The notes beneath the pieces are model-generated. The model was given only the letters and a program-made list of their open reading frames with translations. It did no database searches and had not been told where the DNA came from. Positions 1-64,000 of a stretch of 64,000 nucleotides of DNA are shown in pieces. Location: contig NC_068991.1 in NCBI RefSeq assembly GCF_001194135.2, positions 23,060,694 to 23,124,693 of the forward strand. The letters are read 5' to 3'. The DNA is from Octopus bimaculoides. Its lineage: Eukaryota. Within the stretch, counting starts at the first letter, position 1; each line of letters begins with the position of its first letter. The position numbers and the translations under genes were made by a program.

Positions 1-105
1 TATATAGTTCAGCAAAAATTTAGATTCAGATGAATATGCTACTTAAGTTAAGGCACCAGAATTTAGTACGGTATTATCCATACAATTTCAAGATAGGGTG
101 ATTAA

Positions 106-505
106 AATCAAAATAAGCAACAAGGATATCCAGAAGTAATGCAGTACAATCGTTTCATGCAACTCTATTTAATTGAACAATGCAACCATTAAATGCAGAG
201 CAAAGATATAGAATTTAATTAAATTGAAACAGATGGACACATGAGTATAATTTTACTTAAAATCTCCAAGAAGTTAAGGAGATAGACAAAGAACATGCTG
301 CCTTCTCCTTAACTTCTTGGAGATTTTAAGTAAAATTATACTAATGTGTCCATCTGTTTTAATTTAATTAAATTCTATGTCTTTGTGCAGCTGAGGATTG
401 CTCTGCATTTAAATTGATGTAATGGTTGCATTGCTCAATTAAATGGAGTTGCGTGAAACGATCGCACTGCATTACCTCTGGATATCCTTGTTGCTTATTT
501 TGATT
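106..505. mobile_element. Foldback element with ~180-nt inverted arms, possibly Penelope-like terminal repeats, with a hammerhead-like motif
   Basis: Arms 106-282 and 304-505 are reverse complements with a 21-nt loop. The right arm has GUGCAG CUGAGGA (391-397) ... GAAAC GAUC GCA CUGCAU (455-472). The family sequence extends left to ~21, next to a TA run. Confidence 0.65.
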
Positions 506-581
506 ATCTATCTATCTATCTCTATATATATATATATGGATCAAAACAGTTTGATTCAAATTCCTTAGTATTTTAAGTTTC

Positions 582-1450
582 NNNNNNNNNNNNNNNNNNN
601 NNNNNNNNNNNNNNNNNNNNNNNNNNNNNNNNNNNNNNNNNNNNNNNNNNNNNNNNNNNNNNNNNNNNNNNNNNNNNNNNNNNNNNNNNNNNNNNNNNNN
701 NNNNNNNNNNNNNNNNNNNNNNNNNNNNNNNNNNNNNNNNNNNNNNNNNNNNNNNNNNNNNNNNNNNNNNNNNNNNNNNNNNNNNNNNNNNNNNNNNNNN
801 NNNNNNNNNNNNNNNNNNNNNNNNNNNNNNNNNNNNNNNNNNNNNNNNNNNNNNNNNNNNNNNNNNNNNNNNNNNNNNNNNNNNNNNNNNNNNNNNNNNN
901 NNNNNNNNNNNNNNNNNNNNNNNNNNNNNNNNNNNNNNNNNNNNNNNNNNNNNNNNNNNNNNNNNNNNNNNNNNNNNNNNNNNNNNNNNNNNNNNNNNNN
1001 NNNNNNNNNNNNNNNNNNNNNNNNNNNNNNNNNNNNNNNNNNNNNNNNNNNNNNNNNNNNNNNNNNNNNNNNNNNNNNNNNNNNNNNNNNNNNNNNNNNN
1101 NNNNNNNNNNNNNNNNNNNNNNNNNNNNNNNNNNNNNNNNNNNNNNNNNNNNNNNNNNNNNNNNNNNNNNNNNNNNNNNNNNNNNNNNNNNNNNNNNNNN
1201 NNNNNNNNNNNNNNNNNNNNNNNNNNNNNNNNNNNNNNNNNNNNNNNNNNNNNNNNNNNNNNNNNNNNNNNNNNNNNNNNNNNNNNNNNNNNNNNNNNNN
1301 NNNNNNNNNNNNNNNNNNNNNNNNNNNNNNNNNNNNNNNNNNNNNNNNNNNNNNNNNNNNNNNNNNNNNNNNNNNNNNNNNNNNNNNNNNNNNNNNNNNN
1401 NNNNNNNNNNNNNNNNNNNNNNNNNNNNNNNNNNNNNNNNNNNNNNNNNN
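582..1450. other. Assembly gap
   Basis: N run. Further gaps at 32642-32651, 35479-35542, 38506-38777, 43696-43705 and 63439-63538, mostly beside (TA)n or (TG)n microsatellites. Confidence 0.99.
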
Positions 1451-1501
<51 letters not shown>

Positions 1502-3199
1502 TGCACATACATATACACATAGACACACAGGGTGTACTTGCATATCCACTCACATGCAGGCACGTGCATATATATTCATGTGGGTACATACAAGGGGTGA
1601 GGGTATGAAGGCGAACAGGCATGAACAAGTGTGGGGGATTGGTGATTGGCAGTCCTGCTCAGGGTGATAGTGACCTTGGTGCAGGTGATGCAGGGGAGCA
1701 GCTGTTACTAAGGTGATATATCTGGGTTGCTGACGGCCAATGGCTTGAAATTTACAAGAGGGGCATATCTCTGGTGACAGCAATGGAGGGGCGATTAACC
1801 AGATAATTTTCCTCTTCCTAATCCTCTTGTGGTGAGGAGAGGGGGTTTAGGGATCGTCCACATACATTGAGCTTCTCAGTAACCCAGCCAAAGCACCATT
1901 GTAGGTGGTGGTGGTGGGGGCTATTAAAGATCTTTGTGTTGGCCAAGAGTTTATATACATATGCACACATATAAATGTATGTGTATGCATGTATATCTAC
2001 ATACACAAAAATGTTTTCATTCAATACAAGTGGGTGTATGCTGACAACAGGAAGGGCATCTGATTGTAGAAAGTCTGCCTGAACAAATTCCATCTGACCC
2101 CTGCAAGCATTAAAATGACAATGACAACGACCATGATGATGATTCAAAGAACAAGAAAAGTAATTAATGAAAAGATGATATAATTAAAGTCTAAATAGAA
2201 CAAATTAGTAGCAGGTGAAACAACAAAGATATTACATAATCATGTGACTGACCAGACTATCTAATGTTGTTACACATTGCTGGTCACAATGCACTTTGCA
2301 TCATTTTAGCCTTTGAATGATGCCACCCTACTGGCTAAGTGAGCAGGCCAACATTCTCTCCTGATTGAAAGGGGGACTGGAGCAATGTGAAATGAGCTTT
2401 TCTAAAGAACACAACGCACCACCTGATCTGGGAATTGAACCCATTGATCTAGTGACCATAATTGCAACAGCTTAAGATATAAGGATTATATTCTTGCCCT
2501 GATATATAAGCTTATTCAAATTTAGGAACGTACTCAAATGATTTTTGTCACAACAGACTACCGAGGGAGCCTCCTTATGATCAACAGATCTGCTCAAAAT
2601 AGTAATGACATTTCCCTCAGATCATACTCTACCATCTTAAAAAGGACACATCACATAATGTGGTCATATGTTCCTGACTTATGGGAAAAAAATAGGATGA
2701 TGATGTCAAGTCTGTTTGATCAGAGCTGACTGGGGCTAAACAATGGGTTTGTCTTTCTATCTCTGCCTCTCTCTCTCTCTCTCTCTCTCTTAATTTTATT
2801 AAAATAACTACTTGCCTTGTACTGCAGTCGATTTAATTAACTAGTCCTTTTCTACAAAATATGCAATAAATATATAATTTTGTGCCTTACACTAACTATT
2901 ATTCTATTATACTAAACTGTCACAAATGCAAATTAAAATCTCTCACCGTAATTTCATGTCAAAAAAAAAAAATCTTTTGCTAAAGTATTTTTCAACTGTC
3001 AACCCAATAATGACAAAATTATTTATCTTACTAAATATTTTCATATCCTAGATGATTTTCAAAAGTAACTGAAACACAAAAATATTAGAAAAACAAGTCC
3101 AGTTATTAGAAATTCAAAGAGCAGACGCCTGAATTGGAACTCTTCAGTAAAAAAGCAAATATCTGTTCAATTAATAAAGCGTCCCTAGTCGCACTGTAC

Positions 3200-3213
3200 G
3201 GTCATCTAGCAAC
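3200..3213 (+). promoter_or_regulatory. Possible RFX X-box upstream of WDR92
   Basis: GGTCATCTAGCAAC about 80 nt before the ATG. The right half-site TAGCAAC is perfect, the left half degenerate. Confidence 0.3.
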
Positions 3214-3289
3214 AAGCTGCAACTTGTACACTGGAGAATATTCAAGAAATAAACAACGCTAAGTTTGCTATAACTTTCTCCCACTGGCA

Positions 3290-3628
3290 ATGGATAAACC
3301 TCAGATAATTTGCCACATACAGAAATCTCTCAATTATACGATATTTGATTGCAAATGGATTCCTTGTTCGGCAAAATTTGTTGTTCTTGGCAACCGTGCA
3401 CGCGGTACGGGAATGCTTCAAACCTACGAAATATCTCATGGTGAAGTCAATCTTGTTCACGAGGTAACTTGTGTTTGTTTGTATAGTATGTGTGTGTGTG
3501 TGTGTGTGAAAATTTGTGTATGTACACATACAAGCAACAGAGAATCCGTGAAATGTATGCACTTACCGACGAACACAAGCGGTCACACTTTTATATAAAC
3601 AGTCTACAATATGTATGTTTACCAGCCC

Positions 3629-3690
<62 letters not shown>

Positions 3691-6600
3691 GGCGTAAAAT
3701 TTCAAAGCTGATGGTTTAGGTTTCACCTTTCAAATTTTAGCAGTTTCAGATCTTGCTAACACAAAACATACTGAGGTTTTGGCCATGGCTCTCGCGTCAC
3801 TTTCGACTATGTGTGTTCCAGGACTGTTTTGTGAAGGCGCATGGCTTACTGGTTAGGGTATTCGGCTCACGATTGTAAAGTTGTGAGTTCGATTCCCAGT
3901 GGCGTATTGTGTTCTTGAGCAAGACACCTTATTTCACGTTGTTTCAGTTTAGTCACCGGGCAAAAATGAGTAGTACCTGTATTTCAAAGGGACAAACATG
4001 TCACGTCGTGTCACGCTGAATTTCCCTGACCACTACGTTAAGGGTACGCATGTTTTCGGAGTACTGAATCACTTGAACGTTAATTTCACTGGCAGTCTCT
4101 TCCATTGATTGGATCAACCGGAACACTTATCGTCATAAACGACGGAGTGCCATTTCCAGAACTATCTACTTACTATGTTATAATGCGACTGAGAATTCCA
4201 CTGATACTTGTGCCTTTAACATAATCACCAAGCAGAATGAGCGTGACACTGTGTGACACGTCAGCCCCTTTAATTCACAAGGCTCTTTTAGACTTGAGGC
4301 CATAGTAGAAGACTTAGGTGGGATAGAATTCTGGAATTCATAAGTGTGGTTCGAACTTCTTAAATCATTCGACTATGCCTGCGCCCTTTCTCAGACATGC
4401 AAACATTATTAATACATATGCAGGCATCGGTACACTGACGTAGATCTTTATACTGACAAACACACGTATACCCCATTCTGTGGAATACTGAGGTCCCAAA
4501 CTCAGGAGGTAATGAAAGCAATCTAAATTGAAACTGATAATATTTTCGAATTTAGGCACAAGGCCAGCAGTTTGAGTGACAGCTTATTTTATCGACTTCG
4601 GAAAGATGAAAGCGAAGATGAGGACTGCGTTGTGTATGTGCAGAAAATTGGGAGCTGTTAACTTAAATAACCAACGCTTTAAGGATTCCGCCTCTTCTAC
4701 GCCTTATATGAGGCTGATAATTAAATTAGTATTTTATGTCACTTGCCAAACAAGTACGAGTTAATGAATTGTTTTAATATTTTTTGAAATTACGAATATT
4801 GTTAGTGATACTCGGAATTTCATGGACCCATTAATTGGTGTTCACACTAATTCGACTGAAAATGCTTTTAAATTAAGTGGCGTACAAATAACAACTTGGA
4901 TGAATTCATAGTGCAATCATTATCTAATTGGTATCCCTTAAACTAAATATATAAAGAAAACTTTCAACTAAATAAAAATTCATTTCTGTTTATAAATAAT
5001 TTTTTGTCAATCTTTTCGTAGCAGACTTTTATTTTCTTCATTTTTAATCGTTCAATACTTCTTATTATTTCCCCCTGATGATGCATCTGTGTTCATTATG
5101 AAGCAAAGAGTAGGCTGAATCAGAAGTAGACTGATGCCTCTTCTAGAAAAAGAATTATTTAATGTCTTTCGGAGCATTAAAGAAAAAAAATTTTTCCAGT
5201 TCACTGTATTAAACTGCCACACTACATTCTTCAGTGTCACACTAAACTGAATGGTTCTAAAATAATACAATAGCATAATGTTTCACTCCTATTTCTTCTA
5301 AAAAAAATTTCAACAATGGAGATAAGGTATTATTAAGAGGAAATTATTTGCTCTAGTCTCAGTTTCAAACTTGAGCTGGACACTAGTGCCATCTGAAGGT
5401 ACAGGTACACTGGGCAGTTGCCCTGAAGTCCCATGGATCTTGGGAGCTCATTGTTAACCTAGGTGTGCTGTGGTTATGTATGTTGGGGCCCCAGTGCATT
5501 ATCCAAGGACCTGTGATGTTAACACAGCTCTGCTTGACACTGTTCTGTTTAAACTTCTTGGAGCTTTTAAAGATATACCTTGTGTAAATCAGTAGCAGTA
5601 GATTGTCAAAAAATTATTTGAACTTCAGATAAAATGCCCTCAGCTATTGGAATCAAGGTGCACTGACTGAGCCCATCTGTCACCAAGGCCAACCATAGCT
5701 GATTTCTTTCATAGAGAACAAGAGAGAAGACATGGGCATAGTACTGAGCTGGTACTTTATTTGACAACCCTGAAAGTATGAAGGCTAAGTTAAACTCAAG
5801 AGCATAGAGAGCCACAACAAATACTACAAGGTATTCTATCCAATGATATAATGACCTTCACTTCTAATGATTACTTTAGTGTATAATCATGGTGTATAGT
5901 TACAGTACTTTATCCTTTGAATTCAAATCCTGATGTGGTTAAATTTGTCATTCGTCTTTCCTATGTTGCTTAAATAAAGTACCAGTCAAGTATTTGATTT
6001 ATATTCTATATAATGATATAATGACTGCTTTAGTGTAGTTATGGCCCTTTACCTTTTGAATTCAAATTCAGATGAGCTCAACTATTCCTTCATGTCAAGT
6101 TCGGAATTGATTTATATTTCTATAATGCATGCCAGTTGTGAATGGAATTATAATAGACTAAAACTCTTGAGTGTTTGGTCAATGAACAAACCTGAATGAA
6201 TTTTTGTTTCTTTCTTTAATCATTTTGTCAAAGCTTTTGTGGCTGAAGGAAGTAATGGAAATAGAAGTCATGATTCAGCAGGGTGCAGCACATCACTGTA
6301 TTAAGTTTTTAGACTTGAGACCTGCTTTAAATGCTTACCACAGAATGAACTTTATTAAGATACCCAAAGGCCAAGCAGTGTGCAGCAGATTAAGTTTATC
6401 ACTCAAAATGTGATCATATTCAACTTTAAAATCTTCTTTCAAAATTACCGGAAATATTCAGCTTGTCACTAAACTTTTTTTTAATTATTAATCATACATC
6501 TTAAATTTTATGTTTGATTTGCATGATAGAGTGTGTCTTTATTGTATCGTCATAGTCTTCCCACCTACCATTAAAATATCATTTTCTGTTTTTAGACTGA

Positions 6601-8307
6601 AAAACCAAAGTCATTTCGGTGTTGTACATTTGCTGCTTCTGACATACAAGAAAGACATCTGGCGACAGGTAACTTTCATGGCAAAATGGAAATTTGGTGA
6701 GTTGGATATATAATTTGTTGGTAAAAATCAGTTTAGCTTATTATTTACTTAAGTTGATTTTCAGACTTTGTTTTAATTAGTGTAAAATAAAAAAAATTAA
6801 ATGCTTTTGTTGTTTTGAAATGAATTTGCTTAGCAAGAATGTTTTGGCTCTAAGGAATAGGCCTGACATTTGTGATGTTCACAAATACAGACTTTTTCTT
6901 CCGGGCCAAAACCTATTTCAGTTCTGAACAATGGCTAACACCTTTACAAAACTGAAATATTTTTGTACTAGAGTTATTCTTCATATCTAAGAATGTTATT
7001 TGCTTTACAGATATACACTTTCTAGAATGTGAAGGTACCTAGAAATGACATCTACCTCAACTCATAGTAGCGACATAAAAAGATGCACATAGTTGGGATA
7101 ATAGAAAATGAAGTCCAGGATACATTATGTCTGGAAAAAAATATTGACAGGATAGTCATGGTTGGAATGTCTTCAGTCAAAGGTTTAACAACCCAAGGTG
7201 CTAAACAACAAATGCTATAAATGTCTTCAAAAATGTTAAGGAGTTTATTAAGATATGTCCTTTTTTCTAGTTTCATGGTGTTTAATGGATAAGAGTTTGA
7301 TCTTATTCTTGATATTAATTCTTGACAACTAGGTGAGCTGAGCTATGCACAGTTGAGTGTTTCACCTAGATGCAAAAGTGCATACAAAGTATTTACAGCC
7401 AAAAACGATGACTAGGTAACTTAAAATATAATCTACTCAGCTATCCTTTTATATTCTACATTGCAGCTGAATAAAACCCTTTCTCGTTGATTAGCAATAA
7501 ACAACTATCCACAGTCAGCAAGCTATGTATGACCTCTGTTCTGAATTTTCTTCTCTGTAGCAGTCCCATATAAACATTTCCAATACACTTATTTCTTTCT
7601 CTCCTCTTCTTCTTCTTTTCCCATTGTGTTTCACTTGCTAGACCTTTCACACCATTATCACCATAATAAACATTTTGCCAAATTCTGTTTCTTCAAATTG
7701 TATCCCTCAGAAATCCATCACCTCACTTGTGTTTTCTCTCAGTCCATGACTTGTAACTATTCTGTTATTGTCTCCAATTGATTATACTAAAGATTAAAAT
7801 GTGGCATGTATTATCAGTAGCATAGCATAGGTACTGAAACAAGGTTTGCAGATCTTAAAGGTAAACTTGTTTTATAATAATTATAGATATCATATATTTA
7901 ATGGACATTTAGAAAAGTGTCTATAAACTTAACTCTTTTCTTATATTTCTTTTGAAATACACAGCTTTCGTTTCAATTTATTTTGAAAATAACAAAGAGT
8001 TTAGTAAAATAACTTTGCCATTATTAAGCTGGTGTTTGGAACATAAGTAAACTTAGGATTTTGATGGAAAGTATTAATTTAGATCACTTTAAAACAAGAA
8101 GTTTGTATCATAGAACCAGGGCAAGTTAGTATCAAAATATTGTTTTACAATATAGATGTTATATGTAGAGGACATTAGATATAATATCTATAAACTGCAG
8201 AAAATCATGTGGATATTAACCCTTTAGAGACAGTCTCATTCGGAGTTTTGGTACCAAGAAGACGGAGCCCTTTTCATGAGTCCTACGGAGGGCATGCACT
8301 TATTTTT

Positions 8308-8350
<43 letters not shown>

Positions 8351-11300
8351 GAAGTTATTACTTAACATATATAAACTTATATATATTCTTGTAGGAAATT
8401 GAATGAACTAATATGATCTTCTTCATCATTTGACTCTCTGGCTGATAGGTTAGTCCTGTCATCTCCTCAGGGTTAACAAATAGAACTAGAGAGAGAGAAG
8501 GAGAAGGAAGTGAGGGGAAAAGAGAGAATTAGGTGTTTGTGTGTATGTAATAAAATAAATACAAAAAATTGTGAATGAACAATATATTGTTATGGTATGT
8601 CAACACATGAAATTAAATTGCACTAGTTTTATATAATGTATTCCATATTTCAGGGACCTTGAACATTCTGAAACTCCTGTCTACTCTGTAAATGGCCATA
8701 CCCAAATTATTAATAGTATTGATGGTGTTGGAGGTTTGGGAATAGGAGAAGGTGCACCAGAAATTGTAACTGGCAGTAGAGATGGTAATATCATCTTTCA
8801 TATTGTTTTCTTTAATTCTATCACATATTACAGCTGCTGGCAGTACTATTTAATAGCACCAATCATATAAACATTTTAAAGCTATTCATCTTGTGTTAGT
8901 TATCTCTTTTACTTGACCACAGCAATTAACAGCAGTAGCCAATGGCTTATATATAACTATTCAAATGGTTATTATATATGCAGTTATATATTTATATATA
9001 GCTATTCTAAGGGCTACTATAATAACACTTTGTAATAATTACCACTTGTTTTAAGGTGGCAAGCTGCCAGAATCATTAGCCTGCCAGGCAAAATGCTTAG
9101 CAGCTTTTCCCCCATCTTTATGTTCTGAGTTAAAATTCTACTGAGGTTTCTTTTGCCTTTCATCTTTTCCGGGTTGATAAAATAAGTACCAGTTGAGCAC
9201 TGGGGTCGATATAATCGACTTGCTCCCTCCCCTGAACTTACTGACCTTGTGCCAAAATTTGAAATCAATAATTACAGCTTATGTCACTAACATAACTATA
9301 AAAAAGTGTTAATTATTTAACCCTTTTAAAATTCAGATACTTTAACAGTTGTATAATGGCTACTTTTTCATCAAACTATTTAACTGTAAATTTTTTTATT
9401 CAGTGATTTAACTCTTTCACTATTAATTCTGTATTACTGTCAGCATTCATAATGCCAAAATAATGCTAACATCAAAACTCAGATAAAATGGTGACACATG
9501 GTGATAAAAATGTTAATTTTACTTTACAAATACAACCATCTCTTGTAGGTTTGGTGAAAGTCTGGGATCCAAGACAGAAAGATAAACCTGTGGCAATAAT
9601 GGAGCCAAAAGAAGGGGAAGCTAAAAGAGATTGTTGGGCTGTAACATTTGGTATGTATACTCTAGATCTTCTGTGTTGTTAGGAGCCAATAGTCTATGTT
9701 GTTGCTTCCTTCTACTTTGTTGTATTAACATCTTTATCTTTCTCTCTCTTCTACAATATGGATTAGATGAAGCTTCCTTCTTGTTTATCCTTTACTCAGC
9801 CCAACAAAACAAGGATTCCTGTCACATTGCTTGATGTTTAGAAAGTCTTACATTGTAGATTAGTGTTAGCATGGCATATTTATTGATGCATTGCATATGT
9901 ATTGCAGTTATCATATTGATATATCAAAGACTCCATTTCACATCCTCCACACTTACTATCCATTTTGGTCTACTGTAGAGCTCATTACTTTTTCAGAGTA
10001 GGAATGAACTGCTGTACTTCAAAATATCTTAGAATTCTTCTTGTAATGTATTTCCCTATTTACCATTGTAGGTAATACTTTTACTGCGACTGATCGCTGT
10101 GTATGTTCTGGCTATGATAATGGCGACATTAAATTATTTGACCTGAAAACAATGTCTTTGCGTTGGGAAACCAACATTAAAAATGGAGTAAGTCTATTTT
10201 ATTAATTTTTTTTACATTAACATTGTTGTCTCTTGAAATATGAGGAAAGGCATAGTTGATTGAATTGTGAGAAGTGTAGGAATGTGTTTAAAAAATGTAA
10301 AATGTCTTCAGTAGCCTTTTATGAAAATCTTATGGGTTAGTGCTTAGGTCTAATTTCATGGTATTATGTATATCAATGATAATATACCAATACAGCAGAT
10401 AACATAGGGCTCAGTTCATATAGCTGTCAAGAAGCGATACTGTTTTGGCACCTCCTCCTCTGGCAGCTATATGAACTGAATCCAATAGACTAAAAAGTAC
10501 TGTATGAATGCCCAGCGCAATGTCTGTGGCAGGATTGAACAGAATGTTTTTGAATTAGTAGTCTAGTACCATATACACTTTTCTTCAGAGAAAGCTATGA
10601 AATGGAACTTAAGTTGACAAATGAATAAATTGTGGGAACAATAATTTCCAAGAGACTATATTATTTGTGTGATGTAAAACATTTCACTCATGATTCTCTC
10701 CAAATATAACTGCACAAGTGATAAAAATTTAATCTCCCCACTTATAAAATGAGTGTTTGGTAAGGTATTTGACAAAATTCAGATTTGAGAAACATTGCTT
10801 TATATTTAGTATCACCTCAAACACTAGCAAATGTCAGCTTCAGTTTATTCAAAGTAAAATATGTTGGGCTATTATCAACACATATTTAATGTTATTACTA
10901 CAGAATTTACAAGGCTTTCTATTAGGGTATCAACATCTATGAAGTGTAATTCTATGAGGGTATCAACAGAGATATGTAGTGGTTTCTAAACTTTAAAATC
11001 TATTATTTTTGTGCTTATTTAACAGGTCTGTTCTTTGGAGTTTGATAGAAAAGATATAAACATGAACAAACTTGTTGCCACAACTCTTGAATCAAAGTTC
11101 CACGTTTATGATATGAGAACACAACATCCAACCAATGGGTTTGCATCAGTAGTAGAAAAAGTAAGACTAGTGAACAATACCACTGATTTCACCACCTCTC
11201 TACCTTGCTTTTTAATTATTATTATTCCACTTTATATACTTTATGTTGATTTATTTCGCATGAAGACAGGAAGACAGTTCTAGAGTGTTTCAATGATGTT

Positions 11301-14300
11301 AAGGCTAATATCTACATATTGCACAGCAGACTTCTATGTAAGCACTCAACCTGATGAAAACAACAGCCAAATCTTTCTGAAATTACAGGCTACTACCTCA
11401 AAGAAAGAGACATTGGACAGTGTAATCCTAGATAACTGGAAACATGATGGCCATAGTAAAGATGCCTTTTGTTTTTGTAGGTCTGCTTAGACAAGGCTGA
11501 CTTGTGACAAAACAACATAGCCGACAGCCTCCATGAATTCACATTGTTATGTTTCTTGGTATGACTAGCATTAGGTTTCACTACTAGTTCATGACTGAGT
11601 GGTTAACACTAAGTAAAGTATCAGATGTTAAACCTATGCTGCAGCAACCATATCATGTTCCTTGGTAAGGTTTATAGCTGACTATGCTGATAACTGATAC
11701 AAGTTCTATTTTACAGTTGTGTGTTTAATGGTAGGATGGATACCCAACTATAAAAATCAATGGTTCCAGGATAATCCAAATTTGCTAATCATGTCATTCA
11801 TATGAAAATTAATACAAAACAGTGAGAAAGTATTTTTAGTTGATGGACTAAAAAATTCCAGATCAGGCCTGACTGAGTAGATCTATGGCCACACAAGACT
11901 ACATTATCTTGGATATACATGTTTCTCTTCATTTTTTAAGGCAGTCAAGGGAGGAGATATTTGATTGCTATTTCTATCAGATCGAGTGACCATGTGCAGC
12001 CCTTGATAAATTGCAATGCATATTTTCGCTTTCTTAGCTGATAAAAGTCATCCCAAGTCCTTTACCAGAAGTTAATAGCAATTATGCACAATTACTTAGA
12101 CTTAGAAAACGTCAATCCTTGCCAGAAGAGTGGTATATTAATTTGGTAATAAATTTAGCCTCAAATTTTGTCTTTCTCTAATATTGCCATTTTGTTTCAA
12201 TTCAAGTTTTATGTTAGGTTTTTAACAGTTCTTTTTATTTTTGTGTTCATTTATTAATCCACCCCATTCTTACAACACAATGAGTTCTTTGTTTTTTATG
12301 AGTATAATAATTTGCTCATGTAGTAAAACTTGATAGCTGTTTCAAAGTTCTTATAAAATTTTCAACTTTATCACAATTTCTTGGTCTGAAAAGATTAATT
12401 GGCACTAAATTTAAATTCTAATTACTTGTCATAAGATAAATTATGGCAGAAATACTACATAAGCAGATCTAGCACAAAATACAAGCATATGCACATATAT
12501 ATATATTTCACTTAGGCATTGTGATATTAATAACCTGATGTAGAACACAATATACGTATGCCTCAGAACAAGTCATTAGTCGAGTATAGAGCAGTAATAA
12601 GAAAAAAGATGGCAAAGGAATAAACGATTATCTTTTGAACTTCATTAGCTTACAGCTGTTTCCACTATGAGATGTGGTGGATTCATAGTTGAGTACCTGA
12701 GGAACGTCATACAATTTCATCAGAACTTCAAATATCAAGTGCAATTTATTTGGGAAAACAAATACATTTAAGTATATATACAGAGAAGCATTACCAATTA
12801 AATAGCTATATGCGGAAGATGGAAACCAAGGGCTCCTCCTATAATTAGGATAAGATTAATTCTCTTAAAACCTCATTTCTTGCCAGAAGAGAGCTCCAAA
12901 GGCTCCTCTCACAATTAGGATAAGATTAATTCTATTAATCTTTTCCTAATTGTGGGAGGAGCCCTTGGTTTCCATTTTCCACATATATGCTATCACATTG
13001 GTAATGCTTTCCTGTATATTTGCTTAGTTTTTTTTGCTTTTCCAAATATTTGGAGCTCTGATCAAATTGTAAGATGTTACTCAGGCACTCAACTCTGAAT
13101 CCACCACATCTTATAGTGGAAACAGCTGTAAACTAATGAACTTCATAAGATAATCATTTATTCCTTTTTCTCTTTACTTATACATGTATAAGCACAGGTA
13201 TGATTGTATGTTTAAGAGGTTAGCTGCTCAGCCATGTGATTCCAGGTCGTTCAGTTGCACATGGCACCATTGACAAAAGCCTTCTGTAATTTTGACCAAA
13301 GTTTTGTGTATGCATTTGAGATGTGTGTGTGTGTGTATTTGTGTCTCCTTATCTTGACAACACAAGATAGTTGTAAATAAGTGTCATCATCATACAAGTG
13401 GTGTTCTCCATTTCCATTCTTTCATGAGAAATGTCCAGTTGTAGGGAAGTATTAACTTGCTTGGAAACAGGTGAGGGTTGGCAACAGGGGGGGCACATGG
13501 CTGTAGAAAATGTCTCAACAAATACCACATCTCAGTTGTGTTATTTCATTTATGAAGTACTTGTGTTGTTCTTTAGCTCTAATTAAGATTGAAGTCATTT
13601 CAGGCAAACATATATTCTAACACTACGTTTTCAAATGTAATATTCTTTTGTTAAAGGATATAATGGGGTTTTGGCTGCTATTTCTTACAGTTTGAGGTCT
13701 TCTTGTGGGCTCAAGTAACTCTGCTAATACCTGATATAACTACCATTCTAACCTTTGCTATTCTGCTTCCAGTATGTGTATGCTTTACTACAATCAGAGC
13801 CAAATCTATTTATGTGTCATTTTATGGACATGTTTGGCTCAACAAGTTTTTCAATGACATTTTACACATTTAACAAATAATATATTTATAAAAATGCTAA
13901 AGTGCTTTTAGCTTTATTACTTGTAATTTCAATGATCTGTTTTAATCACATTAATACATGTATAAAAAAATCTGCCTTTCATAAGGAGAAAGAATCCATT
14001 TGTTGTTAATTGCTTATAAATTATTATAAAATTACAATTCTCTCTTTCTAATATCTACATTATTTTGTGTTTTTGTTTTTCATTTCTCTAATGTATAGGC
14101 AGCACATAAATCAACAATTTGGTCAGTTCGCCATCTTCCTCAGAATCGAGACATTTTTATGACAATGGGAGGTAATGGCTCAGTAAATCTTTGGCAATAG
14201 TAAGTAAATATATTTCTGAATATTTTATCTGACAACAAGCATTTGGTGTTAAGGATATATCAAAACTTAAAAATTTTATTTATTCCAGCTTCAGGTAGAT

Positions 14301-14734
14301 GATAGTCACATAATAATAGTTAGGCAGAGCAGAGACAATGGTATACATTTGGTTATATCCTAGAAAGCAATGCTCTAACATGACCACAGCCCAATGTCTG
14401 AAGTCAGTAAAAGAATATTGTTGAAATAAACTTAATATACTTTTGCTTATCTCCTACTAGTCTTAAAATATTTTATATTGTAGCTTTTGTTTTTTTAATC
14501 TCTTAAGCTATTTATGTTGTTTTTAGTTATTACCCTGAAAAGCGTGTCACTAAGGATTCTAGAGGAATAGAGATGGGTGTTGCTGGTAAAGTGAATCTAC
14601 TACAGAATATAACCATTTCCACGCAACCTATAGCTACTCTGGACTGGAATGCTGACAAAGCTGGCTTATGTGTGTGTGCAGCCTTCGACCAAACTGTTCG
14701 GGTCCTCATTGTTACCAAGTTAAACAGACTTTAA
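3290..14734 (+). CDS. WDR92: WD repeat protein 92 / dynein axonemal assembly factor 10, 8 coding exons, 355 aa
   Basis: Exons 3290-3463, 6596-6696, 8654-8784, 9549-9650, 10072-10187, 11026-11160, 14099-14199, 14527-14734. All introns GT..AG, phases consistent, total 1068 nt ending TAA. Translation [34 protein letters not shown]...[23 protein letters not shown]...[11 protein letters not shown]...[16 protein letters not shown] matches the WDR92 family as I recall it. AATAAA at 14768-14773. Confidence 0.96.
3832..4152 (+). mobile_element. tRNA-derived SINE (head X, tail Y) in WDR92 intron 1
   Basis: TGGCTTACTGGTTAGG A-box and GAGTTCGATTCC B-box. Tail shared with 40896-41255; head shared with 37395-37740. 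Confidence 0.75.
12614..13167. mobile_element. Foldback element in WDR92 intron 6 with a hammerhead-like motif in each arm
   Basis: Inverted arms centred near 12932 (AAGATTAAT-TCT-ATTAATCTT), plus a ~33-nt internal direct duplication (12831 and 12901). Left arm, minus strand 12727-12647: AGUU CUGAUGA...GAAAC AGCU GUA AGCU. Right arm, plus strand 13054-13134: AGCU CUGAUCA...GAAAC AGCU GUA AACU. Confidence 0.75.
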
Positions 14735-15535
14735 AATTTCACTAATTTTTTAAAATTTCCTATTTTGAATAAAATAATAATTTTTTTATTTCTGTTGTTC
14801 ATTATTATTATTATTATTATGACTATTATATCACATGGCTTGATGGCAGAATCTTTAACCCTTTTGTTACATTTCTGCTGAAACAACACTGCTTTTGTTT
14901 CAATTAATTTTGAAAATAATGAAGAATTTAGTAAATTAGCTTTGCCACTATTAAGCTGGTACTTGAAACATAAAATAACATGAACTTTCGAGGGAATCAC
15001 TTTAAAATGTGAAGTTTGTATCACTGAATCAGTTGTCTCAGATAGATTGATATTAAAAGTTAAAGTGCTAGAAAATGCTGACAGTATTTAATTACATCCC
15101 TCTAAATTCTAAATATAGAATTTAAATATATATATATAAGGTAGTGGAAGAAATTTCAGGGTACCAACAAAATGCTCAATAATATTTTAATTGTATCCCT
15201 TTTACATTCTGAATTCAAATCCTACCAGTATTAACTTCACTTTTTCTTTCTTCTCGTGGGCTGATAAAATAAGCAGCAAAATGTGCTGCTTTTATCAGGT
15301 ATACAATTTGTGATGACAATAAATTCTAAATCATCATTACTATTATATTAAGGGCAGTCAACTGACAAAAGCAATACAATACCTAGACAAAATAATTGAA
15401 GTATTTCACCTCTTAACTCCCTAAGTTCAAATCCTTTTGTGGAGAGTTTTTGAGGGAAGACGAAGGAATAGAAGAACAAAGGGTAACAGAGCAACAAGAG
15501 TTAATTGAATCAATTATATATATATATGATATATA

Positions 15536-16021
15536 TCTTACGTATTAAAACTGAAAATGTCTGTTTGTCTGTGTGTATCGGTATGTCCTCATTTTGCACC
15601 AAAACGGCTCGACCAATTTTTCTTAAACTTCACACACACATTGCTTATGTGACTGGGGAGGTTTTAAGTATACATTGATTTCGAAAAAAATGTTTGGGTA
15701 AACGGAGGGAGGAATAACATTTGGGCATGGTTGAACGGCGGGAGTAATTATTTTTAAACTTCCAAGGGAAATAACCTATTCCCTCCTTCGTAAATTATTT
15801 GGTAAAAATGAAACTGAGTATATTTATTTCTTAGTATTTGAACTATTTTAGTTATTTTCTCAATTTATTATCCAGTACAAGGCTTAAACAAGTTAATAGT
15901 ATTCTCCTAAACAATAGATCCACTTATTTGGGAATATACCAACAATATATTCATGAATATACCAACACTAGCACCGGTGAGGGTAATATTCTCTGCCAAT
16001 GCACAAAAGCTTTTTTCGTAG
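15536..16021 (+). mobile_element. Possible non-autonomous Helitron-like element between WDR92 and MED6
   Basis: Starts A|TC with TGTCTGTTTGTCTG...AAAACGGCTCGACCAATTTT, has a weak subterminal hairpin, and ends CGTAG|T rather than canonical CTAG. Confidence 0.3.
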
Positions 16022-16234
16022 TTAATTACTTTGAATTGTTATTATCTGATTAGCCTGTTATTACAAGAAATTGAAAACAAAGCACAGGTATTTTCTTGCT
16101 TTAAAATACGTTCACCTTCACATACAAATACAATAAAATGATTAATATGAATTGTTTATTGAATTCTAATCCAAAATAATAAGGAGAAAAATGTTTAGAA
16201 AAAAAAGGGTGGGAGAGAGTTTGTCCAATTTCCA

Positions 16235-19200
16235 TTATCTCATTAATTTAGGCTTCTTTTCTGGGGGAACTTTGGTTCCAGAAGAATTCTGTTTGTCATC
16301 CGTTTTATCCATTCGACTTTCCACTCTCACTTCAGGTCTTTCATCTGAAAAAGTAGAGTGGTTATTATTCAATAACTTGTGTTGGCGGTAGTAGATATGT
16401 ATGTTTTCACAAAAATTTTTTATGGTTTTAATCAGGAGGAAGAAGAAACAGGAAACTTGGTTTGAATGCTTGCAAGTGAATGAGCACCACTAATCAACAC
16501 ACAGAGTGCAAAGAGAGGATTATATTTAAAGCAATGGTACAAGCTCAGGTTAACAGAATAATTTAAAAGACATAAATAAATAAAGATGATGTTAAACATA
16601 AGTATTTCTTAGGGTCAAATGATGACCTAGGTGTCTGTTCAACTAAAACATTTTCTTTTTTGTTCCATGTTTATATATTGTGAAGGAAGAAAATTAGTGT
16701 TTATTGTGACTATCATTGGAGAATTTTACCTTCCAAGAATTCAAGTCATTTCTATCTCATATCACTTTGAACAAACTGATAGATATAGAAAAGGTATCAG
16801 GCCATAAGTCATCAGCTGAAATACAATATGCAGGATAAAAACCTGGAAAGATGGTCTATTCTAGACCAAATCAACGCATGCCAGCATGAGGGAACAGACA
16901 TAAAGGCAATGTTGATGATGATATCCATCTTAGCAAGAGTGAGGTTACATTTTATAAATATGTTTTGACAGAGACAGTAGTGTAGTTACAAAGTTCACTA
17001 CACAATCAAATGGTATCTGGGCTTCGTCCCATATCACACAGTGCATCGGTGCAGAAACTTAACGTGTGTGTGTGTAAGTAATCAAATTCAGGAGAAGTAA
17101 GAGGCAAAAAAATATTTTTCCCTTTCTCACTTCTCCTGAATCTGATTAATTATCATATACTTTCCAACACTGTGAATCATAGATTTTCAGAACCATGGTA
17201 ATGTTAATATTTACCTACACTCAACTACTGTTTTTATGGTTGCCAAACAATCTGCAGAGAGCTTACAGTAAGAATTGCTTGATTCTTTGAATCCCTATTT
17301 CCAGTTGTATACACATAGATAGATGTGTGTGTGAGAGAGAGAGTAGGGTAAACAAAAACCAGTACAATTTCTGACCAATCCATAAGAAAGGTCTGGTAAG
17401 AAATGTCTAGTTTGAATGAGATTGATGCTTGTGTACAGTGAGGTACGAGGGGTGTTCATTAAAGATTTTTCCTGACCCACTTCCCAAGGACTGGGATAAC
17501 GAAACTTGGCATAATTATTAGTCATTCTCTATATAGCTACCACCAATGGTGACACACTTCTCCCATTGCCTTATGCAGCTGTGAAGACCTTATCTGTAGA
17601 AATCAGTAGCTTGCATCTGGAGCCAAGACTTTATTTTGGAAATAAGTTCACATCATCATCTGAAAAGAGCTTCCCCTTCAAAAAAGACTCCATGGTTGGA
17701 AAGAGGTGCAAGGTCAGGAGAGTAAGGGAGATGAGGAAGGATTTCATAGCCACAGGAGTGTGTTTTCATCTGGGCAACATGCACATTGTGAACTGCGGTG
17801 TTGTCTTGGAGGAGGTGGACTCCTTTGGTCAGCATGCCACACCTCACTGCAGCAGAGAAGCATAATATGCCCCATTAAGTGTGGTGCCCTTTGCCAGAAA
17901 ATCCATCATCACTACTCCATGCTGGTCCCAAAACACTGTGAGCATCACCTTGCCTGCTGAGAGTTGGACATGAGCCTTCTTTGGGGTTTGTGAGTTGTCA
18001 TGCTTCCATTGTTTTGATTGGACTTGAGTCTCAGGATCATAGTGATGGACCCATGTTTCATCCGGTGTGAAAAGTCTGCTGAAAAAGCCCTCCTCATTTT
18101 CTTGGCACATTGCCAAAAGAGCCTGGGAGCAATTGACTTGATCCTGCTTCTGAAAAGGTGTGAGCATCCGGGGAATCCATCGAGCAGACAACTTCTTCAT
18201 GTGCAAATGGTAATGAATGATTTCGTCACCATAAACTTCTTTCATCTCATGAAAAGTCTGTTTTGGTGTATGACCTTTCAAGTATAAGAACCTGATCACT
18301 GATCTGCATTCAACTGCCTCCATTATATAACACCCTAGTCCACTTCAGCAGCTGTAAAAGACAAATGAATACTTGTGGAAAGCTGCAATTTACAATGTGA
18401 CATGTAGAGACATGTATGATTATACCTGTACAAGTTCCGTTTCCTGCAATAACTGAAAGTGGGTCAGGGGAAATTTTGATGAACACCCCTCATATCAATT
18501 GCACGAGTGGTTAGAAGTAATAGCGTATAGGCCATCTATGTACAAGGGGAAGCTCAAGCAGAGCTTAAATCTCTGGCTATGTTTTACAATAAATCATACT
18601 GTTATCTGTATCTAAGGTTGTGTTTGCATAAAAATGAAGTTGAGACATTACCCTTCATTAAAAAAAAAAAAAGCAGCTGAATCAGAAGTGGGTTGCTCTA
18701 CCTAACATCACTGGTTAAAGGACTGACCAAGAAGAATGAAAGTGTTCAAGAAATTACCTTTTTGGTCTGGCTGTGCAGGAGCTGCAAACCGGGGAGGGAA
18801 CTTTTTGCTCAGTTCAGAAAGTAGTAAATCAACTCGCTGTCGTTGGAATACTGAACTTGGTTCCTCTTTTTTCTTGGTGTCTTTTACTTTACTCTTTTCT
18901 GTAAAAAGAAAAGTTACTGGATAACCAAGTAATTAAGCAAATTTATACAAAAACGAAAAGCTGTCAAATCATAAATTATTAATAACTATAGATTATTGTA
19001 ACTGACTTAGTTACGGCACAAGTAAGTAAAGCTGGGCAGCAATACCATGAAGAAAATAATTTTATGTATTAATTATATGTAATAGCATAATCAAAGAAAC
19101 AGCAACTAATGTGATTAATTCTGGAAGGTTCTTCAATAACCTTTGTAGCACTGAAAGTATTAGCCATTTATTTATTCATAATCTAATAATGTTTTCTTCT

Positions 19201-22200
19201 CTTTACACTGGCACCAAAGCACACCTTTTAGGGGAGGAGCATAGTTGATTACTCAATTCCTGTTAGATATTTTATTAACCCTGTGCAAATTGCATGTGTG
19301 TGTGTGTGTACACACACATATGGCATAGGCATAGCTGTGAGGTTAACAAGTTCACTTGCCAGCCACATGGATCTGAGTCAGTCCTACTATGAGTTATCTG
19401 AAGCGAGTCTTCCACTATAACCCCAGGTCAAACAGAGGTTTGTGAATGAATTTGGTGGACAGAAACTGAAAGAGGCTTTGTGCATATGTGAACGACTGCA
19501 CACGCATGTATCTTTCTCTCTCTCTCTTTGAATTATGACATCGCATAATAGTTGTAAATGAGTTTTTCCATCGTTTGAAGCCAATTTTCTATAAGACATG
19601 TCCAGCTCTGGGTAAATATTAACTTGCTTGAAAATAAGTGAGTGTCGGTGATAAGAAAGACATCTAGCCATCTGCTTCAATGAATTCTGTTTGACCCTTT
19701 CAAGCATGGAAAATTTGGCATTAAAACAGTGATGATGATATACATATCTATATGTGTGTGAATGTATGTATGTATACATGTATACACACACATAGATACA
19801 TAGATGTTCACAATTAGAGGCTTTAAAATTGAATGATATATACTAATAAGCGAATGCTGAAGAAATAATGTGTGAAACAAGGGAACTTTATAATATAATA
19901 TTTACATAAGTCATTGACAAAGTATGATCAATAAAACAGAATCGTATAAGTTACCTGTTTCTTCTTTATCTTTGAATTCCCACCAATATCCTTTTGATGG
20001 ATGGTACCGAGCATAACTGAGCGCTGCAAAACGTTTGGAAATTAAACAGTTAAAGGATATTAACATTAGTCCAACAATATAAATATGTATATATAGAGAG
20101 AGAATAAAGAAGCCTGACCTTTGGTCTGAATACTTGCAGACAAATGATTGAATGGGAAACCATGAACAAATAATTACAGTGGAATATATTACTAGAGAGG
20201 AAAAATTTCACAAGGTGCTTAATAGTGGAGTTGAGGTGGTGGTAGGTGTTATTGAAAAGAGTAGTAAACACATCAAGCAGGTTTTAATTTAGATATCTTA
20301 TTCTATAAATAAACAAATATTCAATAGATATATTATTCTTTAGCCAACAAGATATTTAAGAGGTTGCTAGTCAATGTTTGAAGAACTAATGAGTCAAGTA
20401 GAAAGGTATCAACTGAGCTCTGAAGAGTCTCTAAGAGACAGTATTTAACTCTAGTTTTATTGCAGGATGAACCTAGGATACATTTTCCTCAGATAAGTCA
20501 CTACTCTAATGCAGATAACATTACAAGATGAACTGGCACATATATCTGACAAACAAAATAAAGTGTACCACGTAAAACAAAATAAAAATTGATTTCATAT
20601 GAGGAGTAGATAGTTCAATACCTTATCCACTCAACCGTTTCACCTCTACAAATTAACAATAACTTTACTGCAATTCACATATCTTGGAATGAAATCATTA
20701 CCATCAATGTTCCAATCTTTACCTGTTTTTGAATGACTACTGTATTCCATGTCTCCACCACTGAACTTTTGTGGAGGACATGAACAATGTCAACACCAGC
20801 CAAGCAATATCAATGAGAGGACACATGAAGACTAGCATATATTCACCCACCACAGGTATATGCATATACTGCAAGAGAAGGCATTACTGTGTTGTTAAAA
20901 GTTTGCTTGCTTTCAACCATAATTGCACAACACCTTGTGCGTCTTGTTTTATAGCCTTGGGCTCAACAATGCATTGTGAGGGAATTTAGTACACAGAAAA
21001 GCAACAAGTTAGTCACACACACACATTTGACATTTACTGTTGATAGTCCTCTAACTCTGTGCTTTCAAATTCCTTGGAAAAAAAGGTAAAGGTTGGTGAC
21101 AGGAAAAGTATGTAGCTATAAAAATCCTGCCTCAAGTACTTCCTCGCATAAAAACAAAACAATATGATGAGCTTCCATAGTTTCTGTCAAGCACAATGCA
21201 CTCCCAAAATGTCTACTATAGCCTCAACCCAAGGCTATAGTAGAAGTCACTTGCCCAAAATGCTACTCAGTGGAACCAAACCTGAAATTGTGTGATTGTG
21301 AAGTGAACATCTTCACAATGTAGGTATGTCTGTGCCTTAGGCTAAAAAATTCATATAACTGCCAAGTATCATATTGATGAAAAGTACTATTTATTAATGA
21401 ACTCCAAAAGTCAACAGCTAATTTGACTCAGATTTTCACATAGGGGATAATAAATCTTATAACTCAATGGAGTGGAGTTTTCTGTGTAATACCACCAAAT
21501 ACTACATCTTTCTGAAATTTATTGCAAGCAGCCCAACCCAGCAGAACCCATCTGTATCTCCAAAACAGGAGTTAAATTCAGCACTACAAGCTAAAGAGAT
21601 ACTCATACATTATACAATATTATATTTATGTGGGAGATAACATTCTTAATGTAGAAGCCTCAATCCTAATTATTTTAAGCAGATAAAATTACACTCAATG
21701 AAAGGAAGTATCATTAATCATCATCATCATCATTTAACGTCCATCTTCCATGCTGGCATGGGTTGGACAGTTTGACAGGAGTTGCCCAGGCAAGAGCCTG
21801 CACTAGACTTTTGTGTCTGCTTTGGCAGGGATTTTATGGCTGGATGCCCTTCCTAGCAGAATGGACCTAGTGCTTTTTACGTGGCACAAGCACAGGTGAG
21901 ATCAGTTTTGGAAAGGTTTTTATAGCTAGGTGCCCTTCCAAATGCCAATCACTTTACAGTGTAGACTGGATGCTTTTTACGTGGCATCAGAACTCTTAGT
22001 AATATTAATAGAACATATCTTTCCCAACTTAGACAATGAGATGTGTGTTCTATTAATATTAATGGTAATTTTTGTCAACATAGGTAAGGAAGACAACACT
22101 GAAATCCAAATTGATTAAAAATTTTTGTATAGTTTAGAACAGGAAAAGGTAGCTATCCCTGGTACAAAATGCTTTCAATGAGAGGTTAGTTTTGGATTAA

Positions 22201-25200
22201 TCATAAAGCCTTACCTTCTGTAAATGCTGACTGCAAACTGTGAACAGTGTTTAACTGAAAAAGAAACACAGTCACTGGAGCAAAGTAAACTTGAAATGCT
22301 TGATAGAGGGAAAGAGAGAAGGGACAAAAGGACAATAAAAACAGAAGACACATAATAAGCATGATATTAAAGTAGGCAAGAAAATAAAATGCTCTGTAAC
22401 AACTGAGAGTAATGGTTGTATTGGTAGCATGTAATAGTAGTATTAGTAACAAGAGCACTAAAAAGACAAATAAAGGTTTCTTTTTTCTGTAGACTAGTGA
22501 GCAAGAATGAAAGTTTCCTAACTTGTCTTACAAACTCTTGATACATAAATTTAACCAATGAAAACTCAGTTTATTATTTGTGCCCGTGGTTAGAGAGTGG
22601 AAATGGACTAGTACCTACAGACGTTTTTTTACCCCCCCCCACTCTTAGGGTGGGGGATGAATATAACTAGAAGAAATTAATATAATTAACTTTCTGTTTC
22701 AATTATTAAAGGTTCTTTTTGGTGGTAAACATGGTTAAGGAGGAAACATTGGTTTAACTCTTTAGCATTCAGATTACTCACTCAAATGCAATGCTTATTT
22801 ATTCACATTGTTTTGAATTCATCATGCATTATCTCATACCCTTGAAATTTCAATGATGTGATTGATTGTTTTTAAAACGACATTGTAGATAGGTGTGAGA
22901 AGTCATATCTGGCCAGTTTAAATACAAAATGATTAAAATTCTTTGTATGGCACAAGGAAGATGAGAAACAATAAATAAGACAAGAAGTGATAAGGGTACA
23001 TTGAGAGAACTTAAGTGATGATGGTATATATTCAGTTCTAAAAAAGAAAGCCTAAATTGTATAATTAAATAATAATTACCATTCTGGAGTTGACTACTGA
23101 ACCTAAATCTGGTGCCTGGTAGACAATACCGGCACTGATGTAATAGTCAGCAAGAGGTGTAACTGGAAAAGAAAACAAAAGGAGTCAATAATTTTGGACA
23201 AAAAGGGGAACAAAACAAAATTGCAACATAATTTTGGTGCTTAGGAATGTGGATCCTTTGCAAACACAGATCTAGCAGTAAATGTAATGTGTAAAATCCT
23301 TCTCCTAAGAGAGGAGAGATTCTTAGAATCCAGAGCTTAATTCCCATTTAATCATGTGAAACAATGAAATATAAGTCTACCCTTAGATATGATGCTTGTC
23401 AATATTATACCTGTCAAAAAGACTGAACTGGCAGAATGCTTAACAGTATTTCGTTTGTTGTTACATTCTGAGTTCAAATTCTGCCAAGGTCAACTTTGCC
23501 TTTCATCCTTTTGGGGTTGATAAAATAAGTACCAGTTGAATGCTGGAGTCAATGTAATCGACTTACTCCTCCCTCAAAATTGCTGGCCTTGTGCCAAAAT
23601 TTGAAATCAATATGATACCTGTCAAAGATAACACTCCCAAATGTCCTGATATCTGTTCTCAACAGTTAGGTAAACTAAGTGATGTAGACAAATGTGACTT
23701 GTTCAGAAGCAGGTAAGAACACCAGTAGAAGATTTGAACTCCCTCTGTGCAGGTATCCAATACAACATCTCCACAGTCAACTCATCACCACTAGATTTAG
23801 CAGTGAACTGATATGCTGATAATGAATAATGGCATAGACACAACCGACACTGACTCACTTGAAACAGCTGATGCCAATGCAGTAGGTTGTTTGTTTGTAT
23901 GCATAAATGCAGGTAAATACACACTCACATATGCATGGAAGAGAGGAGGGAGGAAGGTAGCTGGAAGGGAGGGGATGTAATATTTGCTAATTCTGCTCTC
24001 AGCAGCCAAGATAGGGAACAGGGGCAAGGCCCTGCATGTACGAGCATAACTAAGTCGTTTTAGGATATCATTTTTGTTGTAATGGACAAGTCTTCTCACA
24101 CACAGCAAAAGCGCACAGCGAAACACCAATCATCTTGGTCCTTTGTCATCTCCTCTGTAAAGCTCAGTATCTTGAAATCAGCCTGTAATTCTCTGTCTTA
24201 TGTCTTCCTGGGTCACCACAAGTTTCATCACCTTTAAGTGACTGGCACTTTATGGAACTGTCCTCATCCATACACATTATGTGATTAAGCCAATGCAGTT
24301 GTTTCTCATGCACACTACATCTGATTCCTCTATGCCTAACTTTTCTCTCAGTATATTAGCACTTTATTGTACATGCACAATGACACTGCACATCCAGCAG
24401 TGCATACTAGCTTCATTCCTATCTTTTCTTTGCATCTCACTACCATGTAGCATTGCTGTACATACACAAGCATGATACAATCTACCTTTCACTCAGATAG
24501 ACCTTTTGCTGCAAACAGAGGTAAAAGCCCTCTGAAGTTAATCCATTCCATACTTATTCAAGCAACTATACTTTCAGAATATCCTCCTCCACTACAAATT
24601 AGGTCATCTAGGTAACAGAAACTATCTACATTCATAATCGCTGACATGGCTGATGACAGTACCGCCTGATTGGCACTCGTGTCAGTGGAATGTTAAAAGC
24701 ACATCTGAACGTGATCGTTGCCAGGGCCACGGATTGGCTCCCGTGCCAGTGGCACGTGAAAAGCACCATTCGAGGGTGATCATTGCTTGCATTGCCTTAC
24801 TGGTACATGTGCCAGTGGCATGTGAAAAACAACATTTGAGCGTGGTTGTTGCCAGTGCTGCCAGACTAGCTCCTGTGCAGGTAGCACATAAAAAACACCT
24901 TTTGAGCGTAGTCGTTGCCAGAACTGCCTGACTGGCCCTCATGATGGCGGTACGTAAAAGCACCCACTACACTCTCAGAATGGTTGGTATTAGGAAGGAT
25001 ATCCAACTGTAGAAACTTTGCCAGATCAGATTGAACCTGATGCAGCCTCCGGCTCACCAGTCCTCAGTCAAACCGTCCAACCCATGCCAGCATGGAAAGC
25101 GGATGTTAAACGGTGATGATGATATATATATATATATATATCATCATCACTCATCATCATTTAACGTCCGCTTTCCATGCTAGTATAGGTTGGACGATTT

Positions 25201-28200
25201 GACTGGGGACTGGTGAACCAGATGGCTGCACCAGACTCCAATCTGATCTGGCAGAGTTTCTACAGTTGAATGCCCTTCCTAACGCCAACTACTCTGAGAG
25301 TGTAGTGGGTGCTTTTTACGTGCCACCAGCACGAGGGCCAGTCCAGCAGTACTGGCAACGGTGATGCTCAAATGGTGTTTTTTACGTGCCACCTGCACAG
25401 GAGTCAGTCCAATGTTTTGTTCACATGCCACCAGCACAAGTGCCAGTAAGGCAAAGCTGGAAATGATCGCGCTCAATGGTGCTTTTTACGTGCCACCGGC
25501 ACGAAAGCGAGACTATTGCTCTGGCAGTGATGCCGCTCAGATGGTGCTGTTATTGCTCCACTGGCACGGGTGCCAGTCATTGAATTCGAATTTTATATAT
25601 ATATGAAATTGAGTGATAAACAGTACAAATATGTTCACATCATTGGATCGTACAGAACAGGTGTTAGTTGTGCTGTGACAGAAATGCAAATGAAACCATT
25701 TTATTTTATAGAAAATGTTTCCAATTTCTACTGTGATTTGAACCATAAGTCTCCAACATTATGTTAACATCAGGAAGGCGGCAAGATGGCAGAAACGTAA
25801 GCACACCAGACAAAATGCTTAGTGGTATTTCGTCCATCATTGCGTTCTGAGTTCAAATTCTGCTGAGGTTGACTTTGCCTTTCATCCTTTAGGGGTTGAT
25901 AAACTAAGTACCAGTTGCGTACTGGAGTCGATCTAATTGACTGGCCCCCTCCCCAGAAATTTTGGGCCTTGTGCCTAGAGTAGAAAAGAACATCAGCTAT
26001 GGGTTCCTATGAGAAGTTTTGGTTAGCATTATTCATGGAATTCCTTAAAACAACCTTCTAATTCACTTCCAACTTCTGCAACCTTTAAGATACAATTTAT
26101 AAAATAGTCTGCTTTGAAAAACTTTTAAGCTTTCAATCACATACTCGAAACACTTTTTACCCACTACAAGGCCTCTAAATTAGTACACAAAGTACCCTTC
26201 TTTGACAATTCACAAAAACAATGAAATAGCGACAGAATATGAAAGAGGAATTTACCTTGGGTTGGTGAATGCCGGTGTTGTTTCCGTATGACATAGAGAA
26301 TAGGTTCTTGGACATGGAGCAACTCATATTCCAACCCAGTCATTGAGCTGCAATGGAAAAAAATTACAGAAATTGGTGGGTAAAGAGGGTAAAATTATTA
26401 CAAAATAAAAAAAAAAAAATTTGAAGGGGAACTAATATCCCAGATTTAACAATTTAAATTATAAATTGACACGAAATGCAATTGGTGGTGAGCCCCATCA
26501 TCCATCAGATTATAAGATCCTTTTTAGTATTTCTTTAGGATCAGAAAATATCTTAACCCACCTCAGTTGTTGAAACCCTAACATCTTCTAAGATTTGAAG
26601 TGATCAAGTGATTTGTAGATAGGAGAAACAACAATATCACTCACCACACTTTCATACAAACAACTACAGATGTAGACAAATATATAGACATGCGCGTGCA
26701 CATACACAAAAACTTAAAATGAGTCTTCTCTCAGTTTTTGTCCAACAAATCCACTCATCAGGCTTTGGCTAGTCTGTGACTATAGAAGATACTTGCCTAA
26801 GGTGCAAACTTCTCAATCATACTACCATTATGCTTTCTTATTATTCACTTCTATGGCAAGGCAAACTGGACAAATGCTAGGAACAGTGTGATATGAACTT
26901 TGGCAAAAAGTCTAATACTTACCAATGTAGTCAGTTGAGTGTTTAAAAAGGTTATGCCTTTGAAAAATACAGGCTAGTTATAGGGACAGCTAGAGAAGGG
27001 GATGTTCTCTCTCTCTCTCACAAACACACACAGATAAAGTATAAAATCCATCTATAATGATAATTTAGGTTACAACTCACCTCAATTGCTCTGGGTTTAG
27101 GTGCTGCATTTTTACATTCTCATTGTTGCATGTTCGATCATAGAATGGATTAGTTCGTTCAGAAAAATAATCCAATACATTGGAGGAGTTTAACATGGGT
27201 ATCCATGCACTGTTTTGCCAGGAGATTCCAAGAGATTCTGAGGAAATTGAAAAAGTAAAGTTCTAATAAGTTTAAGAGAGTGAAATTTATAACATGTCTT
27301 TGTATGTGTGTGTGTATGTGTATTAGTTTGGTTGCTATTAAAGCTAGAGAAGTTTGAGGTTTTTCCTCCTTTCTCATGATATGTTTATTCTATAATGCTT
27401 TCAACATCAATTTAAAACAGACTATTCTATACATATACTTCATTTGATTAGATTTGAATTAAGAACCATTATTCATAAGGATTCAGTACTATTTATCCAC
27501 TATGGTACAGCTGATAAGGAATAAGAAGAGAGTCAATAAGTCAATACAGTACTAGACAACCAGCCTGAGGTCATTAGTACTGCATTGTCTATTGTAACAA
27601 TACTTAATCTCAAATGGCTAGCTATAAATAAATACTTCAGCATACAGACAAGTATTTTGTTAACACTAAAATTAAGGCATCTATATCAAACTGGTGAGCA
27701 AGGGTTTCATAACACATCAGCTCACCATTCACATATAATAGCAAACTGAATCCCTGAATCAGTTTCTTTAAGCTTTGAAACTACTGGCTAAAGAATGTAA
27801 CTTTAAAGTAGTGTCAATAATAGGTGTTTTTATTTCTGGAATAATGAAAGACTCCGACTACTCTAGAATAAAATGCTAGATTTGGAAACAGCGGTTCCGC
27901 AAGACAGTGCCTTGGATTACAGATAAACAAAGCCAGTATTTACAATCTAAATGCTACAGGAAGACACTGAACTGGAACTTATTTCCCATTCTCAGTATCA
28001 TCTCTTACCAATTTATTTTCTATTGAGCACCCCTTTCTCCTAAACACCTTCGCATATCTGCCTTCAAAGTCTCCTCCATCTTCATTCATCACATTTTCCA
28101 CCTCTAGATTCCTCTGATCAGTGACCTCCATCTCTGTCACTGTGCAGCCCTCTCTCACCTATTGCCCCACACTTCACAGCATCTCCTTATTTCTGATGTT

Positions 28201-30370
28201 ACTCCACTTCCTACCTTTCTTTAGTAGTGTTACTCATCTCCTCTTCCCCCTCCTTGACCCAGTCCTATTTCTTTCACCTTAACAGCATAGTCATCATTGA
28301 CTGCATTCACCTGTATCTCCATCTCTAACTATTTATTATTCTCCTATCCACCTAACCATTCAGAGCCTCTGTCTATATTCTTTCTTATATTCACCTTGTA
28401 CATTAAGGGTGTGCCCTAATATATCATCACCATCATCTCGTTTCTCTCTCTTCAGCTGGGATAGCCATGTACCTCCTCTACAGCAAGACACTTGTTTCTG
28501 TCCGTCTATCATACTTCACAAGACTTCTCAAGGTAACCTCACCAGTGCCAGTCTTGCTTGGATAAAGTAAGACCCTTAATGAAATATATTACTTTTCCAA
28601 TATTTCAAGAAATTGTTACTGCCTTCAAAAGTATTAAAGTCAACATAGAAAATACTTACCCCCATGCTCTTGACAACTCTATCCCATTTACAGTTGAAAC
28701 CAATACATCAGACACTGCTCTAGCTGCAACATTAACACTGAGAGGTCACCTTTTTCTCACACTCTAAAACTGAATTGTTGTATCCTTCTATTGAGAAGGA
28801 ATCTGTCACAATTGTCAAGAAAATTAAGTATGGTAACACTACCTCCTGAGATCTCACTCTCATTAACAAAACATTCAATTTATGTTTGATAAATTCTATA
28901 AATCCACAAATTAATGTGCTGGACTACTGAACTTTCTCTGGACATTCTTTTTTATTAATGAGGAAAATAGAATGTATTCTTGCTTTTGTTGACGTGGTCG
29001 TGCAACATGCTACAAATAGTTACCAAATCTCCCTTGAATAACACCTTATCTTAAAGGGCGGATACAAATACAAAATGGTCAAGGCTGCAATGCCTCTAAT
29101 CACCAGTTTTATTCACTATATATATATTTAAGCTTGGTTAAGTTCACAATCACATAATCGCATACATCATACCACATTGGACTAATGTCCTGTTTTTTTT
29201 AGTGAATTCGGTAGACGGAAACTGCGTGGATCCCAACCGTGCGTGAGTTTGTTTTTCACCACTTTCTCACGGCTTTACAAACGGGTCTCGGTCTGTGTGC
29301 CCGTAACTTAGCAGTTCGGCAAAAAGGCCAATAAAATAAGTATTGAGGCCCATTTGATCAACTAAAACATTCCAAGTAGTGCCCCAGCATAGCAGCAGTC
29401 AAAAGACTGTGATAATATATATATATATATACTCTTTACTCTTTTACTTGTTTCAGTCATTTGACTGCGGCCATGCTGGAGCACCGCCTTTAGTCGAGAT
29501 AATCGGCCCCAGGACTTATTCTTTGTAAGCCTAGTACTTATTCTATCGGTCTCTTTTTGCCGAACCGCTAAGTTACGGGGACGTAAACACACCAGCATCA
29601 GTTGTCAAGCGATGGTGGGGGGACAAACACACATACATATATATATATACGACGGGCTTCTTTCAGTTTCCGTCTACCAAATCCACTCACAAGGCTTTGG
29701 TCGGCCCGAGGCTATAGTAGAAGACACTTGCCCAAGGTGCCACGCAGTGGGACTGAACCCGGAACCATGTGGTTGGTAAGCGAGCTACTAACCACACAAT
29801 TTGCTTCAATTTTTTCATAGCAGTTTATTAATACCATGTCGAGCACTAATGTCACATTGTGACATAAAAACATTAAATGCGATATTCTGGAGAAGTCGAC
29901 CAAATATGACTCACTGTGGCACAAGATCGTCAGGTTTGAAACTGTCAGACAAGAATGTAAATAACGATAAATTGAGACATTGGAAGAGATAATTCGATGT
30001 TTCCAACTGAATGGTTTGAAACCGGATTGCAAAATCAGTTTTTTTAATTCCCTTTGTAAGAGAAGGATATGATGTGCTGATATTTATGCTTTTGGTAAAG
30101 AATTTTCTTTCTTTCTTTTTTAGGACTTAGGTGAAACAATTCCAACAAACGACCGAAACAGTCAGACTCCGTGACAGTAAATATTTCCGGTATGTTTACA
30201 TCTCTTTTTCATATATATCAATTCACAAATTAGAATTAATTAAACGTACGATATTAAAAGCACAATATCGTAGATACACTGAAAAACAAATGGAGGCTAA
30301 ATTAAAGCAACTAACACAGATTTTGTAAAAAAAATAGAGTTAAACAAGATAACTAACCTTTCTCAGCCAT
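16235..30370 (-). CDS. MED6: Mediator of RNA polymerase II transcription subunit 6, 8 coding exons, 234 aa
   Basis: Exons in transcript order: 30370-30358, 27237-27081, 26347-26256, 23162-23080, 22254-22215, 20023-19955, 18898-18758, 16344-16235. GT..AG introns, phases consistent, 705 nt. Contains LGISW...[63 protein letters not shown]. The 13-nt first coding exon (MAEK) is the least certain. Confidence 0.94.
17446..18492 (-). mobile_element. Decayed mariner transposon (Hsmar2/irritans-like) in MED6 intron 7
   Basis: TIRs CGAGGGGTGTTCATTAAAGATTTTTCCTGACCCACTT and its near reverse complement ending 18492, with TA on both sides. Transposase fragments on the minus strand: [33 protein letters not shown]. 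Frameshifted, with an internal deletion in the N-terminal DNA-binding region. Confidence 0.92.
24130..24650 (-). mobile_element. RTE-clade LINE RT C-terminal remnant
   Basis: Minus-strand [23 protein letters not shown]...FRGLLPL-like translation. Confidence 0.7.
24655..25580. repeat. Tail-to-tail inverted pair of a retroelement 3' region with ~65-nt subrepeats
   Basis: Plus copy 24655-25123 and minus copy 25141-25580 meet at an (AT)n spacer, and both end in (GAT)n. A third plus copy lies at ~54760-55150. Confidence 0.85.
28570..28900 (+). mobile_element. Gypsy-type RNase H remnant in MED6 intron 1
   Basis: AFKSIK...[24 protein letters not shown] resembles the RT/RNase H region of Ty3/Gypsy pol. 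Confidence 0.55.
29432..29797 (-). mobile_element. tRNA-derived SINE family A, near full length
   Basis: Head with A/B-box-like TGTGTGGTT...GGTTCAGTCCC, an internal microsatellite, and a tail ending GACTGAAACAAGTAAAAGAGT. Other copies at ~13195-13520 (+), 19318-19510 (+), 21170-21340 (-), 26690-26815 (-), 29205-29410 (+), 44605-44935 (+), 46990-47150 (-), 54170-54345 (-). Confidence 0.85.
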
Positions 30371-30834
30371 TCTTCTCTTCGTTCGGGACACACTGTCGAA
30401 GTAGTCGGCACTAAATGCAGTTGTTTGTTATTTTCTCATATTATTACTTTTTATTCAATATTTCCAGTTTTTACAATTTAAAAAAACACTATTCAAATTA
30501 TTAATATAGTTTCATATTCTTATTCACATTTTAATATTTTGTATTGGGAACATAGTTATTGTACTAATTTGTATATATTACTCGTTTTATTGCATCTAAT
30601 TGGACATGTACGGTGACAATTTACTTTCAAAATTGAACAAAAAAATTTAAGTCTCTGAAATGTAAAAGAATATGGCAATTTATAATTTTTTTATTTCATT
30701 CTTTTCCTGTCTATAAGGTTACCGTGTGAAAAATATTAACTGCAGAACTAGTCTCTTGTCTCAACTTCCGGCTTCAATTTTATTTCTAGGAATTTTTGTT
30801 TTGCTCTGAAATTGGATTACAAGACAATTTTAAG
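30371..30834. promoter_or_regulatory. Putative bidirectional promoter shared by MED6 and ERH
   Basis: Divergent start codons 464 nt apart. ETS-type motif ACTTCCGG at 30764-30771. Local CpG enrichment. Confidence 0.6.
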
Positions 30835-31151
30835 ATGGTTTGTTCATTTCCGTCATTACATAGTTTCATAGCTATTTGTTTTATTGCATTATCCTTCAAA
30901 ATTTATGAACTAAATGGTTGTTTATCCTTATAGTCCTTTGTAGTTTTTAGCATTATACTTACAAGGTATATACTAGTCTGAGGAAGAGAAGGTTTTTTTT
31001 TTCAGTATATTTTACAATTTAATTTTAAAGGATGATTATTCTTGTTTTAGCTATTGTTCGGAGGTCTAAAATTATATACGAAGCCAAGGAATGAAAAAGT
31101 ACAAAGAAGCAATAACTTTTTCTGCATTCTCTAATTAATGATTAACGCCAG

Positions 31152-31208
<57 letters not shown>

Positions 31209-32517
31209 TGGAGGGCTTTTCTTCTCTCTTAGAAACCACACTAGAAATTGAATTGGATTGCAGCCTAGGGAGTTAAGCATCTAAATCGACTTCGACTTTC
31301 TCAATTATATATTAAACAATTACTACCCACATTTTGTTGCTAGTAACTAAATGAAGTATTTAAAATATATTTCGGCCTTATTTGAAAGTGCTTGTGTCAT
31401 GGGGAAATTATGTAAGAATTCGTTCGTTTTGCCACTGAGGGTAAAGGGGTGTTTGTGAGCTAAAAAGGAGCTTCTGTGCGATTGTTTCACCTATTAAAAA
31501 TATCAACTAAATCATAACCTACTTACATTGGATGATGTGGCCTTAGGTACATTACTGTGAAAGAAAAGACAATACCTTCTTAACCAGGGCTGCCCTGGAC
31601 TTACCGACGACAGTGAGGTTTGTGCTCGAGCGACTTGTCGATCATATCTAACCAAACTCTTTACTGCCCTTCTGCTTTTGTTTACTTTTGGTTCTCAACC
31701 TGGGTTCATATGACCCTTGGGGGTCCACGCAAGCAAAATAGTAAATTGGGGATCCATAGTAATATTTTATGGGTTCATGAAAACGTTTTGCTTTGCATGT
31801 ATTTATTGGAAGAAACAGCTAGATTTCTTTCTCTAACATTTTACATAGTTCAGCCTACACAAGTTAGTGTGTAAAAAACAAAATAGAAATTTTGAAAGAT
31901 GTATTTATAAAGTTAGTTTTTAAACAACGAATGGCTTTGAGGATCCACCAGAATAAAATAGTAATAGAAGGGGGGATGGGCATAGATAAAAAAAAAATAG
32001 AACCATCGTCCTAGACTTCATCAGGACATTAAGCTTCCAGTTACAGAAGCTACATTGCAAACTGATCTAGTTTTTTTTTTATGCTCCATGTATTAAAAGT
32101 TAGCATTCACTGTTAACTGTGTTACTTCGAGCCAGACCTGCTAGAAATTGCAACGAAATATTCGTAATACACTCTACAGTTGTAAACAGATTCAGTGTCC
32201 AATAAAAAAAGATGGGATGGACATGGCTGGCTCAGTAAATTCTGATCTGGGGCTAAACTTCGATATTTCATTATAACCCTCACCGTTACCGCTTCAGTTT
32301 CTCAATCAAATTGAACTTTTGTTCTTTTACTTGTTTCAGTCATTTGATTGCAGTCATGCTGGAGCACCGCCTTTAATCGAACAAATCGTCCCCAGGATTT
32401 ATTTTTTGTAAGCCTAGTACTTATTCTATCGGTCTCTTTTGTCGAACCGCTAGCTTACAGGGACGTAAACACGCCAACATCGGTGTCAAGCGATGGTAGG
32501 GTAACAAACACAGACAC

Positions 32518-32553
<36 letters not shown>

Positions 32554-35500
32554 GACGGGCTTCTTTCAGTTTCCGTCTACCAAATCCACTCAAGATTTTT
32601 ATCGGCCCGACATTTGCCCATGGTGCCACGCAGTGGGACTGNNNNNNNNNNGTTGGGAAGCAAGCTTCTTACCACACAGCCACTCCTGCGCTACCTAAGT
32701 TAATTCTTTTTCTTGAGATTTTAAAAATTGTCGAGTAAATTAAATTTTTTTTTTTTTTTTTTTCTTCAGAAAGTCTAATTTTTCATGCGTAAACATTTTT
32801 AAAATATATATTTTAAGTTTCGTATTGCGTAGTCAATTTCTTTTCACTTTCATTTTAAACATCTAAAACCTTGGGCCAACTTGTTATCCTCGTTTCAAGG
32901 CTGTAGAGCCATGAGAAAAACGAGTTACACATTCAATAGTGTAGATGGATTGTCATGGCTTTTCATCAAATGTGTCTTCGTACAGGACTACACATCATCT
33001 AAACTTTCCTGCTCTACCCCTTTGACTATAATCTTGTAAATTCTCGCTTTGCTTACTCATCCTCTCACTATTCCGATTTGACTTCATCTTTGTTAGTTCT
33101 TTTGATGTTTTCATGTTAGGTATTTTATTCTTCTGAAAATGAACGTCGCAAATATGTGTTGCTAGGCCACCGAACGCCCGTCCCTCGTCTGGGAGCTCCT
33201 GGTCAGTTCTAACAGCACAGAGTAGAAAACTGATTTGTGTAAGACAATCTCTAGTGCTGCTGGTCATCGTAGTATTTACTTAATTTTGTGGTGGCCTCTA
33301 ACAGGACCATTCAACATGAGAGAAATAACAACCAAATCCCCCTCAAATCAATTTACTGCATTTTAGAAAAGAATGGGAAGGCTTGAAGTGTCGTCGTACA
33401 TGTTTGATATCAGACGTACTCAATCAGGGTTGACCTGATGCTAAAATAACAATTCTACTATTTGGGTCTTGGTTGTTTTTAATATGGTTCCCTCTGTTGC
33501 AAACATTCAGACCAGCTTCCTCCACCTTCCAGTTTGAAGTTTAATCTTGACCTTCCCTTGTAGAGTAACCATTGTTTCTGTGAAGGTACAAGTGTTAACG
33601 ATTTCCATATGAAAGTCCCCTGTGAGTTAAACCCAAGGCATAGAACTCTTGGGAGGCTTCTCTATCAACTGTTGCATCCCATTCTGTAACTGGTGCCCAT
33701 CTGTTGTCACTGAATTTCAGCTAAACTTCTTACAAAGATTCATGTGGAGAGAGATGCTTTCCTCTTACCTTTCTTCCACCAAAACAGGCAAGGTAGAAGT
33801 CTATAAAAGATCAGTGTCAGCCTGCTGGACACTGCCCTTTTCTACATCTGAAGGCTTTATTATACCCGTTGGCTCTTTACATACACCATATTGCTGATCT
33901 TAACAACCTACTACTAACATATATCATATTCTGCTCTGAAGCACAGTTCTCATCTTCAGTATTTAACTTTCCACTGTCTTGACTACACTATATTTTGACT
34001 TCATTTTGAAAGATGATGTCAGTGTATATAGAATCCATTCTCTCCATCACTTACATTGATATTAGCCACATAGACTTCCGGTTACTCTGGTTCAAAACCT
34101 CTCTGAAAGTGTTCCAGCCATCACCACCAATTAATTGACTGTTTCATCCTGCATCGAGAACATCTGTATTATTTTACCTTTCTCTGAAGTCATCCTTTTT
34201 ACTAACTGTAATAACACAATTCTGCACTGACATAGAGACTAAATCACTTGCTATTCTAAACCTTATCATTTATCAGTATCCTTTGCCAACATTCCAAATG
34301 CCCTTGACCTCTTTTTTCACTTAGCCAGTACTGCACCCGTCATATCATTTGACCATTTCTAATCAAAGCGACAAAGCTCAAGTCTTCCTCCTTCACAGTG
34401 CTTTTCTGCTTCCCAATTCTGGTAATTGAAGTTAGCAAACTGGTCAGAGCCCTACCAGTTTTAGGTTGACCACCCATGATGCAAAATGTAATTAATCCCT
34501 GATTCTTTTGTGAGAGATAAGCAAGTTACTGAAGACTTCTACATAGGTGCTTCCTTTCCACATTCCTACACTGCACTGTAGAAGTACAGTCAAAGAATAC
34601 TAAGTACAAGATCTACAAAAAGTCACTCACAACAGGGATTGTTTACCCGCTACTGCAATACCACAAATGACCATCAAGAGATTAAAAGAGACTTTTGTGT
34701 ATTTTACACCTGAGTCTTTTGGCTTTTGCTAAATGAGTTTCTACTAACTTTGCACAACCTTCTGCCTTCTCCTTCCCAACCAATATGTTTCTAAGCAGCT
34801 CTCCTGCTGATAAAAACCACCAAATCTGCTTTCCATTTTACTGTTTCTATAATATACCACCCACACATAACGAAATTCTTCACACTCTTTTTTTTTTTCT
34901 TCTCTGCCTATCTCATCACCATATTCATACAGTTTCCAAGTTCCTCTGTTTGTTCCAAAACAATACTGGTCCTGACATTTGTGTCTTCCATACTCTCCAA
35001 CAGTGCACTTCAGAAGTAGCTCTTGTCATTAGACTCTTCAATCTTTTTCCCTGCATGGATATATCACTAAACCTGCTAGAAGTAGCAGCCAAATCTCTCA
35101 AATCACACCGTACTGTTTTTCATAACCAGAAGGATACATTAGCACATTAAATAATGTCTTGTATACCCCCCTCCAAAAAAATGTGCCATTCAAAATTGGA
35201 AAGGTCTTCTCAGTCAGTGTTGATCTGGGGTTAAACAATTACACATTTTGACCATTATATAGTGTCAACACTCCATCATGCTCAAAGTGTGTTCTGGTTA
35301 AAAAAATTGAAGTACTCTTTACTTGTTTCAGTCATTTGACTGCGGCCATGCTGGGGCACCGCCTTTAGTCGAGCAACTCGACCCCAGGACTTATTCTTTG
35401 TAAGCCTAGTACTTATTCTATCGGTCTCTTTTTGCTAAACCGCCAAGTTACGGGGACGCAAACACACCAGAATTGGTCNNNNNNNNNNNNNNNNNNNNNN

Positions 35501-38474
35501 NNNNNNNNNNNNNNNNNNNNNNNNNNNNNNNNNNNNNNNNNNCAAACATAGACACACAAACATATACACATATATACATATACATATATACGACGGGCTT
35601 CTTTCATTTTCCGTCTACCAAATCCACTCACAAGGCTTTGGTTGGCCCGAGGCTATAGTAGAAGACACTTGCCCAAGGTGTCACGCAGTGGGCCTGAACC
35701 CAGAACCATGTGGTTGGTAAGCAAGCTACTTACCACACAACCACTCCTAAATACTATTTTTTTTTTTCCATCCTTTCCTTCATTTCACTGTCTGCTTACT
35801 GACTACCTGTTCAGTGTGATGACTATTTCTCTCTTTTTCTTTCTCTCCCTTATTCTCAGTATGGCCACTGCATGATAAGAACAGGTAAACCAGCAAAGAA
35901 AGAACACCTGATGTGGCACCTTAAATAGCTACTGTTGTTTTGTTCCATGTTAGCTCTGATCAAGCAGTGCTTTGATCAAAGTATTTCAGCCAAGACCTTC
36001 CCATTTTATTTTCAAGCAGTATCCACAGTTACTTCATTTAATGTGTTCTTTCCTAAGATGGTAGAAACGATTTGGTTGCTATTTCTAGCTGGTTGAGCAG
36101 TCATGCAGAGATTCCCTGAAATTATTAAAATTTTCTTTTCTTATTGCAGACTTTGCTATTTAACTTGTATTTTATGATACAGACTTTGCTGTTTAACATT
36201 GTCCACTGTCAGTAGAGATTTTATTTCTGAATTTGCGCATTACACAGCTAACAACAGTAATACCATATTCTCTCTCTTTTTATTTTCTCTTATTCCTTTT
36301 CTGTTGAAGAGTGTCAGATTGAAATGTAAAAAAACTTTTTCATTTTCCTGAGCGTCAAACTAATACACCTGCTTGTTGTTCATATACCTGTCTTCGTCTT
36401 TTGTTTTTCTATAAATTTCAACTATATATATATATACACACACACATATATATATATATACACACACACACATATATATAACATTTGATCACTTGTTTTC
36501 TGTATTCAAAATTTGGACAGAACTCATAGGACAACCTGATACAGACAAATGTGTTGTCAATGATCTTTAAACACTATATGGGATATTTTCATCGTATCAA
36601 GAGTTGCAAGCCTAGTTTGACAGTTGAGTTTTAGTCATTAAGTGAGAAGTACTGGCTGCGATTGAATAGAAAACATTTAGAATGTATGCAAATGCTATGC
36701 CTCTTGTGGATGTAGCTATTAAAGCAAAGCCTATAATTTAGTTAATGGTCACCAGACAAGCCAAAACAGAATAGTTTAGTCAAGTGCTGACTATTTGTAA
36801 AAAAATGTTAGCAAAGCACTTACAGCACAAACAATTGCCATTTGACTTACTGAACTGTGACAAAAGCTGTAAGTGTTTTTGTAACTTGAATGCTATTTTA
36901 TGGAAGTAATGTGTTGTCAAACCAGGTCTGCAACTCAAGTATGATGGAAATACTCCATACATGATGTCCTTATGCATTGTCTATATACTTTAGACACTGT
37001 GTATGTATGTGTATCCATGTATATAGATGTGTGTGTAAATAGTTTGCATATCTTGTAAGCTGTATACAGTAATATACTGGGATTTTTTGCAGTTTATGTA
37101 AGAAACGTTTTTCACAGACATGAAGAATATAAAATCTTACCCAAACAGTATCTACAATAGATTTAGTGATAGTGATCCAAGAATCAGTTGTATTTATCTT
37201 CCCTTTACTCTCCTGAGCATTAGCATCAAGCCTGAAAAAAAAAGCCATACAGCTGCACCCACTCCACTATACTCTGAACCAGTGTAGAAGCACATACATG
37301 ATCACTTGACCTGTTAGAAATAGCAACCAAATTTTCATGAACACTTTATTACTAAACTTAAAAAAGGAAGGGCACTTTAATTAATGTAGTCCTGGAAACA
37401 TGCTGAGGTCCCCTTCGGTCATGACTGACCATGGGATTGCACCTAGAAAGTTACCTTCCCAGGCACAAGTCCGGGCAAGGTTGTTTATGGAAGACCAGCA
37501 GTTGCCCATGCATACCGGCCTCCCCTCTCCATGCCTCCAGTGTTATCCAAGGGAAAGGCAAAGGCCGATACAGCTTGGTACCTGTGACGTCGCAACTCAT
37601 TTCTACAGCTGAGTGAACTGGAGCAACGTGAAATAAAGTGTCTTGCTCAAGAACACAGCATGCAGCCCGGTCCGGGATTCAAACTCACAACCTCATGATT
37701 GTAAGCTCAACGTTCTAACCACTGAGCGAGGTGCTTTCACATACCTGGAAACATGTCTATATAAAAGGCAAGATGGTCATGATTGAAATACTTTGGCTTG
37801 GTCAGTACAAACATGAGTCCGTCTAAAGAACAACAACCATACTTCTTACATTGACTGTTTTTTAAATTATATACACATATGTACAATGTGATATATGTAT
37901 ATATACATACACTGTTCTCATCCTCATATGTAAATGTTTTTTTTTCCCTCTCATTGTAGTCTCACACCATTATGTTAATTCAACCTAATCCGAAACCAGA
38001 AACTCGAACTTATTCAGATTATGAATCCCTGACTGATTGCCTTGAAGGTTTGTATATTGCAATATTTTATCTCTTTAGGTTCCAAATTTGAATCCTACCA
38101 ACGTAGATTTTGTTCTTCATCCTTCTTGAGTTGATAAAATAAGTATCTGTGAAATACCGAGTTCAATTTAATCAACTGTTTTTCTCCCTCATCCTCAAAT
38201 TGTGGTCTTGTGCTTATGTTAGAATTTAGTATTGATTTCAAATTGTGGCACAAGACCAGCAATTTCAGGGGTGGGGGTTTAGTCAATTACATTGATTCCA
38301 GTGCTCAACTGGTACTTATTTTATCGACCTCAAAAGGATGAAAGGCAATATCAGCTTATGTCTTCACAAACATTTGATCACTATAAACAAATCATCTGTG
38401 TGGTTGTTCGGTAAGAAAGTGTTGAACTCTCACACATCGTCTAACGACAGGGGATTCCTTCATATGTGTGTGTT

Positions 38475-38505
<31 letters not shown>

Positions 38506-38777
38506 NNNNNNNNNNNNNNNNNNNNNNNNNNNNNNNNNNNNNNNNNNNNNNNNNNNNNNNNNNNNNNNNNNNNNNNNNNNNNNNNNNNNNNNNNNNNNNN
38601 NNNNNNNNNNNNNNNNNNNNNNNNNNNNNNNNNNNNNNNNNNNNNNNNNNNNNNNNNNNNNNNNNNNNNNNNNNNNNNNNNNNNNNNNNNNNNNNNNNNN
38701 NNNNNNNNNNNNNNNNNNNNNNNNNNNNNNNNNNNNNNNNNNNNNNNNNNNNNNNNNNNNNNNNNNNNNNNNNNNNN

Positions 38778-38819
<42 letters not shown>

Positions 38820-41731
38820 ACACACTTCTATAACAGATTTCAGAGGAAATAATAATGGGATACTTGGTAGATCTGTTCAGTCTTACTGTCATGGAAAAAC
38901 TGACAGTAACCTCATGATGGCAGTAGTAATACAATCCATACACTGTTTCACTGAATTGTAATTTTTTTTTAATGGCTTAATGAGGAGTCTCAGTGATTAA
39001 AGGGGGAAGTTATCTTCACACTGGAGGCCTGGCCTGAATGCTTGCAGCAAAGAGGGTTTTGCTAAAGGCACCCAAGAGCCATGTGAAGGACTTCTACACA
39101 GCTAAATTTCATTCACGGCCAAAGCTATGATAGGAAACACTTGTCCAAGCTGTTGTGAAATGAACTTAAGTACATAACCATATCTATAGCTAGACAATAT
39201 GAAAAGAACATCACTTTAGTAATGTTTTATTACCTCAATGATGGGCATAATCGTCTTGAGCCTGAGTTTTGAAAGAACCTTTACATTACATGCCGTACTC
39301 AATGTTTTACATTTTCAGGCAGTGATGATATTTAAAATGTACAATTTACAAAAACAAAAGTATACACTGTTAGACAATCATGTACACATTTTTATGTCTA
39401 TTTTAGCAATTTAACATGAAATGGTAACGTGATTTCAATTGCCTTTTCATGCCTTTAACCTTTTAGCATTTAAACTGTCCGTATCTAGTCCAAATATTCT
39501 CTCTGCTATATGTGTAAACTGGCTAGATCAAGCCTCCCATACATACTCTACAATTTCATTCTAAAAATATACAATCACACTGAAATCTTGAAGCTATGAG
39601 ATAATGCAGGATTAATTCAAAACAATGTGAATAAAAAAGCAGTTCATTTAACAGAATAATGTGAATGCTAAAGGATTAAGTATTTTTCTTTTTTGTTATC
39701 TTTCAATTCTTAGCATGAAATTATATTGGGTAATCCCATAAATAATGCAGTCTTTTCAATTGCATAAACCAAAAGTCGGAGGAGCACAGGATAAACTACC
39801 TGCATCAACTTGTTATAAAAGCAGGTAGTAATTTTAACTTGTCCTTATTCTTAGTGCAAGTTTTGAAGAGTGCAGTTCGATTTTAACAGTTTTTTTTTTT
39901 CAAAGCTATAACAGAAACGACAAAGGAGTATATTTGGCATATTTTGCTTTAGTTGTTCAATAAATGCAACAACACAATGGAACGTGCAAGGAATATTAAT
40001 GCAGTATATGGAGATTGAACAGTAAGCATAAGCCAGTGTCAACCTTGGTTCCAGAAATTCTGAGCCAGAAACTACTGCCTGGAAGATCTGTAGAGCTTGA
40101 CGAGGACATCTTGCAAACCCTGGTGGTACAAAATCCCATTGAAACTGTTAAGGAACTAACAGAGAAGCTTGGGTCTGGTCATTCAAGTCAGCACTAAAAG
40201 AAAAATGACCATCTTTGGTTTCAATACGAAAGGTGTTCTTCCATCAGGATAATGCTTGGCTACATAAGCAAGGATGACATTCCAAAAGCTGAAGCAGTTT
40301 GAATGGGAAACTATGCCCCACCCACCATATTTGCTGGACTCTGCAGTCTTCAAAATCATTTGGATGGAAAAAATATGAATTCTGTAGATGAGGTCAGAAC
40401 AGTATTGGAGGAGTATTTTTCGTGACGGATAAGTGAATTTTGAAAGAAGGGTTTTGCAAGTCAACCAGGGAGATGAAAGAGCTTTGTAGAAAATGAAGGA
40501 GAGTATATTTTAGATTAAAAAAGTTTATCTTAATTTTGAAAAATAAAAGAAGTAAACAAAAAAAAAAACTGCATTATTTATTGGATGACCCAATATTATT
40601 GCTGTAGAACCATTTGAAATCAGTTCACTCCTACGGCTAAGTTTCAAGATTGTTTTTTTTACTTCTCTTGGGAAGATTGACTAAATATATTGTTTGTTTG
40701 CAGGAATTTGCAAAATCTATGAAGAACATCTGAAGAGGATGAACCCAGCTTGTCCTTCCATCACATATGATATTAGTCAGTTGTTTGATTTTATTGATGA
40801 ACTCACTGATCTGTCATGTCTTGTGTAAGTACTTTACTTCCAAACTTCATATTGCCTTTTATAGTATAGATATACACACACACATTATACATACAGGTGG
40901 CCCAGTGGTTAGGGCAGCGGACTCGTGGTCATAGGATCGCGGTTTCGATTCCCAGACCGGGCATTGTAAGTGTTTATTGAGCGAAAACACCTAAAGCTCC
41001 ACGAGGCTCCAGCAGGGGATGGTGGTGAACCCTGCTGTACGCTTTCACAACTTTCTCTCACTCTTACTTCCTGTTTCTGTTGTGCCTGTAATTCAAAGGG
41101 TCAGCCTTGTCACACTGAATATCTCTGAGAACTACGTTAAGGGTACACTTGTCTGTGGAGTGCTCAGCCACTTGCACGTTAATTTCACGAGCAAGCTGTT
41201 CTGTTGATCGGATCAACAGGAACCCACGACATCGTAAGCGACGGAGTGTCAACAAAAATTAAAAAATTTACACACACACAAACCTACAGCCTCTGCCCTA
41301 CAGTTTTTAAACTGCCTTTGGATAATGTAGCGCAAGGTATACTGGCCCAGAGGTAAAAAAATAGGAGTCACAGCAGTATGCTCTTCTCGATCAGGACTCA
41401 CCTGGAGTTAAATAAGCATATTCATTGCTAATTCTATAAAACAATTATGAAGTTTTTGTTAACATGTCTCTTTTATGTCTGACTATTATCACACTTTGTT
41501 TAATTGCAAAGGATTTTGACTACAGGTGATTCTTTTAAAGAAATAGTGAATTTTATTTGGGATTTTAAAAATAAAAGTTAACAAAATTTTCTTCTTACAA
41601 AACCTAAAAGGTTAAATTTTTCTTCTTTCATCAGATTCCAAAAATCTACTGGGACTTATGTTCCACACAACAAAGAGTGGATGAAGGAGAAAATCTATAT
41701 AATGCTGCGGAAACAAGCTGGATCAGGTTAA
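30835..41731 (+). CDS. ERH: Enhancer of rudimentary homolog, 4 coding exons, 102 aa
   Basis: Exons 30835-30837 (ATG only, followed by GTTTGT; inferred), 37960-38047, 40704-40824, 41635-41731. 309 nt. [102 protein letters not shown] is a typical ERH sequence. Confidence 0.95.
32322..32691 (-). mobile_element. SINE family A copy
   Basis: High similarity to 29432-29797. Confidence 0.85.
33480..35170 (-). mobile_element. Degenerate RTE-clade LINE remnant in ERH intron 1
   Basis: Pyrimidine-rich plus strand. Related to the RTE pieces elsewhere in the window (endonuclease to RT C-terminus), with no intact ORF. Confidence 0.55.
35313..35748 (-). mobile_element. SINE family A copy spanning an N gap
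   Basis: High similarity to 29432-29797. Confidence 0.85.
37395..37740 (-). mobile_element. tRNA-derived SINE (head X, tail Z)
   Basis: Minus strand GCTCAGTGGTTAGAAC...GAGTTTGAATCCC...GTGTTCTTGAGCAAGACACTTTATTTCACG. A related copy lies at ~2230-2470. Confidence 0.75.
39459..39675. mobile_element. piggyBac-like MITE
   Basis: TTAA on both sides; imperfect TIRs CCTTTTAGCATTT and GAATGCTAAAGGA. A related partial copy lies at ~22755-22940. Confidence 0.5.
39726..40593 (+). mobile_element. Internally deleted mariner remnant in ERH intron 2
   Basis: TIRs TTGGGTAATCCCATAAATAATGCAGT and ACTGCATTATTTATTGGATGACCCAA, flanked by TA. Fragments [37 protein letters not shown]. Confidence 0.85.
40896..41255 (+). 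mobile_element. tRNA-derived SINE (head W, tail Y)
   Basis: TGGCCCAGTGGTTAGG...GGTTTCGATTCCC; 3' half ACTACGTTAAGGGTAC...ACGTTAATTTCAC...GACGGAGTG shared with 3832-4152. Confidence 0.75.
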
Positions 41732-43632
41732 AGCAAGCAGAACCACACTATCTCTGTTCATTTTTATTTCATCATTTTTTTTTTTTTTTTTTTGAACAAA
41801 TGAAAAAAAATTATTCTGCAGTTAGGCAACTATTTAACATTTAGATACCTTTGTCATATTGACCATTTTTCATATCTTAGCTATGTCATATTTTTATGAT
41901 AACTAACATCTCAAATATCATGTTAATTCATGGCTTTGATTGGTTCTATGAAAGTCAGGCCTCATATAAAAGAAAACTTTGATATTGAGAGATATTTGCC
42001 TCTTTTGGAATTAAATAGCAAATAAATATTTTTTAATAAGACTAAAATATATTGCTATGGTGAAGCTATCCAGCAGAAATCTCAGCAATGCGTGGCAAAT
42101 ATCCTTAATATTGTTATAAGGTGTGTATCAGTTTGTGGAATTTTTGACATCCATCTGGAAATATTTTGTAAACAGTCTGTTCCCATCTCTTACATTTCAT
42201 GTTTCCATAACAATGGATGATTATTTTAAATTTACAGAAAACTCATGTTTCAAAAATATCTGAATAAAAGTATTTCTAAAATATTTTGTGATCACTTGTC
42301 TCATTAAATACTTTCCCATATAACAGAACTGCAATTGTACATAGAATCATTTTAGTACCTCAAAAATCATGTAGTAGTTACACAAGAAAGCAAAACTAGC
42401 CATGGTATGTGTTGAGCTAAAAACAAGAGATGGAATGGAGGAAGGTTAAATATTAAGATTTTGATGACAACTTCAAAAGTTAGAACTTTGGTAAGGAGTA
42501 TACTGGAAGATACTATCACACTCCAAGTGAAGACTTGGAGTGAGATGGTTTACTAAAGCTTGCTCTGAGGTCCACTTGTGCAACAATATAGAATAATTTG
42601 CATGAAAGTGTAGCAATAGTGAAAAATTAATATTAGTCTATTTTGGTAAAGCAGTGTTGGAATGTTTAGAAAGATGCTTTATTTGCAGACTTGTTTGAAC
42701 AATAGAGGAGGGTAACACTGGTAGAGAATCATACTTAAAACAAAACTCATCAACTTCGTTACACTTGTATAGTTAAAACAGCTTTTCTGTCTGACATGCA
42801 AAACTCAGTGAACCCTTAAATGTGTTTTAGTAAAAAAACATTTTATTTATGCTTGAAAATAAAAGGAAACTTAAAAACATAATCAAGTTTGTGACATTCC
42901 AAAAAAAGCATTTAACTTCCAATAGAAAATAACCAGAACATTTTAAAACTAATGGATGAAATGAATATTTAAAAAAAAAATTAACATTTAACAATCTTAA
43001 GTTTGGGAAAGAATTTTAAAGAAAAACAATTATTAGAATTGTAAGTTAAAAATTGTCAAAGAACAATTATATAGTTAATAATGTTGCATATTTAAAAATT
43101 CTTTATTTCATCAAATAACTTAGTTCTTTTAACCAGAGGTTAATAACATAAAGAAAGACAAATCAGGGGAAATACAGTGTACAGATCAGATCAGATTGTT
43201 TGTTAATATAAGAAATCCCTTAATAATTGTGTTCTATGGAAAGAGGGGTAAGTTTTAACTCTTTTGTCACCATATTTCTGTTAGCATATACTTCCTTTGC
43301 TTCAATTTTTTTGACAGAAGGTTTTAATTTAGATCACATTAAAAGAGGAAGTTCATATTTTTGCAACTACAGGCGATGTCATGAGAGTAGGTATCAAAAG
43401 AGTGAATCTTAAATTTTCAGCAAAAATGCCAATAGGTATCAAAAGGGCTAAACAATCTTAAGTTTTCAGCAAAAATGCTAGTACTCTGAGTTTCATGTTG
43501 CTCCTCCTTCGGCTGACAATCTAAGCCGCCTGTTGTCTCTCAAATCATCAGATTTTTTAAAAAATAAATTTTCATTTATGAAAGCATACCAGAAAAATGA
43601 TTATCATGATATTTTACAGAACTGTATTTATA

Positions 43633-43677
<45 letters not shown>

Positions 43678-43919
43678 TCACACGTGTGTGTGTGTNNNNN
43701 NNNNNTGTGTGTGTGTGTGTGTGTATGTATGTATATATATATATATATATATATATTCACACGTGTGTGTGTGTTTATAAATACTTTTCTGGCAGAGAAA
43801 TAGATTGAGGTTGTGAGGGTATGTAACAATTATTAAGCTAAGGCTAGTTACAGCCAATAAACTAGCAAATAACTTCTGCCTGTGTACCACAGCAAGGACT
43901 GGCAGATAAATAAACCATT

Positions 43920-44430
43920 TCTATGAGGTACTCTTGAAGATGACCTATTAATAGTGGCTTGGGATTTCAATAGCCATGTTGAACAACACAAGGATGGGTA
44001 TGAAAATGTATATTGGAGCTATGGCTGTAGCAAAAGGAATAAAGAAGGGTCCAAATTGGTTTAGCTTTCGAGAAGTGCTTCAACATTTTTGCAATACAAA
44101 TTTTAAAAGGTCAGCCTACCACTCAAGCAAATATGCAAGCTAGAAAGACTTTATACTTAACAGAAAACAAGACGGGCAATTGGCTGTGAATACTTTTTTC
44201 CTAAGTGAAGACTGTATTATATAGCATAGAATAATGACCTCGACATAAGGACTAGATGAACTTAAAGATAGAAAACCCAACAAGAAAAAGGTGTTGAAAC
44301 TGAAAGATTTTTTGCCTTATGTAAGTTCAAAGTAGGACCAAGCAATGCCTATGATGAGGAGATACAGGATTGACATGAGACAAGACAACCTGCTAAGAGC
44401 AACAATCAGAGAGTGACATAATGGTGGAAT
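43920..44430 (+). mobile_element. RTE-clade endonuclease remnant
   Basis: LLIVAWDFNSHVE...GYENVYWSYG...RNKEG-like translation. Confidence 0.6.
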
Positions 44431-45639
44431 TGTATACCGTCATCAGATAAAAAAAACAGGTCTGGAAAAGTGAGCAGTTGGTGGTGGAGTCGAGGTTAAT
44501 GTCAGATATACCTAGCAAGGGAAAAAGCTGGAAGAAGTTTGCCTATGTTCTAGATTACAAAATAGTGGATCATATATCATCTCTGTTTATAGTTTTATTT
44601 GTTTGCATTGGCTGTGTGGTTAAGAAGCTAACTTTACAACCACATGGCTTCATGCTCAGTCCCATTGCATGTCACCTTGGGAAAATGTCTACTACTATAG
44701 ACCTGAGCTAACCAATGCCTTGTGAGTGAATTTGGTTGACAGAAACTGTGTGAAAACTTGCCATGTATATGTGTGCCCAATTCATCTCTTGACAACCAGT
44801 ATTGGTTTATTTACACCCCCATAACTTAGTGGTTTGGTAAAAGAGACCAACAGAATAGGTACCAAACTTAAGAGTCAGTACTGGGGTTTATTTGTTCAAC
44901 TAAACCTGTTAAGGCAATGACTGAAACAATAAAAAATAGAGATAACTATTTATCAATACATCTTGTAAATATATATAATGTGTTGCAAGAAGTCTGCATT
45001 TGCTCATGTAGCAGTTTAAAATATGCTCTCACATATGTAGTTCTTGCAGTTAGTGTACTTGTTTACTGTTCTATTTTTAAAACCTCCAGCTCCCCATCAC
45101 CTCTAAAAATTAGCCTGATGCACTTGTTTACATCCTTTCTGTAGACATGTTTTTTTTTTTTTATATATATATATTCTAACCACTCCTTTAAAACTGTAGA
45201 CTTTTCCTTCACATTTTTTAGTTCTGACAGCTCACTGACTCTCTCTCCTCTTCCTGCCCAGCTTGTTGGTCTGTATTTGCTTCTTTTGTCCTGTTTTCCT
45301 AGTTATCTCCCACTTAACTGACATAGGTCATGCTCCGAAATTTGACCCCTCTTTTACTTCCATCCATGTCAGCCAGCTCACACTGACTTTTACTCCTCTT
45401 CACCTACATCTACCCATCCATCACTTTTTTCCATTTCTCATTTAACAATTTTGTCTTTGGAGACTATGTTTTAATAAACATAGTATCTTTCTAAAGGACA
45501 AGTGTTTGAAATGTTGGATTTTTAAAATCTCTAACAACAAATCAATGTACTATAATTTATTTTTCTTCTACAAAGAACAGAAGTTCTTAGCTAAGTGCTA
45601 GCCACTATACCTACCATACATTAACATGGAAGCCTTTAA

Positions 45640-46680
45640 CAAAGTATCTCACTTTGTAGTCTGGTGATCACTAACTCAGTGTAGATAAATGGTTTGCAAA
45701 GGCTGCGGAAGACAAGCAGTGTTGCTGTTAGCAAGGTAAGAATTGGCAATGAGTTCACTAAGGGATTTAGTGTGCAGATTGGGGTTCTCCAAAGCTTGGT
45801 TCTCATCTTTCTTCTGTTTATTATTGTTCCCTCTGCTGTAATAAAGGAGTATAGGACCAGCTGTACCTGGAAACTAAACTCCTGCATGCTAACAACCTAG
45901 TTTTAATAGCCTAATCATTTAAAGAATTACAGGAAAAGTTCCAAACATGGAAGCAGGGCTTAGAACCAAGAGGTTTAAAATGTAAACCTAGGAAAGACAA
46001 CGTTTCAGTTAACAAGATAGAACATGTAACTCATCTGGAAAATGGCCATGCTCAATATACACCAAAAGAACAGGTAGAAATTCTATATACTGACAATCAA
46101 TGTAAACTATAGATACAAAAGTCACAGCAAGTTCACAGAGAAGTAATATGCAGCAGATGTACAGCAGTAAGATCACTCATGACATGAATTATTTCAACTG
46201 TAGAGGTTTGCAAGAAGTAGTTGATAGCTTCTTTTACTTAGGTAGTGAAGGTATGTAAAGCAAAAATGTAACAGCCAGAGTAAGGATGAGAGGGAAAAAA
46301 AATTAAGGAAACTATTATCTCTGCTGACAATAAAAGGTTTCTTTCTTCATGTGAGGAACAGATTTTATGGCGAATGTCCGTGAAATGTGGTAGTAAAACA
46401 TGAGCACTAGATGCAAAGGATGTGTGGGGATTAGAAAGAAATGAAATGAGCATGCTCCACTGAATACATTGTTAGCATATATGAATGATAGAGTACAAAT
46501 GAGCAATGTCCAAGAGAGAAAGAAGATTGTAGTAGTATGGAGATGCGATGTATATGAAGAATGTGAGTTTAATGACGTCCCTAATGATCCAAGTAGAAAG
46601 AGCCTGCAGGAGATAAAGGCTAAAGCAAATGTAGGAAGACATGTTGAAAGCTAATTTGAGAATGTTAACCCACATAGAGA
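45640..46680 (+). mobile_element. RTE-clade RT remnant
   Basis: VRIGNEFTKGFSVQIGVLQS (GVHQGS-like) and downstream decayed RT sequence. Confidence 0.6.
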
Positions 46681-48468
46681 TGACAGGAATTACAAGTAAT
46701 GAGATGCTGGCGACTATCTGTCCAAATGATGCCAGTACGAGAAAATGAATATAAAATAATAATGATTGTCATCATCATCTTCATTGCAATATCCACTTCT
46801 CCATGTTTGCATGGGTCAGATGGAATTCATTGAGGCAGATGTCTTTCTTATTGCTAACCCATACTTGTTTAAAAGCAGGGTAATTTTTATCCCACAACTA
46901 GATATGTTTTCATGAAAGATGGGAAACAAGTAACACTGCTTGTATGACAGTGACACTTGCTTACAACTATTCCATAATATCAAGGCAAAGAGGCACAAAC
47001 ACACATACATACATTCATATATGACAGGATTCTTTCAATCAAATCCACTTGCAAAGCTATGGTTGGCCTAGGGTTATAGTAAAAGACACTTGCCCAAGGT
47101 ACCATGCAGCAGGACTGAACCTGAAAGCATATGACTGGGTTCAGTTCCACTACACTTGATTTATACATGTAAAAAGAAAAAATTAACTTGTGTGCTCAGC
47201 TCAATTCTTCTTCAACTGTCATGTACTAAGGGATGGGTGCTACCAAGCAAGCAATGGTATAGACACTACAAAATGAAATCTTCAATTGGTGCTCCTCTAA
47301 CAAGCTAAAGGGCATGGAAACATTTACTTCTGTTTACAGTAGTACTGAGTAAATGAGAGAGCAATCTCCTTTTACTCACAATAAGGTTTCAAATTACCAC
47401 CTCTTAGATCTGGAGTTCATATCAACTGATGGATGTTTCTGTGTGTGTCAGTTTAGACAATTTTACATGACTCACTTTATATGACTAATGAAGAGCCACA
47501 GAAACTAGACAGAAATGTTATGAAAGAGTCATCTCATCCAGGAGTTGACTAATCTTCAATCTGGTCAATGAATTATGAGATGAACTTGGATATATGTATG
47601 CTTGTATCCTTTCAAGTGCAAAAAAACAAACAAACTGTAATTTGGTATTTCAAAGTGTCCTTTTAAAACATTGCTTCAAATTTATGTGAAGATTTTAAGA
47701 CATATTCTTATGGCTTTTCATGGGTAAAACATTGGACACATTGATAGAGTACTTTTACTTCCCTCTTAGCTAACATTAATTTAACACAAGTTAACGTAAC
47801 AGGCTTCCAATGGGGACTGAAACCATATAACATACACGTGTGTTTACTTCTTGCTCTACAATATTTACCACTGTTTTTTAATGGGAATTTTATGATCATT
47901 TTATGAAGTCACTATAAAATACAACTCTCACCTTGCAATAATTGAACAATGAGTAAAAAATAAACACATCAAAGACCATGACTGGATGAATACCATTTTG
48001 TTATAATGAAGAACTAATAAATCATGGAAGGAAGTTGATTGCAAAGGAAATCAAATTGAGCTTTTTTTGTGCGAGTGTGTTGTCCATATCTCAATTGGCA
48101 TATTCCCTATTATCTTCAGATACCCTGTTTCTACATATACACATTTTCTTTGACTGGTTTTGAACTCATTTAAAATCTAGTCAGAAGGTATACACATGTG
48201 CAGGGGAGGACAATAAGAGAATAGACTATGATGCTAATAACAGATACACAAAATATTTAGTTAAATAGAATGGTAAAGTCCAGCAACAACACACACACAT
48301 CAGAAGTATACATTCTTATAGTCTTTTACTGTTTTCAGTCTTTGGGCACATCAACTCCAGTACTTATTTCAGTCTGATACTTATTTTATCAATCTCTATT
48401 TATTGAAAGGTTAAATTACTGGTGCATAAGTAATCTTTTTCCTCTTTGTAATTTTTGTAACTTCTTTA

Positions 48469-48581
48469 TTGAAGTGAAAAGGAAAACTCAATACAGATGG
48501 TATAAAAAAACAAAAAGAAAAACAATTGAAGTGAAAAGGAAAACTCAATACAGATGGTATAAAAAACAAAAAGAAAACAAT
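48469..48581. repeat. Two-copy ~58-nt tandem duplication in the presumptive PIGH 3' UTR
   Basis: TTGAAGTGAAAAGGAAAACTCAATACAGATGGTATAAAAAA(A)CAAAAAGAAAACAA occurs twice. Confidence 0.85.
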
Positions 48582-48668
48582 GTCAATGTTCCTGAGAGAT
48601 TTACTAGAGTCTTGACTAGATGTTAACAGAGAAGGCAATAGTGGTGATTGATTACTTTCAGATGTTCA

Positions 48669-51600
48669 TTATGCGCCAAGGTTTGGAAATTTCGAATGAA
48701 CAGTTTTACACAATGTTTGAAGGATGCAGAGCTTGGGCCATGAATGCTGTTGCAATAATAAAGAGATCATAAAGTTAGGCTTTAGAAAGCTGAAACTAAT
48801 GAAGAGATGAGGCATACTGGTCAAAAAAAATTGTTATCCCCCCTCACCTAGTTCTTTTGGTTGACTTCTATCTTAGCTACCCTCTTTCTACTACATACAC
48901 AAACTAAGGTTTAAAATAAACAATCTAGCTTAGAATTTTACTTAACTTATGTGTATTGTATCTATCCTCCATAACTAACTCAAACATTTTAATACATTTT
49001 ACTGGGTTTTGTATTTCAGTTCAAATTCCACCAGAATTATGGTTGTGCCAAAATTAGAAGCAATCTGTTATAGATCGCTTTCTACAAACACATTGAAAAC
49101 AAAGCCATCCAGTATCTACTTGGACCCATTTGCAACTACCAAGAGCCAATTAAGGAAATTTGACATGCTAGAAATAGCACCCAAATCTCCCTCAGATCAT
49201 AGCCTTCTATTTTAAAATCATTAGATGATGTGTAATGCAGGGAAACATTCATTCCCATGTACCTGTCCTGTCATTGATATGAAGCTTTTTATAGGTTCTA
49301 TGTAATACTCTTTTGTTAAGATGTGCGACATACTAACATATACACCAAATGATTCAGTACACTAACATATTTTTGTAATATTCTAAATCTCAGTCAACTC
49401 CACACTACATCCCAGTCTTCTCACTCAGTTCTGCATTACATTCAACCATCCTCTCTTACTGCATGCAACTTTCTCAGCCTCAAATTAGACTCAATCTAAC
49501 ATTCCTAGCTTTTATTTAACTTTTACATTATACATCCAGCAGAGCAAATTCAGTTTGTTTTATTCATTTTTTTACATAAATATAAAAAATCTGATCAAAA
49601 CTTAATTAAAATCTGTCTTTGATTAGATGCATACTAAAGTTCTTGATTATAATTAGGTACTAACTGACATTGTCTGATGATTAACATCATGTCAGTAATG
49701 TGTTCATAATGAAGGCAATTTAGTTCACAGTGGCTCATTCCATTCAGCTGTATATAGGTGTTTTCGTGAAGTACAGTTTACTGCCGAAATATGAGAGCTG
49801 TATTACTTGATAATTCACATCACTAAACAAGTCCATGGAGGTAAGTATCTCCATGGGCTTGGAGAGGCCAGAAGATCAAAGAGAATCGTTCCATTTTCTA
49901 TTGAATCATTATAAAAAGTGACGTCTAAACAACTACTTAATGCTCTAACAGAATACTATGCTATGTATTCTAGTATTAGAATTACCAAAGGTTAGATTAC
50001 TTACTGTGAACAGGGGCAGTATGCCACTCCATACCTTGTTTGGCTTCTGAAGTAACAAAGCTAAATAAAAGATGATGTGGTGCTAGAAAAGAAACCAGTT
50101 GAAAATTAAGTAAAACCTACATTAGAGTGAGATCTTGAAACATAGTAACTCACTAGCATTTCTACTTTTACATATTAATTGTGATGATAGAGGTTGTGGT
50201 GATAAATGATACTAATGATAATGCTGGAAAGAAATTTAACCAACCAACCCATCAAGTCTTTTAGATATCAACCCTAACAAGACCACCTCTGGTTCTATAT
50301 AAAAAACCTCATGTTTTCAAGCATTCTTTCATACTTAAATTACAACCTTCTACCATAATTTCATATTAAGTTTAATAGTGAAAAAATTATTTTACTGTAT
50401 TCCCCTAAATTCTTGATAATTATAAGAATTAATTGAAACAAATAATGTATGTTAAAAATATGGTCATAAAAGTGTTAACATGACCAGCCACATCAAATTT
50501 TGGCAAGTTCTTTATGAGAAACGCTTATTTACTCGTCGTTATCATCCTATTGTTACTGGGTTAATATTCTGACTGGCACAAGTTGGACCAGAGGGTAGTC
50601 GCTCATCAACTCTATATGAAATTATGCTGATCACTAACTACAAAATGCCAATGGTATACACTGATGAACAGAATAGGTAATACTGAACATAGCTAATGTT
50701 TGTGCATGTTCATGTGGAATGATATCCAGCACCAGATAATGTAAATAATGCTAAACTGTGGCAGACAATGTGGAAATGTACTAACAATATATGCACTATT
50801 GCCGCCACCACCACCACAAATACGAACCCTTCCAGGTAGCATAATATCATTTGATAACCCTCTTTTCAGGCATCATGTAGTGATATGGCATTTCAACACG
50901 AAGGAGATGTGGACTCCATAAAACCTCAGCCAAGACAGTTCATCTAGGAGAGTAGCAACTCTGAATTAGAACTGATAGAGTAGCAGGGACAGACAACCTA
51001 CCTTCTGCTGATGGTACAATAAAATGCAGCCAGTCTTTGCAGTAAAATTTTACAAAAAGCAAAACACTATAACATGCACAACAGCAAAGATTCACCAGCA
51101 TAAAAAAAATAATGACAGTGATGACAATAGTATAGGTTAAGGGTTCAATTTCCAGTAGAATTAATGGTATTTTAATATTGTAAGGATGGAACATTTCCCC
51201 AACAGGATTTGAATTCAGAATCATGAAATTATAAACAAGAATAACGGTACCATAGAATATTCATTACAGCTCTTCATACTTAGCATCAAATTTCCAGTTC
51301 TCTATCATGCAATAAAACAAAAGAGATATCATCTTGCAACATCCATATTTTCAGATTGCATAAGTAGAGTAGTTCTGCAAATTCAGTCATTTACATATGA
51401 ATTATTGAAGCAAGTTACTTTTACAATTGAACACCATTACAGTGCAATGGTATAATAGCAGAAGCTATGATATTACTTGCTGTTAGGCAGGCATATGTGG
51501 TAAACAGAGTAAGCAATGTGTCTTGTTAATAAGATCAACCACAATAGACAGCTCAATATTTGAATTTCATCTGGATCTAATAAATACAACCATGAAGCAG

Positions 51601-54600
51601 AGACTGATTCTGGTCAATAGTCAGGCCGTGTTAAAGAAGCAAATAAAATACTCCTGTTAAACAACAATGCCTAATTTCTTAATTGATTCCTTCTGTTGTA
51701 AGCATCAAAGATAGGTTTCCAATATGAGGATAACTTTCTCCCTTCCTTGTTCTAGTCATAGAGGCCCTCAAAGCAGTCATAAGCACTACCATTCCTCCTC
51801 AAAATGAAGGCATTAAAACAAATTGTAGGCTATAAACTTTAGATTTTTAGGTTGAATTTACACACTGACTTTCTATAAACCCTATCATACCTATTGATTT
51901 TAAAATTTCTGAAAACAAATGTGCTACATTGAACATAGTGGGAAATGAACTGAACAGGTGATAAAGTTCCATGGCATTCCTGAAGATGTTGAACCAATGG
52001 ATTTTTCTCAAATATTAACCACCTGGGCCATTGTCAACTTGAAAAGAGCTGACTGGAACTACTTGATAATAGTAGCAACAATGAACCAACAAGAAAGCTT
52101 CTATGTAGTTGTTCAACCTACCAGAGTAGCTACTAAATCATGCCCTATCATCTTAAAAAGGAATGACATTGGTCAATGTAATCCTAAATACACAATAAGA
52201 GAGAATGCTTTTGCTCAATCAAGGCAGGCCTGGGGCTAAACAACACTATAATGACTGCTCTAAGGCTGATATCATGACAGCCTTTGTTGAAATGAAATGA
52301 AACTGTGAAGTATGAAAAGTAATTATGCAAGTAACAGTATATGATTTGCATATAATTTGACAGCCAATAAAACAAAGGAGCTAATTTGCAGTCACTCAGT
52401 CTGATAAAAGTACAGCCAAATCTCCCTCAAATTAGATTCTATTGCCTTGAGAATGAAATGACACAATGTATAACATAGTTCTAAATACACAATACCTGAG
52501 AGACAGCATAATCATGGAAGGAATACCCTTGGGTATAGCTCTGCTCAGTTAGAAGCAACTTGGGGTTGGAGCTAAACAACAACAATACAAATAATGTCAA
52601 AAAGAAAAAAACAAGATAAATGTAAAAGAGTCAACATACCATTTTGACCCCTTCAAGAATGACTATATCTTTGATGTGGGTCATGTCAATAAATTTGGTG
52701 GTGCAATGACCAAACAGGAACTTTGTTTCAATCTGGACACCAATGGCAGTCAGAAACAAGACTGACTCTGTGTGTAGAAAGAAAGAAAATAAGAGATAGT
52801 TTGTAGTTATCATATTTCATATCATACAGTCAATGTTTATTTGATGGTTCACCATCAATCCTGCATTGTAGAGTAACACTTGAATAATCATTTGATATAT
52901 GTACAAGGTCAGATAATATGGAAGAAGGGGAAGGGAATCTAACTGATTGAGATCAACACCAGTAATTATTTTATGGTCCTTCGAAGAATGAAAAATAAAG
53001 GTGATTACAGTGTAACTACATATTGTAAGTTAATTTGTCTGTCATTTGATTACACTAATATTAATAATAATGATTCCTAACATTAATATGATTCTGAGAT
53101 CAATGTGCTACCCTTTGAGGTTAATGTTATAATAATAATTGTTTCTAATGTAGGCATAAGGCCAGAAATTTGGGTGACGAAGAAAATCAAATATATGACT
53201 TTGGTACTTTATTTTATTGATGTCTAAGAGATGACTTTGGTACTTTATTTTATTGATATCTAAGAGATTACTTTGGTACTTTATTTTATTGATATCTGAG
53301 AGATGAAAGGAGAAGTTGACCTTGACGGGATTGGAATTCAGAATGATTCTGTTGATTCACCACCACATTGATCTCTAATATAAGCACAAATCAAATAGAG
53401 ACCAAGGAGCACTTGATCACATTGATTCCAGTATTTGACTGGTACTTAATTTTATTGATCATAGAAGGATGCAAAGCAAAGTTGATCTCAGTAGGATTTG
53501 AATGCAGAATGTAAAGAACCTGAACTAAATACTGTTAGATATTTTGTCCAAGAATTCCACCCTAATAATAATTTGTTACATAAACAAAAGACCAGAAATT
53601 TGTGAGGAAGGTATGGTCAATTATATCAGAGTACTTGACTGCCGCTAATCTTATCAATCACAGAAAGAGGGAATGCAAAATTGACACTGGTATTATTTGA
53701 ACTTAAAAAAGAAGAAAATAACTAAATGCAATGATTTCTTATGTTGACACAAGGCCACACATTATAGGAGAGAAGCACAGTTAAATTAATCAATTCTAGT
53801 ACCTTACTAGCACTCAATGCATTTTACTTGACAATTTCTAGCATTGATATAAAGCCATACACATTTAAGGATGATCAAATTCAACCTCATAATTAACATC
53901 CCCTGAAGAACAAAAGGCAAAGTTATCACCATAATACAAACTATTGTTTCTAACAAAAATAAAAGGCTAGAAATTTGAGAGAAGGAAGGAAACAGTTGAT
54001 TATATTGACTCTAGTACATGATTGGTACTTAACATTATTGATGCTAGAGGAACGAGGCAGAGTTCTATGGCTGGATGCCCTTCAAGCAAGGTAATATTTT
54101 CCCATGGCCAGACATGTTTTTGCAGAACATCAGAAATTAAATGACACTTCTTATAAGACAATGACATTCATTTACAACTATCACACAATGTCAAGACAAG
54201 GAGACACAGACATACACATGATGGGCTTCTAAGTTTCTGTCGACCAAATCTACTCACAAGGATTTGGTTGGCCCAAGGCTATAGTAGAAGATACTTGTCC
54301 AAGGTGCCATGCAATGGAACTGAACCCAAAACCATACGGTTGGGAAACTTTATTTTCATGCTTTATCAATAATGTCTTTCCAATCTCACCCAAAAATGAT
54401 TTGGTTTCACTTTCTATTGAAAGCTGATTCACATCAATCATCATCATCATTTAAAGTCAGTCTTCTATACTGGAATGGATTGGTTGATTCAACAGGATCC
54501 AGTGCACTGGAGGACTGTTACATGCTCCAGTGTCTGTTTTGGTTTAGTTTCTACAGCTGGATGCCCTTCCTAATGCCAACCACTTTACAGAGGGTACTGT

Positions 54601-55546
54601 ATGCATTTTTCATGGTAATGGCACAAGTGAGGCCACCAAGCAACTCACAAGCCAATGATACATAACCAGCCCATTTAAGAGTACCTTTCAATCATTGGAT
54701 AATAAACTACACTTGTGAAGACCTGTTGAGGCAAGTGAAATCATTGTTGTTGCCAATGACAGTACCACCTGATTGGCACCTGTGCCAGTGGAACATTAAA
54801 AGCACCATTTGAGTATGATCATTGCCAGGGCCAGTGACATGTAAGGAGCACCATTCGAGCATGATCGCTGCCAGCATCGCCTGACTGGCTCCTGTGCCAG
54901 TGGCACATAAAAAAACACCATTCGATTGTGGTCGTTACCAGTGCTGTCGGACTGGCCCTTGTGCCAGTGGCACATACAAGTATCCACTACACTGTTGGAG
55001 TGGTTGGAGTTAGGAAGAGAATCTAGCTGTAGAAACTTTGCCAGATCAGATTGGAGCCTGATGCAGCCTTCTGGCTCACCAGCCCTCAGTCAAACCGTCC
55101 AACTCATGCCAGTAAGGAAAGCAGACGTTAAACGATGATGATGATGATGTACCTGACTTGATTTTGCTTCTACTTATATTGTTAATAATCTTTGAAAAGG
55201 CACAAATTTATCAAACCCCATAGCTTATGTATAAAACTTTTATTATACCAATGAATCAAGGACTTAGATTCATAAATTCATTAACATGCTAGTTAATTAC
55301 AAAAACATCATGCTAGATATCGCAAATGTTCTTTCTGCTAAGAGAAATATTTAACAGAAGCTCCCCAATTATTCTTCAATGACCTTGTACCTGAGGAAAA
55401 ATAGTAGACATTTAATGCAAGAGAGAGAAATTGAAAATAATTCAGCTAAGAATATTTTACTTTTTACCTGTCAGAACTTTCCGGTATAGTTTGATAACAA
55501 AAACAGCAAGGAGTATAATGAAGAATATGTACAAACTACTGTCATC
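48669..55546 (-). CDS. PIGH: GPI-GlcNAc transferase subunit H (PIG-H), 5'-partial, last 4 coding exons
   Basis: Exons 55546-55468 (DDSSLYIFFIILLAVFVIKLYRKVLT, transmembrane), 52767-52640 (ESVLFLTAIGVQIETKFLFGHCTTKFIDMTHIKDIVILEGVKM), 50082-50005 (HHIIFYLALLLQKPNKVWSGILPLFT), 48746-48669 (HSWPKLCILQTLCKTVHSKFPNLGA*). Canonical splice sites, phases consistent. Resembles human PIGH ETLLIIDSLGIQ...FIEMGKVKDIVINEAI...VIYYLCILL...VPVFQSAKPRL from memory. No start-codon exon found. Confidence 0.85.
53195..53303. repeat. Three-copy 36-nt tandem repeat inside a SINE B copy
   Basis: ATGACTTTGGTACTTTATTTTATTGATRTCTAAGAG three times with small variants. Confidence 0.8.
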
Positions 55547-55629
55547 CTGAAAATAAATAAGATACAATATCAACATACATTAACATATAAATATATACAC
55601 ATACATAGCCATAACTACATGTATATATC

Positions 55630-56900
55630 TTGAGGTGGGAACAAGACTCTTGGAGTTCTGTGATACAAATGACCAAATCATCTGCAACAATAACTTCAAG
55701 AAACCTGCCAGTACCTGATCAATCTGGTGAGCACACAAGCCAGATTGACTACTTTCTCACAAGAAAGCAGGAGGGGCAGATGGTTGTAAATGCAAAGTCC
55801 TTCTCCCGTGAAGAATGTTCTACTCAACGTAGGTTAGTAGTTAGAACTGGAAGAACTTAGAGACACAAGCCAGTCTGGAAAAGAGATATATGGAAGCTTA
55901 AAGAGCAATTGAACAGTCAGAGATTTAGAGAAGTCCTAACTGAAGCATCTGATGAGCAGGAGGAAGAGGACCTATAACATACAGGAAAACTTACTGAGGG
56001 CAGGCAACAGATACCTTAGAGAGGAGTAATTACAGAATATCAAGTTGCTGGATCAGGTCACGAAAGTTACGGAAGGATTCAGATGAGAGTTAGACTAGAT
56101 GAGATGCAGTTTGGCTTTATACCAAGAAGTACTACTGATGCCCTCTTTCTAGTAAAGCAGAAGTACTTAGCCAAAAATGAACTGTTGTATTTGGCTTTGG
56201 TTGACCTAGAGCCTTTTACAAGATACCTTACACTCTAGCCTGATGGTTGCAGTGGAAGCTAAGAGTAGACAAATGGTTGGTAAGAGTCATTCAAGCTATG
56301 TACTGAGGTGCCGTCAGTATGAGAGTTAGCACTGAGTACAGCAATGAATTTAGTGTACAAGTAGGAGTTCACCAGAACTCAGCTCTCTGTCCCTTCTTAA
56401 TTATCACAGTTCTCCTGGTTATAAAAGAGGATTTTAAGACCAGTTGCCCATAGTCTCTTTTGTACTGAGAGCCTTGTTCTTATAGTGAAATCTGTAACAA
56501 AATTAAGAAAGAAATTGTAGGTGTAGAAGCAAAACCTGGAACCAACAGTCCTTAAAGTTAACTTAGCAAAAACCAAAATTCTTATTTCTTTATTGCCCAC
56601 AAGGGGCTAAACACAGAGGGGACAAACAAGGACAGACAAAGGTATTAAGTCGATTACATCGTCTCCAGTGCGTAACTGGTACTTAATTTATCGACCCCGA
56701 AAGGATGAAAGGCAAAGTCGACCTCGGCGGAATTTGAACTCAGAACGTAACGGCAGACGAAATACCGCTAAGCATTTCGTCTGGCGTGCTAATGTTTCTG
56801 CCAGCTCGCAAAAACCAAAATTCTGGTAAGCAAGAAAACAGGCAGCATGCCTTCAGTAATTGCAGGTTTTAGTTGCTGATATTCAATGAGAAAGTAGAGT
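55630..56900 (+). mobile_element. RTE-clade LINE ORF2 remnant interrupted by a SINE
   Basis: SQIDYFLTRK, DEMQFGF, STTDALFLV, LVDLE and GVHQ-like fragments. Confidence 0.8.
56583..56807 (-). mobile_element. Young SINE family B with perfect target-site duplication
   Basis: Flanked by GCAAAAACCAAAATTCT at 56566-56582 and 56808-56824. Older copies at ~5720-5850, 9060-9270, 23425-23610, 25775-25990, 38085-38350 and several at 53140-53700. Confidence 0.9.
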
Positions 56901-58189
56901 GGTAGGGTGAGTTAAATCTATATATGCATAGACACCACCTTTCAGAGTGAAGTTTAACCGGTTTAACCGGTTACTCCCAAACTTATTGATAGCATAAATG
57001 GAGGAAGATTTCTGTATCAGAGAAGTAGATGTGTGGTTTGTGTACTAGGTTGTATCAGAGTCATGGATAGTGGAGAAAAAGAAAGAGAACTGTCTTGTCA
57101 TCTAGAATTATTTTTTGCCATGACAGGAAGCATAGAGAGTGCCAGCGTATCGTGAATTCACATTAACCTCAGTTGAAAGCCTGGTCTGAATGCTTGCAAA
57201 TGACTGAACTTTGCTAAAGGCATCCAAGGGCCAAGTGGGTATAGTAAACCAGACAGTATGATGCAGCTACCAACAGGGATATATAAAAATTAAAAAAAAG
57301 GAACCTGCTGTGCTAAATGCAACTTCGTTGGTTCATAAGTCTGAAACATGATGTGTATGTGGTAAATAGGAGTAAAAACCTAGACCTAACATTATTTTCA
57401 TAAATTGTTTGATTGAAAATATTCCATACTTATTAGTAGATGCAAAATAATAAATAATAGCTAATGACTAAACATTTCGAATATATACCAGCTGACACCA
57501 TAAGCTGATTACATAACTCAAGTATGTCACATAACTCAAGTATTACACCATAAGGCCAAATACCATTCATTACAAGTTACAGTGACTACTAACTACAGTA
57601 AAACCATTTATATTGAATTATTTCAGTTCTCAAAGACTGTAAATTTAATTGTAGAAATACCTAAAGAAAACTAAAATAACTGTAATAGAAAAATAAGCCC
57701 AACTTTCAATGGCTTAAATTTTGGTGTCTAAAAGAGGATGGCATTGAGAAAATTAATGGGTTAACCGGTTACTCCCAAACTTATTTTTATTTACTCTACA
57801 ATGCATTGTGAATAAAACATTATACAACACTATATAAATAAATATACCAAAAAGAAATCTATACTTTGACCTATATATGAATAATTCAATATTTATTTTA
57901 TTACTCAATAACTGAAGCAGTTATCAAGACTAAATAGAATTTCAGTTTGTATTTTTCACATTATGTTCTCTATTAGGTTTTATTTAAAAACCATATTACT
58001 TCATAGAAGAATGTTATATTACATCTCTCAGCAAGATATAAACAGTAGCAGTACGGAACTGTAACATATATTGGCCAACTAAGTGTGGCATCCTATACAG
58101 GACAGTGCTACTGATGTTTATAGCCCCAGGAAAACATCTCCTCCAGTTGGCTAATGACACATTCTGTCTGATTAGTATTTGCCTTATGT

Positions 58190-58240
58190 GATATGCTCAG
58201 ACTTGAGTTTCTGGGTGGTTACTCGTCCTCAGTGTGTTAA
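58190..58240 (-). ncRNA. Degenerate hammerhead motif, unit 1
   Basis: Minus strand: ACACA CUGAGGA CGAGU AACC ACCCA GAAAC UCAA GUC UGAGC. Core intact; stem I and the palindrome are disrupted. Confidence 0.65.
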
Positions 58241-58526
58241 TCATCAGTTAGTGATGGAAGCTCATTCTGCTCACAAATTACTATATATTTTTCTAGCGAC
58301 TCACTGTCGCTGATCTCGTAGTAGAGAGAATGTTATATTAAATCTCTGAGTGAAATATAAACAGTAGCTGCATGGAACCATAACATATATTTGCCAACTA
58401 AGTGTGGTGCCTTTACAGGACAGTGCTACTGATGTTTATAGCCCCAGCTGGCTAACGACACACATTCTGTGTCCGATTAGTATTTGCAAGGGGAGGTTAT
58501 CACTCCCATCTCTAGCCTTATGTGAT

Positions 58527-58573
58527 ACACATGGACTCGAGTTTCTGGGTGGTTACCCATTCTCAGCATGTGT
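58527..58573 (-). ncRNA. Minimal type I hammerhead ribozyme motif, unit 2 (G8A core variant)
   Basis: Minus strand: ACACAUG CUGAGAA UGGGU AACC ACCCA GAAAC UCGA GUC CAUGUGU. Perfect 7-bp stem I, 5-bp stem II, palindromic loop 3, GUC cleavage triplet. Confidence 0.85.
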
Positions 58574-58882
58574 TAATCATCAGCTAGTGATAGAAGCTCA
58601 TTCCACTCGCAAATTACTATATATTTTTCTAGTGACTCACTATTACTGATCTCGTACAAGAGAGAGAATGTTATATCAAATCTCTGAGTGAGATCTAAAC
58701 AGTAGCAGTATGGAACCATAACATATATTTGCCAACTAAGTGTGGCATCCTATACAGGACAGTGCTACTGAGGTTTATAGCCCCAGGAAGACATGTCCTC
58801 CAGCTGGCTAACGACACACATTTTATGTCTGATTCATATTTGCAAGGGGAGGTCATCGCTCCCATCTCTAGCCTTATGTGAT

Positions 58883-58929
58883 ACACACAGACTCGAGTTT
58901 CTGGGTGGTTACCTGTCCTCAGCATGTGT
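58883..58929 (-). ncRNA. Minimal type I hammerhead ribozyme motif, unit 3 (intact core, weakened stem II)
   Basis: Minus strand: ACACAUG CUGAGGA CAGGU AACC ACCCA GAAAC UCGA GUC UGUGUGU. Stem I has two G-U pairs; stem II has two mismatches at its base. Confidence 0.82.
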
Positions 58930-59059
58930 TAAACACCAGCCAGTGATAGAAGCTCATTCCACTCGCAAATTACAATATATATTTTTCTAGCAACTCACTG
59001 TCACTGATCTTGTAGAAGAGAATGTTATAATAAATCTCTGAGCAAGTAGCTGGTGATTA

Positions 59060-59106
59060 ACACACGCTGAAGACAGGTAACCACCCAGAAACTCAAGCCT
59101 GTGTGT
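59060..59106 (+). ncRNA. Degenerate hammerhead motif, inverted unit
   Basis: Plus strand: ACACACG CUGAAGA CAGGU AACC ACCCA GAAAC UCAA GCC UGUGUGU. Cleavage triplet changed to GCC. Confidence 0.7.
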
Positions 59107-59409
59107 ATCACATTAGGCTAGAGATGGGAGTGATGACCTCCCCTTGCAAATACTAATTGGACACAATGTGTGTCATTAGTTAACTGGAGGAGATGTCTTC
59201 CTGGGGGTATGAACATCAGTAGCACTGTCCTGTATAGGATGGCACACTTAGTTGGTAAATATATGTTACGGTTCTGTACTGCTACTGTTTACATCTCGCT
59301 CAGAGATTTGATATAACATTCTCTCTCTTCTACGAGATCAGTGACAGTGAGTCGCTAGAAAAATATATAGTAATTTGCAAGTGGAATAAACTTCCATCAC
59401 AAGCTGGTA

Positions 59410-60790
59410 ATTGTTGGATTTTTTCAGCTGCTGCCTTCGTGAGTTCATTTTGCAGTAATTCTAATGTTATGCTTCTACTGTTTGTGCTTTATTCCATTGA
59501 ATTGTTGTTGAACCTGTGAAGTTTGAACCTCGGTTGTTTTGTTAACAGTTGTTTTCACCCTGCAGGGCAGAAAGTTCTGTTATGTTGGAGAACTGCGAAC
59601 TTTGATTTTTGCCCTTTTACAGGGTAAAAATTGTTCTGTTTAAAAATTATTTTTTGTAAAAGACAATTTTTTGGCAAAAAGTTTGTCAATTTTTGAAAAC
59701 ACTTTTTGAAAATTTGTGTGCTGTTAAAGGAATTTTGTATTTAATATGGAATTTTGGACTTCCCAGAGGGCAAAAAGGAAGGTGCAAAACAGGTTCAGAA
59801 GGAAAGACCCAGTTTTTCAGCTGCCATTGGCAGCAAGCAATATGGTGAATTTGAATGTATCTGTCGCAGAATTATTTAAATACTGGAATATGATTAAGAA
59901 ATCAGGGAGTGATACGAAGTTGCTCCCTCCTTAAGATATACTACAGAATATAGCTGCCAAGACTGTGGTCTATAAAACGTACAGTCTTAAGGAGAAAAAA
60001 TGTCTGTCAAAAATGAAGTAATTCAGAAATGCATGCAACCCATCTGGAATAAAACAAAAAATGTCAGAGGCAGTATAAGAAGCGCTACAGTGGAGGTACA
60101 ATTCACTGATGAGAGTACAGCAAAAGAACTGTTGACATTAACACTGAGAAATGATGAAATAATTCTCCAGCCAACTTATCTAGGCAAGAGAATGGTGAAA
60201 ATTAAAGTGAAGGAGATTCCGGTTGGTTTGGATGTGTTGTGGTTTGCAGCAGCCATAACATACGACATGGAAGAAAAAAAAACGTCAATACTACAAATAC
60301 AGAAAAAAGGAAAGGCCACTGCCTTGAAATGGTGGTCCAAGCCAGCCCCGAAATCCTTGAAGGACTTCCCGATAGGGTGTTCATAGGGAAGGAGCTGAGC
60401 ATAAGAGTGAGTGTTGAAGGACGTAGGCCACGCTATTTTAAGTGCGGTGAAAAAGGTCACGTCTGCTCAGAATGTAAAGAAAAAAAGTGCAAAGCCCCTC
60501 TTCAACAAAAATCTAAAGATACAGAAGGAAAAGGAAAGCAACCAAAAAACAAGCAGAAGTGCCCAAGGAAAGCGAACCAATAAGGCAAGAAACACCAACC
60601 ACAAAAGAAGAAATAGGATTTACATTAGTGAAATTTCAAAAAAAGAGAAAAGGCCTCAGTCCCAGACTCCCCTCCCCATACAGAAACACCTAAAGCAACC
60701 GCAGACATACAGGAAAAATCTCCTTACACCATCCCCCTGTTAAAACCCATCTCCAAACCCCACCCCAAAATACAATACAAAATTGTATCA
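59410..60790 (+). mobile_element. Decayed non-LTR retrotransposon 5' end with gag-like ORF1 (Tx1/L1-like)
   Basis: ORF pieces 59746-59934, 60000-60386 and 60239-60583 join through a stop and frameshifts. They include RRM-like ATVEVQF..., KIKVKEIP and a degenerate zinc knuckle RPRYFKCGEKGHVCSEC. No ORF2 follows. Confidence 0.65.
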
Positions 60791-61389
60791 TTTAAAGACA
60801 GCAACAAAGTTTTGTCATGAATTATACGTGCACACCATAAAGCACAAGTGTACAAAGCAAGCCAAGACTTGCCACCTCACATTCGGATGGCCAGGATGGA
60901 GGCAAGTTTGTTCAATGAACTGACACAAAGATATAAAACAAATTTTGTTGTCTGGGGAGAGTCATATTGTTTTAATGTTTTATTATCTAACACACTCACT
61001 GGTTCTATTTCCACTCATTTATTATTTATATTTTTCCTTCCAAAATTTTCGTTGCTTTTGCAACCTTGTCATTAGATGCTGAGAATCAGGTACAACAATA
61101 GGTATGTATGTATACACACATGCACATGTATAAATATGTCTATGTATGTATATATACACACACACACATCTTTTATGTTTTACTGGTTTCCGGCAGAAAC
61201 TGAGGCCATGTTAGAGCACTGCCTTGCAGTGAGTTTGGGTTTCTTTACTGTACTGTTTTTGAAGTAGTTGGATGGAACTGCTCTTTGTTCCTCCTGCAGT
61301 GTTATGGGTTCATCTGGTATCTCATAAAAATTTGTCCAGATGCTGTTTGAAGGCCTCCACATCTACACCTCACAAATTTATGGGGTTGT

Positions 61390-63330
61390 CTGGCAGAATG
61401 TTGAACATTGTGGACCCTTGAAATCCAAGCAGTTACAGTACTGGGGCCTAATTCTAGATGGAGAAGACAGGATCTTTGATACTACGCAGTGTTGTCTAGT
61501 TCAATGGTTGATATAGCTGCCAATTCCAATTTGGGAGCTAAACTTTCCAGGATCTTCCACATGTATATCACTGCATATTTCCTATGCCTTTTCTCTAGAG
61601 AGTAGCACTTCAGTTCTTTAGCCTTTCCCAATAGCTCATCTGTTTCACCAAGTCAATTTTCTTTGAGTAGTGGCACTGGATTGTCTCAAATTCTGCCACC
61701 AGTTCGATGCTCTGCAGTGACCACAGTTGGGAGCAGTGATCCAGATGACTGAGAATGAAAATTCTCCATAGGAGCAGCATGGCATCCTTTATCCTAGTTG
61801 TGAATGACCTCAGAACCCATCCAACTACTCAATCTAAGTATGGAATGTTGCATCATTACTCATGTGAATTCCCAGGTCACTGACTGACTGACTCTGGGAT
61901 TGCACTACCTCTGGTCATGCATGCCAGTTTCATCAGCCCATTTGTACATCGCATTCAGGTCATTTTGCAGTTTTAATATGTCATCAGGGTTCTTGATAGC
62001 TTATGAAAGTGTCTGAGAGAGCCATCACAAACAGTAATGGTCCCAGCACAGTTCCTAGAAGAACTCTGCAGTGAAATGATGTCTTCCCAGAGAGAGCACC
62101 ACTGGCTGCAACTGTCTGACTTCTGCCTTTCAAAAAGTCATGCAGCCACTCACCCAGTTTTCCAGTGATACAAAAGTCACGCAGTTTGTGACATATCTCA
62201 TGATTAACTTTGTCGAAGGCTTTGCCATAGTCAAGATATATCACATATACATTTGAGTAGCTGAGCTGCTGGGTCAGTACCCAGTCATAATGCTGTAGTA
62301 GCTGTGTGAAGCAGCTCCTCCCTGAACAAAAGCCATGTTGTGTGTTTGCGAACAAGTTATTTTCTTCCAGAAATGTGATCGGAGATCTTCTGACAATGCA
62401 CTTCATGACCTTGCTAACATGAAGTCAGAGAAGCCTGAAATTTTTAGCATCTGCTCTTCTTTTAACAGTTTGGGAAGTTTACCGCATGCAAAAAAAAACT
62501 CTGCAAAAGTATCTGCAGTAGTTTCGCAAGAGCTTTCTTGCATGTTTGACATCCATCTGGGCCCACTGCTGAGTTTGAATTCATCTCCTCAATGGTTGAT
62601 ATTGCAACTTCTTTTATGTTGATGAAATCAATGGTTGGCTCTTTTCCAGGTAAATCTGCAGTGTTAAAAAAGTTATCAGGCTTGCTTATTTGCAGGCTCC
62701 CCAGCAGATAGGTGAAGACACTTTGGAATTGTTTATTTAGCACTTCACCTGTCCTCCTGTAGTTAAAGAGCCTTCTGCAAACAGTGACTCTATCTTGTAG
62801 AGCACCAAGGCAGATTCTCTCTCAAACATACAGAAAGCTTTAAAGATTCATTTCTATATTTTCCACTGTCCTGGTTTTTCTTTCTACTCTTTAATTTTCA
62901 TGGGAGAGTTTGAGTTTATTTTCAATATCTAAAAGTGCCTTTTTGAGGAGATATTTCTTGCTGTCATTAAGTTACTTGTTTAAGCATTTGGAGATCTTTA
63001 TTCTCTTCATCTCATAAGCACTTTCCTGTTTTGTATGTAATGACTCTCTGGAACAAATTTAATGTATATGGATCACATTATTGACATAAATTCATTAAGT
63101 TTCATATCAATGGCTTCCATAGAGAGACTTTTAAGCCAATTTTGCTAGAGTATCTGTTTTTCAATTGACTGTCAGTCAGCGTTGCAAAAGTTCAAACTGG
63201 ATAGGGTTTGGGTGCTATCTGTTTAGAATACATCATTAATTAGTTTTGGACCATACATCAGTTCTGCTATGTTGTAGTCCAAGAAGATTGTTGGTGATAT
63301 CTTCATATTGTGGATAAGTTCTACATTGCT
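61390..63330 (-). mobile_element. CR1/Jockey-group LINE reverse transcriptase remnant
   Basis: QHGFCSGRSCFTQLL, VIYLDYGKAFDKVNH, WLHDFLKGRSQTV, LGTVLGPLLF; many stops and frameshifts. Confidence 0.9.
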
Positions 63331-63860
63331 GGTGAAGCAGAGTTTTAATATGTTATTGTTTCTGGTTGGGAAGAATATGGTTTGCTGCATGAACAGCATT
63401 TTTGTGAGATCAAGTGAAGATCATACTCGATTGTGCGANNNNNNNNNNNNNNNNNNNNNNNNNNNNNNNNNNNNNNNNNNNNNNNNNNNNNNNNNNNNNN
63501 NNNNNNNNNNNNNNNNNNNNNNNNNNNNNNNNNNNNNNTATATATATATATACATGCATACAGTCCTGGATTTACCATTATGCTTAGGGATGCATAAGCA
63601 CAGGGCCCTGTTGACCAGGGAGCCCATCTTTCTGCCCCCCAAATTTTTTACGGTGACCTTTTCAAATGTCAACATTCCCTGGGCCCTGATAATTCAAAAA
63701 TTTGACTAAGACTGGTTTAAAAAAAAAAAATAATGATTTATCCGGTAACACAATATTTTAACTACTACTAAATTTCTTGAGCATGTATGCCTGACTGTCC
63801 AAGTAAGGGGCCTCATTTGCTCTAAGTCCAATGCTGCATGCACATATATACATACATACA

Positions 63861-63912
<52 letters not shown>

Positions 63913-63916
<4 letters not shown>

Positions 63917-64000
63917 TTCAAGGTGAATATGGTATGGTATTATCCATACAATTCAAAAATAAGGTGATTAAAATCAAAATAAGCAACAAGGATATTCAAA
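63913..64000 (+). mobile_element. Second copy of the 21-505 family, truncated by the window end
   Basis: TAGATTCA...GGTATTATCCATACAATT...GGTGATTAAAATCAAAATAAGCAACAAGGATAT matches positions 21-130 and again follows a (TA)n run. Confidence 0.8.

What the first reader, a model, noticed from the sequence alone, without database searches (positions are those of the whole stretch)
58008..59412. Retrozyme-like tandem array: each ~350-nt unit carries a minimal type I hammerhead ribozyme
Seen: 319, 338 and 354-nt direct units plus an inverted unit, each containing stem I - CUGANGA - stem II (YGGGU/AACC/ACCCR) - GAAAC - UCGA - GUC - stem I'. The rest of the unit also looks self-complementary (CAGTAGCA...TGCTACTG, GGGAG...CTCCC, CCT-ATAC-AGG) and has no convincing coding ORF. 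Established: non-coding tandem units of this size with minimal type I hammerheads define metazoan non-LTR retrozymes and hammerhead satellites, described in schistosomes, newts, corals and mussels, where multimeric transcripts self-cleave to monomers and circular RNAs. Inference: this is a cephalopod retrozyme family. I cannot tell whether it has been described.
Basis: partly seen in the sequence, partly recalled or inferred. Interest (0 to 1): 0.9.

Follow-up and report, generated by a model that had tools for sequence, protein, structure and literature searches.

The report
Decayed hammerhead-ribozyme tandem repeat (retrozyme relic)
This 1.4-kb stretch is an old, mutated insertion of a known kind of small mobile repeat ("retrozyme") whose ~350-base units once carried a self-cutting hammerhead RNA; it adds a new family to a known class and is unlikely to be active at this locus.

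Summary
The repeat is real. Three direct units start 319, 338 and 354 bp apart (58008-59018), followed by a 28-bp stub and one inverted unit (59047-59412). It is the only copy in the window. Each unit has a type I hammerhead-like motif, on the minus strand in the direct units and the plus strand in the inverted one. The architecture matches published invertebrate retrozymes. A motif of this quality gave 0-1 hits in 40 Mb of random sequence.

Every copy has at least one disabling lesion, none passes a strict descriptor, and Rfam Hammerhead_1 scores 14.7-19.1 bits against a threshold of 34. Units are 86-90% identical. The ribozyme is no better conserved than the rest, and six copies show no stem covariation. 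This is a neutrally decaying relic.

Diverged relatives (66-82% identity) turned up in three Logan-assembled sequencing runs of another organism. Two carry decayed hammerheads. One is a ~177-bp satellite that has lost the ribozyme.

The head-to-head inverted unit matches Penelope-like element insertion architecture and recurs in one of those loci. I could not verify cephalopod origin. Verdict: a new member of a known kind, of moderate to low interest.

The parts
58008..58326 (-). Repeat unit 1 (319 bp). Hammerhead sense is on the minus strand. It carries a 29-nt deletion that removes the GGGAG...CTCCC hairpin.
58327..58664 (-). Repeat unit 2 (338 bp). It carries a 17-nt deletion that removes the GGAGGA...UCUUCC hairpin.
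58665..59018 (-). Repeat unit 3 (354 bp), the most complete direct unit.
59019..59046 (-). 28-bp start of a fourth direct unit. In hammerhead sense it is the 5'-truncated end of the minus-strand array, and it abuts the inverted copy.
   Evidence: (D7)
59047..59412 (+). Inverted unit of about 1.03 units, with hammerhead sense on the plus strand. Its 5' end abuts the 5' end of the minus-strand array (head-to-head).
   Evidence: (I1-I5)
58883..58929 (-). Hammerhead copy A. The core CUGAGGA / GAAAC / GUC is intact. Stem I is 7 bp, including 2 G-U pairs. Helix II is reduced to 3 bp (CAGGU/ACCCA). The predicted cut is after C at 58890.
58527..58573 (-). Hammerhead copy B. All three stems are perfect, but the core reads CUGAGAA (G8 changed to A). 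The predicted cut is after 58534.
58193..58237 (-). Hammerhead copy C. The core is intact. Stem I is broken by a 2-nt deletion plus substitutions, helix II is CGAGU/ACCCA, and loop 3 is UCAA. The predicted cut is after 58200.
59060..59106 (+). Hammerhead copy D. CUGAAGA is intact, but GUC has become GCC (U16.1 lost) and loop 3 is UCAA. The equivalent cut site is after 59099.
58575..59412 (.). Long inverted repeat formed by the direct and inverted units. If transcribed through, it folds into a hairpin with a stem of about 370 bp.
   Evidence: I1, I4; -593 kcal/mol, z -56. This hairpin also explains the spurious MIR matches.

Best explanation
The locus is a relic insertion of a metazoan non-LTR retrozyme.

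How the family works when active (established for the class in PMC7229834, inferred for this family):
- Tandem ~350-nt units are transcribed as multimers.
- A type I hammerhead cuts after GUC. It has an open helix I of 7 bp, a helix II of 4-5 bp capped by AACC, and a helix III of only 2 bp capped by the palindromic tetraloop UCGA.
- The weak helix III is stabilised when two ribozymes pair through the 8-nt palindrome ACUCGAGU, forming a double hammerhead.
- The monomers are circularised by a host RNA ligase.
- The circles are copied by a retroelement reverse transcriptase into tandem cDNA, which integrates.

At this locus, 3.1 units in one orientation plus 1.0 unit head-to-head were inserted, most simply in one event. 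They have since diverged neutrally by about 6% each. Every ribozyme copy now carries a disabling change, so the locus is probably catalytically dead.

The head-to-head junction is the arrangement typical of Penelope-like element (PLE) insertions. That points to PLE machinery as the mobiliser.
For: Shown:
- The array anatomy is as described.
- The hammerhead motif is far beyond chance: 0 hits for the consensus form and 1 hit for the relaxed copy-A form in 40 Mb of random sequence, both strands.
- The majority consensus passes the descriptor once the closing pair of helix II is skipped.
- The lesions are private to single copies, and variants at 10.1/10.2 are CG, TG and CA, the signature of CpG decay.
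- Units are 86-90% identical in every pairing, including the inverted unit (a star-like pattern). Transitions outnumber transversions by about 4 to 1.
- The sense monomer folds better than shuffles (z -4.4 and -2.1), whereas the antisense does not (z -0.8).
- The ACUCGAGU self-duplex is -10.7 kcal/mol.
- Helix III has the same design as the mussel construct, GAAAC-GCGC-GUC.
- Unit size, GC of 41%, lack of LTR, PBS, PPT and ORF all fit the published definition.
- Diverged relatives exist in another organism's sequencing runs. L003 and L005 have the hammerhead remnant at the same place in the unit.

Inferred:
- PLE involvement. Tandem copies plus an adjacent inverted 5'-truncated copy is the PLE insertion pattern (PMC8557442). 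The same head-to-head arrangement recurs in L003.
- Retrozymes have been proposed to derive from PLEs (PMC7229834 discussion).
Against: - No copy passes a strict hammerhead descriptor.
- Rfam Hammerhead_1 reaches only 14.7-19.1 bits against a threshold of 34.
- All six known copies have C opposite A at the closing pair of helix II (10.1/11.1), where natural hammerheads nearly always have G-C. Even the ancestral ribozyme may therefore have been weak. The published precedent is the U-U mismatch in the axolotl family.
- There is no stem covariation.
- The ribozyme region is not more conserved than the rest within the array: 13 of 53 columns vary, against 60 of 299 elsewhere.
- No target-site duplication was found.
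- No PLE gene appears among the window ORFs scanned.
- A related satellite (L004) amplifies without any hammerhead, so the ribozyme is dispensable for DNA-level expansion.
- No expression or circular-RNA data could be examined.
Confidence: 0.75

Rival explanations
1. This is an ordinary satellite or segmental tandem duplication expanded at the DNA level by unequal crossing-over or replication slippage. The hammerhead is only an inherited passenger, with no role in how the array arose.
For: - L004 shows five tandem ~177-bp units that correspond to unit positions 58-218 with the ribozyme deleted, so the sequence can expand without it.
- The ribozyme is not preferentially conserved here.
- No target-site duplication was found.
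Against: - The star-like equal divergence of all units, including the inverted one, fits one insertion better than stepwise duplication.
- Unequal crossing-over does not produce the head-to-head inverted unit, which recurs in L003.
- The loci are dispersed with different flanks.
- The unit boundaries, size and hammerhead fit the retrozyme definition.
Confidence: 0.12
2. These are remnants of the pseudo-LTRs of an autonomous Penelope-like element, not a separate non-autonomous retrozyme.
For: - The tandem plus inverted 5'-truncated architecture is typical of PLEs.
- PLE pseudo-LTRs carry hammerheads.
- The odd nucleotide at the 5' end of helix II recalls the unpaired nucleotide described for PLE minimal hammerheads.
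Against: - No RT/GIY-YIG ORF lies between or beside the units. The only RT nearby is a fragment matching RVT_1 on the other strand, 2.6 kb away.
- Three or more consecutive units have no coding insert.
- The hammerhead has the canonical architecture (helix I 7 bp, helix II 4-5 bp, helix III plus a palindromic loop). It is not the PLE minimal type, which has a 7-8 bp helix II and no helix III.
Confidence: 0.08
3. The locus functions as a hairpin-RNA or small-RNA source, because the direct and inverted units form a stem of about 370 bp. On this reading the hammerhead is irrelevant.
For: - The predicted hairpin is -593 kcal/mol with z -56.
- Rfam long-hairpin miRNA precursor models match at 48-72 bits.
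Against: - Those matches are all below the gathering scores of 110-140 and come from plant-type long-hairpin models, so they reflect the inverted repeat alone.
- The arms are diverging at the same rate as the other units.
- No expression data are available.
Confidence: 0.05

Closest known systems
Mussel (Mytilus galloprovincialis) non-LTR retrozyme, construct Mg353 (Cervera & de la Pena 2020, PMC7229834)
   Same: - Tandem non-coding units of 350-390 bp, compared with 319-356 bp here.
- A type I hammerhead with an open helix I.
- Helix III of 2 bp capped by a palindromic tetraloop: GAAAC-GCGC-GUC there, GAAAC-UCGA-GUC here.
- Low GC.
- A self-paired monomer.
   Different: - There is no sequence similarity outside the core.
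- The mussel helix II begins G-C (GUCU...GAC). This family has C opposite A at that pair, and its loop 2 is AACC.
- The mussel family has about 5000 copies with demonstrated self-cleavage and circular RNA. Nothing is demonstrated here, and the copies are decayed.
Axolotl retrozyme hammerheads (construct Ax353; HHR_Amex families) and newt satellite 2 hammerheads
   Same: - They act as dimers because helix III is minimal with a palindromic loop.
- One axolotl hammerhead family carries a mismatch (U-U) at the base of helix II, a precedent for the C-A pair here.
   Different: - They are vertebrate families with very high copy number.
- The helix III length differs (1 bp in HHR_Amex1).
- The sequences are unrelated.
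Penelope-like elements (PLEs) and their pseudo-LTR hammerheads (PMC4209133, PMC8557442)
   Same: - Partial tandems with an inverted 5'-truncated copy abutting the 5' end.
- Type I hammerheads that need dimerisation.
- PLEs have been proposed as the source and mobiliser of animal retrozymes.
   Different: - There is no RT-endonuclease ORF here.
- PLE hammerheads are the minimal type (long helix II, no helix III). This one is the canonical type.
Rfam RF00163 Hammerhead_1
   Same: Copy A aligns to the model end to end over all 45 positions: core, helix I and helix III. Copy B also matches the full length, but the model places its core on an upstream CUGAUGA box with a 31-nt insert, not on the CUGAGAA core.
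   Different: Scores are 14.7 and 19.1 bits against a gathering score of 34. The match is not reported at all when the whole window or the 1.8-kb region is searched.

Membership tests
Metazoan non-LTR retrozyme (Cervera & de la Pena 2020) | Each unit carries a type I hammerhead: CUGANGA / GAAA / UH core, closed helices II and III, open helix I. | tested here: inconclusive
   The motif is present in all four units in the right order and register. The majority consensus passes a descriptor only if the C-A closing pair of helix II is skipped. Of the actual copies, A and C keep the core. B has G8 changed to A, and D has lost U16.1. None passes the strict descriptor.
Metazoan non-LTR retrozyme (Cervera & de la Pena 2020) | Short tandem repeats of about 150-450 bp in multiple copies. 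| tested here: met
   There are 3.1 direct units spaced 319, 338 and 354 bp apart, plus 1.0 inverted unit. Tandem Repeats Finder at default settings missed the array.
Metazoan non-LTR retrozyme (Cervera & de la Pena 2020) | Non-coding, with no LTR, PBS or PPT, and GC below 50%. | tested here: met
   The longest ORF is 81 aa. A 76-aa ORF found nothing by word-indexed search. By HMMER its only related matches (P0101, P0102, P0105) are translated copies of the same repeat; P0103 proved unrelated at the DNA level and P0104 was not followed up. GC is 40-41.5%. No terminal repeats other than the units themselves were found. PBS and PPT were not searched for explicitly.
Metazoan non-LTR retrozyme (Cervera & de la Pena 2020) | Target-site duplications longer than 4 bp, when present. 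| tested here: not met
   Only a 5-nt chance-level match was found between 46-nt stretches spanning the two array edges, 57965-58010 and 59405-59450. The published definition says 'when present', and the locus is old.
Metazoan non-LTR retrozyme (Cervera & de la Pena 2020) | The monomer RNA is predicted to be stable and highly self-paired. | tested here: met
   Sense monomers fold at -111.5 kcal/mol (z -4.36) and -85.4 kcal/mol (z -2.09). The antisense gives z -0.78. The ends pair through helix I and a long-range helix.
Metazoan non-LTR retrozyme (Cervera & de la Pena 2020) | Expressed as monomeric linear and circular RNA, with self-cleavage shown. | not testable with these tools
   No transcriptome of the source organism is available and no experiment is possible.
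Metazoan non-LTR retrozyme (Cervera & de la Pena 2020) | Co-occurrence with autonomous PLEs in the same genome. | not testable with these tools
   Only 64 kb is available. Ten of the 37 ORFs of 90 aa or more were scanned: one is a mariner fragment, one an RVT_1 fragment, and eight have no Pfam family.
Rfam RF00163 Hammerhead_1 | Bit score at or above the curated gathering score of 34. | tested here: not met
   Scores are 14.7 bits (copy A) and 19.1 bits (copy B region) in 96-nt slices. There is nothing at window scale.
Penelope-like element (pseudo-LTR with minimal hammerhead) | An RT plus GIY-YIG ORF flanked by the repeats, and a minimal hammerhead (helix II of 7-8 bp, no helix III). | tested here: not met
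   There is no ORF between the units. Helix II is 4-5 bp, and helix III with its loop is present. Only the tandem plus inverted insertion architecture is shared.

The most novel reading that the evidence does not exclude
The most novel reading not excluded has three parts.
- The source genome holds an undescribed, still active retrozyme family whose hammerhead naturally carries a C-A pair at 10.1/11.1.
- Its insertions systematically show the PLE-type head-to-head junction, seen here and in L003. That would be direct structural evidence that PLE machinery integrates retrozyme cDNA.
- The family has repeatedly given rise to ribozyme-less satellites such as L004, documenting a retrozyme-to-satellite transition.

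If the host is a cephalopod, it would be the first retrozyme family I could find reported there. My literature searches found no paper linking retrozymes or hammerheads to cephalopods beyond a PLE survey.
Probability: 0.3. Interest if true: 0.5.

Novelty: new member of a known kind. Interest (0 to 1): 0.35.

Why it matters
Hammerhead-bearing tandem repeats are a known and widespread class of animal mobile elements that make abundant circular RNAs. What mobilises them is still debated.

This locus adds a new sequence family. It also carries two small pieces of evidence bearing on that debate:
- The head-to-head inverted unit is typical of Penelope-like element insertions, and it is seen in two independent loci.
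- A related satellite has lost the ribozyme.

The locus also shows that decayed retrozymes escape the usual detection route. Tandem Repeats Finder, a hammerhead descriptor and the Rfam threshold all missed this one.

The locus itself is most likely inert.

Tried and rejected
- **Exact-pattern scans.** I scanned metagenome, viral and prokaryote genome collections for the hammerhead block and for the most conserved 19-mer of the unit. All gave 0 hits.
- **Word-indexed protein search.** A search with a 76-aa ORF of the unit found nothing. The exhaustive HMMER search with the same ORF did find translated relatives.
- **Weak HMMER hits.** P0103/L006 is unrelated at the DNA level and was dropped. 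P0104 (E 1.7e-05) was not followed up.
- **Organism identification.**
  - The nearby RT fragment and the WDR92 exon returned only unnamed metagenome and Logan proteins.
  - Literature searches for the SRR run numbers gave nothing relevant.
- **Rfam miRNA precursor matches** (MIR6217, MIR7996, MIR4208) were rejected as artefacts of the long inverted repeat. All are below their gathering scores.
- **Alternative hammerhead register.** The register using the upstream CUGAUGA box, chosen by cmscan in copy B, was rejected. It requires a 31-nt helix II insert, and that box is mutated to CUGGUG in copies A and D.
- **Bacterial promoter and terminator scan.** Uninformative for a eukaryotic locus.
- **LINE 5'-UTR monomers.** I considered that the units might be 5'-UTR monomers of the adjacent gag-like ORF (60000-60743). 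I rejected this because three of the four units face away from it, and the related loci have unrelated flanks.
Full report
**1. What is in the sequence**

The repeat finder places direct unit starts at 58008, 58327, 58665 and 59019, giving spacings of 319, 338 and 354. The fourth unit is only a 28-bp stub.

From 59047 to 59412 the same unit runs in the opposite orientation. Its arms are 87-90% complementary to the direct units (I1-I5).

A BLAST of two units against the whole window finds no other copy. Tandem Repeats Finder at default settings reports nothing, probably because the units differ by 17-nt and 29-nt deletions.

The window is 35% GC with a CpG observed/expected ratio of 0.30. It contains the first coding exon of a WDR92 homologue (PDB 3i2n, E 8e-26). 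It is therefore a methylated metazoan nuclear region. I could not determine the species.

**2. The hammerhead motif**

The motif lies on the minus strand of the direct units and on the plus strand of the inverted unit. I cut the array at the putative cleavage sites: after 58890, 58534 and 58200 on the minus strand, and after 59099 on the plus strand. This gives monomers of 356 and 334 nt plus partial units.

The four motifs, written stem I 5' strand / core / helix II 5' strand, loop 2 and helix II 3' strand / core with helix III and its loop / stem I 3' strand:

| Copy | Sequence |
|---|---|
| A | ACACAUG CUGAGGA CAGGU AACC ACCCA GAAAC UCGA GUC UGUGUGU |
| B | ACACAUG CUGAGAA UGGGU AACC ACCCA GAAAC UCGA GUC CAUGUGU |
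| C | ACACA-- CUGAGGA CGAGU AACC ACCCA GAAAC UCAA GUC UGAGCAU |
| D | ACACACG CUGAAGA CAGGU AACC ACCCA GAAAC UCAA GCC UGUGUGU |

- Helices II and III are closed by loops and helix I is open, so the topology is type I.
- Helix III is 2 bp with the palindromic loop UCGA. This makes ACUCGAGU an 8-nt palindrome with a self-duplex energy of -10.7 kcal/mol.
- That is the design described for canonical metazoan hammerheads, which work as dimers (PMC4209133). It is also the design of the published mussel retrozyme construct, GAAAC-GCGC-GUC.

**3. Is it more than chance?**

A loose pattern (CUGANGA...GAAA...GUH) is not significant: 4 matches against 2 expected.

A descriptor that also requires the three helices is rare. 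In 40 Mb of composition-matched random sequence, both strands, it found:
- 0 hits at the quality of the majority consensus;
- 1 hit at the relaxed quality met by copy A.

The expected number in a 64-kb window is 0.002 or less. The hammerhead ancestry is therefore not in doubt.

**4. State of the copies**

- No present copy passes the strict descriptor.
- Copy A has only 3 bp in helix II.
- Copy B has G8 changed to A in the catalytic core.
- Copy C has lost stem I.
- Copy D has lost U16.1.
- C and D have also lost the helix III palindrome (UCGA changed to UCAA, duplex -1.6 kcal/mol).
- Rfam finds no hammerhead at its gathering threshold or at E<=10 in 1.8 kb. In 96-nt slices, Hammerhead_1 scores 14.7 and 19.1 bits against a threshold of 34.

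Units are 86-90% identical in every pairing, including the inverted unit. Transitions outnumber transversions by about 4 to 1. This star-like pattern fits one insertion of near-identical units followed by neutral decay.

Within the array, the hammerhead region varies in 13 of 53 columns, against 60 of 299 for the rest. There is no sign of selection on the ribozyme at this locus.

**5. The ancestral ribozyme**

- The lesions are private to single copies, so the majority consensus restores the core and helices I and III.
- At positions 10.1/10.2 the copies read CA, UG, CG and CA, the pattern left by decay of a CpG. The ancestor was probably CGGGU.
- The 3' strand of helix II is ACCCA in all four copies and in both diverged relatives.
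- The closing pair of helix II is therefore C opposite A as a family trait, not a local mutation.
- This is unusual for a hammerhead. A U-U mismatch at the same place is reported for an abundant axolotl retrozyme family.
- Whether the ancestral motif cleaved efficiently is open.

**6. The rest of the unit**

- The hammerhead-sense monomers fold better than shuffled controls (z -4.36 and -2.09). The antisense strand does not (z -0.78).
- The alignment fold pairs the monomer ends through helix I and a long-range helix.
- Covariation is too sparse to prove anything: 2 compensated pairs out of 97.
- The 17-nt and 29-nt deletions each remove one hairpin exactly.

**7. Relatives elsewhere**

Exact-pattern scans of the public DNA collections and a word-indexed protein search found nothing.

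An exhaustive HMMER search with the 76-aa ORF that overlaps the hammerhead found translated copies of the repeat. Their contigs could be fetched from Logan assemblies of runs SRR11869390, SRR11869391 and SRR11869394. They are 66-82% identical to the unit.

| Locus | What it carries |
|---|---|
| L005 | CUGAGGA CAGGU GACC ACCCA AAAAC UUGG GUA at the homologous place |
| L003 | CUGACGA ... ACCCA followed by an A-run and a (UG)n expansion |
| L004 | Five tandem ~177-bp units equal to monomer positions 58-218, with the ribozyme segment deleted |

The contigs have CpG o/e of 0.6-1.0, so they come from another species. They still share SINE-like interspersed repeats with the window, so that species is probably related.

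Across the six hammerhead copies, 77% of cells pair in the proposed structure. That is well above slid registers, but there is no compensatory change and no excess over shuffles.

**8. Insertion architecture**

In hammerhead sense, the 5' end of the minus-strand array (59046) abuts the 5' end of the plus-strand unit (59047). Both are 5'-truncated at different unit positions.

This is the arrangement described for Penelope-like elements: partial tandems with an adjacent inverted 5'-truncated copy (PMC8557442).

L003 shows the same head-to-head arrangement, with an antisense part at 157-275 and a sense part at 320-662.

The 3' ends fall at different unit positions in different loci: about 225 and 312 here, and about 80 in L003. 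That fits a circular or multimeric template better than a linear RNA with a fixed 3' end. This last point is inference.

Retrozymes have been proposed to be mobilised by PLEs (PMC7229834) and to derive from them (bioRxiv 10.64898/2026.07.22.740005).

No PLE gene is visible in the window. The neighbours are a decayed gag-like ORF, an RVT_1 fragment on the other strand and, further away, a mariner fragment.

**9. By-product**

The direct and inverted units can form a hairpin with a stem of about 370 bp (-593 kcal/mol, z -56). This explains the sub-threshold matches to long-hairpin miRNA precursor families. It could yield double-stranded RNA if transcribed. There is no evidence that this is a function.

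**10. Verdict**

- The hammerhead ancestry is secure, and the class assignment (metazoan non-LTR retrozyme) is well supported.
- This particular array is a decayed relic.
- The class has been known for years, so this is a new member of a known kind.
- Literature searches found no report of retrozymes or hammerheads in cephalopods beyond a PLE survey. However, I could not verify that the window is from a cephalopod.

Noticed in passing
window 3290-3466 (+): This is the first coding exon of a WDR92 (DNAAF10) homologue. It matches residues 5-62 of human WDR92 (PDB 3i2n, E 8e-26) and is up to 85% identical to unnamed eukaryotic ORFs in metagenome and Logan assemblies. The repeat array lies about 55 kb downstream on the same strand, possibly in an intron.
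   Followed up: partly
window 17844-18323 (-): A mariner/Mos1-type transposase fragment (Pfam Transposase_1 at E 6e-20, HTH_48 at E 2.5e-06).
   Followed up: partly
window 60000-60743 (+) and 61984-62743 (-): Just right of the array are three overlapping frameshifted ORFs with a CCHC zinc-knuckle-like motif (gag-like, no Pfam hit). Next comes a reverse-transcriptase fragment on the opposite strand (RVT_1 at E 1e-10). By eye the RT resembles a LINE type, but I did not test that. It is 68% identical to a protein on ENA metagenome scaffold L001.
   Followed up: partly
window 56586-56764, 25826-25942, 23447-23536, 9119-9220; L004 2153-2331: A SINE-like interspersed repeat occurs at four places in the window and matches the 3' end of Logan contig L004 at 72-77% identity. 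This suggests the L004 organism is related to the window's organism.
   Followed up: no
window 29415-29515, 32318-32395, 35318-35390; L001 1-102; L003 17-46: A second short interspersed repeat is shared with an ENA metagenome scaffold (L001) at 83-86% identity and with L003 at about 91% over 32 nt.
   Followed up: no
L004 1090-2000: This is a tandem array of five ~177-bp units homologous to positions 58-218 of the retrozyme unit, with the hammerhead and its flanks deleted. It is a ribozyme-less satellite derived from the same family, found in another organism.
   Followed up: partly
window 582-1450, 32642-32651, 35479-35542, 38506-38777, 43696-43705, 63439-63538: Assembly gaps (runs of N). At least four of the six (582-1450, 38506-38777, 43696-43705, 63439-63538) sit inside (TA)n/(TG)n-type microsatellites, seen as [10 protein letters not shown] runs in the ORF translations.
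   Followed up: no
window 58115-58145 and 58180-58200 equivalents (units 1 and 2): The two length differences between units (17 nt and 29 nt) each remove one predicted hairpin exactly. This is reminiscent of the typical 20-nt indel reported for coral retrozymes.
   Followed up: partly
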